A program made the translations under genes and the position numbers. A stretch of DNA of 61,795 nt, the filler included, from Hausera hauseri (Eukaryota), in the NCBI GenBank assembly GCA_046269625.1. It is 10 parts of 10 records of this genome, joined end to end, with 100 filler letters (N's around TTAATTAATTAA, not from the genome) between each part and the next. Parts side by side here need not be neighbours in the genome. Positions count along the whole stretch, not along the records: positions 1 to 11,267 come from JBJURY010113320.1; 9 more parts are not named here. The stretch is one strand, 5' to 3'. This document shows positions 1 to 61,795 of this stretch, one piece after another (the first letter of the stretch is position 1; the number at the start of each line of letters is the position of its first letter). The notes under the pieces are model-generated. The model worked only from the letters and a program-made list of their open reading frames with translations. It had not been told where the DNA came from and did no database searches.

Positions 1-643
1 ACTGTCCTCTTAACTATATAGATTTCAAGTAGTGAATTTAATATCTTAGTGTAGTCTAATCGTTCTTAAGGATCGAAGAAAAACTATAGAAGAAATTAAG
101 TCTATTTAATAGAAAATATAACTTTTACCAAAAATTTTCGATACAACACTTCGATCGTTCACCACAGATTGATAATAACCAATAGTTCGGAATTTTCGCT
201 AATTTCGATACTAGAATGACGATTGTCTCTGGTTCCACTGCTTCGTTTAACTGCGACTGTATGAATTCCTTTCGGTAACTTTGTCGGACTTATCCTTCGA
301 TTTTCAACTCCAAAATTGTTCTGCTCTATTCTGAACCCACTCGCTATTTATACTTTCGCTTACGACGATTACGTCATTTTTATCGATTAAATTCACTTAT
401 TATCGGTTTTGTGTAATAATTTTGATTTTCCGATAATAATCAACTTTCATAGGTGTTTGTAAATTATTCTAATCTTGCTAATTCCATTTTGATTAGTAAA
501 TAACTGCTGATTAATAAATAACTATTATAATATACAATTCTAATGCGTACAGCTACGTAACAAAATAACTATTATAATCGTAGGATTCTAATATGTACAT
601 CTACGTAACACATTTTTACAATCTTTCTGTCATTTCTACAACA
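1..643 (-). repeat. 3' LTR of element A1 (distal end not defined)
   Basis: Minus strand starts TGTTGTAG right after a purine tract; TATA-like GTATAAATA at about 345-352; no 5' LTR present for comparison. Confidence 0.6.
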
Positions 644-655
644 ATTCTCCTCCCT
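644..655 (-). promoter_or_regulatory. Polypurine tract of element A1
   Basis: AGGGAGGAGAAT on minus strand directly before TGTTG. Confidence 0.65.
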
Positions 656-749
656 GAACGGCACTCTCGGATGTGCCCATTGCGTCAGAAGAGGTGCCGC
701 GCAAACGGTTCCTTCGTCCGCGTAGGTCCGCTTCCGAGTCTGATTCATC

Positions 750-1166
750 TCGCAGATATCACGGGTCGAAGGGGTATGACGTAGCTTCCGCTCTACATAC
801 TGGGCAGGTCGTTTTCCCGTTTTTCAAGATCCAGTATTAGTACCGACAGTATTTGTGGGTGCAATCCTTATTATCCAATACCACAAATCCTTGGAATAGA
901 TTTACATCGCAAACGGGGCATTCCTCTTTTTCGTTTGTGTCTATGTCTACAAGGTTTTTGTCCACCTCAATGTGTTCAAATACGAGTCCCTTTCTATCTT
1001 TGTATAAATATCTATATAATCGTTTTTGTTTAGGGTCTATAGAGCTTTTCTTGGGGTCATCTGACACGGTAACCAATGTCCATTCAACGATTTCTTGTTT
1101 ATCCAAGTCGGCTATTCCGGTTCTCTTGTATTGTCTCTTAAGTTGCACTCGAACTTGGGTATCCAC
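750..1166 (-). pseudogene. C-terminal RING-finger (C3HC4-like) segment of the A1 3' accessory ORF
   Basis: CPVC...CTHKYCRY*YWILKNGKTTCPVCR; last Cys pair continues in the same frame past a premature stop at 837-839. Confidence 0.75.
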
Positions 1167-2723
1167 TGGGATAGTTGATTGGTTCCTTTTTGCGACTGGA
1201 ATATCGGGTTTTGCTCTTTCTTCATTGATGGGTATAAGACTGCTAGTTGACGGTTTTATTTATTCAACTTGGTTCTTACTGGTCTTACTTTTCTTTTTAC
1301 TAATATATTCAAGGGAGGTAGTTTTCATCTTTTGTCCTCTCGGTAGTTTTCCAATATTCAGCTTTGGTCCTTCCATTGTCTTTTTAGGAAATAATCCAAT
1401 CTCAGTTTGGGTCTGACCGATTGATGGTTTTTGCTGATTTGCTGGACGTTGCGACTGGGTTGTTTTGAACTGTCACTTGGAAACTGTTATGTCCTTGGGA
1501 TTCAATTTGTCTATATATTGGATATTTACTAAATCCTTTTCGAAATTTTTGAATAAAGATTTTTGGATTGTTGTCGGACATTATTTTCTGTCTGGGTTCT
1601 CTTGGTTTCCACTCGTGTTCCCATCGTAATGAGATGTAAACATCTCTTATAAGTCGTGTTCGTTGACTTTCTGCCATTAACTTTGGACATCTGAATTGTT
1701 CGCCATTCATGGCTTCTAACAACATTTTGAACTGCGATTCACGTGATGCTGAAGGAAGTAAACATCCCCTTTTCCTCATTAGGGTGTTTTCTACTCGGTT
1801 TACAACCGTTGGATTGCGACTTAGTTCTCGAATCCCTTCTATATATTCCTGTCTAATTCCTAGCCTTTCTAGCATTTCGTGTACTCTGAATCCGGTTACG
1901 ACGAATCCGTATAAGCGATGGCTTATGTCTTCTTGAATTCCTAAAAATCTTTACCCTTTTCAAGTTGTAGTTTTGTGATTCCGGTAATGTCGGCAAATGT
2001 ATCCTTTATTTTAATTCAAGGTGCGATTATTTTGTTTATTATTTCCTCTCCGTTTATACTTCGGATGGAGACTTCGATTGGGGTGTATCATCCATCATCC
2101 ATTTTTCCATAATTTACGGCTAAGATTCGAATATTCCGGCCGTCAGGAACTAGTCTGTAAGATTCTCTACTTTGTTAAATCTCATCTTCCGAGGGCTTCT
2201 GCATGCATAACAGGGGTGGTAATGGTCTCATTATTTCAGTTCACAAGGTTAATTCGAACATTAGTTTGGTCGGAAGTTCGGCGACTCTGAATTATAATGC
2301 ATAGTCCATGAGACTATGACAACACAGCTCGTATGTACTAAATTTACACTGTTGATCTCTGTGTATTTCAGGATTGTCTTACGATTCTGTACTGAATTTC
2401 TCCATCAGCGACATGTATGTATAATTGCTGATACGTTGGTTCATACGGAATCATATCTCTCAAAAGGTATGCTCGTGCATCCTTCGGACTTCACGTCGCG
2501 TATAATCGAATTAGTCGATTGTCCTCTAGACCCCATTTCAATCCATTCGGTATTCTGCTTTCTTGATCGATTTCTGCATAAGTTTTGTTTTTTAGATTTT
2601 CTTCAATTTTGGGATATAAGCTTTTGGTTGTTGGTTTGAGAACTGTTACGCGTTGCTGCAGGAAGTCATCGATATCGTAACTGAAACTGTGTGCTGGTTC
2701 TTCGGCTTTTCGGCCATATTCTG
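1167..2723 (-). pseudogene. A1 3' accessory ORF of unknown function (fragments 2491-2745 and 1402-1875), probably expressed by splicing
   Basis: Co-oriented ORF pieces starting at a TTTTATTTTAG acceptor; start is homologous to the region after 40244 in relative A2. Confidence 0.5.
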
Positions 2724-2894
2724 CTAAAATAAAAATAAAGGTCAATCCTAAGACAGATCATCGTTTTCAAACAAAACATTTTCTCTGTCTGATGACAGGA
2801 TAACCCGATCTGTAATTGTCAGGTTATGCTATCATAAAGTTTGTTTTGGTACCCTTTTTCCCGTTTATCCCTCTGTTGATTTGTACGTCACTTA

Positions 2895-4118
2895 TTACAG
2901 TTTTTTGGAAACTAAGAAAATCGTCGCTGTTAATATGATAAGAACGAAAATTGACAAACTTATTATAGCTATCATCGGTAAATTGTTCGTTTTAATCAAT
3001 TTTTCCGTGGTGATTGCATTTCGAGTTCTCATTTCTTTATATTGCATTACTTGCACCTCGTCGCTTAAGGTTCGAACCGTTAGGGTTTTGGACCTCCTAC
3101 CCTCTGCGGTAACTTGTACTATATAATCATTTTGTGGTCGTAGAGCTCTACACTCGGTTCCTTGACCATTTTTCCTTAAGATCACAATTTGGTTGGTATA
3201 CAAAGTACGACATATAACCTTAATTTTGTAGTCGAGTGCTTCTTCGACGTAAAATACAATTTTATCAGATCGCACCAAAATCTTAACGGGTATGTCTTCC
3301 AATTCCTTTTTGGTCAATTTACTTGTCGGGACGATGTTGGTAGTGAGAGTCGTAGTTGGAAAAGTAGATGGTTTTCTCGTAGATTTTGGGAACGGTAGTT
3401 CCCATATTACGTCCTTGGGGCGGTATCCTCTCAAGTAAATATTCGGCTCTTTTGGGTAAGTATTATACAGATCGAATTGTAATTAGTAGTTGTATCCTAA
3501 CGGCAACTTACCACGCGCAGTGAGCCGTCGGCGTGCAATATAGCAATATTCTGGGATGGGAGTTGAAGCATTTAATGGTATAAATCTATTTTGGTTATGA
3601 TTCGAATACATTGGTTTTTGAAGTCTTTAGAAATTTCTACAATGTTGAAATCTAAGAGTCTTTTAAATGGGTCGGTGTTTTGCGATATCTTGTCCGTCTT
3701 GTTTTGATTAGCATCGTTACGTTGATGCATTCTAATTTCGTACTCAGTAATTATATGGACTTGGGCTCCAGGCAGATTATAGAACACTTGGGATTTGTAT
3801 TTGTAGGTTAATTCAAAATCGCAACATTTTCGATTGGCGCCATACGGAAAGTCACATATCTTCATTGCGGAGCTATATTGGTCTACAATGATTATTTGAA
3901 ATGTGACGTGGTCCTTAACAGACTCGCATTTCTTGAACCATGCGCATGGTTTATTCCAGTCCATATTGTAGACTCTAAGTGACTGCAAATTTTGCATATC
4001 CGTACGTCTTTCTGCATATTGTTGCTTTTCAGTTAAAGTTATTGATCTTATCTTCGGTATGTATGAAGCGATTAATGACGGCAAGAACTATTCATACATA
4101 TGATTTCGGCTTTGTCAT
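2895..4118 (-). pseudogene. Second membrane protein of A1: signal peptide, Cys-containing ectodomain, Thr-rich stalk, FN3-like domain, C-terminal TM helix
   Basis: MTKPKSYV*IVLAV-LIASYIP leader; TFPTTTLTT stalk; FN3-like LRPQNDYIVQVTA; TM MIAIISLSIFVLIILTATIFLV followed by SKKL. Confidence 0.65.
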
Positions 4119-4149
4119 TATTGATGACGTTTTCTTTTCTTCCTCGGTT

Positions 4150-7100
4150 CGACTCAAGGTCTTTTGACTTGAATGCAGGTTATAGCGTTTATTGGGCCTT
4201 ATTTCCGTTTTAATCATTCTTTGGATTGATACTACTTCCGTGCCGTTTTATTAATGTAAACGGTAGTTGGTGCGGCTCTGATGACTTCGTAGGGTCCTCT
4301 GCCCGTTCGAGTGAGTTTCAGAGATATACCCGTCTGCTACGGGGTAGTGTACATAAATCCAATTTCTTTGTTCTAGGTCGTGTTGTTTAGCTTTCTTGTC
4401 GTATTGCTTTTTAAATTGTCCTTGGTATTCTTTGGATAACTCCTTGGCTATTTCCCAACATTGCTGTAGTCTCCTCTGTAGTACTTCGACAAAGTTTTTC
4501 TCTAGATCTTCTGTGTTCGCTATATACGGTATCATTCCTAAATCTGTGGGCAGAGCAGCTTCCCTGCCATACATCATAAAAATGGAGTGAAACCTGTTGC
4601 AGGATGCGGTGTAGTGTTTATGGCGAATTGCGTGCCTTCTAAAAATTCATCCCAGTCCTTTTGGTCCTTCGCAACTTCTGTTAATAAGATTCGTATAACT
4701 GTTGCGTTTATTCGTTCGACTATTCCGTTACATCGCGGATGGTAAGTCATTGAGGTTAATCGTTCAATTTCAACTATTTTGGTAATCCTTTCGAATAATT
4801 CACTCGTAAAGTTTCTTCCTCGATCTGTCAAAATTTGTTCCAGGGGTCCGTATCTACAGATAATTTTTGTTACCACGGTTTCTGCTAAAGTCTCGGCCTT
4901 TTGGTCCATTAGAGCCATTAGTTCAACAAAATGGGTTAACCGATCTATGCATGTCAGAATGTATCTGTTGTTTTTATGAGTTGTAGGCAACGGTCCTATG
5001 ATATCCATGGATAATTGCTTGCATCGGCCTGTCTGGCCCGTGTATTGGTTTAAGTTCCGGAATGTAGTTTTTCACCTTCCTCAATTTGGTTGCGCATACT
5101 TCGCAAGCGTTTACCCAATTCTTCACATCGATGTACACGCTCGGCCAGTTATACTTATTGAATATTCTTTCTAATGTCTTCTTCCACGACATGTGTCCCG
5201 CTAAATACGAGTCATGTTTGGCCATTAATACGTCTGTACGCAATCCCTTTGCTATGACTACTAATTTCCGTCTTTTTCGTCCATAATACAGTATGTTTTT
5301 ATGCTTCGTGTCTCCTGCTATGCAGTATTTGCGACCGTGTCTTTGGCATTGCCTCGTTTTCGACAAATTCGATGATCTGTTGTATAACCTTGTCCTTCTT
5401 TTGTTCAACCGAATTTTTAATTACTTTATACAGTGTGAGGGCTCGCTGTCTATCCATTAGCTCTTCGAGATGAGCTTTTTTCATTACCGTGATCGCGCTT
5501 TTTTTAGTTTTAAGCCTTGACAGTGCGTCGGCGTCGACATGTTTACTTCCTGGTTTGTACTGAAATTCAATATTGTACCGTGAGATTTCTTCGATCCATC
5601 TGTTAAGTCTGCACGTTGGGTTATCTGCTCTGCCTTTCAAGGTAGTAACTTCTTTGTGATCTGTAACAATTATAATCTTCTGTTCGTAGACGTATATGTT
5701 AAAATGTCGTAGAGCTTCTTCCACAGCCAACGTTTCTAACTCCGTAACCGAATATTTTTTTTCGGCTTTCTTTAGAGAGCATCCTCCGTATGCGATCGGA
5801 TGTTCCAAATCTTCATCTTCTCGTTTCTGAGCTAACTCTTACCCAATATCTTCTTTACTTGCATCCATCTAAATTATAAATGGTAAGTTAAAATCAGGAT
5901 ATCTTAAAACAGGTTCACTAATCAAGATTTTTTTCCTTTCGTCGAAAGCCCTTTGCTCGAGGTCGGTCAATTTCCATTTTCCTTTTTAAGCAATCGATAT
6001 AGATGCGGATTTATTTTTGAATTATCTGGCACATAAGTGGCATAGTATTCACATAAGTCTAACCAATTTCTTAACTCCTGATTTTGAGGTTCCTTACAAT
6101 CCGATATTTTACTTAGCAGTGATCTGTCAGGTTTGGACCCTCCTTTTCCGACTATATGTCCAAGATAAGATACTGCTTTCTGAGCCCATTTACATTTGGG
6201 GTTTAACTTCAATGCGGATTGTTCTATCCTCATGAGCTTATCTTAAATGTCCTTTAAATGTTCTCCTTCTGTCTTTGATGCAATCATTACATTGTCCAAA
6301 TACGCGAACGCGTGTTCCAGTCCCATTAACATCTTGTTCATCATTCGAGTAAAAGTGACTGGTCCAGTGATTATCCCGAATGGCATGACATTAAATTCGT
6401 ATACACCGTCATGCGTTTTAAATGCAGTTTTGTATCGATCTTCCTCAGTCTCTACCTGTCAGTATCCAGATTACAGGTCGAGTGTGGAAAGTCTATCTAG
6501 GACTTCTTTTACTGATGGTAACGGGAAAGAATCTTTCATAAATGTATTTAGCGCTCGATAATCGATACAAAATCGATGCTTTGTAGTACCTTTCTTGACC
6601 ATAAGTATAGGTGAATACCAAGATCTATAGCTTGGTCTAATTATGTCAGCCTTTAGCATACATTCAACTTCTTTTGTTATCTCAGGCCTTAAAGAGTGTG
6701 TGGGGGATATTTCGGCATCTTTTGATCCTCTAAGTCTTTCATCATTGGAACCTGACTTTTTCTTAAGTGGAATTGTTAGTCTCAAGGCTTTGGCTCTGCC
6801 AATGTCCTCTTCGTCTCTAGCGACGACCGAGCTATATTGACAAAGTAGTTCGTAAAATCGACAGTATGCTTCTGCTGAAAATTTAGTTTCGACGTGAGGT
6901 GGAAATTCGACACATTTGTAAAGTTTTTCTTCAATAGTTATTGACGATATTCTATACGTATAACCAAAAGTGGTATTGGCATACAGTTTGATCGGAGTGG
7001 GTGCATTATTCGCTATTCTAACGGGCACATGGTCCGTCGATACTCTTGTTAATACGTTACTGAGTACGATGTTTGGATTTAACGATTCCTTTGGTTCAAA

Positions 7101-7630
7101 ATACACTGGCTGGTCGTCATCTTGACGTATCTGACATATATTAATACCTCGGTTCTCAGTGGTATGTTCTGGTCCACTGGAATCCATACTTCTCCGAATT
7201 GCCTATATTTTGTGATTTTAACCCCTTTTATCGGACCGAGCTTTATTAATTGCCCTGCGTGGAAGTCTATAGCTATATTAGGTAATTTCCAGAACAGATC
7301 ACATCCTAATACTACATCATTTGTTATCTGTTCCATTACTGAGAATTCGTGGTGGAAAGATTGTCTCATTATATGGACTTCTGGTCTCCATCGGAATTTA
7401 CTTTTCGGCCATTGTCCAAAAGCTCCGACACTTTCTGGGTCTGTTGCTGGAGGTGGATATATTTTTTTGTGTAAGCGCTGCGGTATTGAATTATACTTTT
7501 TCAGTGATATTTCAGATCCAGTGTCTATTAATGCGTACACCTCCCAATCTTCCAACTGAATTTTTGCAAAGGGCCTACCTTCGATTATCGTACCATGGTT
7601 GGTGCTATCTTTGGACGTCGGACGGTTCAC
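4150..7630 (-). pseudogene. pol: Gypsy pol of A1 (protease, dUTPase-like spacer, RT, RNase H, integrase), frameshifted
   Basis: ALIDTGSEIS; FCIDYRALN; YLDN (decayed YLDD) near 6290; YSVTELETLAV and TDHK; HHCC motif HDSYLAGH...CEVC; DIIGP/TDRGRNF/GIVERIN; GPY motif RGPYEVI. Confidence 0.95.
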
Positions 7631-8160
7631 ACCTTGTAACCGTTGATAGTAACTTCGGTCGTTCCGTCTGGCTGATCAATTAGTTGTCTTAATTCGCCAA
7701 TTGGGTACAATTCATTACCTGTGCTATATATGTTTTCCGTTTCCTGACTTCTAATTGGCGGGTGGGTTTCTTGGTTTCGAAAATTCTGCGCTTCACGATC
7801 TCTCGAAAATGTTGATCGTATTTCGTTTGGTCTGGGTATTCTAGGTGAATAAGTTATATCGTAATCGTCGACTACTGAACGACGATGTGGAGCAGACGTT
7901 CTTTTCGTTTTGTGCATTTTGCGTAATACACCGTAGTGCTTTGTTTCTTCATAGGGATCCTCGAGGTTAAACGGTTCTCTATAGATACCCGTTTGGTATG
8001 AACACAGATTGTTTCTCAGTCCTCATAAATAGGTGCAGGCGGTGGAAATATTGGCAATGGAGGTTTAATAACGGAATAATTTTTGTGTCTATTCATCCTG
8101 GAGACGGCTCGTCATCGTCAGGGTTGTTCCTTCACGTCTTTACTCTTGTGAACTTGTGTT
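7627..8160 (-). pseudogene. Pro-rich linker between glycoprotein TM and protease, with late-domain-like motifs
   Basis: KPPLPIFPPPAPIY at about 8025-8065; YSPRIP; ELYPIGELRQL at 7681-7713; homologous motifs in ORF 52008-52769. Confidence 0.55.
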
Positions 8161-8165
8161 AGTAA

Positions 8166-10045
8166 TTAAATGTGCCTCCTTTTACGTTTCCGATTATGAT
8201 AACCAACATGACGCTCCACGTCCGCTTTCCATCCATTTTCTTTATAAGCCTTTAAGAATTTACCGAAGGGTGTGACAATAGCAGTTAAAATCTTACATGA
8301 GAATCCTGTCAAGGTGAAAATCTCGTATCCATTTATGATCGCTTGAATTATCGCTTTAACCAGCTGGATCAAGAAATAGATTACTAGAAATACTGTCGCG
8401 GCTTGTCCGAATATCAGAAATCTTCCCCAAATTTTATACAATATTTCTGTTGTTATTCTTTGATAGTAGTTGACACCTAGTAATGATTCCCATTTTGTTT
8501 GATAACGCGAATCTTCTAGTATTGTGTGTATTGTTCTGTTTAATTCATGTGTGCGTTGGCGTGTGAAAGCTAGAAATTATCTTAATGCCTTTACTTCCTT
8601 CGGTCGGTAAATACCTTTTGCGGCAGTGTTCTGGAACTTATCATCGGTTATTCCTTTTATTAGGTTCGTTCTCGTTAACTTGGTGGGTGGAGCAATTATA
8701 CCACCGTTTGGTAAACTTACCCAATCGGTTTCACTACGTCTAAATATTGGTTCGCCTAGGCTGGTCTTTAAGTCTCAAAATCGTTGGTTGGGTAGAGTTC
8801 GCCAGCAATACTCTAGTGATCGGTGTTACTAATCTTGGTATGTCCTGATATATTATTGGAAGTTCTTGTATACATCTCTTTTCTTCCACGTTAATAGGTA
8901 CATCCTTCTCATATTCATAGGTCAGAACTCCGCTCACTAGGCCAAAAACGCCTTCCTTCATTGGAATTATTGGTGATGCGAGCTCGGGATTGGCATATAT
9001 CAAAGCTAGTTTGGTTCTCATGACTTCTAAGTCTAATTTGCAGTCGTTTGTTATCATTTTGTGATATAACTCAGCTATTCCAGGCTGCCATTTGTAATAA
9101 AAATAGTCGCTGTTTTTCAGATAATCCTCAATCCGAGTAGCTTGAGTCTCTAGCTTAAATGTACTGGTTTTTATTTCAGTCTCGGCTACAAAGAACGCTT
9201 CGTAATTAGTGGCATACATTGCTACGTCACATCTGGTAAGTACGTCTTTACGAACTTTAATCCGTGGGCGTCGGAAATTAATATGGTGGGTGTAGGCTGT
9301 TCCGCTACAACCCCTCACGTTTTTGAATTTGTATTTGTATTACTTACGCAGCGTTTTCCTGTCGTTCCGTTAAACGTAAGTTCTTTAATTTTAATAAAAT
9401 TGCAATCGGCCTTGGCTGGAAGTTCCCAAATTACTACTGAACTTCTAAAACAGGTGCTGTCTTGGATATGGCAGTTGGTTTTCCGTATAGAGCTTAGTAA
9501 CGCTATGGAACATCACTTTTTCTGTGCGCATTTCAGTTTCGTAGAAATCCACAACTACTATGTTCGACTCTAATCCCCTTCCGGTATCATATTCTGCGCC
9601 GCTAGTGTCCAGTATGCATATCTAGTCGTCCTGCTGTTACTTTATACACTCTGATTATTTTTCCTTCTTGTATATCTAGTTCCATGCCATCCCATTTTAA
9701 CCTACCAGTTTCTCTAGCTTGTTTACAGTGTAGGCGTTCTAAGCTCATCAGAATTGGTGGGTTCGTTGGTTTAATTATAGACGAGTGTCCGAGTATTAGT
9801 CCACAATGGAAAATGCTGCGAGATCGTCACAACATATACTCTTCCGTCTAATGCGATTAATTCGCGCTGTTGATACAGTAGTAACTTTTCTCTTTTGTTT
9901 CTAACTTGTGAGGTCTCGCGTCTTCGCACATTTCTAGATCCATTAATGAATATCTTTGGCCCAGTTTGAATTTTTCGCAGTCGTATATCGTAACTGCCCC
10001 CATTTGTCTTATTAACATCATCACGGTCAAAAAATTAATTGACCG
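8166..10045 (-). pseudogene. env: Class III-type viral fusion glycoprotein (chuvirus G / herpes gB-like env)
   Basis: Signal peptide then IYDC; SIFHCGLILGHSSII...CKQARETG; YATNY; NDCKLDLEVMRTKLAL..ANP; RCIQELPI...TPITRVL; C-terminal FGQAATVFLVIYFLIQLVKAIIQAIINGY TM block, all typical of chuvirus-like G. Confidence 0.8.
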
Positions 10046-11245
10046 GTATGACGTGTTTCCTCTATTATTTTCGGTTAATTTCCGCAACATGTCTTTGACT
10101 CGGCAACTGTCAAAAAGGGCCTATGTCGATGTTTCTCCTCTTTTTCAAATAATTCTGACCAATTTACTTCTGACAGCTTTCCGCGCTAAACTAGTGGCTT
10201 TGTTATATTCATTTTCTCGAGCTGGATTTGTTTTAATGGCCAGATACAGTAGTACATTTCTTAACTCTTCTATGGTATTCTCTACCATAATTTTTTCGAT
10301 CACCGATTCATCGCTTAGGGTGCTTCTCGATAATTTACAGCGAAAGTTTTTCATTGTTCTGGCTGCACTTAATATAGATTTTTCTTTTCGACTAATATTT
10401 CGTCACACAGACTAGAGTGGTTTATTATGCGTATCAAATTTTTCATAAGTTCATTCAGCTCCTCGTTTTCTGCACTAAAGGTTGGTATGGACATTTGCCT
10501 CAAATCTCTAATTAAATCCCAGTTAAAATCAGTCTCTTCTTGTGCCTTTCGCGGTCTATCAACAGGACGCTTCTGTTTCGCTATAATTGGTACGGTCTCG
10601 CCAGACGGCACTAGATTCTTATCGTATTGTTCTTTGTTTTTGTCCGTTTGCAAGTCCTCAAAGTACATTGTCACATCTTGAACTCCCACGATTCGTCCTA
10701 CACTAATCTGTTTTAGCCTTCCTTGTGGCTTCTTCTTTTGTCTCCTCAATGGCGATCGTTACTATTATTCGATTCGTTTCACCTGGGATAATTCCGACGT
10801 CTATCAATTGTTCCAGTTCGTCTAATATTCTACCTCTAAAGTAAAGTCTATAGCCCAGTTCGCTTGCCCAATCATTACTCATTAGCCACTGTACCACATC
10901 TCTTACGAAAGAGCGCGTAGTTAACTCTTGCTCTTTTTCGTCCATCCAGTCCGATGATATTTTTACTTTAATTGCCTCTTCGGGTTTGGTCCTTAAAACT
11001 TTAGCATATTCCTTTATTAGAAGTTTCGGCGCGGCACTATAGATTGTACCTTCACTGGATAATTTAGTCAGAGTAGGAACTAGTTGTCTCAACTGATTTT
11101 CTGTAAGATTTACATTAATTAACTTAATTAAATCTTTCTCAGTTTGCTCTGAGTCCAGAAGCATTTCCACATTGAATCTCTGATTCGACGGGCATATCTC
11201 CGTTTCGTACAATCGTACGGGGGTTTTCGGATTTTCCTCAACCAT
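10046..11245 (-). pseudogene. N-terminal ORF(s) of A1 with a ubiquitin-like domain (10751-10975) and a possible degenerate capsid-like segment
   Basis: IKVKIS...VRDVVQWL...YRLYFRGRILDELEQLIDVGI...RIIVTI follows the ubiquitin beta-grasp pattern; IPTFSAENEELNELM weakly resembles a Ty3 CA start; 10145-10354 is in frame with the glycoprotein signal. Confidence 0.55.
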
Positions 11246-11267
11246 TGCGTCTAAATATGCATCCCAT

Positions 11268-11367
11268 NNNNNNNNNNNNNNNNNNNNNNNNNNNNNNNNN
11301 NNNNNNNNNNNTTAATTAATTAANNNNNNNNNNNNNNNNNNNNNNNNNNNNNNNNNNNNNNNNNNNN
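11268..11367. other. Artificial contig linker N44-TTAATTAATTAA-N44 (also 23686-23785, 27855-27954, 33082-33181, 37747-37846, 43521-43620, 47713-47812, 52809-52908, 56934-57033)
   Basis: Identical 100-bp structure nine times; core gives stops in all six frames. Confidence 0.98.
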
Positions 11368-11691
11368 GTCACACTATTGCAATCCATTTTTTACTTCCGT
11401 ACGTTTTTCGGCGCGGTTCTCATCCTGCAGTTTTCAAGCTACGTCAACAAATCATAAATCAAAACATCCAGCTCGTTCAGGAGAAGGGAGCTATGACTTT
11501 TGGTATTGGTGCAACTTTAGCTTTTTGAAATATTTAGCCTTTTCTCATAGAAAGTGAATTGATCTCATTTTACATCCTACGCTTCTTTCAGCTTCCTGGT
11601 GCAAATTTAAACCTTTTCTCAGCTACTTTCAGCTGTTTTTTTTCCAGCTGTTTTTTTTACAGGTGCAGTATTAATTTTATTTTTTTACCAG

Positions 11692-11825
11692 GTGCAGTGA
11701 AGTACCTAGAGTGCTCTGCTCTGACGCAGCGCGGCCTTAAGACGGTGTTCGATGAAGCCATCAGGGCGGTCCTGTGCCCCCAACCTCTCAAAAAGCCCAG
11801 GAGAAGGAAGTGCATCATATTGTAA
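11692..11825 (+). CDS. RAC1: Last coding exon of a Rac-family small GTPase (vertebrate-like); 3' UTR-like sequence to about 12130
   Basis: Phase-1 acceptor ttttaccag|GT; [29 protein letters not shown], polybasic tract and CIIL CaaX; exact Rac paralog uncertain. Confidence 0.85.
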
Positions 11826-12134
11826 TGGAGATCCAAAGCAATTAGAAAACACAGCAAGACCTCACCTTCTTGAAGGAGCAAAGATAAAAACGAGGTTCCT
11901 TAAAGTATTTTTTTTTATCCTATGTCCTGGCTAACATGAGCCCCTTTCAGACTTTGAATCTGAGCCCGAGAAGCCTTTTCCAGCACTGGTGACATGTGTG
12001 AACTGACCGAGACAGAATGGAGTGTTTGAAGCAGATTCACTGATACACCTCTGAACCACATATGATGGTAGTCACAGAGCTGAGATGGTGGGTATGTGTG
12101 AGGGCGAGCCAGCGCTCTGGCTCTTGTTGATTTG

Positions 12135-15100
12135 ATAAAATGATGTCAGAATCAGGTTTCGGTTAAGCTAAAATTTCGACTGTTTTAAGCTTATCGCGGA
12201 GTTTTTCGAACTGGTTAACAAGTTCTGATGTCCAATATATGAGCTTTTTATTCGGCCCTGCTCCTAGTTGAGTGAAAGGAGCATTTAACTGGCTACAGTG
12301 TGAGATGTATTTATGGACAAAATGTAAAGTCCCAAGGAAACTACGCATGTCAGTAGTGGTTTTTGGTATCTCGATGTTTCATAGATAGTGGATTCTATCA
12401 GGCTGTGAACTGTGATTGTCAGTTGTGATGACATGGCTAAAGAAATTCACCTTTTTCTGGAAGAAGGAACACTTAAAAAAGTTTACTTGCAAATTGCACT
12501 TGTGCAAGCTTTGGAAAACTAGTCTGAGATGTTCTTTATGTTGTTTGGGCAATGCGACTAGTATGTCATCAATGTACGGATATACAAATGGCAAGCCTGA
12601 AAGAACTGAATCAATGTGCCGTTGGAAAGTTTGTGCAGCGTTTTCTAAACCGAATGGCATGAATGCGTATTCGAAAAGACCCAAAGGTGTTATGATGGTC
12701 GTTTTGGGATGTTTTATGGTGTTACCGGTATTTGGTGGTAGGCTTTTTTAAGATCTATGTTTGAATAAATCTTAGTTTTGTGCAATGAATGTAATATGTC
12801 CTTAATCAAAGGTAGAGGATAAGCGTCCATGGTAGTGACATTATTTAGTTGGCGATAATCGCCGCATGGGCGGAATGTGTCATATTTTTTCGGGATGACG
12901 TGAAGTGGTGATGCCCACGGTGATTTTGACCGTTTTATTATGCCAGCTTGTTTGATTGCAGAGAATTCCGCTTGGACTGCCTGTCGACGCCGTGGTAAAA
13001 GTGGGCGGGGTTTTTGCCTAACGGGCCTAGGATTTTCTGTGATGATATGATGAAGCGTCGTGTTAGCTGGTCGAAATGCTGGGTCTTTTTTATTGCGTGA
13101 AAACAAGACTTGGTTAAATATTGTTGCATTTCCGGGCTAAATGTAGTAAAGGCTGTTGTTATTATAGCAGTGGACAGATTGGATTTAGTGTCAGAAACGC
13201 TAGAAATTGAGTCGCCTAAATTGTCCTTGTCAATGCCTTTTGTTCTTCTATTACTGGACTGAAACAAATACGTTGGACTATTTATATTTGTATTAATGAC
13301 GTTCTTATTTGCGTCGGCTGATGGTTCTTTTAGTATCGATTTTATAGGCCAGGTAGGTTGCGTGATTTGTTGGTTATTTGTAGAGGTAGGTTTTGTGGAA
13401 CTGCTTTTGATGATCCGACGTTGTTTACAATCGACAAGGAGGTTGTAGAAAGATAAGAAATCAGATCCAAATATTAGAGATTGTGCATCGGCAACGATGA
13501 ATGTCCAATTGAAAATGTCGGAAAATGGTGGTAAAGTGAATGAAACCTTGGACGTGCCAAAAATGTGTAAAGTTTGGCCGTTAGCTGTGTATAATTTATT
13601 GTTAGATGGTGAGATGAATGGTGTTTTGATAGATGGTGGTAACAAAGAAACGGCAGTCCCAGAGTCAATTAGGAAGTTGATGGGTTGATTGGGTTTTGAC
13701 GTTAAGGAGGCTTTTAATGTGAAAACAGCGTAGATATGGCTATTAGATTGAAGGCGTTTACCTGTACAAGTATGTGCTGAAACATCTGGCGGCTTTGTCA
13801 ATTTTTTGGATAGTAGGATTTGGGGAGTCGGGAGAATTACGATGGAACTGGTTAAGTCGACTGGAAAACGTGCAACGGTTGATGCAGTTTCGGGCTTTAT
13901 TGCTGAACCTATTATAGTAAATACAAACGATATCGGATTTTTGAAAAGCTGGTGTAAAGAATTTACACCCTAAGCAACATTTTTTGGAATGATCCTTGAA
14001 TTTAGTGTGATTATAGCACCCCATATGTCGAGTAGGGGACCTAGCAGATCTCAAATTTTGCGATGAATCACGGCTATGATTGGGTGTGAATCGACCTCGT
14101 CGCGGTATGGATAAATTGCCCAGTTTCGAAGTTAAAGCAGAAATGGCTTGGTGTACTGCCGTGTTTTCAGCCCGAAAAGCGCTTATTTGGTTATTCAGCG
14201 CTAAGATTTCAGTGTTACATGGTGTCAAAGGTGGTTGTAATGTGGCTGCGATGATAGGAGTATAGTGTGCATCTAACATTTCATAGCTTTTATCAACCAA
14301 TTGTGCTAACTTTTCTAGCGTAGCGATGTCTTCAACGATGGTTAGTAAAGCGTGTATTTCTTTTGGTAACAATTGGAGGAAATATATACGCAATAAGTCG
14401 GCACTGTTTGTCTGGTTTATTCCTAACTTGATTAAGTGGGTTAAAGATTTTTGTAAAAACTCTGAGGGTTTCTGATTTCTTGTTGAATTATCATTAAAAT
14501 ATTTTTGGATAACGTTATCCAGAGAAGGCTCATTGAGTTTAAAAACGGCTTTAGATAGTGTCTCGTATGGATCTATGGTTTGGAAGATTTTGGAAAGATT
14601 TGGGAGCAGTGATTTAATAGTGGCTGGCAAGAGTATTAATAGACTATTTGCTTTGAAAAAAGGATCAGTAATGTTATTTGATTTTAGCCACTGTGCATGG
14701 AATTCTAGCCATGTACGACTGGAATGTTGTCTATCTGTAAAATAGTCGACACAAGGGAAATTGTCCAAAGAGGATGTTTCAGGTAGAACAAAAGGGGCTG
14801 CTTTAGAGGAAAGTTTATGGTAGGAATATCGGTGAGTTCCTGAGGTTCGTTTAATGCAGATTTGGTGTCGGAGCCACCGAATAGACGTAGACATAAAGTT
14901 ATTATTAGTGGTGAAGGTGGGGATAAAAGGATGATATTAGATCGGAATAATGAAGATGATATCCGTTTATGCTTAGTGTGTAGCCTTTTAAGTTAATGCG
15001 ATGAGCCAAATCTTAAAACAAATCTGCTACTGTTGCTTTAGTGTGTGCGGTGTGTGTGAATGTTTATTTTGAAGGAAAAAAAAATAGGGAAAAAGGTGAG

Positions 15101-15255
15101 TGCCATGTCAGGGGCATAGTGCGCTACCGGGAACACGATTGCGCCAAAACCACAGGTGCTGAGATTCGGGTAGTGTTAACGGTGGGTCAAACGCCGGAAC
15201 TGCCACTTTATAATTTTCACCTGCTGGCCTGGACGCACTGGTCTTTAGACGCATT
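12135..15255 (-). mobile_element. Gypsy family B copy 1 (leader, gag 13805-14894, PR, RT; truncated before RNase H)
   Basis: Gag with CYNH...CCLGC...CINRC motifs; FLIDSGTAVS; SPWASPLH, PCGDYRQLN, YIDD. Confidence 0.92.
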
Positions 15256-16030
15256 GTAAAAACGTATTTTTCTTCGGAAGTTTGACGTATTTGGTATATT
15301 GTATTATTTTTAATGACGAACAGAAAACAAGTTAAATATTGGTCTAATTCAGAGTCTTGTCCAGACAAAGTTGAATAAATATCGACCAAGTAAATAAAAT
15401 CGTCAAAATCGATGATTTGGTTATCGCGAGAAATTACTAGAATGCGACTTATCAAGTCTTGACAACACAACACCGGGGTTTTCGACCAACATTATGACGC
15501 GATCTGAACCGCAAATAATATCGTGTACGTTCATTTTGTAAGGGAAAAACTCCATCGTCAAAATGGGAATGTCATCCCGTAATTCAGTGTTTAAAACGTT
15601 TTCATTGTATATATTGGAATTTTCGTTGATATTAAACTCAACAATATTATTGGAAATTCTAATAGAAGTCGGAAAATTACCGCTAATTATTTCCTTTTGT
15701 AGAAGTGTAAATTTTGAAGTGTTTGGGTAAGTGGTCATTGGAAAATCCAAAAATATGATGTTAACACATTGGAAAAATGGTGAGAGTTGGTAACAGAAAA
15801 TGTGTGTAAGTATTCAATCAGTTTTATACAAAAACTAAATCTCTGCCAAGATGTTAAGTCGTTTCTGTAAACTACAAAATCTTTTAAATGCCTAATAAAT
15901 TTACTGTGTTCATAATAAGTGAACAATGCATAATAAAGGGAAATAGGAAATTCACTGACCTTAAACTGTATCGGCGTATCATTAAATCTGGTAATTCCAA
16001 AGCGTCTGTGAGAGTACGACAAAGATTTTT
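15256..16030 (-). pseudogene. Intronless fragment of an unidentified protein gene, fused between Sec7 fragment and Gypsy leader
   Basis: Overlapping ORF pieces 15108-15473, 15421-15750, 15735-16022; duplicated at about 18850-19620. Confidence 0.45.
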
Positions 16031-16034
16031 TTGA

Positions 16035-16200
16035 AATTTTGCTGATGACACAAAATCCTTTCGGAAAAAGTCAAACTGATCCACGTATGCATACATGACC
16101 TCGATATTATACTTGTTATTTTCACCAAGAAAATCTCCAATGGCCGTTTTTTCAAGTCGTTCGTCTTTGTATAAAAATTCCGCAATGTCATCCGATAAGT
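16035..16200 (-). pseudogene. Sec7 domain fragment of a BIG1/BIG2-type (ARFGEF) Arf GEF
   Basis: DIAEFLYKDERLEKTAIGDFLGENNKYNIEVMYAYVDQFDF..KDFVS. Confidence 0.85.
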
Positions 16201-16399
16201 CAGATTTTGAGGACGCTGTCGGAAGATTGTGAATCGTCGAGTACAATGACCTTGATATCAATGTAATGTAATTCAACTATTCTCGTTTGACTTTTGGAGA
16301 CGTCGGTTATTTTCGTCATTCGTGCGTTCAGTTCACAGCTAACTAAAATATTCTGAGACTTGTTCACTTGTAAACTGAAAGTAAAATTCTTTTTCCCAT

Positions 16400-17845
16400 C
16401 CAGTCTTTATTGTAGTATTCATTTATATGTTTTCTGATAGCATGTCGCTTATACATTACCACTGATCCAATGTATCTGTAATCTTTGGTCAGGTGATTTA
16501 TGAATTGGAAAAAGTTGTCGAGGTATTTGATAAAAGTAAAATAACACTAAAAATTTTTTTGTTCGACTCCAGCATCCCGTGAGTTTATCATTGTCTTCAT
16601 TATCGCTGTCATTTAAACCATTTTCTTTAATCAACAATTCCTGTTTCACATTCAATTGCAAATCATGGATCCTTACTGGAACAGTGTGACATGACTCTTC
16701 AGTAATAGTTGGTGACATTCTTGGCTTGATGTTAGATTTATTGATTGTCTTACTCGGTACAGTGCTATTAGATCGATTGTTGAATGGTCTATTAGAAGGC
16801 TTAGTCGAAAAATTGATGTTCGCAACCGGTTCGTAAGAACTGCCTACTGACTCCGTTTTCGGTGTAACAGAACGCATCATGCCTTCTTTCAGTTGGAAGC
16901 CTGCCAAACTCATTGATTTGGTTAACATGTAATGCTGAAGATCGTATATGCCAGACACGGACATGGATATATTTCGTTGATCGGTATCTTTTTGACTATC
17001 ATCATGTCTGTTATTTCAGGATCTTCGCAGAATAGAAAATAGTCCCCAGATGTTAGCACAAGATAATGTTTGTTTGGCAGCGGCTTTCCATAATTTTCAC
17101 GAGTACTTTCAATATGCCGGATTTTTCTTTTGATTTTGGCAAATAATCTTTCTTCTTGAATCATTTCCTCTTGCAATGTCGCAGTCATTTTCCGATTAAT
17201 CAAGAATGCTCCTCTCGACACAAATTTACTTTTGATTTTAAGAGCCAACACTACTTGAAAAAGGACTTAGTCGTGAATACTTTGCGTTGTAAAATCAAAA
17301 GCATGAAACACAAAATATCTCCCCAAAAGTCATTATTCATACTGGGACGATATAATACGTCAAATTTCGAGACCATGTCATGCCATTTGTGCATTGGATT
17401 TCGATGAGTTTGATCAGCCAACAGTAATTACGATTATTCAGTGCATTGAGATAAACACATCCTACTAGATGAAGGCCACATTTGATGAATATAACGGTGT
17501 AATTGTAGAATAGGATTATGTTCCATGATGATATAATATACTTCCGCTTGTTTTGCAACATTTGAAATCCGATCCAGAAGTAAACGGTACTTAAAATCAT
17601 GTATCCCAATGAAAATATTGTTGGTTTAATAATTCCGAGAACAAATACGGCTGTCAGGCAAAACCAGTAAAATTGATAAAAAATAAAGTATTTTATATAT
17701 TCAACGAGTGATGATTTTTCACAGATAAAATCCTTCTCTTCAATATAGGGCATATCATTGACTAAGGTTGGAATGTTTCGTGCACCTTTGTAGTCAAATG
17801 ATTGTTTTTCAATACGAAATACGTGGTACTGAAAATGCTTTGTTC
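16400..17845 (-). pseudogene. PIEZO: Intronless internal fragment of a Piezo mechanosensitive channel
   Basis: FYWFCLTAVFVLG...IFSLGY...WNIILFYNYTVIFIK...CWLIKL; DILCFMLLILQRKVF; SRGA; SGDYFLF. Confidence 0.88.
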
Positions 17846-17914
17846 ATAATTTAAACAAAAGGGGTGGGAATAGTTAAATCACGACTGCGCCAGAAATTCC
17901 TTTTTTTACTGCTC

Positions 17915-18040
17915 TACCATTGGTCAGTTTTCCTTACCCCCGATGACGTGTCCTAGTCTCATGGGCCTGTTTTCCTTCCCCCGATGACGTGTTCTCCTCT
18001 AATTGGCTTCCTTCCTTCCCTGGGGTAGGTGGGTGTCTTG
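17915..18040 (-). repeat. About 41-bp tandem repeat (CCCCGATGACGTGT core), homologous to the repeat downstream of pPolB at 56845-56933
   Basis: Reverse complement matches GGGAAGGAAAGAAGCCAAT...GGACACGTCATCGGGGGAAGGAAAAC. Confidence 0.75.
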
Positions 18041-18088
18041 AGATAGGAAATTTATATGGGCGGACTGTCCTCACATGCCCCTACTTTT

Positions 18089-19620
18089 GTGTCTGACATA
18101 TCCGATCTTCAGTATTACATGTTAAACAAATCAATGAGTTTGGCAGGCTTCAAACTGGAAGATGGCATGATGCGTTCTGTTACGCCGAAAGTGGAGTCAG
18201 TAGACAGTTCTTACGAACCGGTTGCGAACATCAATTTTCCGATTGAGACTTCTAATAGACCATTCGACAGTCGATCTAATAGCACTGTACCGAGTAAGAC
18301 AATCAATAAATCCAACATCAAGCCAAGAATGTGACCAAATATCATGAGGAGTTATATCACACTGTTCCAGCAAGGACCCATGATTTGAAATTGAATGTGA
18401 AATAGGAATTGTTGATTAAAGAAAATAGCTTAAATGGCAGCGATAATGAAGACGATGATAAACTCACGGGATGCTGGAGTCAAATGAAAAAATTTTTACA
18501 GTGTTATTTTACTTTTATCAAATATCTCGACAACTTTTTCCACTTCATAAATCACCTGACCAAAGATTACAGATACATGGNNNNNNNNNNCATAAACGAC
18601 ATGTTATCAGAAAACATATAACTGAATACTGCAATAAAGACCGGATGGGAAAAAGAATTTTACTTTCAGTCTACAAGTGAACAAGTCTCAGAATATTTTA
18701 GTTATTTGCACAAAGACGAACGACTTGACAAAACGGACATCGGAAATTTTCTTGGTGAAAATAATAAGTATAATATCGAGGTCATGTATGCATACGTAAA
18801 TTAGTTTGACTTTTCCCGAAAGGATTTTGTGTCCTCATCAGCAAAATTTCAAAAAAATCTTCGTCGCACCCTCACAGACGCTTTGGAATTACCAGATTTA
18901 ATGATATGCCAATACAGTTTAAGGTCAGTGAATTTCCTATTTCCCTTTATTATGCATTCGTTTACTTATTATGAACACAATAAATTTATTAGGCATTTAA
19001 AAAATTTTGTAGTTTACAGAAACGATCTACCATCTTGGCTGAAATTTAGTTTGGCATAAAATCGATTGAATACTTACATACATTTTTCTGTTACCAACTC
19101 TCACCATTTTCCCAATGTGTTAACATCATATTTTTGGATTTTCCAATGAACAGTTATCCAAACATTTCAAAATTTACACTTCTACAGAAGAAAATAATTA
19201 GAGGTAATTTTCCGAATTCTATAAAAATTTCGAATAATATTGTTGACTTTAATATCAACGAAAATTCCAATATATACAATAAAAACGTTTTAAACACCAA
19301 ATTATGGGATGACATTCCCATTTTGACGATGGAGTTTTTCCCTTACAAAATGAACGTACATGATATTATTTGCGATTCAGATCGCGTCATAATGTTGGTC
19401 GAAAACCCCGGTATTGTTTTGTCGAAAGACTTGATAAGTCGCTTTCTGATAATTTCTCGCGATAACCAAGTCATAGATTTTGACGATTTTATTTACTTGG
19501 TCGATATTTATTTAACTTTGGACAAGACTCTGAATTAAACCAATATTCAACTTGTTTTCTGTTCGTCATTAAAAATTATATAACATACCAAATGTGTCAA
19601 ACTTCAGAAGAAGAATACGC
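18089..19620 (+). pseudogene. Inverted duplicate of the Piezo-Sec7-unknown chimera (Sec7 junction has an internal deletion)
   Basis: Colinear reverse-complement similarity to 15256-16958. Confidence 0.88.
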
Positions 19621-22600
19621 TTTTACAATGCGTCTAAAGGCCAGTGCGTCCCGGCCAGCAGGTGAAAATTATAGAGTGGCAGTTCCGGCGTTTGACCCAC
19701 CGTTAATACGACCCGAATCTCACAGCACCTGTGGTTTTGTCGCAATCGTGTCCCCGGTAGCGCACTATACCCCTGACATGACACTCACCTTTTTCCCTAT
19801 TTTTCTTTTCCTTCAAAATAAACATATGCACACATCACACACACGCTAAGGCAACAATAGCAGATTTGTTTTTAGATTTGGCTCATAGCATTAACTTAAA
19901 AAGATTCACACTAAGCATAAACGGATACTACCTTCATTATTCCGATCTAATATCATCCTTTTTATCCCCACCTTCACCACTAATAATAACTTTATGTCCA
20001 CGCCTATTCGGTGGCTCCGATACCAAATCTGCATTAAATGAACCTCAGGAATTCACCGATATTCCCACCATACACGTTCTTCTAAAGCAGTCGCCTTTAG
20101 TTCTACCTGCAGCATCCTCTTTGGTCAATTTCCATTGTGATGACTATTTTACAGATAAACAACATTCCAGTCGTACATGGCTAGAATTTTATGTACAGTG
20201 GCTAAAATTAAATAACATTACTGATCCTTTCTTCAAAGCAAGTAGTCTATTAATACTCTTGCCAGCCAGTATTAAATCACTGCTCCCAAATCTCTCCGAA
20301 ATCTTCCAAACCGTAGACCCTTACAAAACATTATTCAACGCCATCCTTAAACTCGCCGAGCCTTCAATGGATAACATTATAAAGAAATATTTCAATGACA
20401 ACACCATAGGCACTAAAACCCTCTGAATTTTGACAAACATCTTTAACCCAATTAAACAAGTTAGGGGTAAACCAGACAAACAATGCCTACTTACTGCGTA
20501 GATATTTCCTTCAATCATTACCGAAAGAAATACGCGCTTTACTAACTGTAGATGAAGATATCGCTACGTTAAAAAAGTTAGCACAACTGGCTCATAAAAT
20601 ATTCAATACACACCATACTCCTATTGTCGCAGCCACATTACAACCACCTTCGACACCACCTAACGCTGAAATCTAAGCACTGAATAACCAAATAAACGCT
20701 CTCCGGGCTGAAAACACTTCAATGCACCAAGCCATTTCTGCTTTAACTTCTAAATTGGACAATTTATCTATGCCGCGACGAGGTCGATTCACACCCAATC
20801 ATAGCCGTGCTTTATCGCAAAATTCGAGATCCGCTAGGTCCCCTACTCGACCTATGGTGTGCTATTATCACACTAAATTCAAAGACCAATCCAACAAATG
20901 TTGCTTGGGGTGTAAATGCTTTACACCAACTTTTCAAAAATCCGACATCGTTTGTATTTACCATAATAGGTTCAGCAATAAAGCCCGAAACTGCATCAAC
21001 GGTTTCACGTTTTCCAGTCGACTTAACTAATTCCATCGTAATTCTCCAAATTCCTCAAATCCTACTATCCAAAAAAACTGACAAAGCCGCCAGATGTTTC
21101 GGCACATACTGGCACAAGCAAACGTCTTCATTCTAATAGCCGTACCTAGGCTTTTTTCACATTAAAAGCCTCCTTAACATCCAAACCCAATCAACCAATC
21201 AACTTTCTCATTGACTTAGGGACTGCTGTTTCTTTGTTACCACCATCCATCAAAACACCATCCATATCACCATCTAACACTAAATTCTACACAGCTAACG
21301 GCCAAGCTTTACGCATTTTCGGCACCTCCAAAGTTTCATTCACTTTACTACCATTCTCCGGAATTTTCAATTGGACATTCATCGTTGCCGACACAAAATC
21401 TCCAATACTTGGGTCTGATTTCTTATCCTTCTACAACCTCCTTGTAGATTGTAGACAACGTCAGATCATTAAAAGCAGTTTAACAAAACCAACCGATCAT
21501 GCAGCCTATCTCAACTAAAAAATCAATATTGAAAAAACCATTAACCAATGCGTATAAAAACCTTACTGATAAAAACAATATAAACAATCCTACTTTTCTG
21601 TTGAAGTCCGATTTAGGCGGCCTGATTTCTACCATTTTCCACAATAAGTCCGATCAAACCTTTACTACGCTTAGCTAAGAAATGCAACAATATTTAGTCA
21701 AGTCTTGTTTTCATACAATTAAAAAAGACCCAGAATTTCGAACGGCTAACACGACGTTTCATCATATCATCACAGAAAATCTTAGGCCTGTTAGGTAGAA
21801 ACTCCGCCCACTTTCACCACGCCGTCGACAGGCAGTCAAAACGGAATTCTATGCACTCGAGCAAGATGGCATCATAAAACGGTCAAAATCACCTTGGGCA
21901 TCAGCACTTCACGTCGTCCCGAAAAAAGATAGCACATTCCGCCCATGCGGCGATTATCGCCAATAAAATAACGTCACTACCATGGACGCTTATCCTCTAC
22001 CTTTGATTAAGGATATATTACATTCCTTACACAAGACAACAATCTATTCGACCATAGATCTGGGAAAAGCCTACGACCAAATTCCGGTAGCACCAAAAGA
22101 CATAAAAAAACGGCCATTATAACATCTTTTGGTCTTTTCGAATACGTATTCATGCCGTTAGGTTTAAAAAACGCAGCACAAACTTTCCAACGGCACATTT
22201 ATTCAGTTCTTTCAGGTTTGCCAGTTGTATATCCATACATTGATGACATACTAGTCGCATCGGCATCATTTAAACAACACGAAGAACATCTCACACTAGT
22301 TTTCCAACGCTTGCACAACCACAATTTGAAAGTGAACTTTTCTAAGTGTTTCTTCTTTCAAAAAGAGGTCAATTTCCTTGGCCACGTCATCACACCCGAC
22401 GGTCACAGTCCACAGCCTGATAGAATCCATCGGGTACGAAACATTGAGCTACCAAAAACCACTACTGATATGCGCAGTTTCCTCGGGACTTTACATTTTG
22501 TACATATATACGTCCCACACTGTAGCTAGTTAACTGTTCCTTTCGCTCAACTAGGAGCAGAGCCGAAGAAAAAGCTCATATATTGGACGCCAGAACTTAT

Positions 22601-23685
22601 TAACCAGTTCGATGAACTCTGCGACAAGCTCAAAAAAGTCGACATTTTAGCCTACACAAAACCTGATGCTGACCTCATTTTAACAACCGACACATCAACT
22701 ACAGCAGTAGCAGCGGTTCTTCATCAAATATCTCAAGGTATAAATAAACCCTTAGAATTTTTTTCTCGCAAGCTGCAGCCACAAGAACGCCGTTATTCCA
22801 CCTTCGATAGAGAACTCCTGGCAATTGTTTTAACTCTGAAACATTTTTCACATTCGCTTATCGCTCGTTCCTTCACTATCCAAACGGACCACAAACCTCT
22901 TGTTCACGTAATGAACATGAAACAACCATCACTGCGACAAGAATGCCGTATATTATATTTGTCAACATTCAGCTTTAAAATTCGCCATATTTCTGGCACA
23001 GACAATTTAATAGCCGATTTCTTATCACGGTCAGTTGAAGCAATTAGCGTCACACCAATATTTTCAAAGGACCAGTTAATCCAAAATCTACCTTCCAATG
23101 AAATTCTGCAACAATACAAATCCGTGCAAATCACCGATGGAATAGCCATGGATACTTCGACACCTGGACAACATTTGGCAATTTTGACACCTCCTCTCCA
23201 ACGAACTGCATTTCAACATGTTTATTCTTTGCATCACCCAGGTTACAAGGCTACATTCTGCATTCTCAAACACCACGTAACATGGCCATCGATGAGGTTT
23301 GATGTACAGAGTTGGGTTAGGCAATGCGTAACTTGCCAAAAGTTCAAAGTAGCTAAATATCTTAAACCACCATTATTCCATTTCCCGTGTTCATCCCGTT
23401 TGAGTCAGTTCACATAGATATCGTTGGCCTATTACCTTCCGATAATGGTCACCAATTTATTTTAACAATGATGGACTGCGCGTCTCGTTGACCTGAAGCC
23501 ATCCCTTTTCGCTCCATCAATATGGACTCCATTGCAGACGCATTCATAAGGTTTTGGATTAGTTGGTTCGGTTTACCTAGCTATATAATTACAGACCAAG
23601 CTCCTCAATTTGAGTCGAATCTATTCAAATCTTTATTTAATCGACTGGGCATAAATCACATACACACAACGCCATATCACCCCCA
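19621..23685 (+). mobile_element. Gypsy family B copy 2 (leader, gag, PR, RT, RNase H, partial INT), decayed
   Basis: Inverted homolog of copy 1; YIDD; YSTFDRELL; HHPG...CVTC; ITDQAPQFES; TTPYHP. Confidence 0.92.
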
Positions 23686-23792
23686 NNNNNNNNNNNNNNN
23701 NNNNNNNNNNNNNNNNNNNNNNNNNNNNNTTAATTAATTAANNNNNNNNNNNNNNNNNNNNNNNNNNNNNNNNNNNNNNNNNNNNCTAACTA

Positions 23793-24840
23793 CTACTCAT
23801 TTATGGTAATTAAATGTACAATTGTGATACACATGGCCACTTCACTTGGACCAGTACCAACTTGTACTTCTTTATCCGTCACTGCTTTTTGCTTTAAAAC
23901 TTCCGCCTCAGACGTTTGTACTCCTTTTTCCCTATCGTGTATTTCCAATTTCTGGCTGAACAGATTCCTTTGGTTGAACGGACCGGCTGATTTTTTCTGC
24001 CTACTTCCGAATCCGTTATATTGTTTTTGCATGTTCTTCCATTTTAGATCTTGGGATCTTGTTGAAGTTTTCCAATTCCTTTTTTCTTTTGGAGGATTCA
24101 GCTAATTTCTTCTTCAGCTTTCGGATTTCTTCACTGCAATTTCCAACTTCCTTTTCTTTAGGTTGAGCTTCCCATCTCTTGGCGAAACGAGGGCCAACAA
24201 ATTTCGGATCCTGTGAGTTAACATATTCGACTGGCGCCTTCAACTTTAAACTGCATCGGCTTTTCTTCATTCGCTCATATTCCTTCTGCCATTTTCATCT
24301 AATTCGTTCGCTAATAACAATACGCTCCTTCGTATTGTCTCCTTCTTCCAAAGCTTTGGCTAACTGATCCAGACACCGCTTAGTTTCTCTGGGCTTTCCA
24401 GTTTCTGTTCCTATTAACCTTTTGAGAGCATTTGTAGTTTCTTTTATTTCCACGGCAATTTTCGACATCTTTTCTGATACTTGTCGAGCTTGTTTCCTCT
24501 TCGCAATAATGGAACTTGTGTCCGACACGTAATCATTGCTCGAATCTTGTGTGAATGTGAGATATTCTCGCAATTTTTGAACTATTGATTTATCTTTTTT
24601 ATTGGGACTTTCCTCCGATTTGTCCAACTGGCCTTCTGCTTTGTCCAATTTGCCTTCTGCTTTATCCTATTTTCCTTCTGAATTGCTTCCTTTTATCTGT
24701 TTTGTATTGTCCTTGGGGTTGATCTGAGCTCTGTGCAAATCGGCTTCAGATTGCTTCTGCTTTCCTTCTGCTTTCCATTCAAATTGCGCTGCTGCAACAA
24801 CCAATTTTTCCTCCAGCGTTTGAGTATTCATTACTGAGCC
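23793..24840 (-). pseudogene. Charged coiled-coil protein gene divergent from pPolB copy 1, function unknown
   Basis: ORF pieces 24295-24648, 24016-24270, 23793-24032; KAEGxLD repeats; CACTAATTTTTCAG acceptor near 24842. Confidence 0.4.
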
Positions 24841-25150
24841 CTGAAAAATTAGTGAGAAAGGAATGAATTACACTGATTTATATATGACTCAGGTATGTGT
24901 ACACATTTTTGCTTTGTGTACTTTGTGTGCTTTATGTAATAATAAAATATGTTTGTAATCAGATTATTTTATGTATGTATATATGTAATAATGTTTCATA
25001 ACCATATGACATAACATTTTCTAGGCGTGTACATGTGGATTAATATTACATAATTACGTGAGTTAATGCTAACATTCACACGTGGACATACTGAACATTG
25101 CCTATAAATATAACTTTATATTTACTAGAATTTGCCTTACAAACTTAACA

Positions 25151-27745
25151 ATGTCAAATGTAAGTTTTTTACTCATGTTTGAATATTTTTATTACTTTTT
25201 TTAGAAATGTCAACTTTACAAATACTGCACTTCTAAAGTGCATAATGAAGAAATTCTTCAATGAACAATCAACTAGTGCAGTAGTACAAACAGGAGGCAG
25301 AAAGCGACCTGGTGTCGCTTTGATCGGGGCAGTTAAACAGAGAAGGCAGAGACATCCTGATGGCGATGCTTTTAAAAGTAGGATGCGAAAATTTGTACTA
25401 CCTGCAACAGGACAAAATACATTGCAGGATTTTCTGGATTCTATTTTTATTGAATCAGTCGGAATATTGGAAGACAATCGGAGGGAGTTGAAATCTATCA
25501 AAGTTAATTTAATGTTAGAAGCTATATATACGGACATAGATGGAGAGGAAGCAAAAAGAGCATTTAAAACAAAAAACAAGCCAGTTTTGGAACAAAATAA
25601 TATTAGTGCATTTTTGAATAATGAGTTCAGACACCTTATACATGAAGCAGAAGAAAGTCAAGAAAAAACAGCGGTTGGACACTTTCAGTCATTAAAAATT
25701 TAAACATTCGGATACATAAATATTCTCCATGGAGAGGAAGTTCTTACATTAAGCTACCTGGCTGGTTTGAAAATAAAAAGGCATGCGTTAATGTTAAGAA
25801 CCGTGATCAATTTTGTTTCAAATATTCAATTTTGTCAACATATATAAATCGGAATGCTTAAAGGGAGGAATTATACAGAGATCTTCAGCATGGCTACGAT
25901 TTCTCATCTATCAGCTTTTCACCATCATTTCTTGATATTGAGAAATTTGAGAAAATCTATTCAATTTCAATTAATATATTTACAATTGACGAATCACAGA
26001 AAATTTATTCTCCCATAGTATGTAAATATAAGAAAAACACATAATAGGGACATGCTTCTCTTAAACGAAGGGGACAGTAATCATTAAGTATGGATCAAAA
26101 GCCTTTCACAACTCGTCTCCAAACAAATCTTCAACATCCTTGGAAATATTAAACTGCATAAAAGATGTCTGACACATTTTCAAGATGATGTGGATCAAAT
26201 GCAAATACAAGATTACAATGTGTATTGCAATAAAAAGGAATGCTTACTGGTGGATTTTTCAAACGAAATTTACATTATGTTTAAGGAGTATGAAGAAATG
26301 CTCAGAGTACCAATTGTCATTTATTTTGACTTTGAAGCAATATTTTATCCGACACAGGCATGTTATCAAAATTCTTAACAGTCCCATATCAATTCATGAG
26401 CTGCCTTCATTTTGCATGCATGCAAAATGATTTGATGAAAATCTTTTTATGTACAGGGGCCCAGGAACGGCTTTTTTATTTATGTACAGATTGGAGAATA
26501 GCCAACACAGTTCCAAATATGACGCCAAGACGCATGTTTATTACGCTGGCCGAAGAAGCGGAATGGAAAAATGCCACAAATTGTTATTCATGCAGTAACG
26601 GCTTTACATTAGACAAGCACAAAGTCAGGGACCATTATCATATCATACACTATTTCAGAGGAGCAGCATGCAATTCATACAATTTGCGATGTCGAACAAT
26701 CAAATTTATTCCTGTTGTTTTTCACAATTTAAGTGGGTATGATTCCCATTTCCTTAATAAAGAATTAAGTAAAGCTGCCGGAAAGATTGATGTCATCCCT
26801 AACGGTGAAGAGAAATATCTAACAATAAAAAAACACGTCGAGAAAATAAGTCTCAGATTTACTGACAGCTTCAAGTGTATGAATGCGTCACTTGACAGCC
26901 AAAAATCTTCCAGCGGATGATTTAAAAAAACAAGAAATTTTTTCGCTTCAGCACTTTACGATTATATTACATCATGGGACAAATTAGACGAAAACTCTCT
27001 TACAGCTCATTATCAAATTTAGGAATTAGTATAATCATTATAATTATGAACAAAATATATGGCAGGCTTCCGATTGTAAAACGATTAATGATTACAACGA
27101 TACATATCCTAAAACTGATGTTGTACTACTCGCCGACATATTCGAGAGCTTCAAGGATGTTACCATGGAAAATCATAAAATGGATCTGGTACATTTCTTT
27201 ACTGTTTCGGGAATGTCATGGGCGGCAATGCTAAGATATACTAGAGTGAAATTGCAGATACTCAAGGACTACGACATGATAATGATGATTGGAAGGGGGA
27301 TTCGGGGTAGTCCATCGGTATGCAGAGACAAACAATACTTATATGTTAAATTATGATGAAACAAAACCATCTTCTTTTATCACATATCTGGATGCTTACA
27401 ACTTGAACGGTTGGACAATGAGTCGCAACCATCCATACGATAATTTTAAATGGTAGAACATCCGACAATGCTGACACGGGATATATCTTTGAGGTAGATA
27501 TTCACTACGATTGTCTTAAACATGCAGAACATAATCAGTTGTCTTTTCTACAAGAATCAAAAAAATCAGCTGGAGGAAAGTTCAGAAAATTATTAACCCA
27601 TTTAGGTTATATGGAACAATACGTAGTGTATTACATAAATTTGCAGGAGGCTATCCGCAATGGTTTTACTGTCACAAAAGTGAGTAGGGCGTTGCAGTTT
27701 AGTTAATCCAAATGGTTTAGGCCTTATATTCAATTCATTAGATAT
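25151..27745 (+). pseudogene. Protein-primed DNA polymerase B (Polinton/Maverick/adintovirus-type), copy 1, 3' truncated
   Basis: GSSYIKLP; YFDFE; VRDHYH...AACN (EndoVII-like); FHNLSGYDSHF; GMSWAAML. Confidence 0.9.
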
Positions 27746-27954
27746 CTTCAGTAGGCAGAAATGTCCACTCTACCGCACTTCTCTGATTGGTCCGTCGGCC
27801 ACTTTTCCTCACGTAATAGGCTATTCTGAACATTTCACAAAAAATTTCAGATGANNNNNNNNNNNNNNNNNNNNNNNNNNNNNNNNNNNNNNNNNNNNTT
27901 AATTAATTAANNNNNNNNNNNNNNNNNNNNNNNNNNNNNNNNNNNNNNNNNNNN

Positions 27955-30900
27955 GACACAAATTCAACAGGATCATTTATTATATCTGCCCAGGATGTGA
28001 GGCTGTATGTGATGGAGAATACATACAGTTTATGAAGATCACAAACATCATTTGACTGACTTCACATCAAAGTCAAAGAAGATCATCTTTAATGAATATA
28101 AGCCAGTTCCACAGCCTGCAGTACAGCCAGATGCAGAACTAAAACGCGCATCAGTTGCATCAGGCGTAGCGGCTCCATAAAAGAGTCAAAGACAGAGGCA
28201 GTTAATGCTGCAGCATTAAAGAGGAAATGCCACAAATATGTCATTAATGCAACTGGTCAGACAACTATCAAGGAGTTCCTGGAGTACACAGAGGAACAAA
28301 CAATAGGATTCTTCAGGACAACATAGCTGAGCTTAAGGCCATTAAGGCTAATATGAAACTTGGGGCCACATACGTCAATGTTGATGGCGAAGAATTTAAA
28401 ATGGCCTTCAAGACCAGAAATGGACCCATTATTGAAACCACCAATATAGTAGAATGGCTGCACGAAGAGCATGCAAGGCTGATCCGTGAAGCCTATGAGA
28501 CTCTGGCAACCATCAAGATATTGCTTGTGCATGTTCACAAGTACACTCCAATGCGGGGTATCTCCTATATTTAGCTTCCGGAATGGATCGCTAATAAACA
28601 GGCATATGTCAATGTCCTTAATGATGACAACAAATGTTTCATGTATGCCATTTTATGTAAATTCGTACGGGATCAAAAACATTCAGCAGATCGAGTTTGG
28701 CTATATAATGATCAGAAGCACAAATATGCCTTCCAAAGTATTAAGTTCCCACTATCCACAGATGAAGTCAAAAAATTCGGATGAATCAACAATATATCCA
28801 TCAACATAATTAGATTGGATGAAGAGGACAAATTCTATCCCCTGCAGATATGTGATACTGAATTGGAAGATCATAGGAATCTGCTCCTACTAGACGATGA
28901 AGAAAAGAAACATTATGCATGGATCAAGAACTTTGAGCGTCTAGTCAGATCTCAAATTACGAAACACACAACAAGAAGCGAAATATACAAACGATGATTT
29001 TTCTATTTCAGTGGTGATGCAGCAGTGGACAAGCTTGCAGAGCACAAGATGTACTGCAACAACAATTACTCTATGAGGCAAGAATTTCCCAAGGAGAATT
29101 ACATTGAATTCAAGGAGTTCGAGAAAAAGCTCAAGGTCCTAATTGTCGTCTATTGCGACTTCGAATCTATTCTCAGGCCAGTTCAGACATGCACTCCTAG
29201 TCCTCAACATAGCAGCACAATGGCATACCAATATCATGAACTCTCATTATATTGCATGTATGGCAAAGGATTGGACAGTGAACCATTTCTATTCAGAGGT
29301 TTAGGTGCAGCAGCACATTTTATGAAAAAACGGCTTGAAGATATGTCTCATAAGCTTGAAAACATTCTTCAGCAGCATAAAGATACAATGAGCATGTCGT
29401 GAAAACAAACAGAAAAATGGCGCAAGGCAACAACATGCTACTTGTGCTCAAAATTATTCACTAAGAATAATTATAAAGTCAGGGATCATTGCCATTTTAC
29501 AGGTGCATATCGATGTGCAGCATGCAACAACTGCAATCTTCGATGCAAAACATGTACATGTGTTCCTGTAGTGTTCCATAATCTCAGTGGCTATGATTCA
29601 CATTTCATAGTCCGAGAATTAGGCAACATTGAAGGAAACATTGAGGTGATCCGTAATAGTGAGGAGAAGTATATCACATTCACGAAGCATGTTGGGAAAA
29701 TCAGGCTTCGATTCATAGCCAGCTTTCGTTTCATGTCGTTTTCACTGGATAGTTTAATGAAGAACCTCCCTGCAGAAGAACTCAAGGAGACGAAGCGATT
29801 CTTCCCCACTACCTTTGACCTCGTCAAGAGGAAAGGCGTATTTCCCTATGACTACATAACTTTATGGGAAACACTGGACGAGATCTCATTGCCGGACAAG
29901 AAGGACTTTTGCAATATCCTCTCTGATTGCGATATCAGTGATTCTGACTACCAGCATGCCCAGAATGTCTGGCATGCATTCCAATGCCGAACAATAGGGG
30001 AATACAGCGACATATACCTTAAGATGGACGTGCTGCTGCTGACAGATGTATTTGACAGCTTTAGGGATGTTACAATGAAAAGCCATGCATTGGATCCGAC
30101 TCATTTCTTTACGGCTCCAGGGATGAGCTGGGCAGCAATGCTGCGCTATACTGGTATTAAGCTGCAGATCATCAAGGATTACGACATGATCCTTATAATC
30201 GAGAGAGACATTAGAGGCGGAATTTGCCAGGCCATTCACCGGTATAGCGAGGCCAACAACAAGTATATGGCCGAATACGACTCATACAAGGAATCCAAAT
30301 ATATATCATGCCTGGATGCCAACAACTTGTATGAATGGGCAATGAGCGTCGCATTGCCATATGATAACTTCAAATGGGTCGAGAATCCTGAAAATATCCC
30401 TATATTGGACTTGGATCCCGCTGGATATACGGAATACATACTGGAGGTGGATATGAAATCTCCGGTTTCCATCCACACAAGGTATCAACAGCTGCCTTTC
30501 CTCCCTGAGAGCAGGCCTCGCCCCATGGCAAGCAGAGACAGTTTCTGTGTCATCTGGGTAATAGGGAGAGGTGTGTAGTCCAATATATCAATCTCCAGCA
30601 GACGGTTAGACATGGACTTCGTATTACTAAGACCATAGAGCCCTACAGATCTCAATACGAAGCTGCGGACTAATGTCAAGAGCGGCTTTGAGAAGGATCA
30701 ATTCAAGTTTTACAACAACTCAGTCTTTGGCAAGACCATGGAGAATATCTGCAACAGTATCAACATCGAATTGGTCTCTGAGTGGAAGCGGGCAACAAAG
30801 CTCATTGCCAAGCCCAACTTCCACAGCAGCACCATATATGCTGAGAATTTGGTCAGCATCCATATGATGAAAACAGCTTTGGTATTCAACAGACCAATAT

Positions 30901-31467
30901 ACGTGGGTATGACTATATTGAATCTGTAAAAGATTAATGTATCATTTCCACTACGATATAATTGTCCCCAAGTTCAAATGTGTGTAGCTGATGTATATGG
31001 ATACTGATAGTTTCATCTATCAGATCCATACAGACGATATTTATGAGGACTTTGCCCAGTTGGCCCAACATATGGATACCTCGGACTATCCGAAGGATCA
31101 TCCCAACTATTCAATTGCCAATAAGAAAGTCCAAGGGAAATTTAAAGTCGAGGTGAATGGGGAAATCATCTCGAGATTTGTAGCTCTGAGATCCAAAATG
31201 TATGCTCTAGACATATGTGGTCAGATCAAAAAGAGGACCAAGGGCGTTCAAAAGGCTACATTGGCCAAGAAGATTGGTTTCTATAACTACGTGAAAGTTC
31301 TGCAGGAGCAGACACACATCATATCAGAGATGCGAAGGATCCAGTCTTGGGATCATAACATCCATACAGTAACACTGCATAAGAAAAGCCTAGATTGGAT
31401 GGATGACAGGAGGCAGATCCTGAGCGATGGAATCCACACACAACCTCACGGACATGTGGCATTGTAA
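27955..31467 (+). pseudogene. pPolB copy 2, near full length
   Basis: YCDFE; VRDHCHFTGAYRCAACNNCNL; FHNLSGYDSHF; RKGVFPYDY; DANNLY; NSVFGKTMEN; YMDTDS; GKFK..LRSKMY; DDRR...PHGH. Confidence 0.95.
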
Positions 31468-31609
31468 ATATTGTTATTCATTGTTGTTCATTGTTTAATA
31501 AATGTTGTATAGAAATATCGTGGGATATAGGATAAGGCCGAGTAAAACTAAGTAACTACTATATAGGTTAAAACCAACTAATTTTGTAACACATTTATTT
31601 AGTAACAGT

Positions 31610-31920
31610 ATAACTTTGATTTAACGCTAAATACTTTTTAGTGTGTGTGTGTGTGCTAATCTGTGCTTGAAAAATGTAAGTAACCTGAGAAAAGATATAT
31701 CCCAGATATATGTCAGTATGCTTGTGCATGTAAAATGTAAGTAACGTAAGAAATGAATGATTAAGATATATGTTGTGTGCATGTCTGTGCATGTAAAGTG
31801 CAACTAACCTGCAAAAAGGTATATCTCAGGTATATGTCAGTGTGTGTGTGTGAATGTGAATGTATGTGCATGTAAAGTGCAATTAATGTGAGAAAAGGTA
31901 CATCTCAGGTATATGTCAGT
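31610..31920. repeat. Imperfect tandem repeat downstream of pPolB copy 2
   Basis: Recurring TGTGCATGTAAAGTGCAA and (C/T)CAG(A/G)TATATGTCAGT blocks at roughly 90-130 bp spacing. Confidence 0.7.
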
Positions 31921-33081
31921 GTGAGGAGGAATTTAAACGAATATAAATGTTTAAATTTAATTCAAAGTCAAATCAATAAATAACCAATACAAAGTCAAGA
32001 AATTCAAAAAAGGATGAATATAAGACTCATTTAATGAGGGAAGGAGGTAACTGTTATACAAACTTGTATAATAAATTTCTAATGCATAATTCAATCTTAC
32101 AATCATAGAATGAATTTGAGGTCGGAATGGTAGAAACGCAATCTACAAACATGGCGAACCATGCTTAAAGAGAATTCTTCGAGAAGAAAATGATGCCAAA
32201 AGAGTTCCAGAAAGGTGACAACGTGGAAACTTTTATTGGAAAATGTGACAGATACTCCGACTTCATAAAGATGTCCGAGTCGGATCGGGAAACCGCGGAC
32301 GAAGAACAGGAAAAATACCAACTGTTGAGTCACATGATGAAAGATTACCAAAATCGGTTGAGAAAAGCCTTTGCATAACCCACAGCGCTGTGCGACGATC
32401 TGCGCGAGACACTGGACTACCGAATGAATAACAGCGGAAACTCTAACAGAGGAATTGACGATCCATTGTTGTGAAGACCTAAATATGAGAAAAGAAATAT
32501 ACTGCAGTGACGGAAAAAGCGTAGAACAAAATACAGAAAGTTCACGAAGTGGCAACAAAGACGGAAGAAATAAATGCCGTCAGAGAATACAATAAAATTG
32601 GTCGACGGAGTTATCGGGATGTGGTTGCGCACAGATTTGACAAACCAAGGCAATAAAGGAGGAATTTTAAACTGCACAATACACAGGCAAAGAAAATGAT
32701 GAAATGGTGGTCGTGCGGAAAGATGGGCATACAAGCCGGATATGCAACTTGAAACAAGCACAAAGATGTTTTGGTTATGGGAAAGAAGGACACATTAACA
32801 GGAATTGCCCAGAAAGGAAATCCATAATATGCTATGGGTGCGGTCAGCAAAAACATAAGACGAAATTGTATAAACATAAAATGCAACAGATGTCACAATA
32901 GAGGCGCAGAGAAGAAGAATGCTATACAGAATAGGATAAGAGCAGAAGAGGACAAAACAGGTATATCGACAATTTCACAGAGTCCAAAAACCCAAAAGGC
33001 AGATCCTCGACAGAAGTGGAGCTAGTCGGGGCATTACATTAAACAACTCCAAAGGCTCCCAAAATATTCAAAGGAATGGAC
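31920..33081 (+). mobile_element. gag: Decayed LTR retrotransposon 5' end: putative LTR (about 31920-32151), TGGCG PBS-like site, gag with several CCHC knuckles
   Basis: GDNVETFIGKCDRY; KDGHTSRIC, CFGYGKEGHINRNC, CYGCGQQKH, CNRCHNRG. Confidence 0.65.
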
Positions 33082-33669
33082 NNNNNNNNNNNNNNNNNNN
33101 NNNNNNNNNNNNNNNNNNNNNNNNNTTAATTAATTAANNNNNNNNNNNNNNNNNNNNNNNNNNNNNNNNNNNNNNNNNNNNATATACTATTTATACATTG
33201 TTGATCAAACAAGGCACATGCAACAAATGCCTATCGGACGCAGCGTCATCATAAATTGACGTGGGAAGAATCTAATACGCAGTTATGTAGACATTGTCTC
33301 ATGCGAGACATTGAAACTACATGTGATATATACATGAATTTCATATGTTCATATGATATACATGAACATATACGTCAAGGATCATGTTGGTGGGCGAAAG
33401 ATATTTAACAGTACATTTCCAGAATTACGAATATGTGCATATGAATGTGGTAAATTAGTATATATACCGAAAAACGTTACATGTATTTATTGTGAACATG
33501 CCTTCACATTGTGCTTATAAAATGTGTTTAGCGTTATGTAAAAGTTATGTTTCTAAAACGTAAATGTGTTATGAAATACTTGTTTTATATGTAAGACAAA
33601 AATACAGTAAAAACATTATAGTTGAATCACTGTCATATTCATTGTCTGTGTCGGGTCTTTATTAGACAT

Positions 33670-33812
33670 CCTACCCATGATATGTATAATGGGCAGGACA
33701 TTTTGAGGCATAACCATTTTTGTAAGAAGGCCACAGAAATTGTGTTACAAGTTGCCAGGCGCATAGTTTTATCGTTCATTTCTTCCAGGCATATTGGTCA
33801 CGTTTTATACAT
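33670..33812 (-). pseudogene. Small RING-finger gene downstream of pPolB copy 3
   Basis: MYKT*PICLEEM...TC-HNFC...LQKWL...SCPL, with one stop and frameshifts. Confidence 0.6.
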
Positions 33813-34072
33813 CTTGATTTTAAAATAATGACAGATTAATACAAGTAATGGCACACTATATTGATTTTTAATTTGAACTTCACATTGATTGCTTTGTTGA
33901 TTAATATATTTACTTGTCTTATACAGTTTTACTTGGACTTATCCTACATCGCACATTACTTGATCAAGAAGGCAACACGATATTTAAAATAAGATTTATT
34001 AACACAACAATACAACAAAGATATAACAAGAACAATACAACAAATATATAACAAGAACAATAACAAAGATAT

Positions 34073-36605
34073 TTACATTATGTCGGTAATTGATATATGT
34101 CCATGAAGCAGTGTGCATATCCCATTGTCTAAGATGCGTCTTTTGTCATTCATCTAATCTAGGCTCTTCTGCAGCGCTACTGTTTCTATGTTATGAGCTC
34201 TAGATAGGATCCTTCGCATTTCTCGTATTATATAGGTCTGATCGTGCAGAACTCAGTCAGAGGAGCTGATTTTCTTTATCAAGGTAGCTCTTTGAACACT
34301 TTTGCCCTCTTCTTTACTTGGCCACATATATCAATGGCGTACATTTTTGATCTTAACGCCACAAATCTTAAGATGATTGCCCCATTCACCTCATCTTTGA
34401 ATTTCCTAAAGACCTTTTTGTTCTTTATATAGAAGTTCTTATGATTTTTTGGATAGTCAGACGTATCCATATGCTCTGCCAACTGAACAAAGTCGTCATG
34501 TCTTCTGTGTGGATCTGATATATGAAACTGTCAGTATCCATATACATAAGCTGAAGAGACTTGAATGTGGGGACCACGATGTCTTAGTGGAAATGGTACG
34601 TCAAGACCTTTGACAAACTTAATATTGACATACCCACATACTGGCTTGTTGAATTCGAGATGCCTTGATCATATAGATGCTGTCTAAGTTCTCTGTATAC
34701 ATCGTACTGCTGTGGAAGTTCGGCTTGGCAATTAGTTTTTGGCTCGCTTCCACTTACATACTAATTCGATGTTGATCCTATTCCGGATGTTCTTTATCGT
34801 CTTGCCAAAAACGCTGTTGTTGTATAAATTAAACTGACCTTTCTCGAAAACGTTCTTGACATTGTCCCGCAGCGGCGTATTGAGGTATATATAAAGTTTC
34901 AGATTCATGGACTGGGAGGACTGCAGGGCCCGATGGATCTTCGTAATGCGGAGTCCATTTCTGATAGCCTACTGGAGATTGATGTACTGGGATACATACC
35001 TCGCCCTGTTCTCCAGATGGTAGAGCAGATTTCTATGTTTACCATTAGGTGGCAGCTTGGAATAAAGGCCGTCCATGCCTCGTATGGATATTATGTGGAC
35101 ATTCCACATTCACTGCCAGTATGTATCCCGTATCTCCATTGGGATCTACATATCGTATTGCTTAGTCTTCCGGATGATCTACCCATTTAAAGTCATCATA
35201 CGGCAATGCGGCATTCATTGCCCATCCGCATAAGTTGTTGGCATCCCGGTAGGTGATATATGAGGATCCAAGTAACTAGTATAGGATGCCTGGGATGGAT
35301 CATATTTGGCCATGTACGTGTTATTGGCCTCACTATACCGGTGAATGACCTATTATATTCCTCCCATAATGCCTCTCTAGATCACGAGATCATATTATAA
35401 TCCTTTAAGATCTGCTGTCTAATACCGGTATATCTCAGCATTGCTGCCCAACACATTCCTGGAGCTCTGATGAAATGAACCGGATCAAGCCTGTGGCTTG
35501 AAAGTGTGACATCTCAGAAGCTTTAAAAGATATCTGTCAGTAGCAGCACATCGGTTTGGAGATATATGCCACTACATTCTCCTATTATCCTACATTTGAA
35601 TGCTTCCCAGACCTTTTGTGCGTGTTGATATTCCGCATCGCTGATATCACTGCCTCAAAGCTGACTGTAAATTTTAGTCGGCAATGATGTTTCTTCTAGT
35701 GTTCCTCGTGATGTAATGTAATCATAGAGAAACACTCCTTTCCTCTTGACAAAGTCAAATGTAGTAGGAAAGAACCGCTTTGTTGCCTTACGTTCTTCTC
35801 ATGGAAGGTTCTTCACGAGGCTGTCAAGCAAAGACATGAACCGGAAACTTTCTATAAAGCGGAGTTTGACTTTTCTGACATGCTTCGTAAGGGTGACATA
35901 TTTCTCCTCACTGTTGGGAATCCCATCGATGTTACCTTCAATGTTTCCAAATTCTCGGATTTTGAAATGGGAATCATAGCTACTGAGATTGGGAAATACT
36001 ACAGGCATAAATGCCAGTGTTCTGCAAGGTAGATTGCAATTGTTGCAGGCTGCGCCTCGACATTTGCGTGTAAAGTGGCAATGATACCTGACTTTATAAT
36101 TCTCCTTAGTGAATGATTTGGAGCACAAGTAGCATATTGTTGCCTTGTGCCATTCTTTTTGTTCCTTCTTGGACATGGTCATTGTATACAATTCCTTGTG
36201 TTGTTGTAACATAACTTCAGTTCTATGAAATGTCTTCTAATCTCTTCATAACATGTGTTGCTGCATTTGGACCTCTGGATAAAAATGGATCCTTGTGCAG
36301 TCCTTTTGTATACATACAATATGGTATGCTGTTGTGCTGCTAAATTGTAGATTGGGGTTGCAACTCTGAACTAGACTCAAAATTGCTTCAAAGTCGCAAT
36401 AGATGACTATTGGAACTTTGAGTTTCATTTCAAATTCTTTGAATTCTGTACAGTCTTCCTTGGGAAATTCTNNNNNNNNNNCTGCTAGCTTCTCAATAGG
36501 TACATCGTCACCGAAATTGGACAAGCATCTTACAGATTTCAATTCTTCCATGATTTGTTATTTTGGATCTTACTAGACGCTTAAAGTTTTTGATCCAAAT
36601 GAAAT
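34073..36605 (-). pseudogene. pPolB copy 3
   Basis: YCDFE; VRYHCHFT..CRGAACNNCNL; DANNL; YMDTDS; KFKDEVNG..LRSKMY. Confidence 0.92.
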
Positions 36606-37846
36606 GTTACTGGAAAATTTACATTTATTTTGTTTAATAAATCCGTTATATCATTGCCTTTATGCCTTCGAGATTTACCCTTATACACTCGCCTTTTATA
36701 CTCACATACAGAGTTATCACTTTAACATGAGCTTTAGTTGCTTTCTTGTCCCAATTCTCTTCTATTACTATTTTATTTTCCAACCTGAATCCCATAAGAT
36801 ATAATTCATAAATTCTCTTAAATCCCCCAAAACCTTTTACAAATATATAATAATATAAAAACATTTAATTTAATTTTGGAATCACACTTAGTTATTGTTA
36901 ACGTGGTGCTCCTCTGCGGGGGAATTTTTCCACCTTTGAATACTAGCTTCCAAACACACACGCCGATTTTACCATTCATTCCGACAACCCAGCCCGGTCC
37001 GACATTCCGCAAGCAAGAATAATGAAAACAGATAACAACAATAATATTCAAATAACACCGAACTACCTCCATCAGAAACACCCATGGTCTACATAAAGAG
37101 ATGATTCGTCGATGTTCGCATTTAGTTGATTCTTGATATTTTTAACATGCAACATCTTTTTGTTTTTTTTTACAACGAAGCATTTTCTGAACTCGGTAAA
37201 ACGACATTGGACGTATAGTTCCATATACTCGTCTTTCGTTTTGGTACTTTGCACATACAGTTCATCATCGTAAAGTTTTCTAATATCGTCAATTTTACAA
37301 GTCGCGTTTACGTTTTGCGTTCTCTGTGTAACAGCTACTTTCAGCCTCTTATCGTAACTTTCAACTATTAAGACTAAACTGTCAATTTCAGCCTTTGCCC
37401 CTTTATGACTATAGGCGTTTTCACCATCATGCGTAGAATTATCTTCCTTCACTAATTTGGAATGATTCTGTTCATGTTCAACTATTTTCATGTAGCATTT
37501 ATTTAAAACGTATTTGTACGTTTGGGACAGAGCTAGTTTCCCATCGTTATTTCGCCCTTTCTGGCCTCGATTCTTCTCCTTTCTTGGAGAGACTTCATAC
37601 CCATGTCCTCCAAGCTCTCTTGCATCGCTTGATATATATATTTTTCCTCAAGTTGTTTATCACTTTCAGCAAAATTCAAAAGGTTCGAATTTGTCGTTCC
37701 CAGGACTTTTTGGATAATGCATTTAAATTTCATATTTGTAATTTTCNNNNNNNNNNNNNNNNNNNNNNNNNNNNNNNNNNNNNNNNNNNNTTAATTAATT
37801 AANNNNNNNNNNNNNNNNNNNNNNNNNNNNNNNNNNNNNNNNNNNN

Positions 37847-38140
37847 CGATCGAACAACAAGTTCTACATAGTCTTCTTTGGACAAAAAGTATACATTCTC
37901 CAGTTCATTTAGAAATTTGACACAATCTATTTTCCCACTGCATATTTCATTTGTCAGCCGTTTAGTTTCAGCTTCTAAATCTATTTTGTAATTTTAAGTA
38001 TATAGATAATTTGGGAGAACAGAATTAAAATCATACCATTTGTCGTACTATTCCTTGAAACAACGCCATTTTATTTACACACCAATATTTATATCCAACC
38101 ATCACAATTAAAACAAAAAAAATTTGGCACTAAATTCAAC
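37847..38140 (-). repeat. Dispersed repeat with coding-like content, second copy at about 45250-45470 (+)
   Basis: Shared GAAATATGCAGTGGGAAAATAGATTG and GAAGACTATGTAGAA; both translate to EICSGKID. Confidence 0.65.
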
Positions 38141-38299
38141 TTTTTCAAACCACTCCCAATCCACACAGTTCACGCGTTTATGTGTATCCACTTTGTAACT
38201 GTGTCGCCTATCTCGGCCCTATTAAATGTGTATGTGTGTATTGTTTTTTCTACTCCATAACTCATTCACGAACCACTTCGTTTCTTTCCTTCCCTGGGG

Positions 38300-40700
38300 G
38301 CTTTGTGCCAGCCCCAAACTTCACAAGAAAAGTAATTGCGGAAATATCGAAAATATTTCAAATACTACAGCTGAAAACAACCCCGTATCATCCGCAAACT
38401 AAAAGAATGATAGAAAAATTTAATGGAACCTTAACTAACATTCTGGCAACTATGGTTTTAGCACGGGAGGGTTAGTGGTACGAATACATTAAACCTTGTT
38501 TATTGGCAATTTGAACACAATTCATCCCGCGACGAAAGAAACTTTATTTTATTTAATGTACCTCAGGGATTCTCATATGCCAGTCGACATAGATTTCAAA
38601 TTGCCTGTGTCTCGTCTAAAGGATATGGAGTATAGAGTTATTAGAGGAGAAACCTGCATGTGTGGAATCTGACTTCACGACATATAAAATTTGCCAAGAG
38701 TACAAAGATAGCTATGATAAAAAAGCAAAGTTGCATAACTTTAAACCAGGAGAAAAAGTTATGCTACATACGCGTTTGAGTAAGAATAAAAGAACGCCAA
38801 AATTGGATGGACCATATAAAGGCCCTAACACAATTCAGAAGGCAGATGAAACTAACATTTTCCTCAACAAAACTAAGAGGAATAAAACAAACCCAATAAA
38901 AGTCCACGCGAATCGATGCAAACCAGCCCCACCAGAATCGAGACAAAGAAATGAAAATTTTAATTCAATAATAATAGCAACACTCACAATGCTAAGCTTA
39001 GTAACTTGTGTATAGGCTGAGGCTTTAGATGTACAATATAAAGTCTATCAAGTTGGACAATATTCTTGAATAAAAGTTACGGCCAATCGAAATCTAACAA
39101 CAGAAGAATATATATACATATACCTTCATTATATAAAGCAACACCAGAAAATTGTGATCTATATTATAATCATTCAACCCACATCTATTGTAGACTTTCA
39201 TTTGGTACATCATATAGAATCCAATACGCTACTGCAAAAAGAAGTCAGTGGTATAAATCGTACTTCTCATATCCTGGTTCGACTTACTATTTCTACCAAC
39301 CATATTTTATACTAAAGTCATAAAAAATGGACCGTGTGTGACGGCAGAACCAGAAGCTTTAATAACAAAGTATCGAATTGTGAAATACTCGATCGTAAAC
39401 AAAACGTATACCATAGAATGTAAACCAAATTATCGAAACCCATGTTTATGCTGTCCCTTTTCATTTTTAAACAATATCAAATATATTATCGAACTACAGT
39501 CAATGGTTATACGTGGTCGACAGCGTCAGATGGACCCGAAGTAATGATAACATCTCCGAAAATAACAACTACCTCTACCCGGACGACATTATCTACTATA
39601 ATACCTCCAGAAAAAGTGGCAACTGGGATTAAAAGGATTTCCAAAGAACTGGGCGTGATAATCCAATCAACGGCACACTCCTTGATTATTATAGTATCCG
39701 ACCTAACGAATACTAATGTGAAATTTGAATGCTTAATTCACAACAAGATGGCTAGTGAAGGAGTATTAACTCCGAACGAAGCAACATCGGCCTGCATGTT
39801 CCTGAAANNNNNNNNNNTACGAAGAAAATTATAAAAACAACTACTATTGAAATTGTTGAAGAAATTTCTAATAAATATTTCTGGATGGTTATTACGCTAG
39901 GTACCTTTTTAGCATTGATAATTATAATACTATTGATAATAATCTATTGTTCTAAAGACGTAGAATGCGCAAGACCCCAAATATAATACGACAATTAAAA
40001 TTATTAAGGGAAGGTTCCCACAATGAAAACCTTCCCAAGCTGAAAAGCTACTAAATCTTGAACGGCAAACTCGACCATTAATGGACGTTGCACTATGTGT
40101 GCACACATAATAGATGAAGGCGCAAAAATTTTAGCGACATACAAAAAAATAATTATGAAAAATCTCGGGTTGCAAAGCTTTACGCAACCTACCATAAAAT
40201 TTTTTAAAGATTTCCATGGTTAGTATTAATATATTTTCTTTCAGTTCACGAAGGTCCAGAAACAGTACAGAGGGCCAAATCCTTCTATTACAACATCGCC
40301 ACTAACCTCAATTCAACCGAGAAAAAAGATTATATGTATTATGAGAAAGCATCTCTGAGACCAAACAATCTTAAGGGACATCTCGTTTCTCAGAGAACTG
40401 CCATCATCTTCAAATTACCTAATACGTAGACAAAATTATCAGATCTAATCGATATTTGGCGAAAACGACAGCAGTTTACATATCAGTGCTGAAGGCTACC
40501 TTACAATTAATAAGCAGAGCTTACAGAAGCAATATAACAGACTCATTTGATGTAATTCCCTTCTTTGCTATTCGATTAGACCAGCGTCTATATAAAAACG
40601 CCACAATAATATTAAGACCTTTTGGAGGACCAAGCCTGTTGTTTCTGTATCATGAGAATAAAGTCCAATTCGTTCAAAAGTGAATCACAACGACAAAATT
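38300..40700 (+). mobile_element. Fragment A2, relative of A1: integrase C-half, in-frame signal peptide, FN3-like TM protein, spliced downstream ORF
   Basis: TTPYHPQT..IEKFNGTL; KLDGPYKGP...VHANRCK; SIIIATLTMLSLVTCV; KITTTSTRTT stalk; TM FWMVITLGTFLALIIIILLIIIY at 39879-39947; acceptor at 40244. Confidence 0.75.
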
Positions 40701-40849
40701 GAGCATTAAGAAACATTTCAATTTTTTTAAATAATCAATTTCTTTTATCAATCTGATTATTTGTCATGGCTTTATAAAATGTTATAAAACAATATCACAG
40801 CAATGCACATATTTACAATTACGATAGCACTGATAAGAAGATATGATAC

Positions 40850-41687
40850 GACATAAAGTACAGCGGTCAGATCATTGGAATCTACATTTGTGTCCTTATT
40901 ACAGTTCATGATTCCTTCTAAAGCAGAATTCCAACATGCCGTTGTACAAATACGAAATCAAATGATCATGGACTTTCCAAAAGTTTCAAAATTAAATGTC
41001 ATAAATTCCAGCACTACATGGAACACCACCATAAAACGACATTCCAACAATGGCATTAATGGATATTAAGGGTATTAATAATAAAGTTATATACCATAGT
41101 AGCCGATTGAACTTCTAAATGCTAATTGTTGAGTTTTCGGAGAATGACGTGGCAAAACACCAATAAGACCTTTGTAAACCTGACTCGAATACCTTGGATT
41201 TTCATCAGCGAATATTGTCAACAAAGTTCGACGAATTACTTGCGTTTCTTCTGACTTAGACTTAGACATTCGGCTACAGCCCTTATGCCATTACTTTCAC
41301 GAGTTACTTCCTTGTACTTTGTTCCTGCATCTGCAATGCGTGTCAAAACTTTTACAGCCCGATTTTTATTAGTTTCCTTTGAATGACACAAAACACATCC
41401 AATATACATAAAATACTTCCATGTTCCAGAAACTCTAATAAATAATTTTGACTGCTTGGAGCATTTAAGAAAACAACGTTTGAAGCTGCTCTGTAAATAT
41501 TGTACTGGTCATGTATATTAATTTGAATCGAACAGAAATTCGTTTATGTTCGGAGATTCGAAACTTGTTTATGTTGAACAACGAAATCCTGTAGTAGTTG
41601 TCTTCGTTTATATTTTGACTTAGTGTCCCACTCTTGTACCGAGGGCATCACTCTCTACGTCGCATTATCCTGCTTAACGTTACTCAT
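40850..41687 (-). pseudogene. ARMH1: Intronless armadillo-like helical domain protein 1 (C1orf228) homolog, N-terminal part
   Basis: MSNVKQ...VQEWD; NYLLEFLEHGSILCILDV; SKSEETQ...NPRYSSQVYKGLIGVLP..SPKTQQLA. Confidence 0.8.
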
Positions 41688-41769
41688 GACTTAGATGTCA
41701 AACTATTTCAAAAATGTAGGAAAATCTACTGATTCATCAGGAGTATGAATTTGAATTTAAGCCGGATAG

Positions 41770-43520
41770 TGTACCAGAGTAATAATATGAGTGTAATCTG
41801 TTGACATTTTGTGTTGGGGCACGGATAAGACTGAAGTTGTTCGCAGCAGATTGTGGTGGCACCCGATTCCGCGGAACCACACTACCAACACCCTAGCTGA
41901 ATTGAAACAATGGAATGAAGGATGTGGAAGATGCAAAAACGTGGAAGGAATAGTTTTGATGAGTTATTGCGTCTTTGGATGGACAAGGCGTGGAATCTTA
42001 TCCATATTTAGGTATCTGCTGTATTTTCTGAAAGCGACTGTTTTGGTATGTTTGACGTGCTGTTTGATTGTCTGCTGAGGTGATTGCAATGAATTTAAAT
42101 TTTGATTTGACATGTCAGTAGGCTGAGAACTTCTCGGTATGTCGTTTAGTACAGATTTTTAAGCTGATGCCGGTTTTAGAGTAGCTGGTTGTCGTGTAGG
42201 AAGAATGGACGAAGAACTGCAGGAGTCAAGAAAGTTTTGTATGGACTCAGCTGAGGGATCCAGTGTATCGTTAACGAAGAACGCGGGTTTCACGTTAGCT
42301 ATGTGCACGTTTTGTTCTTTGTCGTTTTTGAGTATTGTAACCATGTGTGAATTTAGGTTGGAAACTTTAAATGGTCCTAAGTAGTTTGGATGGAATCCGG
42401 AAGATGAAGGACTTTTTATCCACACGAATTTCGCGTTGAATACTCAGTCAGGTAAATATGTTTTATCGCCATGAATTATTTTGCAAAAGGAATCCTGACT
42501 TAGCTGAACGAAATGATTCTGTGCGGACCTAATGGTTTCGTCAGTTGGTGTGTTGTCCAAATCGGTAAGTTCAAAGAGTGCACGAATTGTGGTAACAAAA
42601 AGTGCTTCAGCAGGTGCGCAACCAGTAGTAATAGACGGTGTGTGGCGCTACCCAAGTAATATGAAAGGAAGGATGGTGGTCCAGTTCGTATGAGTTTCGG
42701 CTAGAATCTTTAGCGAGATTTTAAGGGTGCGTAGAAACGTTCCAATAAGCCGTTCGACTAGAGATGATATGGAGTTGTGTGACTTATGCCCAGTAGAATA
42801 ACTGAAGACTTGAATAGATTCGATTCAAATTGAGGACCTTGGTCTGTAATTATATAGCGGGGTGAACCGAACCGGCTAATCCAAATTCTTATGAATGCAT
42901 CGGCTATGGAGCGCAATGGGACGGCTTCAGGCCAACGAGACGCGCGGTCCACCATTGTTAAGATGAATTGGTGGCCGTTATCGGAAGGTAATGGGCCGAC
43001 GATATCTAGATGTACAGATTCAAAACGGGACGTGCAGTGAAAATGAAATAGAGGTGGCTTAAGATGCTTAGCTACTTAGAATTTTTGATAAACCACACAT
43101 TGTCTAACCCAGTCCTGCACATTAGACCTCATCGATGGCCATGTTACGTGACGTTTGAGAAGGAGGGATGTAGCCTTCGAACCTGGGTGATGTAACAAAT
43201 GGATGTGGCTAAATGCTATTTGTTATAGAGAAGGTGCAAAGATTGGCAAACGTTGTCAAGGTTTTGACGTGTCCATGGCTACTCCATCGATAATTTGTAT
43301 AAATTTGCATTGTTTAAGAATATCCGCGGAAGGGGAGTTTTGGATTAATTGTTCTTTGTAGAATATGGCACCAACTTACTGTGTTAAGAAATCGGCTATT
43401 AAATTGTCTGTGCCAGAAATATGGCAAATTTTAAAGTTGAATGTTGACAGATATTAGATATGGCGTTCTTGTCGAAGTGATGGTTGTTTCTTGCTTATTA
43501 CGTGAACAAGAGATTTTTGG
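41770..43520 (-). mobile_element. Gypsy family B copy 3 (RNase H end, INT, 3' region)
   Basis: DRASRWPEAVPL; ITDQGPQFES; YLGPFKV...VHIANVKPAF. Confidence 0.9.
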
Positions 43521-44364
43521 NNNNNNNNNNNNNNNNNNNNNNNNNNNNNNNNNNNNNNNNNNNNTTAATTAATTAANNNNNNNNNNNNNNNNNNNNNNNN
43601 NNNNNNNNNNNNNNNNNNNNAGGTTGTCATCCTCTTAGTGAAGATCTTTGTAGATCCAAAGCTGAGGTGTTACTGCGTTTATTTCAGACTTGTTAGAGTC
43701 TCCAGCATTTTGTTCTCATCCTTCTGTTGATTGAGGAGCAGAGTCTCACCTTCACTAAGGGAAAATGTTTCACACATTTCACAAGGCAGCGGTTTGGCGT
43801 TTTAACTTTTCAAAGTAAAACTCCATGTTTTACTTTTCCACGTTTAGAAACTTGGAAAATTTTAAAACATGCTAAAAATATAGAAACGTTAACCAGTGGC
43901 GGTGTATGGTGTCCTGTTTACACCAAAAAACACTGAAAATTATTATTTGTCTGTATCAGTCCGTCTCACAATTTTCATAAGGAACCGTGTTTTGTAAATT
44001 AATGGAAGCCTCGAAACGCGTGCTGACGTCATTTATGCAACATATTTTAAAAAGTTATTTAGAAATAAATTATTAGATAGGGTTAGGATTTGGATTCTGT
44101 TTAGGGTTTATGGTTAGGGTTACAGTAAAGGCTGGTTGTTTCTAAATCACTTTTCAAATATATTTAATAAATAACTTCGGCACGAAATGTGAATTTCACG
44201 AGTTGTCATTGGCACGAGTTGTAGACGAACCAATAGTAATGGAGCAGCAAAATAAGTAAAATTATTTATTTTTAATTTGTTTTAATATTGGATATAAAAT
44301 AAATGCCTTTTAAAAACTGATTAGAATTCTATTTGAATTAGTGTGTGACAAAAATCTAAGCGAC

Positions 44365-45200
44365 ATGCAGGATTTCGACCCGCCGACTTTGCTGAGCAAA
44401 GTATTCTTTACTGGCGATACAACCAGGACCATGGGACCAGGTAATGTCAGTCCGCCGGACTATCACGAACACTTCCGGAAATACTATGATGCCTCACTTA
44501 AGCAATTTGATGGATCATTTATGGATGAAGCAAAACGATGGCTGGAAGATATGATTCAGGCAAACAAATTTTTTCGACGGCCGTTTGTGGAGCTATGCGA
44601 ATTCTTGTTAACGGAACAAGCCAGAATTCTGTGGACTCATTTCAAACAAAAAAGGGAAACCAACTGTCGGACGAAGAAGCCATAAGGTGGTTTAGGACGA
44701 CGTTTATGAGGAAAGTGAACCCTTTTGATGAGGTAGTCAAATTTGTTAACGTGTATCAAATGGAAGGAGAAAAGTTTTTGACATTTGAAATCAGGATTCG
44801 CCAAGCAACTGATACAATTTTTGAGTTGAACAAAGAAGAATTTGTTTAAGAATTTCTGAGAAAACGAATTAGTTTAAATGTGCTAAGAAAGCGGTTTGTT
44901 TTCAAACCAAAAATGACGGTAGAAGAGACGAATGAAGCGGCTAAAGTTTTGAAAGATAGCCAAACCGTAGAAGAGTACGGCGAAGTGGTTCCAGTGAAGA
45001 AATCCTTCCCGGATGTTGTAAATGCTCCTAACAGAAATTTCGGAAAGACGACATACGTGAGTAGATGGAAAGGAGCACATGACACCAAACACCTCCTCGG
45101 AGAAAAATCGATGTGGTTCGCGGATGAGTCATGGGGTAGAAAAATGATACACACACGCACGATTAATATGGTGGAGATAGGCGACACACAATTATGAAAG
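44365..45200 (+). pseudogene. gag: Decayed Ty3/Gypsy-type gag of another family
   Basis: LKQFDGS...AKRWLEDM; LLTEQARILW; WFRTTF; YQMEGEKFLTFEIRI (major-homology-like). Confidence 0.65.
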
Positions 45201-45679
45201 TGATACACACAAGCACGTGTATTACATGGATTATAGGTGGACTTAAAAATTTGAATTTTGCGCCAAAATTTTTTTGTTTTAATTTTGATATATTTGTTTT
45301 CATTTCAGTAAGTTGATATAAATATTTAAAATTGTATTTAGGAGGTGAAATTAAGCGAATCACAGAAGAAATATGCAGTGGGAAAATAGATTGAGACCAA
45401 TTCCTAAATAGAATCCACACTTTTTATCAAAGGAAGACTATGTAGAATTTGTAGTTCAAACAATATGTATTACAAATATTACACAAGAATTTAAAAGAAG
45501 ACAAAGAAACGTTTTACTTACTTCGTTATCCTTGTGGGTTCGCTTGTAATATTTTTATCAATGTTTGTTCGTTAACAAATGTTTTTACTTAGTGATAAAT
45601 GGTAATGTATTATAAACTCAATAGTACAAAAGAAAGAAATAGAACGATAAAAACATTTATTGGTATGAAATATACAAAC

Positions 45680-47712
45680 TAAGTACAATAATGACCAAAT
45701 GCGACACTTTTGTTTTTGTTTATCCAATATCTTTTGTCATCGAACGGGTCTAGTGCCTTCTTTTTCGTGCTGATCGTCATTAACTAGTGACTTTGTCCCG
45801 ATACGCTCCTGGTTAAACTGTTGCCCCACACCCATTTTCATAAGCCTTTTGATAGTTGATGAACTGTAAGTCTGTTTGTTTGAGATTTATTTCTTTGCAT
45901 TTGAGGACAGGTCTGCTTTGAGTTTTCAATGCATAGCATTTTGGTCTCAAGAAAATTGCCTCTTGATATTCAACGCAACCCTTACTTTCATCCTTAAATT
46001 TTTCGATTACAGACGCGAAACGAGTAGAGTAAAGCAGGTCGATGCCACCATAGTTAGAAGTGTCTAACTGCTCATTGGCTATCATTGCTGGCTAGAGCTG
46101 TGTTCGCAAATTAACGCCACGGCATTTGAGGAAGAGTCTGTCCGTATCACCAGGAGTAATATTTAGCTCACAATTGAACTGTTGCCTCTAAGACTCCAAC
46201 TCTATGTAATTCAGCTCGTACATTCTCAATTTGGAAAGATCCAGAACTGTCTGTCCAATGCATGATGGTTTGTCTAATGTAATCACATCTTTATCTAGAA
46301 GAACGGCAACTAGATCATCAGTTATAAGAATACTTTCTTTAAACCGTGGCTTGCTAACATAAGTAATAAGCTTCTTCACGGCTTCACCAATGTATAAAGG
46401 TCTATCTAATGTAACAATGTCTTTATCCAGAAGAAAGACAACCAGATCATCGGCTATAGTAATATTTTCTTTAAACTGTGCCTTGATAGCATATGTAATT
46501 AGCTTCTTTGCATTATTACACAATATCAAGTTGGACCTTGTCAATAGATTTTCAACTGTTTTTCCATACAAGATATTGCTTTTGAGCACAAAGAAGTCCT
46601 TCCCAAAAGGATTATCTGCTTCAGCCCTCTTAGCAGTATTTAAATCGATGTAATCCTTAAAGATATAACCCTGGTCAAACACAACAGCCCGATGCACCTT
46701 TTCAACTACAGAGCCTAACTCGATGTACAACTGTAAGAGCCAATAGTGAATAACATAGTTAGACTTACGCTCATGTGTCAGCAACAATTTCTTTACTTTA
46801 GAACAAGGAGGACATTGGGTGATTGGAGCTAAAGGCAGTTGGTCTAATTTATCATGCTTATCCTATGGATGCTTAAATCAACCTCAAAGACTAAACCTCG
46901 TTTTTTCCTAACAATGTCAATAAAGGGCAATTGGTCATTCAGACTATGTAATTTATCTTCATCATAAGTCTAAGTCAAATTCACAAATGGCAAAGGTTGA
47001 GATAAAGCCCAGCCGTACAAATTATTTATATCTATGTACAAGAGACTGGTGTTTTCATCAACGGTAACCCTATGCTTATTTACAAAAGTCATACCACCGC
47101 GAATACCTGATTGGAAGAAACTATACATTTCAGGATCTTGAATGAGCTCAATCTTAGAAGGACTGGATTTCAATGCCGTGGCCCAAGATAAACCAGGAAT
47201 TGAAACAAAGTTAACGGCTTCTAAATCATCCTGCTACTTAGCCTCCTTTCTAAAGCGTGCAAAAATATCTCCTAACAAGTATACATCTAGTTTCATGTAT
47301 ACTAACATGTAATCTAACAGGCAGTTACATCTATATTTCAACCAAACTAGTTGTGCTTCTTCATAATCGCTATCGCTAACACCATCCCATTTTGGAGGTA
47401 ATTCAGAAATCGACTGCAAATCACTGAATGTTTTGGCTGCAGTGTACGGGAAAATGATTTTTTCCCTTAATGATGTCTGAAGGAAAAGCCGATTCTGTGA
47501 ATGGGTAAGTATCTAAATTGGAGGTTAATGTTTTGATTGAAGCAGCTAAAAACTGAAGAGTGTCTAGAAATCTAATAGTAACAGACTTTTTATCCGAACA
47601 TCTTACCATTGCATACATAGTCATAAATTTTTCAGTCATCTGTAGAATAATATCTAATTCCCAACTGCTGAATTTACTTAAAGCGTGTTTTAAGATATGA
47701 TGAAGATCATAT
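45680..47712 (-). pseudogene. pPolB copy 4 (more divergent subfamily)
   Basis: RFLDTLQFL; GIRGGMT...YIDINNLYGWALSQPLP; NILYGKTVEN; GDTDR; KFKDE...LRPKCY. Confidence 0.9.
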
Positions 47713-47812
47713 NNNNNNNNNNNNNNNNNNNNNNNNNNNNNNNNNNNNNNNNNNNNTTAATTAATTAANNNNNNNNNNNNNNNNNNNNNNNNNNNNNNNN
47801 NNNNNNNNNNNN

Positions 47813-49540
47813 TTTAGCTGTGCCAGAAATGTGCAGCGGTTGGCCTGAAGCAGTGTATAAGGATTTGATCTTGAATGGAGTATTTTGTGTAGAAAAGGTT
47901 TGTGGTAATAGAGAAATTGCTGCACCTGTATCGATGAGGAAGTCAACAGATTGCGTTGTAGGAGCAGTAATTGCAGCCTTTAGAGTAAAGACAGCAAAGA
48001 GACGTATCGGCGTTCAGAATGGTAAGTATTGCCATTGCCAGAGTTTACCGTGACTGCTGGCGGCAAATTTAGTTTTTTTGGAAGGGTAAATTAGGACGAC
48101 TATTAGAAGGGAAGGCAGTACGTCCATCATTCGTTTTTAATTGGAAAGTGCAACCTGGAAGACATTTACAAGCCTGATGTTTGAACCTTGCATAATAGAT
48201 GCAAATAACGGTGTCCGAGGAAAAGTTCTTATTATAGAACATGCAGCCTAGGCAGCACTTCTGGGCATTAGTGTTGAATCTGCTGTGGTAATAGCAGATC
48301 GACGAACGCGCAGGCAATGGTGGGCGGTTTCTTGACGCAGAACGGGTGCGGTCAGCGGCAAAACCACCTCGGCGGGACAGCGACAATTTGTTCAATTTAT
48401 TATTGATGTTGTTGATTGTTGCATGTAGTGCAATGTTTTCAGCACGTAGCTGATAAAGTTGTTGTTCTATAGATGTATTATCGTTAGCGCAACTGCTACT
48501 GAAACGACTGGTGAAGAATTTACGTGTAGGACATCATGTGTCCTATCGGCTAATTTGGCCAATTTCTCAAGCGGCGTGGAGTGCTCCACCACGGTAAGTA
48601 GGGCCCGGATTTGGATAGGAAGCGCATTAAAAAATAGTGGCACAGTAGTTCTGGATTATGCTCTTTAGTGACGCCTAGAGTACGTAAGTGAGCCAACGAG
48701 TTGCGTAGGAAATCACTAGGTTTTTGTGTCCCCATTGCGTTTTCATTAAAGAAGCGTTGCATTATTAAATCAATTGATGGTTCTGTACGTTTTCATACTG
48801 CATCGAACAATTGGGTATAAGGGTCGGAGTGTTGAAAGATGTCCAATAAGTTATGGATTGAGGCCTTTATAGAGTTTTGTAGAAGATAAAGTAGGTTATG
48901 GGCTTTGGATAACGAGTCTGTAATACCGTTGGACTGTAACCAGAGTTGATAGAAGTGGAGCCAAGTTTTTCTGGACTTTTCATTATCTATAAAGTATTCA
49001 GTGCAGTGCGGAGAAGTATTGATAGGATTTTTGTGAAAAGAATTTGCATCGATTAAAGTAGGTGGATGCTTTGGTTTGGGGTAGTAAAGAATGGGTATTG
49101 CCTTTTATGGTGGTTGTATCCGTGGTGTCAGTAATTGGCGGAGAGTTCATGCCACCACGGATACGGAGATGTATATGGAGGCAAGTGTGGTTTGAGAGAG
49201 GAGGTAGAGTTCCGGTCAGGGGTATGATAGCTCCGTTATGGGTGAAATAAGTCGGAAGAATTGAGTAAAAGGGAAATAGATGTATGAAGGGTTGGAATGT
49301 GTGGGTATGATGTATTGAGGGTGTAGATATGTATGTTGTTAGAAAAAAAGAAAATAAGTGGAAGTTGTGCGCCTGGGGGCGTGACGTGGGGCCGACGCCG
49401 AAGGCGCCATCCAACCGACCGGCGCAGGGTTGGCGGTTGGAACATCCACCCCGGCGAGGCGGTCACGAAAATGCAGGGTGGTCGATTTTCCCCTCAAATC
49501 GCGCAATATCGGAATGTTGTCTTTGCCCCTTTTCGATGCT
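47813..49540 (-). mobile_element. Gypsy family B-related copy 4 (GC-rich leader, gag, protease start)
   Basis: QKPSDFL; ICYYHSRF...KCCLGC...KCLPGC; FLIDTGAAISLLP. Confidence 0.88.
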
Positions 49541-49544
49541 CTGA

Positions 49545-51330
49545 AATAACATTTCATGGCTTTATCGTACCAGGCAATGAGTAGGTAAATGACACTATCA
49601 ATCCACATTATAACGATGTAACGCCCAACACTGAGATTCAAATTCAGAACAATATTGCCAAATAAATTAGTAAATCCCGTACCATCAGTCGTCTGTTCCC
49701 AATATGCAATGAACGTTAGTGCATGACAGAATGCCACCTGGGCATACGGAGTAGATCCGTAATAGACAGACGAGCCGATATTGTCTTGGTGTTGAATAAG
49801 AATGACGTACGGTAGATAGTGAGAGATAAATGATACTGGCGGCAACTCCAGTGATGTTGCCCTGATTGGAGAAGACGCTTAACAGGAAACATTGGCAAAC
49901 GATGGGAACGATGTAGGAGAAGACGAGGAAGACGACAACGGTTGAGGAGGATTCGAGAATTTTTAGTGATTTTATCATGATTGTCATAATAACTAGACAC
50001 CGGTGGTAACAATGAGAGAAGATAAAAACCAGGTAGCGCAGTGGACAAAATTAGACATTCCAATTACCCGCATGCATTCCTTTAGTCGTTTTTCTTTCTC
50101 ACAAACAATGTTTTTGATAAGAAACGTAAATGGTGTGACCCAAGAAATGACAAAAAGGAGCGGCATCAGGAGGGACAGAAAACAGATAAACTTATCGTCG
50201 GCATAGCACGAATAAGGAATTATTTGGGGACTAGCGCCGGTCGTAACAAGCGTATTGTTGGATAGAATTTCAATGAATGCATGGTCAATTTCCTGCTGCA
50301 GATATAGAAATCCACTCGTGTAGTATTTCATAAGAACAAGCGTATTTATGCGAGGGATCGGACTCAAATAACGGTCGAGTACTTTCTCATTAACTGTACT
50401 GTTAATGCGGAATGTCCGCATGCGAATGGCTTACTGCCGCAACGTGGCATTATGCATAGACAGATGATGGAATGCAGCATCAAATACAACAGCTGCATAT
50501 GCACTGTCGACAATTGTCGTATTGAAAGTATCGATATTATCGGCTAATTTAATTGGCCGGACTTTGTCAGGTACGATGCAGTTGAGTAACTGTTCAATTG
50601 TGGCAAGTACCGAAGAGATTGTCTGTATTATCGTCGGGATTTCTCGATTTATTGCCTTGACCCCCTTACAAAATAATTTATTCTCACTGGGTAAATCGAA
50701 TGAACACAGCCGATTTATCAAACGAACAAACGATCCTTTTAACAAAACGAATTCAACTCGCTCGACGAAAGAAATTCGGCATTGCACGGCCATAATTCGT
50801 AACCGATCCAACGATTCGAACGTTTCTTTAGTGAGTTTCATCATCTGTCGTGTAAAATCCGTTGTCGGCGTAAAATAAATTCGTCCAAACAACAACGGAC
50901 TCACGCATCGATAGAATCGTTTCGTGAAATAATTATTTTAGAAATACGAACGAACCTGCTGTTGATACGATGGGATTGCTCGTTTCTGTCGTTGTTTCGT
51001 CTCGTTTCGGAATAAAATCAACAAATAAATTGCATCGTTTTGTTGTCCACTACCGCAGACTAGATGGAAAGATTGTGGAAATTGTTGACAAATGATTAGT
51101 TTTCATCGGTGGAACTCGTGACGAATGGAGAAATATCCGGCAGATATAAAAGACTATTCTGCAACATTTTATATTCATCAGGATGTCGAATTGTCCAAAA
51201 ATAATGATGAGAAATCGAAATTATCCGTCGGCAGAGAATTGGCAATTTTTGGAAAAAATATCAGTATGAGAATCACAAAACAGAGATTTCGAACGACATG
51301 TTGCATATTGATTTCAAATTGCCGTTGAAC
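49545..51330 (-). pseudogene. Intronless ABCA-family transporter N-terminal fragment
   Basis: YYTSGFLYLQQEIDHA; IPYSCYADDKF; IVCEKEKRLKECMRVIGMSN..H..TWF; MWIDSVIYLLIAWY; upstream limit uncertain. Confidence 0.88.
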
Positions 51331-51737
51331 GTTTGTAAACACAGAAAACCGTAGAAAATAAATCCAGAATGGCATAATGAGCATCACATTTGTTGGACTA
51401 TATTGGACTTAAAGTCAAATTGATTCTTGTCAGTGCTTTCACATACTTTCTGTGCAGTTAAAAATTTCCGTAATAGTTTAACCAGCTTCGTAGACGTTGC
51501 AAAATTGTTGCTACAGCTGTTGTGAATTCGATCGATTCCAACGAATTTTAAATCAGCGAAATTGGTATAGTCTGATGCCATTTTGTTAAATTATAATGAG
51601 TTTCTGTAAAAAAGTTTAAAAGAATATTGATAACATCATCAATTTTAATATCGTTAATTAAATTATTTTAATAAGCATGAAGAAACCACAAATATTACTT
51701 TACAATGTTCAGTTTGTACAATGTTTATCTGTTACAG

Positions 51738-51823
51738 GGTGAGGCCATGATTTACATGGAGCCTGAGAAACAGGTCATGTCACGTTCAGCTGATGAGTGT
51801 GTGGTGGCGCTCTGTGACCAGTG
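51738..51823 (+). CDS. LARS1: Isolated 86-nt internal exon of cytoplasmic leucyl-tRNA synthetase (vertebrate-like)
   Basis: ttacag|[29 protein letters not shown]|gtaagt. Confidence 0.88.
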
Positions 51824-51899
51824 GTAAGTGCAATCTTTATGTAGGATTTTATTTTTGTTGTTAAATGATCAGCTTAAACAACAGACCTGAGATATCAGA

Positions 51900-52808
51900 G
51901 CAGTAAACAAGACCATCACGCTTACTTCTTTTAAGGTATTCCACGTACTGTTAATCTCTATTTGTAGAATTCAAAGTTTGTTCCAGCTGATATAATACCA
52001 AATTCCTTCACCACTGAGCCTGCAACAAGAACATCCTCTTTCGATATACCATGTCTTCTAATAAAGATAAAATGTCCATACTAACTACTACTTCATCTAC
52101 TAATTCTTTCATTATCCTGAATTTGGCTTGTACTATTTCTCCATAAATTAGTACGTCAGTTTCCCAATAGGCTACTAAAGTTTGATAATTTCCAAATACA
52201 TTGGTTCCACATGGTAATATTTCTGGAATAGTCAATTCGCATTTTTTATCCTCAGGTATCAGTGATTCTTTTATAACTGATATCGAGGCGCCTGTATCTA
52301 CCAATGCTTTGAATATCAAGCCACCGACTTTAATTAGAGTTCTTGGTCTTTTATCAATTTTTCTGCGTATAGTTGATTTTAAATGAGGGTCAAAAATTCC
52401 TTCTGTGTTAGTTTCTTCATCTATCATCGAAATAGTAAAGTTATTCGTTCCAAACACTACTACATTAGTAGGGTTGTTTTCGTCCATTTTTTCTCGATGT
52501 TCTTTTAACTGTTTCATTGGATATAATCTCGGACTATCAGGTTTGATCACGGATAGTCTGGCATACTTTTCACGTTGTTCATAAACATCGTGGATTGAGA
52601 CTTCATCGTAAGTCTTTTGAGTAGTTGATAAACTTTGTTTATTTTGCAGAATCTGGTTTAACTCAGAATTTATGAGTGGCATATTAGTTAATGGTGATGC
52701 TGGTCTTCTTGGACTGTATAACATCACATCTGACTTATAATTAGGTGGAGCAGTTGGATAATCTGGCAATGGTTTTAATATTGATTGGTATGGTGGTTGA
52801 AAGTTCGG
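51900..52808 (-). mobile_element. Fragment A3, relative of A1: late-domain linker fused in frame to protease (ORF 52008-52769)
   Basis: PTAPPNY, YSPRRP, LYPMKQL, then RP...ALVDTGASIS; colinear with 7079-8070. Confidence 0.75.
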
Positions 52809-52961
52809 NNNNNNNNNNNNNNNNNNNNNNNNNNNNNNNNNNNNNNNNNNNNTTAATTAATTAANNNNNNNNNNNNNNNNNNNNNNNNNNNNNNNNNNNN
52901 NNNNNNNNTCATGTGCAGGTGTTACAATGAATAATAATGACATATTGTTATTGTTGTCGTA

Positions 52962-53447
52962 TTAATAAAGTTGTTGTATATACATGCTGCCTTTTGAAAT
53001 AAGAAAATCAAAAATCGATAATAATATATTGTCTAAAACACAATTAACAAAATCACTATAAATCAAATTCTTCAAACCAGTTATAACAAGGTTCCCCGTA
53101 TGAAAAACATTTACACAGAAGATTATAACAAGTTAATCTAAGTGCAGGAAATAATTCCGGTTCATAGAAACTTGGTTTACTCATCACCAGTGTGTTAAGA
53201 TCTAGGGTTCACCGAAATCACATGTCACTACAATTGATTGTATACCAAAATGGAAATATTATAAACTGCATGGGTAAACTGCATGGATCAATAGGTTGTT
53301 TGCATCTCATTATTCGGCATTTTCCATAGGAAAAGAATATAATCGTATATTCTTGGTATCGTAAACACACTGTTTGGGTTCGCAGCGAAATTTGAACTCA
53401 TCTAATGAAACTGTAATGAAATCTTTGTAATTGATATTGGTCAACAT
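52962..53447 (-). pseudogene. Divergent TATA-binding-protein-like gene (core domain only), frameshifted
   Basis: Repeat 1 MLTNINY...TIIFFSYGKCRIM; repeat 2 IQSIVVTCDFG...YEPELFPAL...VNVFHTGNLVITGLK, compare TBP YEPELFPGL...IFxSGKxVxTGAK. Confidence 0.75.
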
Positions 53448-53482
53448 CTTTGTAAAAATTAAAATGAGTGCCTGGGTATTGA

Positions 53483-53545
53483 TTTATATACTTTTTGAAC
53501 TTAAGTTTGATTGGTTCATTGAAATTGAACAAATCTGATTGGTTC
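53483..53545 (-). promoter_or_regulatory. Putative promoter of the TBP-like gene: TATA box and two CCAAT boxes
   Basis: GTATATAAAT about 40 nt upstream of ATG; TGAACCAATCA twice (ATTGG at 53510 and 53538 on +). Confidence 0.5.
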
Positions 53546-53839
53546 ACACAAGACAGTGCGAGTTGACATGTTCATATTTTTCATTATTTCAAAAATCATT
53601 TCATCGAATAGTGCGTTTTAAATTGCACTGTCTTGAAAATTAATTTTTTATTTAGAATTGTGAATTCTATATCAACTGCTAATCAAATGTTCATGGTGAT
53701 TGACAGAATTGTCACATGGTTATGAAACCATATTTCAGTCAGTTTCAATAGAAATGAATATTTCATATGTCCAACATGTAAGGCAGTATGCACAACCACC
53801 TGTGAAGATTTCGACGATATGCATAATCAACATCTCAAA

Positions 53840-56724
53840 GACGAGCGGCTGGACTCTTGCCTACATCAAACAATTGGCCATTCATGTGCACAAGTATTCC
53901 CCGATGAGAGGTAGTTTGTATATACAGCTTCCGGAATGGATTGCACGGAAAGATGCAAGCATCAATGTGAAAAATGATGGCAACATGTACTTCAAGTATA
54001 AAAATCTCTCAAAATATTTAGAGTTAAGATCATGCTTTACGTGTTTCGTTATATCAAAACATCTAACATGAGTATGGTTTCGATTGTATTCCGTTTCTAC
54101 CAACAATTGATGACATCCATAGATATCTTTGGAGTAGATGAATTGGGTAAATTCTATCTTTTAAAAGTATGCAAAGTTGAGGTGGAGGACCATAGGGATT
54201 TGCTCCTGCTAGACGATAGTGAAAAGAGGCATTTCACCTGGATCAAGAACTTTAAAAGTCTATTAAGATCCAAAATAACAATAACACAGGATTTGAACTT
54301 TGCAAACGATGTTTGACCAATTTCAGTGGCGAATTAACTGTGGAGAGTTTTGAAGAACACAACATATATTGCAACAGTAATAATTGTATCAGAATGGAAT
54401 TCCCCAATAAAGATTATTTTGAATCCAAGGAATATGAGAAGATGCACAAAGTGCCAGTTGTCGCATATTGCGACTTTGAGGTTATCCTTAGTCCAGTTCA
54501 GAGTTGTAGCCCAAATCCACAACAAAGCAGCACAACGGCATACCAATATCACGAACTCTCATCATATTGTATGTATGCAAAAGGAATGGACAAGGAACCA
54601 TTTCTATTCAGGGGTTCAAATGCAGCAGCACATTTTATGAAGCGATTAGAAGAAATGGCCCATAAGATTGAAATTATGTTGGAGCAGCATAAGGATTAGG
54701 GTAAAATAACTGTCAAAGAAACAAGAATGACGCGAGAAAACAACATGCTACTTGTGCTCCAAATCCTTCAACGGAGAATCGCAAAGTCAGGGATCTGCCA
54801 TTTTGCAGGCTGATATCGAGGCACAGCATGCAAGTCATGTAATCTACGTTGTAAAACATGCACATATGTACCTGTAGTATTCCACAATCTCAATGGCTAT
54901 AATTTCCACTTCATTGTTCAGGAATTAGGAAATATCCCGGGGAATATTGAAGTGATCCCAAACAGTGAGGAGAAATGTCACATTTACCAAAAATGTAGGA
55001 AAAATTAGACTTCGATTCATAAATAGTTAACGTTGCATGAATTCATCTCTTCATAGCCTCGTAAAGAACCTTCCATTAGAAGAACGTAAGGAAACGAAGT
55101 GGTTCTTTCCATCAACATTTGACTTGGTTAAAAGAAAAGGAGTTTCTTCCTGTGATTGCATAACATCATGGGGATCGCTGGATTAAACATCATTGCCAAT
55201 CAAGAATGACTTTTACAGCTAGTTGTCAGACAGCCATATCAGCGATGCGGATTATCAACACGCACAAAAGGTCTGACAGGCTTTCAAATGTAGGACAAGA
55301 GAACGTAGTGACATCTCCAAACCGATGTGCTGCTGCTGGCGGATGCCTTTGAAAGCTACTGGCTGGATCCAGCTTATTTTTTACAGCTCCAGGAATGAGT
55401 TGTGCAGCAGTGCTGTGATATACCAGTATTAGACTGCATTTCTTGGGGGGTTATGACATGATCCTCATGATCGAGAGACATTAGGGACAGAATATTTCAG
55501 GCCATTCACCGGTATAGTGAGGCCAACAGCAAGTATATGGCCGAATATGATCCATCTAAGGCATCCACATATAACATACCTGGATGCCAACAACTTGTGT
55601 GGATGGACAATGAGTGCTCCATTGCCATATAACAACTCCAAATGGGCGGGTCATCCGGAAGATTAAGCAAGACAAGATGTAGATCCCAATGGAGAAATGG
55701 GCTACGTACCGAAGGTGGATGTGGAATATGACTAGTCAATCCACACAAGGCATGAACAGCTGCCATTTTTGTCGGAGAGCAGGCAGCCACCTTATGGAAA
55801 ATTTAAAAGGCTACTGTCATCTGGAGAATAGGGAGATATGTAGCCCACTACATCAATCTCCAGCAAGCAATGATGAATGGACTCCGCATCACGAAAATCT
55901 ATCGGGCCTTGCAGTTTAGCCAGTCTACATGGTTGAAACTTTATATAGACCTCAATACGTAGCTGCTGGCCAATGCCAAAAGCGTCTTTGAAAAAGATCA
56001 GTTCAAGTTATATAACTATAGCGTTTTTGGCAAAACATGGGAAAATATCGGAAACAGGATCAACATCGAACTGGTCCGTGAATGGGAAAGAGCCAAGAAG
56101 TTGATTGCTAAGCCGAACGTCTACCGCAGAACGATATGCTGAAACCGCGTGAGTATCCATATGTTAATGACATTGGAGTTCAACAAGCCTATATTTTTGG
56201 CATGTCGATACTGGACTTATCCAAGACCTTGATGTATGACTTTCATTAGAACATCATGGTCCCAACATTCAAGGAGCTGCAGCCTATGTATATGGATACT
56301 GATAGTTCCATATGTCAGATCCATACAGATGACATTTTTAACGGCTTCGCTCAATTGGCGCAGCATATGGATACTTCCGACTATCCAAAAGACCATAGGA
56401 ACAAAAAGGTTCTTGGGAAGTTCAAAGATGAGGTAAATGGTCAAATAATAAGATTTGTTTCGTTAAGATCCAAAATGTATGCTATCGATGTAAGTGGTCA
56501 AATCAAAGAGGATGAAAGGCGTGCAGAGCCGCATTAGCTCGGCTTCCAAGATTGTGGCAGTTATGAGAGATCAGACACACATTATATTGGATGAGACGAA
56601 TTCAATCTAAGGCACATGAAATTCAAACAGTAGAGCTGTGGAAAGAGCCTTGACTAGATGGACGACAAAAGGCACATGGACGACGAAATCTGCACACTGT
56701 CTCATGGATATGTATTATTGTAAA
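53840..56724 (+). pseudogene. pPolB copy 5
   Basis: HKYSPMRGSLYIQLPEWI; YCDFE; FHNLNGY; DANNL; YMDTDS; GKFKDEVNG..LRSKMY. Confidence 0.92.
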
Positions 56725-56844
56725 TATTGACATCGTTGTTGTGATTTTGTTGTTCTTGTTAATATCGTTGTATTGTATCAATAAATCTTGTTTTAAAAAT
56801 CGTGTTGCATTCTTGGTTAGTAGTAGGATGTGATGACTTGGAGC

Positions 56845-56933
56845 CAACCCCCCCCCGGGAAGGAAAGAAGCCAATGGGAAGAGGACACGTCATCGGGGGA
56901 AGGAAAACTGGCGAATGGGAAGAGGACACGTCA
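56845..56933 (+). repeat. GC-rich tandem repeat after pPolB, possible Polinton subterminal repeat
   Basis: ATGGGAAGAGGACACGTCA repeated at about 39-bp spacing. Confidence 0.65.
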
Positions 56934-57033
56934 NNNNNNNNNNNNNNNNNNNNNNNNNNNNNNNNNNNNNNNNNNNNTTAATTAATTAANNNNNNNNNNN
57001 NNNNNNNNNNNNNNNNNNNNNNNNNNNNNNNNN

Positions 57034-60000
57034 GGTCAGACTTTCTACCACACTACAATTTACTTGTAGATTGCAAACGATGTTCTTTAAAGAGCGAAAA
57101 TAATCTTAATCAAATTAGCAGCATTTCGATGACCACCCGGGCAATCGCTTCCAACAAGTCAATACTGAAAGAAATGACCTCCGATTTAAATTATTTTTAT
57201 AATCATACATTATACAGAAATTTTTACTACGGTGACAAATACGTTATTGCCAACTGCGTGGCACCTATTACTAATAGCACATCTGCCAACACCATCTTCA
57301 ACACGAACATCCTGCACCAAATACCATCCAGTCACAACACTTTGTCTATAACTCATACCTCAACTCCATCCAGTCACGATGCATCGACACCATCGGATAA
57401 TTTGTCATCGTTGCTTTCTGATCTACAGCAATACATATCGTCTTCCTGCACGCGTCTATTGCAGAAGTACAAATCATTCATACCACTTTAATCCACCTTC
57501 CATCACATAGTAACAGCACATCAGAGACCAATACGTCAAAAAGTCCGTCCGCTATCGCCGCGTCGCAGACAGGCAGTGGAGGCTGAGTTTTGCGCACTGG
57601 AAAAATCAGGAATAATCAGAAGATCCAAATTCCCCTTGTTTTCACCACAGCATGTGGTTTCAAAAAAGACGGCACTCAATACCATAACAACAATGGATGC
57701 CTTCTCTCTACCATTAATCAACGATATCCTTCCCAAGCTCCATGGTTCGACCATTTTTTCCTGCATTGATTTGCACAATGCATACCACAAAGTTCCGGTT
57801 GCCCCAGCAGACATTCCGAAAACGGCTGTCATTACACCCTTTGGCTTTTCGAGTACCTTTTCATACCTTTTGGACTCCGTAGCGCTTTTCAGACCTTCAA
57901 AAGGCATATTGATACAGTTCTCTTAGGTTTAGACTTCGCTTATCCCTATATCGATGATATTCTAATTGCATCATCTTCCCCGAAACAACACCGTGAGCAC
58001 TTACTTTTAATCTTCCAGCGCTTGCATCAAAACAACTTGNNNNNNNNNNAAATTAATTTCTTCAAATGCACTTTTTTGAACATAAGGTCAACTTCCTAGG
58101 GCATGTTATTAGCTCCGCCGGACATTCACCTCAGCCAGACCGCATCACAGTCAAAAAACATACAACTACCACGTACATCAATACAGATGAGTTCTTTCCT
58201 TGGAACCTTGCACTTTATTCGTAAGTATATTCCACATTACTCCACTCTAACCGCTCCATTTACATCACTAAGCTCTAGCAAAAAAACAGCCTATTCAATG
58301 GACCGCCAAGCTAGTCAACGGTTTCGATCACCTCAAAGATAATCTAAAAACCATGGAAATTCTGGCCTATCCAGATTCCCATGCAGAACTCTTCTTAACC
58401 ACGGATGCATCCACAACAGCTGCCAGTGCTGTCCTCAATCAAGTCAAAAATGGATCCAATGAGCCATTAAAATTCTTCTCTCGAAAATTCACAGCACAAG
58501 AGCAGAGATATTCCACCTTTGACCGAGAGTTGCTTGCAATGGTCCTTGCCATAAAACACTTCAAATATTTGCTAACTGCACGAACTTTCACAACACAAAC
58601 GGACCACAAGCACTTGCTTCAAATTCTGACTATGAAATTGCCTTCTTCATGTAAGGAGAGGCAAATATCGTATTTGTCAACATTTAATTTTGAAATTAAG
58701 CATTTAAATGGAGTCGACAATTTAGTAGCTGACTTTTTGTCCCGGTCGGTCAGCTCGAATAATTTTACACCAATTTTTCCTCAATCCAAACATCAGCTAA
58801 CCAGCACCTCCTGACATCCTTAAATCTTTTAAATCTTGCAAAACCATCGACGGTGTGGCCTTCGACACCTCCAAACCTAATAATCCCAAATCATTCTTTC
58901 TGAGTCGCTTCAAAAGGAAACCTTCCACAGCGTACATTCGTTGCATCACCCTAGTGTCAAGGTCACTTTTCGACTCTTGCAACGCCATATAGTATGGCCG
59001 TCGATGCGCTTTGACGTGCAGGCATGGGTTAAGCAGTGTGTGGCATGCCAAAAATACAAAGTTACTAAGCATCTAAAGCCACCACTATTTCATTTTCCCT
59101 GCTTGTCTCGTTTCAAATCCGTTCACATTGACCTTGTAGGCCCATTACCCTTAGACAACGGTCATTAGTTCATCCTTACAATGATGGACCGTTCCTCGCG
59201 ATGGCCAGAGGCCGTCCTGCTTCGGAGCACCAACGCAGAAACCACGCAGACGTTTTCATCCGCACTTGGATCAGCAAGCTTGGATCACCTCGCCACATCA
59301 TTTCGGTTTAAGGTCTACAGTTTAAATCCAACCTGTTTAAAACTCTTGTCAATCAATTGGGAATTAACCACATTCACACATCACCATATCATGTCCAATC
59401 AAACGGCCTTCCAGAACGCTTTCACCGAACAATGAAAACTTCTCTTAAAATTCTTGCTGAGTCCAATCGCAGTTGGACCACAATCTTTCCTTACGTTCTG
59501 GTTGGCTGTCGGAACACACCATCTACTTCTACAGGCTGTTCACCTGCAGAAACATTATTTGGCACTTCGATCAGTTCATTATTCGAGCTGACTGAGCTGG
59601 ACAATACTCTTACAGACGAAAGTATAGAAGCGACATAGAGAAACTTCGTTGAAATCAGTTCGTTTGGTTAAAGAATCAGACGCCGTGTGGCTTTCAACTC
59701 CAGTATGTCGGCCCTTACAAAGTAATTCGCTTACACTCTCACAACATCATCATTCTCAAAGACGACAAAGAAGTAACCGTTCACATCAAGAACTCTAAAC
59801 CGGCCTTCTTCATTAACGACACGTCTCCCATCGAAACCACTTCGCCACAAACATCTTTACACGACGCGCAGCAATCTAACAATCTACTTTCCATCTCTGC
59901 TCAATTTTTTAATCCACTTTTGCCTACGTTTTCGCCCAAAACTTCCAATTCAATTTCTTCTCACAATTCAGCCTCCATCTCCCTATCCGATTTTGCATCT

Positions 60001-60880
60001 TTAAGCCTTCCACCACCTCCGTCATCTCACAACAACCTGCTTTCTCCTTTTACAGTACTTCCTCCATCAAACACCATTTTGACTTCACTAATCTCTCCAT
60101 CTACACCCTTCATCATTTCAACCTCTCGCACACCACCATCCAACTACTTTCCTCTGTCTTCTTCATCTTCTCGCTTTTTTTCGCCTTGTATCTCTTGGCC
60201 GTCTTCTCTTTCTCTCTCTCCTTCTCCTTCAACACCTTCCTTATCTTCGGCGCTTTCTTCCTCCCTTTTCCCTTACACATCAACTTCTACTCCTTTTACT
60301 TCCGCTTTACAACTTTCTCCTCTCTATACCTCTTTTTCTATCCATTGTCATCTCTCTACTACAACTTATGTTTCATCTTTCATTTCCACTCTCTTACATA
60401 ATTCAGTTCCAACTTCTACTCCAACTTCTTCTCTTCCTTTATCCGCTACTACACCTTTTATCATCCCTCCATCTTCTAGCACTTTCTTGAATGCCTTTAA
60501 CTATCCGTCTTCAACAATCTCTTTTTCTCCTTCACTTTCTCCTTCTCTTTATTCTGACTCACCTTTCACGACACAGCACTAACAACAAAATCCGACAATT
60601 TTTTACCCCAACTTCAACCTCTTCATACAAACACACAACATAAAAACAAAACACGCAGGATCACTTTCAGCAAGTATAGCAGGGAAAATCATTAGAAGGC
60701 ACTTAACGTCTTGTCCACACTAAGACCGACTGACATAGACACTTTTTCGTTTTGCGGTTTTTTCTTTCTTTTTTACCCTTTATAGTTTTCACTTTGCCAC
60801 GAGGGGGAGTGATGTGGTGCCCACATTGGTGTCAGAAGCCCACATCTGTACACAGTCTCTATACAGCGGGCACAAGTCCA
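57034..60880 (+). mobile_element. Gypsy family B-related copy 5 (PR end, RT, RH, INT, pyrimidine-rich 3' region, PPT 60801-60812, LTR start 60813)
   Basis: YIDD; TDASTTA..FFSRK..YSTFDRELL; HIDLVGPL; NGLPERFHRT; GAGGGGGAGTGA followed by TGTGG. Confidence 0.92.
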
Positions 60881-60890
60881 ATATTTTTTA

Positions 60891-61607
60891 ATGGTCGCGA
60901 ACGCATTAGGATTAATCGTTTTGCATCAGCCGGTGAAACCAGGAGAAACCCATTCCCTATTAGTCGAAATACATCAAATAGACTTCTACTTACCATTTCT
61001 ACGTCTCGAGGAAGTTCAGAAATTGCTTTATTTTTTCATCGACGATGCATCGGATATGCCTAATGCTACTTCCGTCGATTCGACCAATACCGAAAAATCT
61101 AACGTGTATCTTTCATCAAATTGTGACCATGAAGCCAATTCGAAAAGTTCGCTGGACAATACGTTGAATTATCACAATAACAATAAGGTATCTCGTGAAA
61201 AACTGAGCAACATTCCGTCTGCCAGAGCAGTTGAGTCGGTTTTGGACGCAAAAATACCATCCGTTGGAGTGAAAAGTTCTAATAGTAACAATTCCTGCTT
61301 ACTTGCCTCGCTCGTTAAACGGAATCTGAATTCTATCAGTGTTTTATGTATTGGTGGTGGAATACTGAGTTATGCGGTAAAGATTAAAGCGAATCAAAAA
61401 GAACCCGAGCTTTCCCATTCGCCATTCACATGTTTGTTTCAATGGCAACAGAACAAATCGGTGCATAGCAGAACCATGGTCAATCATGAGGCTTCAGAAA
61501 TCTGGTTACCACAAGACTTTTGGCGTGTCCCTCCTGCAATACCAACTTTGCCACAGGGGGTGAATTATGTTGCTCATAGTTACTTTCGTGTTGTTCCGAA
61601 GTTATAA
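60891..61607 (+). CDS. Uncharacterised open stretch of 238 aa, probably the C-terminal part of a cellular gene
   Basis: Long uninterrupted ORF with ordinary protein composition; no motif recognised. Confidence 0.35.
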   Translation: MVANALGLIVLHQPVKPGETHSLLVEIHQIDFYLPFLRLEEVQKLLYFFIDDASDMPNATSVDSTNTEKSNVYLSSNCDHEANSKSSLDNTLNYHNNNKVSREKLSNIPSARAVESVLDAKIPSVGVKSSNSNNSCLLASLVKRNLNSISVLCIGGGILSYAVKIKANQKEPELSHSPFTCLFQWQQNKSVHSRTMVNHEASEIWLPQDFWRVPPAIPTLPQGVNYVAHSYFRVVPKL

Positions 61608-61795
61608 TATCAAAACAAACATCTTAAATGAATTTGACATAGAATATAATTTTACAATTTAAGACCGATAAAGGGTTACAAAATCACAAAAATAATGCTG
61701 AATTAAAAAACGACGTGTGACAAAAAAGTTCCACTGGATCTGATTTTTCAAACGTCCGCGAATTGTTAGTTCAAGTTGACAAATGTAAAATACAG

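Follow-up and report, generated by a model that had tools for sequence, protein, structure and literature searches.

A decayed Ty3/gypsy element of Hausera hauseri with a gB-type glycoprotein before pol and a candidate second membrane protein after integrase

A locus in the Hausera hauseri assembly GCA_046269625.1, in which a viral-type glycoprotein lies in front of a gypsy-type pol, raises the question of whether it records an independent env capture, a nest of unrelated pieces, or a member of a lineage already in print. The window (the whole stretch of DNA analysed, 61,795 nucleotides, filler included) strings together 10 short contigs with N spacers between them, and the element copy occupies positions 1..11267, with all parts on the minus strand. 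As the window is made of joined short contigs, position 11267 is a contig end and not the start of the element; the contig breaks before Gag, leaving a 5′-truncated copy whose Gag capsid and zinc knuckles would fall beyond 11267. The copy is dead, carrying about 12 frame changes as well as stops. Read along the minus strand, a helical plus ubiquitin-like (Ubl) domain comes first, then the glycoprotein and PR-RT-RH-IN, and last a membrane protein of FN3-like type and what is left of a RING ORF. We consider it highly probable that this is a dead, 5′-truncated Ty3/gypsy copy with a gB-type glycoprotein before pol, likely a divergent Burro-like (Gag-Env-Pol) element, whose working form would be one polyprotein predicted to cross the ER membrane twice. 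Elsewhere in the window, gypsy elements on other contigs adjoin host gene pieces (Piezo, Sec7, ABC).

The signal sequence and chuvirus/gB-type glycoprotein span 8166..10045, as defined by PF24664, tblastn, reading frames and hydropathy, and survive as about seven pieces with six frame changes and one stop in the last piece. Specifically, PF24664 (Monjiviricetes_fusion) matches at 9826-9605 (E 0.063, profile 80-132), 9339-8743 (E 3.4e-11, profile 269-424) and 8576-8169 (E 1.2e-15, profile 517-603), the three matches being collinear with the profile, and hydropathy places a TM near 8396-8346. The glycoprotein is 25-37% identical over long pieces to nine relatives in tblastn, and we infer that it is a class III fusogen. 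Its TM is joined to the protease by a Pro-rich low-complexity spacer (7627..8165), which has a similar counterpart in relatives and gave no convincing Pfam match; the window copy carries a mononegavirus-type fusion glycoprotein between the Gag tail and protease. A word-index search with the middle glycoprotein piece returned nothing among 425 candidates.

Downstream of the glycoprotein, the Pfam domains RVP, RVT_1, RT_RNaseH, Integrase_H2C2 and rve follow in gypsy order. They correspond to an aspartic protease in one copy (7082..7675; RVP E 5.9e-5), a spacer, reverse transcriptase and RNase H with five in-frame stops (5302..7202; RVT_1 8.8e-12, RT_RNaseH 1.5e-21), and a frameshifted integrase comprising H2C2, core and C-terminal part (4235..5420; Integrase_H2C2 9.5e-16, rve 5.1e-12, tblastn). 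In a PDB search the RT matched Ty3 best (E 1.7e-39), followed by caulimovirus-type (2.7e-23) and foamy (1e-14) enzymes, and it is 40-45% identical to the RTs of gypsy-type relatives with env before the protease; with a gypsy-type Pfam set and Ty3 as top match, it is not a BEL/Pao RT. PF24664 followed by RVP and a gypsy-order Pol bears out the original prediction of a Gypsy-lineage element whose chuvirus/gB-type env precedes the protease. A word-index search with the integrase core returned 19 generic LTR polyproteins, none with a listed glycoprotein domain.

Upstream of the glycoprotein, positions 10706..11266 encode a helical domain and a ubiquitin-like domain that together form a Gag C-terminal extension. 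This ORF (11266-10706) aligns over 148 aa with the Gag tail of relative L002 (tblastn E 1e-6), scores 47 bits against a profile of six relative segments, with none of 200 shuffles as high, and matches Rad60-SLD_2 at E 0.035, placing a Ubi2/SUMO-like motif upstream of env; the L002 domain itself matches Pfam ubiquitin at E 3.3e-5, below the cut-off. Single-sequence AlphaFold gave no usable fold for the ORF (pLDDT 42.5). The broken helical region that follows (10085..10560) lies at the site of the relatives' Bcl-2-like domain, for which structure prediction supports a Bcl-2 fold. In the window copy the domain is undetectable with a profile of five relatives (1.2 bits, 4 of 200 shuffles as high), a further comparison with the relatives gave no match either, and none is seen by eye in relative P0022. 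We had considered 10560-10150 as a Gag capsid remnant and dropped it; the capsid in relatives lies upstream of the Ubl module, and Gag with N-terminal CCHC knuckles is present in L002, P0029 and P0102.

Relatives repeat this layout in single open frames 2,600-4,800 aa long, their parts following the order seen in the window copy, which is collinear with P0022 from signal to integrase (tblastn). Among the 11 best glycoprotein relatives, nine encode glycoprotein and protease within one protein, the protease coming second. Env is in frame with gag and pol in P0102, P0029, P0033, P0036 and L003, and frameshifted in the window copy; P0096 and P0102 also carry ankyrin. A (Gag)-Env-Pol polyprotein, as proposed at the outset, finds backing in intact relatives that encode one such polyprotein together with a second membrane protein, but in L002 a stop separates the Gag tail from the env signal. 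In the glycoprotein tree the window copy nests inside the protease-followed clade, and its RT also groups with env-before-PR relatives in a tree without a named reference, on an unstarred branch with bootstrap not settled. The window branches are long (RT 1.28, G 1.77), and the RT falls outside the seven-row core of relatives. Scans for related loci found none in viral contigs, none in prokaryote genomes and at least three in metagenomes. One of the top relatives carries an NCBI label as a protein of a Flavobacteriaceae MAG, which points to animal contamination in the bin.

After the integrase, positions 2898..4087 hold the remnant of a second membrane protein, outlined by profile, Atlas and hydropathy: a beta-rich ectodomain piece (4087-3575), a Thr-rich stretch, an FN3-like repeat and a TM (2981-2931). 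The piece 3482-2898 scores 19 bits against a profile of eight relative repeats, with none of 200 shuffles as high, while the piece 4087-3575 is not significant against that profile (0.7 bits). This repeat profile alone found the link, tblastn of the relatives' post-integrase regions against the window giving nothing significant, and hydropathy flagged no signal peptide after the integrase in the window copy. In relatives, a signal-ectodomain-TM module follows the integrase in all seven that run past it, and an LxPxTxY-like pattern occurs in five of the seven proteins; the L003 ectodomain does not match the repeat profile. The module is likely FN3-like, judging from Atlas leads that score 0.84 (the window piece) and 0.89, both below 0.9 and of low recognition; Pfam gave no FN3 match in this protein. 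The summed depth of contigs is low across 3009-4136 and high in the adjoining TM and env, though contigs cannot rank the parts.

Taken together, these parts suggest how a working element might be made. Gag, Ubl and, in relatives, the Bcl-2-like domain would stay in the cytosol, an internal signal would send the glycoprotein into the lumen, and the glycoprotein TM would return PR-RT-RH-IN to the cytosol, after which a second signal and TM would display an ectodomain of FN3-like type. Cleavage by host signal peptidase and by the protease of the element would then separate the parts, and budding particles would carry the class III fusogen. Attachment or cell contact would be the likely task of the FN3-like protein, a candidate second 'envelope' protein, and the likely effect of the Ubl, Bcl-2-like and RING modules would be to dampen the host's ubiquitin and cell-death responses.

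A different role for the post-integrase protein within the same lineage has an appreciable, if minority, chance of being right: it may act in the producing cell as an immune decoy, as an antagonist of restriction or as a factor for superinfection exclusion, and not as the particle's attachment protein. FN3 repeats also build cytokine-receptor ectodomains, the Atlas leads include IL11RA, CRLF2 and OSMR clusters, and neither the number nor the position of the module is constant, L001 having an extra copy between proteases. Against this, the protein is made from the fusogen's own polyprotein and is kept in seven of seven relatives. Herpesvirus gB needs a separate receptor-binding partner, which also counts against a decoy, although rhabdovirus G needs none.

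The 3′ end adds less certain parts. ORF remnants of no recognised family (1405..2860) have no credible Pfam match in any frame and none to the downstream ORFs of L001, and tblastn of those L001 ORFs against the window gave nothing significant. A broken ORF at 756..1472 ends in a C3HC4-like RING finger (920-795), which contains a stop and matches Pfam RING families at E about 1e-3 (zf-RING_2 0.0011, zf-C3HC4_3 0.0016), below the cut-off. No RING ORF was seen in either of the two related loci that reach beyond the main ORF, L001 carrying an RNase T-type exonuclease in that region, so the membership of the present one rests on its position before the purine tract. The candidate polypurine tract (645..655, read 655-645) is followed by TG, which opens a candidate 3′ LTR (1..643) whose far end is not fixed. 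A pairing of TGTAG with CTACA (640 with 54-50) could mark LTR ends and is expected by chance in AT-rich DNA. The order on one strand first proposed for the locus thus holds for Ubl, glycoprotein, Pol, FN3-like TM piece, below-cut-off RING and purine tract; the LTR boundary stays a candidate, the window holding one candidate LTR and no second copy.

Two fragments on other contigs had been taken to indicate a family. A2 (38317..39950, plus strand) contains an integrase end 33% identical to that of the element, then a signal (38968), an ectodomain (7 bits, none of 200 shuffles as high) and a TM (39891), as found by sequence comparison, hydropathy and profile; on this comparison it belongs to a more distant element whose 3′ end is laid out similarly. 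A3 (52010..52808, minus strand) holds only a Pro-rich stretch and an aspartic protease (RVP 4.3e-8), the protease being all that it shares with the element, at 27% identity. Neither contains env. The A2 accessory region was rejected as a homologue, 40000-41300 matching DUF5578 on the opposite strand. That this is one element of a family is backed by read data and relatives; A2, an integrase-to-TM end, and A3, a protease only, lend it weaker support than originally stated.

Comparison with described systems identifies the closest match as Burro/GYPSM1 of planarians. In the available text of PMC6431247, Burro reads Gag-CCHC-Ubi/SUMO-BCL2-env-Pol in frame, with env between gag and pol and Ubi2/SUMO-like and BCL2-like motifs before env; decayed copies of this type are given from D. 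japonica. Like the window copy, Burro has, between Gag tail and protease, an env homologous to the fusion glycoproteins of mononegaviruses, together with a Ubi2/SUMO-like motif upstream and PR-RT-RH-IN; it resembles the relatives in BCL2-like, CCHC and ankyrin modules and in ORFs of 4,000-4,800 aa. In contrast, the window copy is compact from env to integrase, with one protease and an undetectable Bcl-2-like domain, and the post-integrase FN3-like TM module and 3′ RING ORF are absent from the available Burro account. Burro is described there as exceeding 30 kb when its LTRs are counted, with a cargo of MATH, BIR, Smc and ankyrin; the window copy, truncated and 11.3 kb long, has no Pfam match to these four, and we therefore call it Burro-like, not Burro. 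A dUTPase-like region between PR and RT, reported for Burro by HHpred, has no Pfam match in the window or L001.

A second description, the available text of PMC13524379, covers GAG-ENV-POL 'ancient errantiviruses' with HSV/gB env from Platyhelminthes, Nematoda and Bryozoa, and equates the chuvirus-like glycoprotein with the gB type. These elements share with the window copy a Ty3/gypsy pol and a gB/chuvirus-type env before pol, and are intact where the window copy is broken. Flatworm envs there have cysteine-bridge configuration C1a, and six S. mediterranea env rows of this class resemble our relatives by eye; the main text contains no occurrence of ubiquitin, RING, fibronectin, Bcl or Burro. 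Burro-like membership is likely on this by-eye resemblance, the architecture and the trees without a named reference. In BEL/Pao, Anakin and other elements carry the same glycoprotein family (PMC7642597 and PMC10084718, as far as available), whereas the window RT is Ty3/gypsy-type. Bdelloid LTR elements, in the available part of PMC5408684, resemble L001 in their accessory 3′ ORFs, among which are DEDD exonucleases and small TM proteins, but those with extra ORF3s carry a paramyxovirus F-type env after pol.

The nematode endogenous retroviruses of Sacco et al. 2022 are reportedly metaviruses that took an env from an RNA virus and carry it before pol. They form a separate host-associated clade according to the available text of PMC13524379, and their likeness to the window copy is by description only.

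The original prediction had taken the locus for an independent env capture at an unusual position, but the layout is published (PMC6431247, PMC13524379, each as available), matching Burro/GYPSM1 and the GAG-ENV-POL errantiviruses, agreement with a described clade being one ground for refutation given at the outset, and both glycoprotein and RT group with such relatives. Capture by a separate gypsy lineage converging on the same position is accordingly improbable. [quoted passage not shown] Least probable, though by little, is a nest in which a glycoprotein of chuvirus or BEL/Pao (Anakin-like) origin and pieces of host genes came to lie in or beside an ordinary gypsy element: although the copy is broken throughout, gypsy elements lie beside host gene pieces on other contigs, and the TM-to-protease span appears in none of 16 contig pieces among the matches listed (17,723 further), intact single-frame relatives have the same order, the parts are on one strand and collinear with P0022, and the RT is Ty3-type, which largely refutes a nest for Ubl, env and FN3-TM.

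A divergent Burro-like element thus remains our preferred reading. A gypsy element with a gB-type env before pol and a ubiquitin-like module is already known, and no new class is opened by either feature; what is new to the print searched is the conserved second membrane protein after the integrase. We found no published description of this signal-ectodomain-TM module or of the 3′ RING ORF; the module may appear in Grohme 2018 and its supplements, Repbase, Sacco 2022 or the figures of PMC6431247 and PMC13524379. The relatives show the layout to be that of a conserved lineage with intact single frames. More tentatively, and less likely than not, Burro-like elements may be a broad lineage of two-glycoprotein endogenous viruses whose polyprotein is threaded through the ER twice, flavivirus-like, with a class III fusogen before pol, a captured FN3-type attachment protein after the integrase, and swappable Ubl, Bcl-2, RING, ankyrin and exonuclease modules, the present copy being a deep compact branch, possibly outside planarians. 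Such a division of labour between gB and a receptor binder, if true, would be undescribed for any LTR element. If the second membrane protein is an attachment factor, it would open to test the standing question of how enveloped gypsy elements outside insects recognise germline or stem cells and get into them.

The window was built from 10 short contigs with 100-nt N spacers between them. The element occupies the first contig (1-11267) and is read on the minus strand, with its 5′ side at the contig end. The adjoining contigs carry animal gene pieces, and the host is therefore an animal; they also contain further gypsy elements and fragments of protein-primed DNA polymerase B. This copy is dead: the pieces counted contain about six frame changes in env, the chuvirus/gB-type glycoprotein upstream of protease, and about six in pol, together with one stop in env and five in pol. 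Two contigs of the run X1 are identical to the window over 3443-3999 and 7336-7852, so the frame breaks there are probably real, with the caveat that X1 may be the source sample. The sequence has a purine tract and TG start at 655-640 (minus strand), and the window contains no second LTR. Single X1 contigs join 700 to 2902 and 1259 to 2447, skipping the accessory ORFs, and are possibly deletion derivatives of the family.

A Pfam scan of 25 pieces assigns PF24664 (Monjiviricetes fusion protein) to three collinear glycoprotein pieces, two of them above the cut-off, with RVP, RVT_1, RT_RNaseH, Integrase_H2C2 and rve downstream. The closest solved structure for the element's RT is Ty3. The RING finger, interrupted by a stop, falls under the cut-off (Pfam E about 1e-3), and the Ubl gives a Pfam E of 0.035. 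The first ORF (11266-10706, minus strand) matches the helical and Ubl module in the Gag tail of the metagenomic locus L002 (E 1e-6) and scores 47 bits against a profile of six relative segments; therefore, the Ubl belongs to the Gag tail, and the capsid is merely absent from the contig. By eye, the Gag tails of the relatives P0099 and P0102 each hold two tandem copies of this module. In L002, the frame is open except for a lone TGA (3058-3060) between Gag tail and env signal, which may represent readthrough or regulation, or decay.

A phmmer search with one glycoprotein frame, stops entered as X, returned 74 matches, and all 11 at E≤1e-10 were scanned. An aspartic protease follows the glycoprotein in the same protein in 9 of the 11; of the other two, P0023 ends downstream of its TM, and P0031 is a fragment of 215 aa. 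A single frame runs from glycoprotein through protease, RT, RNase H and integrase in P0022 (2627 aa), P0028, P0096, P0099, P0102 and the metagenomic loci L001 and L003, and Gag or CCHC sequence lies upstream in P0102, P0029, P0033, P0036, L002 and L003. P0022 is collinear with the element from signal to integrase. This full glycoprotein-Pol-TM retroelement polyprotein (HBK71150.1) is filed as a Flavobacteriaceae MAG hypothetical protein, and the record is likely animal DNA inside a bacterial bin. P0096, P0028, P0029, P0024 and P0102 each encode at least 2 aspartic proteases (up to 6 or more), some of them past integrase, compared with one in the element; ankyrin and C2H2 modules also occur among them.

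The glycoprotein tree (38 of 79 relatives retained, shorter matches dropped; quick method without bootstrap) places the element within a 17-row clade that holds all 14 protease-followed rows (SH-aLRT 98), separate from 22 stand-alone glycoproteins. In the RT tree (27 rows, P0020 excluded as copia-type), the element and all eight relatives with env before protease form one side of a branch (support 94/89); the element's own branch is long and does not fall within the 7-row core. By identity, the element's RT is closest to P0006 (47%), for which no env domain is listed. Both trees have midpoint rooting only and contain no named reference sequences.

The original prediction had read this layout as an independent env capture at an unusual position. 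The element's parts are real and were well read, and the core architecture is of an already described kind (PMC6431247, PMC13524379). PMC13524379, citing Sacco 2022, reports that Nematoda, Bryozoa and Platyhelminthes harbour GAG-ENV-POL elements whose env is of HSV/gB type, and six S. mediterranea env sequences listed there resemble the element's relatives by eye. Fragments A2 (38317-39950, plus strand) and A3 (52010-52808, minus strand), previously cited as repeating parts of the layout, are weak evidence for a family, as tblastn finds integrase (33%) and protease (27%) only. At 80% likeness, with the stretch split into 30 bins, 15,937 X1 contigs cover 30/30 bins and 1,505 contigs of X2, a second run, cover 29/30. 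Variant contigs at listed positions number 50 at 8392 and 67 at 9637 in env, 92 at 6910 in pol and 35 at 10638 in the 5′ module. These counts show that each part has many diverged copies in two organisms, and hold per part, not for linked parts; none of 16 contig pieces listed spans env TM to protease.

A second membrane protein follows integrase. A C-terminal TM is present in all seven relatives extending past integrase, a signal-like stretch after integrase is flagged in six of them and seen by eye in L001, and a pattern search finds a C-x-x-L-x-P-x-T-x-Y-like repeat in five. A profile of eight relative repeats matches window 3482-2898 (19 bits) and A2 (7 bits), each with 0/200 shuffles, and does not match window 4087-3575 or L003. 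In the Atlas, FN3 comes up as no more than a lead, at 0.84 for the window piece and 0.89 for L001, and Pfam gives no hit. L001 has an additional signal-FN3-like repeat-TM unit between protease copies (4754-5310) and, downstream (10617-12666), an RNase T-type exonuclease ORF and a coiled-coil protein ORF. 3′ of the post-integrase protein, L001 carries the exonuclease ORF, whereas the element carries ORFs of no recognised family and the RING. Neither the post-integrase membrane protein nor the 3′ RING ORF appears in the available text of PMC6431247 (planarian Burro/GYPSM1) or PMC13524379, and literature searches, whose reach excluded figures, Repbase and Grohme 2018, found no paper on the membrane protein.

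Elsewhere in the window, two inverted copies of another gypsy element (12132-16958 and 18089-22686) are 85-96% alike. The first adjoins pieces of host genes that seem poor in introns, Sec7 at 15887-16276 (E 3.5e-13) and Piezo at 16925-17843 (E 5.7e-21), and the repeat arms reach across the Sec7 region; these pieces are possibly host mRNAs captured by a retroelement. The same pattern recurs in broken DUF5578 gene pieces (40000-41300, minus strand, E 1.5e-10) and ABCA-like transporter pieces (49339-50937, minus strand, ABC2_membrane_3 E 5.6e-5), each beside a same-strand gypsy remnant. A C-terminal GTPase piece (11538-11825, Ras E 0.049) is presumably Rac/Rho-like. Several decayed protein-primed DNA polymerase B genes with an endonuclease VII-like part, which we take to be Polinton- or adintovirus-like, lie at 25164-27400, 28800-31467, 34300-36236, 46188-47756 and 53700-56700.

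The order of parts and the single-frame relatives are observed directly. Topology, together with what is established for class III fusogens and for viral polyproteins that signal peptidase processes, suggests how the product would be threaded: Gag-Ubl-(Bcl-2) would lie in the cytosol, the glycoprotein in the lumen, protease through integrase back in the cytosol, and the ectodomain of the FN3-like protein again in the lumen. The polyprotein would be cut by its own protease and by host signal peptidase; particles would bud, and the gB-type protein would drive fusion. The FN3-like protein may serve attachment or cell contact, and the cargo modules may modulate the host.

What the first reader, a model, noticed from the sequence alone, without database searches (positions are those of the whole stretch)
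2895..4118. Second envelope-like FN3 membrane protein directly after integrase, conserved in two diverged elements
Seen: both A1 and A2 (38960-39960) have signal peptide, ectodomain, Thr-rich stalk, a KEL-led beta-rich domain with two Cys, and one TM. In A2 the signal is in frame with the INT C-terminus. Inference: a captured host-receptor-like attachment or immune-decoy protein working with the fusogen, i.e. a two-component entry system that is unusual for an LTR retrotransposon.
Basis: partly seen in the sequence, partly recalled or inferred. Interest (0 to 1): 0.72.

Follow-up and report, generated by a model that had tools for sequence, protein, structure and literature searches.

The report
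Receptor-like surface protein in enveloped retrotransposon
A decayed invertebrate retrotransposon that already has a herpes-like fusion protein also carries a gene for a cell-receptor-like surface protein, which may help it attach to or disarm host cells, though the second copy and the function are unproven.

Summary
The A1 gene is real but broken (3 frameshifts, 3 premature stops) and runs 4118-2819, not to 2895. It follows integrase in a Ty3/gypsy element ordered gag, gB-type env (Pfam PF24664), pol, ORF-X, a DnaQ-like ORF, a RING ORF and a probable PPT/3' LTR. One intact homologue was found among 1.84 billion proteins (P0002, 479 aa; 33% and 38% identity over the two halves); it keeps the signal, the TM and a C-terminal YxxI motif. 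Its low-confidence model matches tandem FN3 receptor ectodomains (Foldseek E about 2e-4; VIA Z 8.1 for domain 1). ORF-X thus has three probable FN3 domains, not one, and is receptor-like, not a fusogen. 'Conserved in two elements' is only weakly supported. A1 and A2 do not align by BLAST; A2 has the same layout and a weak profile match (1 of 300 shuffles reached it). A2's contig has no fusogen, its in-frame signal may be decay, and KEL is not conserved. No donor or binding partner was found. Best guess: an attachment/adhesion partner for gB (0.4); rival: a cytokine-receptor decoy (0.3). I found no description in print.

The parts
2819..4118 (-). ORF-X of element A1: signal peptide, three probable FN3 domains, Ser/Thr stalk, one TM, short basic tail ending in YxxI. 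Broken by frameshifts near 4080, 3585 and 2905 and by premature stops at 4094-4092, 3485-3483 and 2890-2888
   Evidence: Six-frame reading; colinear match to intact P0002
3730..3997 (-). Domain 1, FN3-like, Cys-bearing; the best-supported fold
   Evidence: Homologous to P0002 75-163: pLDDT about 60-76, VIA Z 8.1, rmsd 2.9 over 84 residues to an FN3 monobody
3400..3660 (-). Domain 2, an internal repeat of domain 1. The Cys pair of P0002's second repeat is not retained in A1
   Evidence: P0002 D1 vs D2: 0 of 500 shuffles as high; A1 D1 vs P0002 D2: 0 of 500; tblastn
3315..3385 (-). Ser/Thr-rich stalk
   Evidence: 10 of 20 residues S/T; P0002 11 of 20
3060..3311 (-). Domain 3, membrane-proximal, FN3-like, two Cys
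   Evidence: Both Cys kept in P0002; Atlas feature hits are fn3 clusters at 0.86-0.89, a lead only; pLDDT mostly <50
2910..2966 (-). Transmembrane helix
   Evidence: KD 2.89; helix with pLDDT 78-95
2819..2905 (-). Cytoplasmic tail with a conserved C-terminal YxxI motif
   Evidence: Ungapped 28-residue match to the P0002 tail, 0 of 5000 shuffles
10100..11267 (-). Probable gag, cut by the contig end
   Evidence: Position and frame fragments only; no Pfam hit of note; inference
8170..10090 (-). gB-type / Monjiviricetes class III fusion glycoprotein (env), broken, between gag and pol
   Evidence: PF24664 E 1.2e-15 and 3.4e-11, 1.5e-19
4130..7700 (-). pol in Ty3/gypsy order PR-RT-RH-INT, broken
   Evidence: RVP 5.9e-5, RT_RNaseH 1.5e-21, rve 5.1e-12; RT by tblastn to the window's other RTs, E 3e-22
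1402..2757 (-). ORF-Y, broken; part resembles a DnaQ/DEDD exonuclease
   Evidence: Top PDB sequence hit DnaQ 8h18, E 0.39, a weak lead; no Pfam or NCBIfam hit
720..1472 (-). ORF-Z with a C-terminal RING finger
   Evidence: zf-RING_2 E 0.0048, below the curated cut-off, plus other RING models
1..655 (-). Probable polypurine tract (655-645) and start of the 3' LTR (about 642), with a 48-bp tandem repeat at 516-610
   Evidence: Purine run followed by TG right after the last ORF. 4 of 20 purine runs in the contig are followed by TG, and this is the only one outside the coding span. Repeat. No second LTR to compare
38951..39986 (+). A2 ORF-X-like gene, same layout, broken, with a 10-N gap at 39808-39817; remote homology to A1 likely but weak
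38290..38950 (+). C-terminal half of A2 integrase; nothing of the element survives upstream in this contig
   Evidence: 34% over 88 aa to A1 integrase; upstream 37850-38290 is a different repeat shared with 45100-45460

Best explanation
ORF-X is an accessory gene of a gag-gB-pol Ty3/gypsy element (an 'ancient errantivirus'). It encodes a type I membrane glycoprotein: a signal peptide, an N-terminal helix, two Cys-stabilised FN3 repeats, a mucin-like stalk, a third FN3 domain, one TM and a tail of about 28 residues ending in a YxxI motif. SHOWN: the gene, its position, the intact homologue, the internal repeat and the tail motif. SUPPORTED by a low-confidence model: the FN3 fold (about 0.85). 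INFERRED: it is made as its own protein and is sorted by the tyrosine motif to the membrane where gB and capsids gather. There it acts as the attachment/adhesion component that tethers a particle, or the producing cell, to a target cell, probably germline, so that gB can fuse. This is the division of labour of herpes gD/gH-gL with gB. The copies in this window are dead.
For: Inside an element with a class III fusogen and upstream of a probable PPT/LTR. Same A-rich coding-strand composition as gag, env and pol (A 0.373 against 0.366-0.380), which fits long residence in the element. Full-length colinear conservation at 33-38% identity, including TM and tail motif, implies selection on a membrane protein. 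Fold matches include adhesion and guidance receptors (fibronectin, contactin, NCAM, Robo, LAR, Tie2). Chary and Hayashi (PMC13524379, Discussion) note that herpes gB needs gD, gH and gL and that entry by gB-type errantiviruses is unexplained. A second element has a protein of the same layout at the same position.
Against: No binding, localisation or expression data. Co-occurrence with gB is seen in 1 element only: A2's contig has no gB and P0002's neighbourhood could not be read. Related class III fusogens (rhabdovirus G, baculovirus GP64) attach and fuse alone (recalled). The top Foldseek rows also include cytokine receptors and tissue factor, and the neighbouring DnaQ-like and RING ORFs look like a host-manipulation cassette. 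The model is weak (mean pLDDT 46.8), and Pfam gives no FN3 hit.
Confidence: 0.4

Rival explanations
1. Immune decoy: a tail-less cytokine-receptor mimic on the producing cell. It binds a ligand or receptor chain and internalises it through the YxxI motif, damping JAK/STAT-type signalling, as one part of a 3' anti-defence cassette with an exonuclease and a RING ligase.
For: Top Foldseek rows are gp130 D4-6, tissue factor, IL-23/IL-12 receptor chains and IFNAR1. Cys pairs in the repeats recall class II cytokine receptors (recalled). The tail is too short to signal. Drosophila Et/Lat is a short receptor that blocks JAK/STAT (PMC4751595 abstract). Neighbouring RING and DnaQ-like ORFs.
Against: No WSxWS motif in P0002 (read by eye). 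Identities to receptors are 7-18% and indistinguishable from those to adhesion FN3s. No sequence hit to any solved receptor at E<=10. The neighbouring ORF calls are weak.
Confidence: 0.3
2. Superinfection exclusion or receptor masking: the protein covers or removes a host receptor used by this element or by competing viruses.
For: Membrane anchor plus a conserved endocytic-type motif; retroviral precedent (recalled).
Against: No direct evidence; intracellularly inherited elements gain little from it.
Confidence: 0.1
3. Passenger or misassigned gene: a host FN3 gene fragment trapped in or beside the element with no role for it, with P0002 being a host gene and A2 a look-alike by convergence.
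For: P0002 is a singleton of unknown context. The LTR boundary rests on a PPT-like run alone. A1 and A2 do not align by BLAST. Signal, stalk and TM are generic features.
Against: Intron-free and colinear with P0002. Starts flush with the integrase tail in both A1 and A2. Composition matches pol. No host family among 1.84 billion representatives, unlike a normal animal gene.
Confidence: 0.12
4. ORF-X is translated as the C-terminal part of the Pol polyprotein and released by signal peptidase, as Env is in Gag-Pol-Env belpaoviruses. This is a rival on expression and is compatible with any of the functions.
For: In A1 the frame from about 4247 through the integrase tail to ATG 4118 has no stop; in A2 38620-39012 is open into the signal. 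Atlas virus is a single Gag-Pol-Env polyprotein (PMC9094657 passages).
Against: Both copies are frameshift-ridden, so frame coincidence is cheap. P0002 was called as a free-standing 479-aa protein with Met at the position of the A1 ATG. A2 has an alternative ATG at 38951.
Confidence: 0.2

Closest known systems
GAG-ENV-POL, HSV/gB-type Ty3/gypsy errantiviruses of Nematoda, Bryozoa and Platyhelminthes (Chary and Hayashi, PMC13524379)
   Same: Gene order gag-env-pol, class III gB-type env, gypsy pol order
   Different: Only three ORFs are annotated there; 'fibronectin' and 'FN3' occur 0 times in the main text. A1 has about 3.5 kb of extra ORFs after pol. By my arithmetic on their table, the 6 of 10 bryozoan rows with LTRs leave 1.1-2.2 kb unannotated after pol, so they may hide such genes.
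Bdelloid LTR retrotransposons with ORF3 (DEDDy exonuclease, GDSL esterase, small TM proteins; PMC5408684)
   Same: Accessory ORFs after pol, including exonuclease-like and TM proteins
   Different: No FN3 protein ('fibronectin' 0 hits); one ORF3 per family rather than a fusogen plus a three-ORF cassette
Planarian Burro giant gypsy elements (PMC6431247)
   Same: env between gag and pol; extra RING and host-regulatory domains
   Different: Extra domains lie inside a 5,000-aa polyprotein; no FN3 or Ig membrane protein is mentioned ('fibronectin' and 'immunoglobulin' 0 hits)
Atlas virus / Cer13 belpaoviruses with Gn-Gc env (PMC9094657)
   Same: An LTR element with separate attachment (Gn) and fusion (Gc) proteins, so two-component entry is not without precedent
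   Different: Belpaoviridae, class II fusogen, and both chains captured together from a phlebovirus-like donor; here a class III fusogen and a receptor-like protein lie 4 kb apart
Tandem-FN3 cell-surface proteins (gp130, tissue factor, contactin, Robo, Tie2, LAR) and short decoy receptors such as Drosophila Et/Lat
   Same: Fold, type I topology, Cys pairs
   Different: 7-18% identity, no Pfam fn3 hit, no WSxWS, no signalling tail; no specific donor can be named
MDG1-group sORF2 (PMC11952523) and Oikopleura Tor Env (PMC4402516)
   Same: Element-encoded membrane proteins tied to soma-to-germline transfer (abstracts)
   Different: sORF2 is a short FAST-like fusogen in env-less elements; Tor Env has fusion-protein features. 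ORF-X is large, receptor-like and additional to a fusogen

Membership tests
Ty3/gypsy (Metaviridae), element A1 | pol order PR-RT-RH-INT | tested here: met
   Pfam RVP, RT_RNaseH, rve in this order; RT by tblastn
Ty3/gypsy (Metaviridae), element A1 | Paired LTRs, PBS and PPT | tested here: inconclusive
   PPT-like run plus TG at 655-642; the 5' end is off the contig, so there is no second LTR or PBS
Ty3/gypsy (Metaviridae), element A1 | RT phylogeny within Metaviridae | not tested
   No reference RT set was on hand
GAG-ENV-POL gB-type errantivirus | gB-type env between gag and pol | tested here: met
   PF24664 at 8170-9340, upstream of the protease; gag inferred from position only
GAG-ENV-POL gB-type errantivirus | gB domains I-V, fusion loops, cysteine bridges | not tested
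   Gene is broken; not folded
FN3 domain proteins | Seven-strand FN3 beta-sandwich, domain 1 | tested here: met
   P0002 model: seven strands over 77-161; 45 of the 50 listed VIA rows are FN3-containing by title or my recall, best Z 8.1; 40 Foldseek matches at E<=0.001. Z about 8 is near the tool's background for common arrangements
FN3 domain proteins | FN3 fold, domains 2 and 3 | tested here: inconclusive
   D2 is a sequence repeat of D1 and is spanned by tandem-FN3 matches. D3: Atlas fn3 hits below 0.9, pLDDT <50
FN3 domain proteins | Pfam fn3 (PF00041) at the curated cut-off | tested here: not met
   No fn3 hit for window pieces or P0002
Class I cytokine receptors | WSxWS motif and cytoplasmic Box1 | tested here: not met
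   Absent from P0002 (read by eye; motif definitions recalled)
Viral fusogens (F or gB type Env) | Fusion peptide or loops, heptad stalk, family profile | tested here: not met
   No Pfam fusogen hit; only the signal and one TM are hydrophobic
Viral attachment glycoproteins (works like gD, Gn, H/HN) | Present on particles, binds a cell receptor, needed for entry | not testable with these tools
   Needs experiments
A2 as a member of the A1/P0002 ORF-X family | Significant sequence homology | tested here: inconclusive
   None by tblastn; profile 1 of 300 shuffles, 1 of 216 regions; pairwise best 2 of 500 among 35 pairings

The most novel reading that the evidence does not exclude
An old lineage of gB-type errantiviruses has a herpesvirus-like, multi-protein entry apparatus. 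It pairs a class III fusogen with a host-derived triple-FN3 attachment protein and carries a 3' cassette (exonuclease, RING ligase) like the accessory genes of complex viruses. A1, A2 and P0002 are three deeply diverged members, and the unannotated space after pol in published bryozoan and flatworm elements holds more.
Probability: 0.3. Interest if true: 0.82.

Novelty: new variant of a known kind. Interest (0 to 1): 0.6.

Why it matters
How gB-type errantiviruses enter cells is stated to be unknown, because herpes gB needs partner glycoproteins and none has been described in these elements (PMC13524379). ORF-X is a concrete candidate, and an intact natural copy (P0002) exists to test. It also predicts where to look: the unannotated 1-3 kb after pol in published gag-env-pol elements. 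If it is a decoy instead, it would be a receptor mimic in a retrotransposon, a strategy known mainly from large DNA viruses (recalled). In either case these elements would be closer to complex viruses than the three-ORF picture suggests.

Tried and rejected
HOMOLOGUE SEARCHES. A1 C-half against longer proteins: 0 of 494 candidates. P0002, near lengths: only itself among 3340. Alignment against shorter proteins: 0 of 12, but only lengths of 30-93 aa were searched, so this is nearly uninformative. GTDB genomes: 0 of 84 pattern matches.

FAMILY AND STRUCTURE SEARCHES. Pfam, NCBIfam, PHROGs and PDB-sequence searches of P0002 gave nothing meaningful. Folding the window's own C-half alone failed (pLDDT <50 over 1-164); Foldseek gave no match at E<=0.001 and VIA matched only the TM helix. 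The viral fold library gave generic phage and giant-virus FN3 proteins and one cyprinid herpesvirus protein (E 6e-4), naming no donor.

REJECTED. KEL as a conserved motif (absent in P0002). 2895 as the gene end. ORF-X as a fusogen. A1-A2 integrase identity (34%) as proof of one lineage, since the unrelated integrase at 43033-42728 gives 33% to A1, although A1-A2 scores higher on the shared stretch (135 against 86 or less).

NOT RUN. dN/dS (no DNA for P0002; A1 and A2 are unalignable). SignalP, DeepTMHMM and HHpred were not available; hydropathy was used instead. No complex prediction was sent.

LITERATURE. Nine searches bore on this. None listed a paper describing an FN3 membrane ORF in an LTR retrotransposon, but only the top rows were seen, subscription papers such as Sacco 2022 were not readable, and RepBase was not searched. 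One look-up fetched an irrelevant paper.

Full report
SETTING. The window is ten pieces joined by N-spacers, so A1 (1-11267) and A2 (37847-43520) are not neighbours. It looks like repeat-rich invertebrate DNA: gypsy fragments, polinton-type DNA polymerase fragments and scattered host exons. The host was not determined.

ELEMENT A1. [quoted passage not shown] This is the GAG-ENV-POL, gB-type arrangement that Chary and Hayashi report from nematodes, bryozoans and flatworms (PMC13524379). After integrase come ORF-X, a broken ORF-Y whose best PDB sequence match is a DnaQ exonuclease (E 0.39, weak), and ORF-Z ending in a RING finger (E 0.0048, below cut-off). A purine run followed by TG at 655-642 looks like the PPT and 3' LTR start; it is the only one of 20 purine runs that lies outside the coding span. 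No second LTR is available, so the boundary is probable, not proven. All genes are broken.

THE GENE. Six-frame reading shows a signal-like start at ATG 4118, an ectodomain, a Ser/Thr stalk, a two-Cys beta domain and a TM. A search of 1.84 billion representatives with the N-half returned 1 hit, P0002 (479 aa, E 5.9e-22). The C-half, which was not the query, matches the same protein at 38% (E 7e-38); the N-half matches at 33%. The true tail of A1 lies in another frame, ends at 2819 and aligns without gaps to P0002's tail, both ending in YxxI-T (0 of 5000 shuffles). The gene is therefore 4118-2819, with three frameshifts and three premature stops. Its composition equals that of gag, env and pol. 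P0002 is a singleton on a 4939-nt contig whose other content I could not see; further searches found no relatives, with the limits listed under Tried and rejected.

FOLD. P0002 has an internal repeat (D1 against D2, 0 of 500 shuffles; D3 weaker, 14-15 of 500 against D2). AlphaFold2 on a 3-row alignment gave mean pLDDT 46.8, with D1 at about 60-76 and seven strands. Foldseek found 40 PDB matches at E<=0.001 among 500 counted. The listed rows are FN3 proteins, mostly tandem-FN3 ectodomains: gp130, tissue factor, fibronectin, contactin, Robo3, Tie2, LAR (best 1.7e-4). VIA's best row is an FN3 monobody (Z 8.1, rmsd 2.9, 84 residues), and 45 of 50 listed rows are FN3-containing by title or my recall; the tool warns that Z near 8 can be a common arrangement. 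Atlas features point to fn3 for the whole protein and for D3, but below 0.9. Against this, Pfam finds no fn3, and the window's own C-half did not fold. My reading: FN3 is likely for D1 and, by repeat, D2, and plausible for D3. No donor can be named.

A2. Only the C-half of an integrase survives, preceded by an unrelated repeat. The following gene has the same order of parts. It gives no tblastn hit to A1 at E<10. A profile of the P0002 and A1 repeats, built without A2, gave A2 39147-39242 the best score outside A1 in a whole-window search, nearly tied with a chance hit (6.4 against 6.2 bits, E 0.47). In the targeted test, 1 of 300 shuffles and 1 of 216 other regions reached its score. A2's second segment places Cys where P0002 D1 has them (2 of 500, best of 35 pairings). 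I put remote homology at about 0.7. KEL is not a family motif. The in-frame signal is real in both copies, but an alternative ATG in A2 and the free-standing P0002 argue that it may be decay. No gB-like sequence occurs outside A1.

MECHANISM. The protein is not a fusogen. Its shape is that of a surface receptor with a stalk and a short tail carrying a conserved tyrosine motif of the YxxPhi sorting type (motif class recalled). In an element whose fusogen belongs to a class that needs partners in herpesviruses, an attachment or cell-contact role is the simplest reading (0.4). A cytokine-receptor decoy within an anti-defence cassette is nearly as good (0.3); Et/Lat is the model. Receptor masking (0.1) and passenger status (0.12) are weaker. 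Every functional step is inference.

COMPARISON AND NOVELTY. The element type is known; accessory ORFs after pol are known from rotifers and Burro; a two-chain envelope is known in Atlas virus. I found no report of an FN3 membrane protein in an LTR retrotransposon in nine searches (top rows only, open-licence library). In the published table, 6 of 10 bryozoan rows have LTRs. By my arithmetic these leave 1.1-2.2 kb unannotated after pol, assuming coordinates run along the element. 4 of 10 bryozoan and 8 of 9 flatworm rows list no LTR within the 3-kb flank. This is room for such genes, not evidence of them.

WHAT I SAW OF EACH PAPER. PMC13524379: abstract, term searches, sections 8, 9, 14, 15 and 22 whole, first parts of 5 and 6, supplement 1 (part 1 of 34 plus Bryozoa and Platyhelminthes rows); figures and the other supplements unseen, and they could annotate extra ORFs. 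PMC5408684, PMC9094657, PMC6431247: passages. PMC6338049: part 1 of 4. PMC11952523, PMC4751595, PMC4402516: abstracts. Sacco 2022: nothing, known only through citation.

VERDICT. A real, apparently undescribed receptor-like accessory gene in a gB-type errantivirus. The fold is supported, the second copy is uncertain, and the function is open. Interest 0.6; new variant of a known kind.

Noticed in passing
window 720-1472 (-): ORF ending in a RING finger inside the element, just before the probable PPT; possible element-encoded ubiquitin ligase
   Followed up: partly
window 1900-2270 (-), within 1402-2757: DnaQ/DEDD-exonuclease-like stretch (PDB 8h18, E 0.39), recalling the DEDDy ORF3 of rotifer elements; catalytic motif not recognisable
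   Followed up: partly
window 11268-11367 and eight similar sites: N44-spacer-N44 joints: the window is ten concatenated pieces; 10-N gaps also lie at 18581, 36472, 39808 and 58040
   Followed up: yes
window 12132-17000 and 18089-22686: Large inverted duplication (85-96% complementary) of a gypsy gag-pol region, whose arms include a Sec7-domain fragment (15887-16276), with a Piezo fragment (17340-17843) at the centre
   Followed up: no
window 26336-31470, 34300-36240, 46190-46860, 54100-56730: Several decayed polinton-type protein-primed DNA polymerase B genes with an endonuclease VII domain
   Followed up: no
window 11690-11830 (+): Last exon of a Rho-family (Rac-like) GTPase ending in a CAAX box, read by eye; name recalled
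   Followed up: no
window 37850-38290 and 45100-45460: Shared non-coding repeat (77-78%, inverted) that abuts the truncated A2 integrase
   Followed up: partly
window 41900-43500 (-), 22000-23680 (+), 57490-59640 (+): A second gypsy family with closely related integrases, distinct from A1 and A2, with no envelope hit among the ORFs scanned
   Followed up: partly
window 40000-41400 (+): A-rich sequence after A2's membrane gene with fragmentary frames, no Pfam hit and no match to A1's ORF-Y or ORF-Z; may be further accessory genes
   Followed up: partly
window 49996-50430 (-): ABC-2 transporter membrane domain fragment, probably a host exon
   Followed up: no
P0002 residues 42-73 and 165-190: Predicted helices before domain 1 and between domains 1 and 2; the first could oligomerise the ectodomain
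   Followed up: no

Follow-up and report, generated by a model that had tools for sequence, protein, structure and literature searches.

The stretch of DNA analysed here (the window, positions 1-61795, 61,795 nucleotides of Hausera hauseri) is made of ten segments joined by N44-TTAATTAATTAA-N44 spacers, so that neighbours across a spacer are not genomic neighbours. Segment 1 (1-11267, minus strand) carries a decayed, Burro-like Ty3/gypsy retroelement, copy A1, in which an N-terminal piece, a signal-like segment, a glycoprotein (Env) of Pfam family PF24664 (Monjiviricetes fusion), a transmembrane (TM) helix, a linker, a protease, a reverse transcriptase (RT), an RNase H and an integrase follow one another. 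The N-terminal piece (10706..11266) probably contains a ubiquitin-like domain, as it aligns by blastp to the ubiquitin-like region of the relatives described below (E 1e-6 to 1e-3), with Atlas scores below 0.9. The chuvirus-type glycoprotein ectodomain at 8433..10036, a region that includes the internal signal-like segment (~9995-10036), is preserved in pieces, two of which (E 3e-11 and 1e-15) score 42 and 57 bits against a curated PF24664 cut-off of 27. Then come the TM helix at approximately 8334..8390 (19-residue Kyte-Doolittle mean 2.31), a second, weaker hydrophobic stretch at 8265..8321 (mean 1.5), which we infer to be membrane-proximal rather than a second pass, and the Env tail or linker at 7600..8260, which runs from the membrane-proximal stretch to a retroviral-type aspartic protease (PF00077; 7200..7590, with LIDTGS at 7514-7531). 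RT, RNase H and integrase, likewise decayed, occupy 4235..7199 and were identified through domain matches and collinear relatives; both their order after the protease and the presence of gypsy-type domains are those of Ty3/gypsy elements, and the closest solved relative of the family alignment is the Ty3 Gag-Pol. A Gag capsid and a zinc knuckle are absent from segment 1, Gag lying beyond the segment end or having been lost, and a search for long terminal repeats gave no direct repeat of at least 30 nt within 1-11267, where the segment ends. A second signal-plus-TM membrane protein, which has no Pfam match, follows the integrase (2895-4100, minus strand), and a Cys/His pattern at the end of a further ORF (780-920, minus strand) is one we take to resemble a RING finger; a Pfam scan of a piece of that ORF gave no match.

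The tail of A1 contains ELYPIGELRQL (7681..7713, minus strand), a long-form YPx3L motif of the ALIX type that lies about 61 codons upstream of the protease aspartate and is conserved in the family. The initial annotation had placed it between glycoprotein TM and protease, and the coordinates together with the PF24664 and PF00077 matches confirm this. The linker is spread over three frames, of which one holds the TM and the proline-rich stretch PPLPIFPPPAPIY (8025..8063, minus strand), separated from each other by three stops, another holds YSPRIP (7834..7851, minus strand) and ELYPIGEL, and the last holds the protease. The proline-rich stretch had also been read as late-domain-like; it is present, but it matches neither canonical P(T/S)AP nor PPxY and lies in another frame than ELYPIGELRQL. 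Stops and frameshifts break the A1 copy, so the protein cannot be made from it. The decay is probably real, because contigs of sequencing run X1, possibly the source sample, are identical to A1 (0 differences) over 7400-7852 and 7823-8182. The run search for the element gave two runs with matches, with no RNA run among those listed.

A further copy of this region, A3 (52011..52808, minus strand), is one open frame in which motif scans and a domain match locate, in order, PTAPPNY (52737-52757), where P(T/S)AP and PPxY overlap, YSPRRP (52701-52718), LYPMKQL (52506-52526) and a protease with LVDTGA (52287-52304). The best protein matches of A3 all belong to the Gag-Env-Pol family described below, and any A3 Env lies beyond the segment end. 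PTAPPNY had been missed in the initial annotation, and A1 has neither P(T/S)AP nor PPxY. The positional conservation then proposed between A1 and A3 holds for the order of the motifs but not for their spacing, YSPR and LYP being 47 codons apart in A1 and 64 in A3. YSPRxP did not turn out to be a motif of the family either, being common to A1 and A3 only and found in 0 of 24 other protease-fused tails and in no stand-alone tail from the best 150 of 1463 hits (see below). It may be conserved in this organism's own subfamilies, since contig depth peaks over it in both copies. These peaks span 7807-7917 in A1 and 52687-52781 in A3, where PTAPPNY is also covered, with low flanks; the summed depths are to be read as a pattern only, not as copy numbers. 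The codon-position count applies to the contigs placed on A3: of the 24 differences listed there (30% threshold), 19 affect a third codon position, and PTAPPNY, YSPRRP and LYPMKQL contain none of the 24. Tyrosine motifs of the form P[IV]Y[EDS] recur in A1 and in 3 of 24 tails.

Elsewhere in the window, the end of another family-like integrase is followed by a signal segment, a Cys-rich ectodomain and a TM (38300-39950, plus strand). Env-less Ty3/gypsy copies of another family are found at 12100-16960, 18090-23680, 42500-43520 and 57500-59600, two of them 86-90% alike and in opposite orientation. Decayed copies of what we take to be a protein-primed, Polinton-like family B DNA polymerase occur at 25300-27800, 28000-31500, 34000-36600, 44700-47700 and 53800-56800, and four of these five are about 70% alike. 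Frame pieces at 49500-51300 (minus strand) resemble an ABCA-type transporter, judging from a motif.

A search among long proteins yielded P0002, a single ORF of 3036 aa collinear with segment 1, whose Env retrieved 13 more relatives; the resulting 14 proteins (P0002, P0121-P0133) are single ORFs of 2296-4057 aa. Five new loci were also obtained, four of which reach the tail (L003, L001, L002 and L005), and L003 is again an intact single ORF with Env in frame with Pol. The order in the relatives is Gag (where complete), ubiquitin-like module(s), signal segment, Env, TM, tail, protease(s), RT, RNase H and integrase. Each polyprotein holds one to four protease-like domains, often 2-4, some with an altered catalytic motif, and ankyrin repeats, C2H2 fingers and a weak Bcl-2 match also occur. 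Matches to zf-CCHC or capsid were obtained for P0121, P0124, P0125, P0127, P0130, P0132 and L003, and sub-threshold Pfam matches to the ubiquitin-like module for P0130 (E 4e-5) and P0127. Relatives carry one or two ubiquitin-like domains, which, placed ahead of Env, could add to the tail motif; ubiquitin itself is described as an ESCRT entry signal (accessible text of PMC7923801). In 11 of the 14 relatives and in L003, two hydrophobic segments follow the integrase within the same ORF, and the post-integrase ORF of the window (2895-4100) has no sequence match to them. Querying with a single Env piece of 198 aa gave 0 homologues, and scans of viral_contigs and genome_contigs gave no locus. It had been suggested that the motif tethers Pol to budding vesicles; since Env, tail and Pol form one ORF in the intact relatives, the covalent fusion is the tether and Pol needs no other.

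The tail of L003 has PTAP followed by FYPTNEL, which is the order found in HIV p6, while L001 has HYPQI and L002 is a repeat of P0127. L005 (328-3324, plus strand) is a stand-alone PF24664 glycoprotein of 998 aa with about 300 extra N-terminal residues, and it ends soon after RYPKL in its tail, without a protease. P0131, an animal-type Gag-Env-Pol polyprotein, is deposited in NCBI under a bacterial metagenome-assembled genome, a label that probably reflects contamination. On the Env tree the A1 piece, which covers 47% of the columns, groups with the protease-fused Envs (SH-aLRT 88) with no resolved place inside that group, and the short (YPxL) and long (YPx3L) spacings interleave; the Pol tree comprises the family members that have the required anchors, which 3 of the 14 lack.

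By itself, the A1 copy is weak evidence for a motif: in 3000 shuffles of its linker DNA, [LIMV]YP(x|xxx)[LI] arose in 4.6% and YP(x|xxx)[LI] in 23%. The whole window, read in six frames, contains 8 matches to LYPx(1-3)L. The excess of the motif over chance comes from the relatives. YP is present in the tails of 13 of the 14 and is their most over-represented dipeptide. With the motif masked and the window copies excluded, the tails fall into 11 mutually unalignable groups, treated here as independent tails; 10 of the 11 have YP (2.9 expected), 7 have YP(x|xxx)L (0.38 expected), and 4 have P(T/S)AP or PPxY (0.23 expected). The family-wide comparison of the linker that the initial annotation had called for therefore bears out its view of a conserved motif in a diverged linker, as YPXnL is far above background in Env tails of both fused and stand-alone relatives. 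Out of sample, [LIMV]YP was found in 7 of 11 further protease-fused tails from the best 150 of 1463 hits, against 0.7 expected. When all 27 protease-fused tails are pooled and near-duplicates are kept, YP occurs in 24, YP(x|xxx)[LIV] in 20, YP(x|xxx)L in 14, P(T/S)AP in 3 and PPxY in 4, which leaves 3 without YP and 7 without YP(x|xxx)[LIV]. The [LIV] variants of the pattern were picked after the first 14 tails had been seen, and the shuffle P values ignore shared ancestry.

The position of the motif within the polyprotein was compared in 15 relatives. The part before Env (the Gag side; 11,904 aa) has 0 YP(x|xxx)[LI] and 0 P(T/S)AP, the tails (1,865 aa) have 11 and 2, and the part from the protease to the C-terminus (25,703 aa) has 28 and 3, so that the pattern alone is not diagnostic. 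In the corresponding stretch ahead of the protease, YP(x|xxx)L was found in 0 of 53 non-family Ty3/gypsy proteins. The second membrane protein of the family has a loosely defined late motif in 3 of 11 tails, one of them LYPx3L.

Stand-alone glycoproteins were collected by a HMMER search with the P0002 Env, its tail removed, as query. From the best 150 of 1463 hits, 147 new proteins were examined and 129 reach the TM end; the stand-alone set comprises 112 tails, that is, 119 less 7 (5 shorter than 30 aa, 1 reassigned to the fused tails, 1 chimeric), with a median length of 62 aa and no alignable pair. Among these 112 tails from the best 150 of 1463 hits, YP is present in 68 (24.1 expected) and absent from 44, YPxL is found in 35 (2.0 expected), [LIMV]YPx[LIV] in 44 (0.9 expected), YPx3L in 7 (2.0 expected) and P(T/S)AP in 18 (1.4 expected). 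PPxY is not enriched in the same 112 (5 vs 3.8 expected), and the control patterns are flat in this sample of the best 150 of 1463 hits: YPx2L 2 (2.1 expected), FPxL 0 (1.0), PY 16 (24.4) and non-proline YxxPhi 33 (34.0). Ten stand-alone clusters were looked up, of which two are named chuviruses, with VYPNL and LYPQL in their tails; the other eight are nameless and need not be viruses.

A1 conforms to the sequence pattern of YPXnL motifs, [LI]YPxL or [LI]YPx3L, and the likeness to the HIV-1 p6 ALIX site pointed out in the initial annotation is close: E34, L35, Y36, P37, L41, R42 and L44 of p6 match, and Ile replaces L38. These eight p6 positions are reported as important in an alanine scan (accessible text of PMC2397435). 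The late domains of HIV-1 p6 are PTAP and LYPx3L, and that of EIAV p9 is YPDL (PMC2397435, PMC8402826, PMC7923801, as far as their accessible text goes); the tails described here resemble them in motif sequence, in both spacings, in the pairing with P(T/S)AP or PPxY and in the place just ahead of the protease, and HYPDLDSIKEE of P0124 resembles the EIAV p9 peptide (PMC2397435). The difference is that the known late domains of these sources lie in Gag, matrix or capsid proteins, whereas the motifs predicted here lie on the tail of a fusion glycoprotein. ELYPIGELRQL thus represents a YPXnL motif that is conserved in the tails of chuvirus-type fusogens, and we consider it likely that it binds the host ESCRT adaptor ALIX, in which case the fusogen, not Gag, would recruit the machinery of particle scission.

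Other readings of the motif have to be weighed against ALIX-mediated budding. The motif could be a chance match in a decayed proline-rich linker, as the frequency of single occurrences in shuffles would allow, but the family-wide enrichment with flat control patterns and the third-position bias among A3-related contigs are against it; the enrichment in the tails of relatives and of stand-alone glycoproteins rules it out, and we give it hardly any credence. Aromatic-proline bonds are known retroviral cleavage sites, and Tyr-Pro, which stands 32-75 residues ahead of the catalytic aspartate in the fused members, could accordingly be where a retroviral-type protease frees Pol from the Env tail. 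Yet the motif is equally enriched in stand-alone glycoproteins that have no protease and end a median of 16 residues after it (best 150 of 1463 hits), and the leucine five residues after the tyrosine would fall outside the protease pocket. YP(x|xxx)L is also missing ahead of all 18 later protease domains of the family (plain YP precedes 6 of them, in five cases owing to an integrase-tail motif), and these domains have a different, hydrophobic junction motif, which is also seen between YP and the first protease, where it resembles the later junctions by eye. Because the motif is present in stand-alone glycoproteins without a protease, it is a feature of the glycoprotein tail rather than a cut site; cleavage at this point is largely ruled out and thus very improbable.

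The remaining alternatives accept the motif as a functional signal. YxxPhi is the sorting pattern recognised by adaptor proteins, and the short form YPxL/I/V, which fits it, is the commonest form in the stand-alone tails (53 of 112, best 150 of 1463 hits); the tyrosine could then be an endocytosis or trafficking signal of this kind, or bind another host protein. Against this, YxxPhi without the proline is at its expected frequency (33 vs 34.0; best 150 of 1463 hits), the residue before the tyrosine is mostly L/I/M/V (57 of 73 sites; best 150 of 1463 hits), and the long forms YPIG, YPMK and YPLQ do not fit YxxPhi, so we judge a role of this sort decidedly unlikely. It is somewhat less unlikely, though still improbable, that the motif does bind ALIX and directs Env to multivesicular bodies, where Env is turned over or loaded into exosomes, with no scission of infectious particles. 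A YPX3L motif in the membrane protein PAR1 mediates sorting of this type (accessible text of PMC3341166), and sequence data cannot separate sorting from budding. However, the Gag side has no YPXnL, and P(T/S)AP, which is enriched too, precedes the YP motif in 6 of the 8 tails with both motifs (best 150 of 1463 hits), just as late domains of viruses are arranged in pairs (PMC8402826, accessible text).

If ELYPIGELRQL and its counterparts are indeed ALIX-binding late domains, Gag would be made in the cytosol, the internal signal would send the Env ectodomain into the lumen, and the TM would bring the tail and Pol back to the cytosol, a topology based on hydropathy and on the place of Pol. The residues that follow the TM have a moderately high hydropathy (mean 1.39, maximum 1.69), so this topology is not certain, and a true second pass would place the tail in the lumen. 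Pol would stay covalently bound to Env until the protease cuts the hydrophobic junction between motif and protease, after which the motif would lie close to the new C-terminus of Env, as it does in the stand-alone chuvirus G. There it would recruit ALIX and, in turn, ESCRT-III to the bud neck, with TSG101 where P(T/S)AP is present and NEDD4-type ligases where PPxY is present, roles that are described for both at late domains (PMC8402826, PMC7923801, accessible text). In this way a single captured gene would have brought the element both fusion and budding. Parsimony suggests that the motif arrived with the captured glycoprotein; the alternative is convergence, the tails being unalignable.

The Gag-Env-Pol architecture is already published (PMC6431247, PMC13524379, in their accessible text). 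Burro, or GYPSM1, is a giant Ty3/gypsy element of planarians with one polyprotein that contains a Gag with CCHC knuckles, Ubi2/SUMO-like, BCL2-like and ankyrin modules, and a mononegavirus-like Env in frame between Gag and protease (accessible text of PMC6431247). The relatives reported here have the same modules, a likeness that refers to the published description of the architecture, and that description makes no mention of a tail motif in its accessible part. Unlike Burro as described there, our relatives are 2.3-4.1 kaa long and often have 2-4 protease-like domains and a second membrane protein after the integrase. RING and apoptosis modules are carried by Burro elements, and the RING-like pattern at 780-920 is found here. 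The GAG-ENV-POL errantiviruses with an HSV/gB-type Env, described from Nematoda, Bryozoa and Platyhelminthes, agree in gene order and Env class (PMC13524379, accessible text); that study analyses the ectodomain, and its main text gives 0 hits for 'late domain', 'ALIX' and 'ESCRT'. The chuvirus G and the Anakin Pao elements belong to the same PF24664 family (accessible text of PMC7642597, which has 0 hits for 'late domain', 'budding' and 'cytoplasmic'), but the viral G stands alone and mostly has the short spacing, whereas the fused Env lies ahead of Pol. Toxoplasma GRA14 is likewise a transmembrane protein whose late-domain-like motifs recruit ESCRT, although it is non-viral, unrelated and no fusogen (PMC8700025, accessible text). 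In a sea-louse mononegavirus, according to the accessible part of its description, late motifs are found in ORF I and III and not in G. We found no report of late domains in chuvirus-type Env tails in a search of the running text of mostly freely accessible papers; that literature describes elements of this type, but not the late domain that the sequence predicts in the tail.

To our knowledge, chuviruses have no recognised matrix gene. Their genomes are described as NP-Gly-RdRp (accessible text of PMC7642597), and a predicted late domain in the fusogen tail would be one concrete answer to how chuviruses, and invertebrate retrotransposons that carry an Env, leave the cell. A wider proposition, on which we are evenly balanced, is that self-budding extends to the chuvirus-type class III fusogen family as a whole: late domains for ALIX and TSG101 in the tail would replace the matrix protein apparently missing from chuviruses, the Ty3/gypsy elements that captured such a glycoprotein would have acquired fusion together with ESCRT-dependent budding, and Gag, Env and Pol of Burro-like elements would reach the bud as one membrane-threaded chain. 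If true, the predicted role of the tail would depart from the common pattern, since recruitment of ESCRT is usually the task of Gag or matrix. The motif is also independent sequence evidence that Burro-like elements have been selected to make enveloped particles, and it suggests a reason why retrotransposons have repeatedly captured the chuvirus-type glycoprotein.

Follow-up and report, generated by a model that had tools for sequence, protein, structure and literature searches.

A decayed TBP-like gene beside a protein-primed polymerase

The recognisable content of piece 9 of the window (positions 52909-56933) is a decayed gene for a protein related to the TATA-binding protein (TBP) and, about 300 bases away and running in the opposite direction, a decayed protein-primed DNA polymerase B (pPolB) (Table 1). 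The window is the whole stretch of DNA that was analysed (61,795 nucleotides); it consists of ten pieces with the same 100-base spacer (N44-TTAATTAATTAA-N44) between each piece and the next, so that neighbours across a spacer are not true neighbours. Most of the pieces are Ty3/gypsy or pPolB remnants. A profile search of the window placed only pPolB and TBP in piece 9 and found no capsid, integrase or ATPase gene there, and no gene in this piece is preceded by the motif YATAAAC described below.

Table 1. Positions of the TBP-like gene, its promoter elements and the associated remnants, counted along the whole window
Feature	Position	Strand	Basis or remark
Mini-TBP gene of Polinton type, decayed, without introns and with about four frameshifts	52962..53447	-	Pfam, family profile, frameshift-aware alignment, tree
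TCATT at -20, initiator-like	53463..53467	-	Read from the sequence; TCAYW there in 34/41 family upstream regions
Canonical TATA box TATATAAA at -43	53483..53490	-	Upstream-region motif reading
CCAAT box at -67	53510..53514	-	Upstream-region motif reading
CCAAT box at -95	53538..53542	-	Upstream-region motif reading
Protein-primed DNA polymerase B, decayed; start inferred	53754..56723	+	About 70% nucleotide identity to the piece-4 and piece-5 copies
pPolB 3' tail, AATAAA at 56780, common to piece 5	56724..56815	+	Sequence comparison
Similarity to the final codons and 3' tail of pPolB	52909..52990	+	AATAAA at 52964 overlaps the TBP stop
Gene C4 remnant, separate piece	33205..33548	+	Converges on the piece-5 pPolB as in L010
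Gene C13 remnant, separate piece	37847..37993	-	C13 is a TBP neighbour in several family loci
Second C13 remnant, separate piece	45344..45510	+	Weak, E 7e-4; converges on the piece-7 pPolB
pPolB remnant of the L010/L020 (TBP-bearing) lineage, separate piece	45688..47711	-	43-47% identity

The TBP-like gene, whose family we refer to as mini-TBP, reads from an ATG at 53447-53445 to an in-frame stop at 52964-52962. An earlier note on this DNA, made from the sequence alone, had proposed a divergent TBP-like gene hidden by frameshifts, and this was borne out. A frameshift-aware alignment (X at the breaks) against six of eight family guides placed frameshifts near 53362, 53253, 53206 and 53121, and the other two guides gave two frameshifts and two stops instead. 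The peptides YEPELFPAL and VFHTGNLVITGLK are both encoded in the gene, in different frames. With the Pfam TBP model, which the note had suggested as a check, two frames of the window were hit but stayed below threshold (20.1 and 16.8 bits against a cut-off of 22.9), and the family profile scored 56.3 and 51.2 bits (E ~1e-18) on the same frames and matched nowhere else in the window. Both TBP repeats had been called recognisable; they are recovered by the family profile and the fold, but Pfam detects only the second. The gene is intronless, as claimed, but its protein is even shorter than the TBP core with which the note had equated it. The TATA/CCAAT promoter and the divergent orientation relative to the fifth pPolB copy were both confirmed.

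The window copy is broken and is probably a fossil that does nothing. In the host run X1, 3670 contigs fell on 52909-54100, 3015 of them less than 95% alike; these contigs are short, none spans the whole stretch, and their summed depth gives no copy number. Given this many contigs, most of them below 95%, the TBP gene is a multi-copy repeat and not a lone retrocopy.

Five pPolB copies occur in the window, that of piece 9 being the fifth, and its lineage combines PF03175 with an endonuclease VII domain. The stretch at the left end of piece 9 had been likened to the tails of other pPolB copies. In shuffle-tested alignments it matched the pPolB ends of pieces 9, 4 and 5 (0, 0 and 1 of 500 shuffles scored as high) but not those of pieces 3 and 7, and the likeness includes the last codons and not the tail alone. 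A second pPolB probably converged on the TBP gene from the left, past the end of the piece. On the other side, 3' of the pPolB tail, a short repeat-rich stretch (56829-56933) that also occurs in piece 2 (17917-18033) is probably an LTR insertion cutting the element. Separate pieces contain remnants of gene C4, which is a regular gene of TBP-bearing Polintons, and of C13, and the pPolB remnant of piece 7 shares 43-47% identity with the polymerases of L010 and L020.

Other retroelements of the window were also recorded. Piece 1 contains an LTR retrotransposon with a Monjiviricetes-type fusion glycoprotein (8166-9339, minus strand; PF24664, E 1e-15 and 3e-11) that adjoins protease, RNase H and integrase. 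A retroelement region of 4.7 kb is duplicated in inverted orientation (12132-16958 and 18089-22686, 86-90% identity), and a Sec7 fragment (15884-16276) and a fragment of Piezo TM25-28 (16922-17843) lie in and beside it. Taken with the Alpha-type pPolB, the Piezo fragment and the retroelement with a glycoprotein suggest that the host is an invertebrate animal.

A mini-TBP family in Polinton gene arrays

A search with one broken frame of the window copy returned seven intact relatives among ten candidates. The family profile gave 1028 hits, the best 120 of which were mostly 130-180 aa long, and a search of the full library yielded ~57 family clusters (50% identity) at E <= 1e-30. We aligned 114 family sequences, with a median length of 150 aa. 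All three intact members compared with the Pfam TBP model passed its cut-off, with 44-63 bits. The window copy aligned to the eight family guides at 40-52% identity over ~140 residues with scores of 229-295, as against only 16-17 with two animal TBPs. A quick tree with 83 rows put all 39 from Polintons, the window copy among them, on one side of a branch with an SH-aLRT of 100, as a clade on a long stem; the remaining rows were 16 eukaryotic and 28 archaeal, viral or other sequences, with no labelled TRF2. The comparison with other TBPs proposed in the earlier note thus places the window copy in the Polinton clade, to which none of the cellular or viral TBPs sampled belongs.

Viral scans with the TBP profile returned distant TBPs only. 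The TBPs of giant viruses (Nucleocytoviricota, including asfarvirus B263R-like proteins) resemble mini-TBP as viral matches to the TBP fold, but they share 8-20% identity with it, and the viral TBPs included in the tree are not part of the clade. Giant viruses have their own RNA polymerase, and no RNA polymerase was found by Pfam among 35 neighbour ORFs of the elements studied here. A search for longer forms gave one family member of 357 aa (P0125) among 50 hits, the others being cellular-type TBPs; P0125 has ~200 extra C-terminal residues and is a candidate fusion or read-through.

The genomic context of the family was read from 78 metagenome loci, of which 72 (L003-L074) were taken as family and the six weakest, with distant TBPs, were left out; a further locus, L104, was added. 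Both TBP repeats lay in a single ORF in 55 of the 72 loci. Using profiles built from the same loci, we found a Polinton core gene in 40 of the 73, and the share rose with locus length (5/27, 15/24, 10/12 and 10/10). All ten family loci of at least 6 kb had Polinton core genes, seven of them including pPolB, which was present in eight family loci overall. The neighbours carried the Pfam labels A32 ATPase, rve, Peptidase_C5, PF03175 with endonuclease VII, and PLA2. Cluster C7, represented by a protein model from L010, matches the double jelly-roll capsids of PBCV-1, Sputnik and mavirus (best E 1e-15), and cluster C6, which had no Pfam hit, is labelled penton/mCP by position and size only. L104 combines pPolB, rve integrase, packaging ATPase and adenain protease in one element; L010, L020, L055 and L059 have three of these four core genes, with no protease in the sequenced stretch, and L033 lacks pPolB. 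No terminal inverted repeats or target-site duplications were seen in the five loci examined, all of which are incomplete. The TBPs form a distinct clade that sits inside Polinton (Alpha-adintovirus-like) gene arrays, a point on which we have very little doubt, and with it the earlier reading of the gene as element-borne stands.

In their PF03175-type pPolB, rve, ATPase, adenain protease, double jelly-roll capsid and PLA2-like gene, these elements resemble the Alpha adintoviruses and Polintons/Mavericks of the accessible text of PMC8502044. In that text (Starrett et al. 2021), TBP appears as an abbreviation in the legend of Fig. 5 only, under 'MELD viruses (and related elements)'; the label is absent from the animal maps of Fig. 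S2, and the word promoter from the main text. Among the titles and abstract starts of the literature searched, none concerned a Polinton TBP or its promoter. Within titles, abstract starts and the text of PMC8502044, the published record on TBP in such elements amounts to this one figure-legend mention.

All 16 TBP-bearing ATPases formed one clade against the controls (SH-aLRT 100), whereas the TBP-bearing pPolBs did not form one clade, which indicates that TBP follows the packaging/capsid module and not the polymerase. The L104 pPolB is not in the clade that the other TBP-bearing pPolBs form, which likely reflects a module swap. Represented by the piece-4 copy, the polymerase lineage adjoining the window TBP clusters with L086/L089 (SH-aLRT 93), two loci in which no TBP hit was found, and the adjacency of TBP and pPolB in piece 9 may come from a module swap or a rearrangement. 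Swapping of virion and polymerase modules has been described for adintoviruses (PMC8502044, section 7). The earlier note had envisaged a pPolB element or virus carrying its own basal transcription factor. The gene is indeed carried by an element, but it is tied to the packaging/capsid module, and a general basal role is improbable.

It should be noted that the L104 contig, an almost complete Polinton with a TBP gene, was binned into a bacterial MAG, and that the atlas label 'Archaea 100%' rests on one record; both are likely due to binning contamination. Several neighbouring genes are recorded here as well. Cluster C2 (L014:1503-1838 and 20 other loci) is a conserved protein of ~110 aa adjoining TBP, with no Pfam hit and with apparent intron signals upstream. 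Cluster C4 (L010:9591-10052 and 15 other loci) is a DEDD-like, exonuclease-looking protein with conserved Cys/His and is perhaps the 'MAEL' gene of adintovirus maps. Cargo genes include a leucine-rich-repeat protein (L035:1918-3327) and a KilA-N/zinc-finger protein (L070:606-1739).

A predicted TBP fold with a replaced DNA face

The model of the intact member P0001 (pLDDT 96) has the two-repeat saddle fold and superposes on human TBP over all 145 residues, from yeast residue 66, with a Z-score of 14.1 and an rmsd of 2.3 A. Helix H1 is missing from its first repeat and the next helix region is shortened; solved TBP cores measure ~180 aa against the family median of 150 aa.

Canonical TBP uses four intercalating Phe and two symmetric Asn (yeast numbering). 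We counted the corresponding residues over the 114 sequences, with a yeast numbering that was checked against P0138. Among the residues kept are N69 (112), F116 (114), F190 (113), F207 (114), E186 (110, the other four being Asp), E188 (114) and P191 (101). The Phe/Asn set is incomplete, with F99 replaced by Pro in 113/114 and N159 by Ser in 111/114, and six further positions are replaced almost throughout: V71N (111), V122R (113), T124M (114), I194R (112), V203C (114) and L205N (114). TRF2 has lost three Phe, unlike mini-TBP, which keeps three. Mini-TBP therefore shares with cellular TBP (PF00352) the two-repeat saddle, the YEPELFP stirrup and three of the four intercalating Phe, but differs from it in its length of ~150 aa, the absence of H1, the eight replaced residues and its long separate branch.

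The residues E186 and E188 form what we take to be the acidic TFIIB-binding stirrup, and its retention makes it a candidate TFIIB contact in mini-TBP. On the DNA-facing side, I194, V203 and L205 are the three positions that alter box specificity in the yeast variant TBPm3, according to PMC1636458; there, the 5' half of the box is recognised by the C-terminal repeat of TBP and the 3' half by the N-terminal repeat, and selections with TBPm3 went against C in the downstream half. The near-invariant polar replacements in mini-TBP speak for a change of target and against decay. However, the changes at F99 and N159 and the helix loss could instead reflect a protein that binds DNA weakly or not at all.

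The YATAAAC box and a possible late-gene switch

The motif YATAAACR was read before nearly all structural genes of the TBP-bearing elements. In 22 long loci, ATAAAC ranked second among the enriched 6-mers, with 192 occurrences where shuffles gave 88.6, and its reverse complement was not enriched (59 against 73). Within the 100 nt before the ATG, after removal of near-identical regions, the box was present for ATPase in 18/19, MCP in 9/9, mCP in 10/13, INT in 11/13, PRO in 4/5 and PLA2 in 8/9 cases, with shuffle means below 1, and it lay upstream of the core protein in 12/15. By contrast, the counts were 1/41 for TBP, 0/6 for C11, 0/4 for KilA and 1/3 for pPolB. A small ORF starting with MG (C35) lies between the core-protein gene and the integrase in L006, L008, L026, L033, L037 and L050, and the box is therefore further from the integrase ATG.

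The position of the box is also constrained. Out of 123 sites, 49 fell at -40 to -33 and only three at -32 to -21, with a peak ~36 nt before the ATG; this pile-up and drop fit a TATA-like element with a start ~30 nt downstream. TATAAAC is one base away from the canonical TATA box, and the first base is C in 42 of the 123 sites, which makes two changes. A 1999 structural study of TBP on TATA variants reportedly described a Hoogsteen reading of TATAAAC; host TBP has been crystallised on TATAAAC as the C(-25) variant (PDB 1qn3 title).

To what extent the box goes together with TBP was compared in control Polinton-type loci, for which 18 viral loci were picked by pPolB alone and the 16 full-length matches were used. 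YATAAAC preceded 60/68 core genes of TBP-bearing elements vs 0/38 in the controls. The control records are partial, 13 of the 16 loci having been searched only in part; two are near-duplicates, and their starts were taken as the first ATG. No TBP hit was found in the 16 control loci. Since the TBP-bearing elements are one ATPase clade, this is one independent contrast, so that its Fisher value does not count as independent evidence, and these elements could have inherited both the box and TBP without a direct link between the two. Viral-contig scans with capsid and ATPase alignments found no relatives and thus yielded no control from inside the TBP-bearing clade. In L104, which was not used in motif discovery, the box preceded six of seven core genes, with 12 sense and two antisense sites; the six sites lie at -96, -17, -77, -98, -28 and -78, none at the peak distance.

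The promoters of the TBP genes themselves have a different composition, with a canonical TATA box in 19/41 family upstream regions, TGTTTWA in 15/41 and a TCAYW initiator in 34/41. The spacing between TATA and initiator was 30-32 nt in 29 cases. Counted without regard to position, neither CCAAT (16/50; shuffle mean 8.7, maximum 16) nor TATA (27/50; mean 19, maximum 28) was clearly above shuffles, and the positional TATA-initiator spacing is the better promoter sign. TGTTTWA is a third promoter word, found at the TATA position before the TCAYW initiator in TBP upstream regions of L013-L058 and also at C9 and C11 genes.

We consider it probable, with moderate confidence, that the window holds a dead mini-TBP copy of a Polinton lineage whose intact protein binds YATAAAC and recruits TFIIB and RNA polymerase II for late genes. 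In such a scheme, host TFIID would make mini-TBP early from a host-type promoter, with TATA or TGTTTWA plus an initiator and, in some copies, CCAAT; the promoter is read at the level of sequence and the early timing we infer. Structural genes, carrying YATAAAC ~36 nt before the ATG on the sense strand only, would then be served by mini-TBP, whose recoded DNA face would read a box that host TBP presumably reads poorly, while its acidic stirrup would recruit host TFIIB. TFIIB and RNA polymerase II would switch on the capsid, packaging, protease and integrase genes. That both steps hold, box reading by the recoded face and TFIIB recruitment by the stirrup, we judge only marginally on the probable side. 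The fuller proposal, that this Polinton clade runs a one-gene late switch in which a TBP of 150 residues reads YATAAAC and recruits TFIIB and Pol II with no further viral factors, we offer tentatively and hold to be somewhat short of probable. Mini-TBP is probably not a general basal factor, given its recoded DNA contacts and a variant box that stands before structural genes and not before TBP.

The vTBPs of beta- and gammaherpesviruses (BcRF1, ORF24, UL87) act on TATT late promoters with host Pol II, according to the accessible text of PMC4893493. In our working model the Polinton system is alike in coupling a TBP-like protein of its own to a one-base TATA variant at late genes that host Pol II transcribes. 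However, the herpesvirus proteins are large and belong to a six-member complex, whereas the Polinton protein comes from a stand-alone gene of 150 aa and its box is YATAAAC. BcRF1 gave only a remote fold match to mini-TBP (E 1e-3, TM 0.37), and mini-TBP is therefore not a member of the herpesvirus vTBP family; the variant box on structural genes but not on TBP recalls herpesvirus late-gene restriction by analogy only. Partner proteins of the herpesvirus vPIC had no Pfam hit among the 35 neighbour ORFs, several of the small neighbours being unnamed. If the proposed late switch is real, no smaller viral pre-initiation system would be known, and mini-TBP would be a natural altered-specificity TBP. 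The herpesvirus vTBP/TATT logic would then have been invented independently in a genome of only 15-20 kb, with a natural TBP-box pair orthogonal to that of the host, and the switch would be evidence that these transposons keep a timed virion programme. The timing of Polinton capsid genes bears on whether Polintons function as viruses. With the protein and the 7-base box both named, the proposal is directly testable, the words to compare being TATAAACA, CATAAACA, TATAAAAG and TGTTTTAA.

Of the alternatives, the strongest is that YATAAAC serves host TBP as a weak TATA box and that mini-TBP, for example, competes for TFIIB or TBP partners, damping host or element transcription. The TFIIB-facing E186 and E188 are near invariant while the DNA face lacks F99 and N159, the motif link is a single contrast and host TBP crystallised on the C(-25) variant, all of which would suit such a competitor. 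We nevertheless think it unlikely: the replaced DNA-face residues are invariant and not drifting (R, N, M and C in 111-114 of 114), a first-base C puts a third of the sites two changes from the canonical box, and the box avoids the promoter of TBP itself.

Less likely still is that mini-TBP is specific for another site, such as TGTTTWA or the element termini, and that YATAAAC is an initiator-type or RNA-level signal. The occurrence of TGTTTWA at the TATA position in the TBP upstream regions would fit this, as would the many YATAAAC sites inside the preceding coding sequence, but the abrupt drop near -33 suits a distance rule of the TATA type and not an initiator. A splice signal was rejected, YAG preceding the ATG in only 16/62 sites, and so was a poly(A) signal, the base before ATAAAC being A in only 28/191 sites, which argues against AATAAA.

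The reading of the copy as a processed pseudogene derived from host TBP or TRF2, inserted by chance next to pPolB, can largely be set aside. In its favour are the lack of introns, the broken state of the copy, its place at the margin of a piece rich in repeats, and an adjoining pPolB from outside the main TBP-bearing lineage. Against it, the copy scores far lower with animal TBPs than with its family, and it nests in the Polinton clade (in a tree without labelled TRF2) with its own promoter and many sibling copies.
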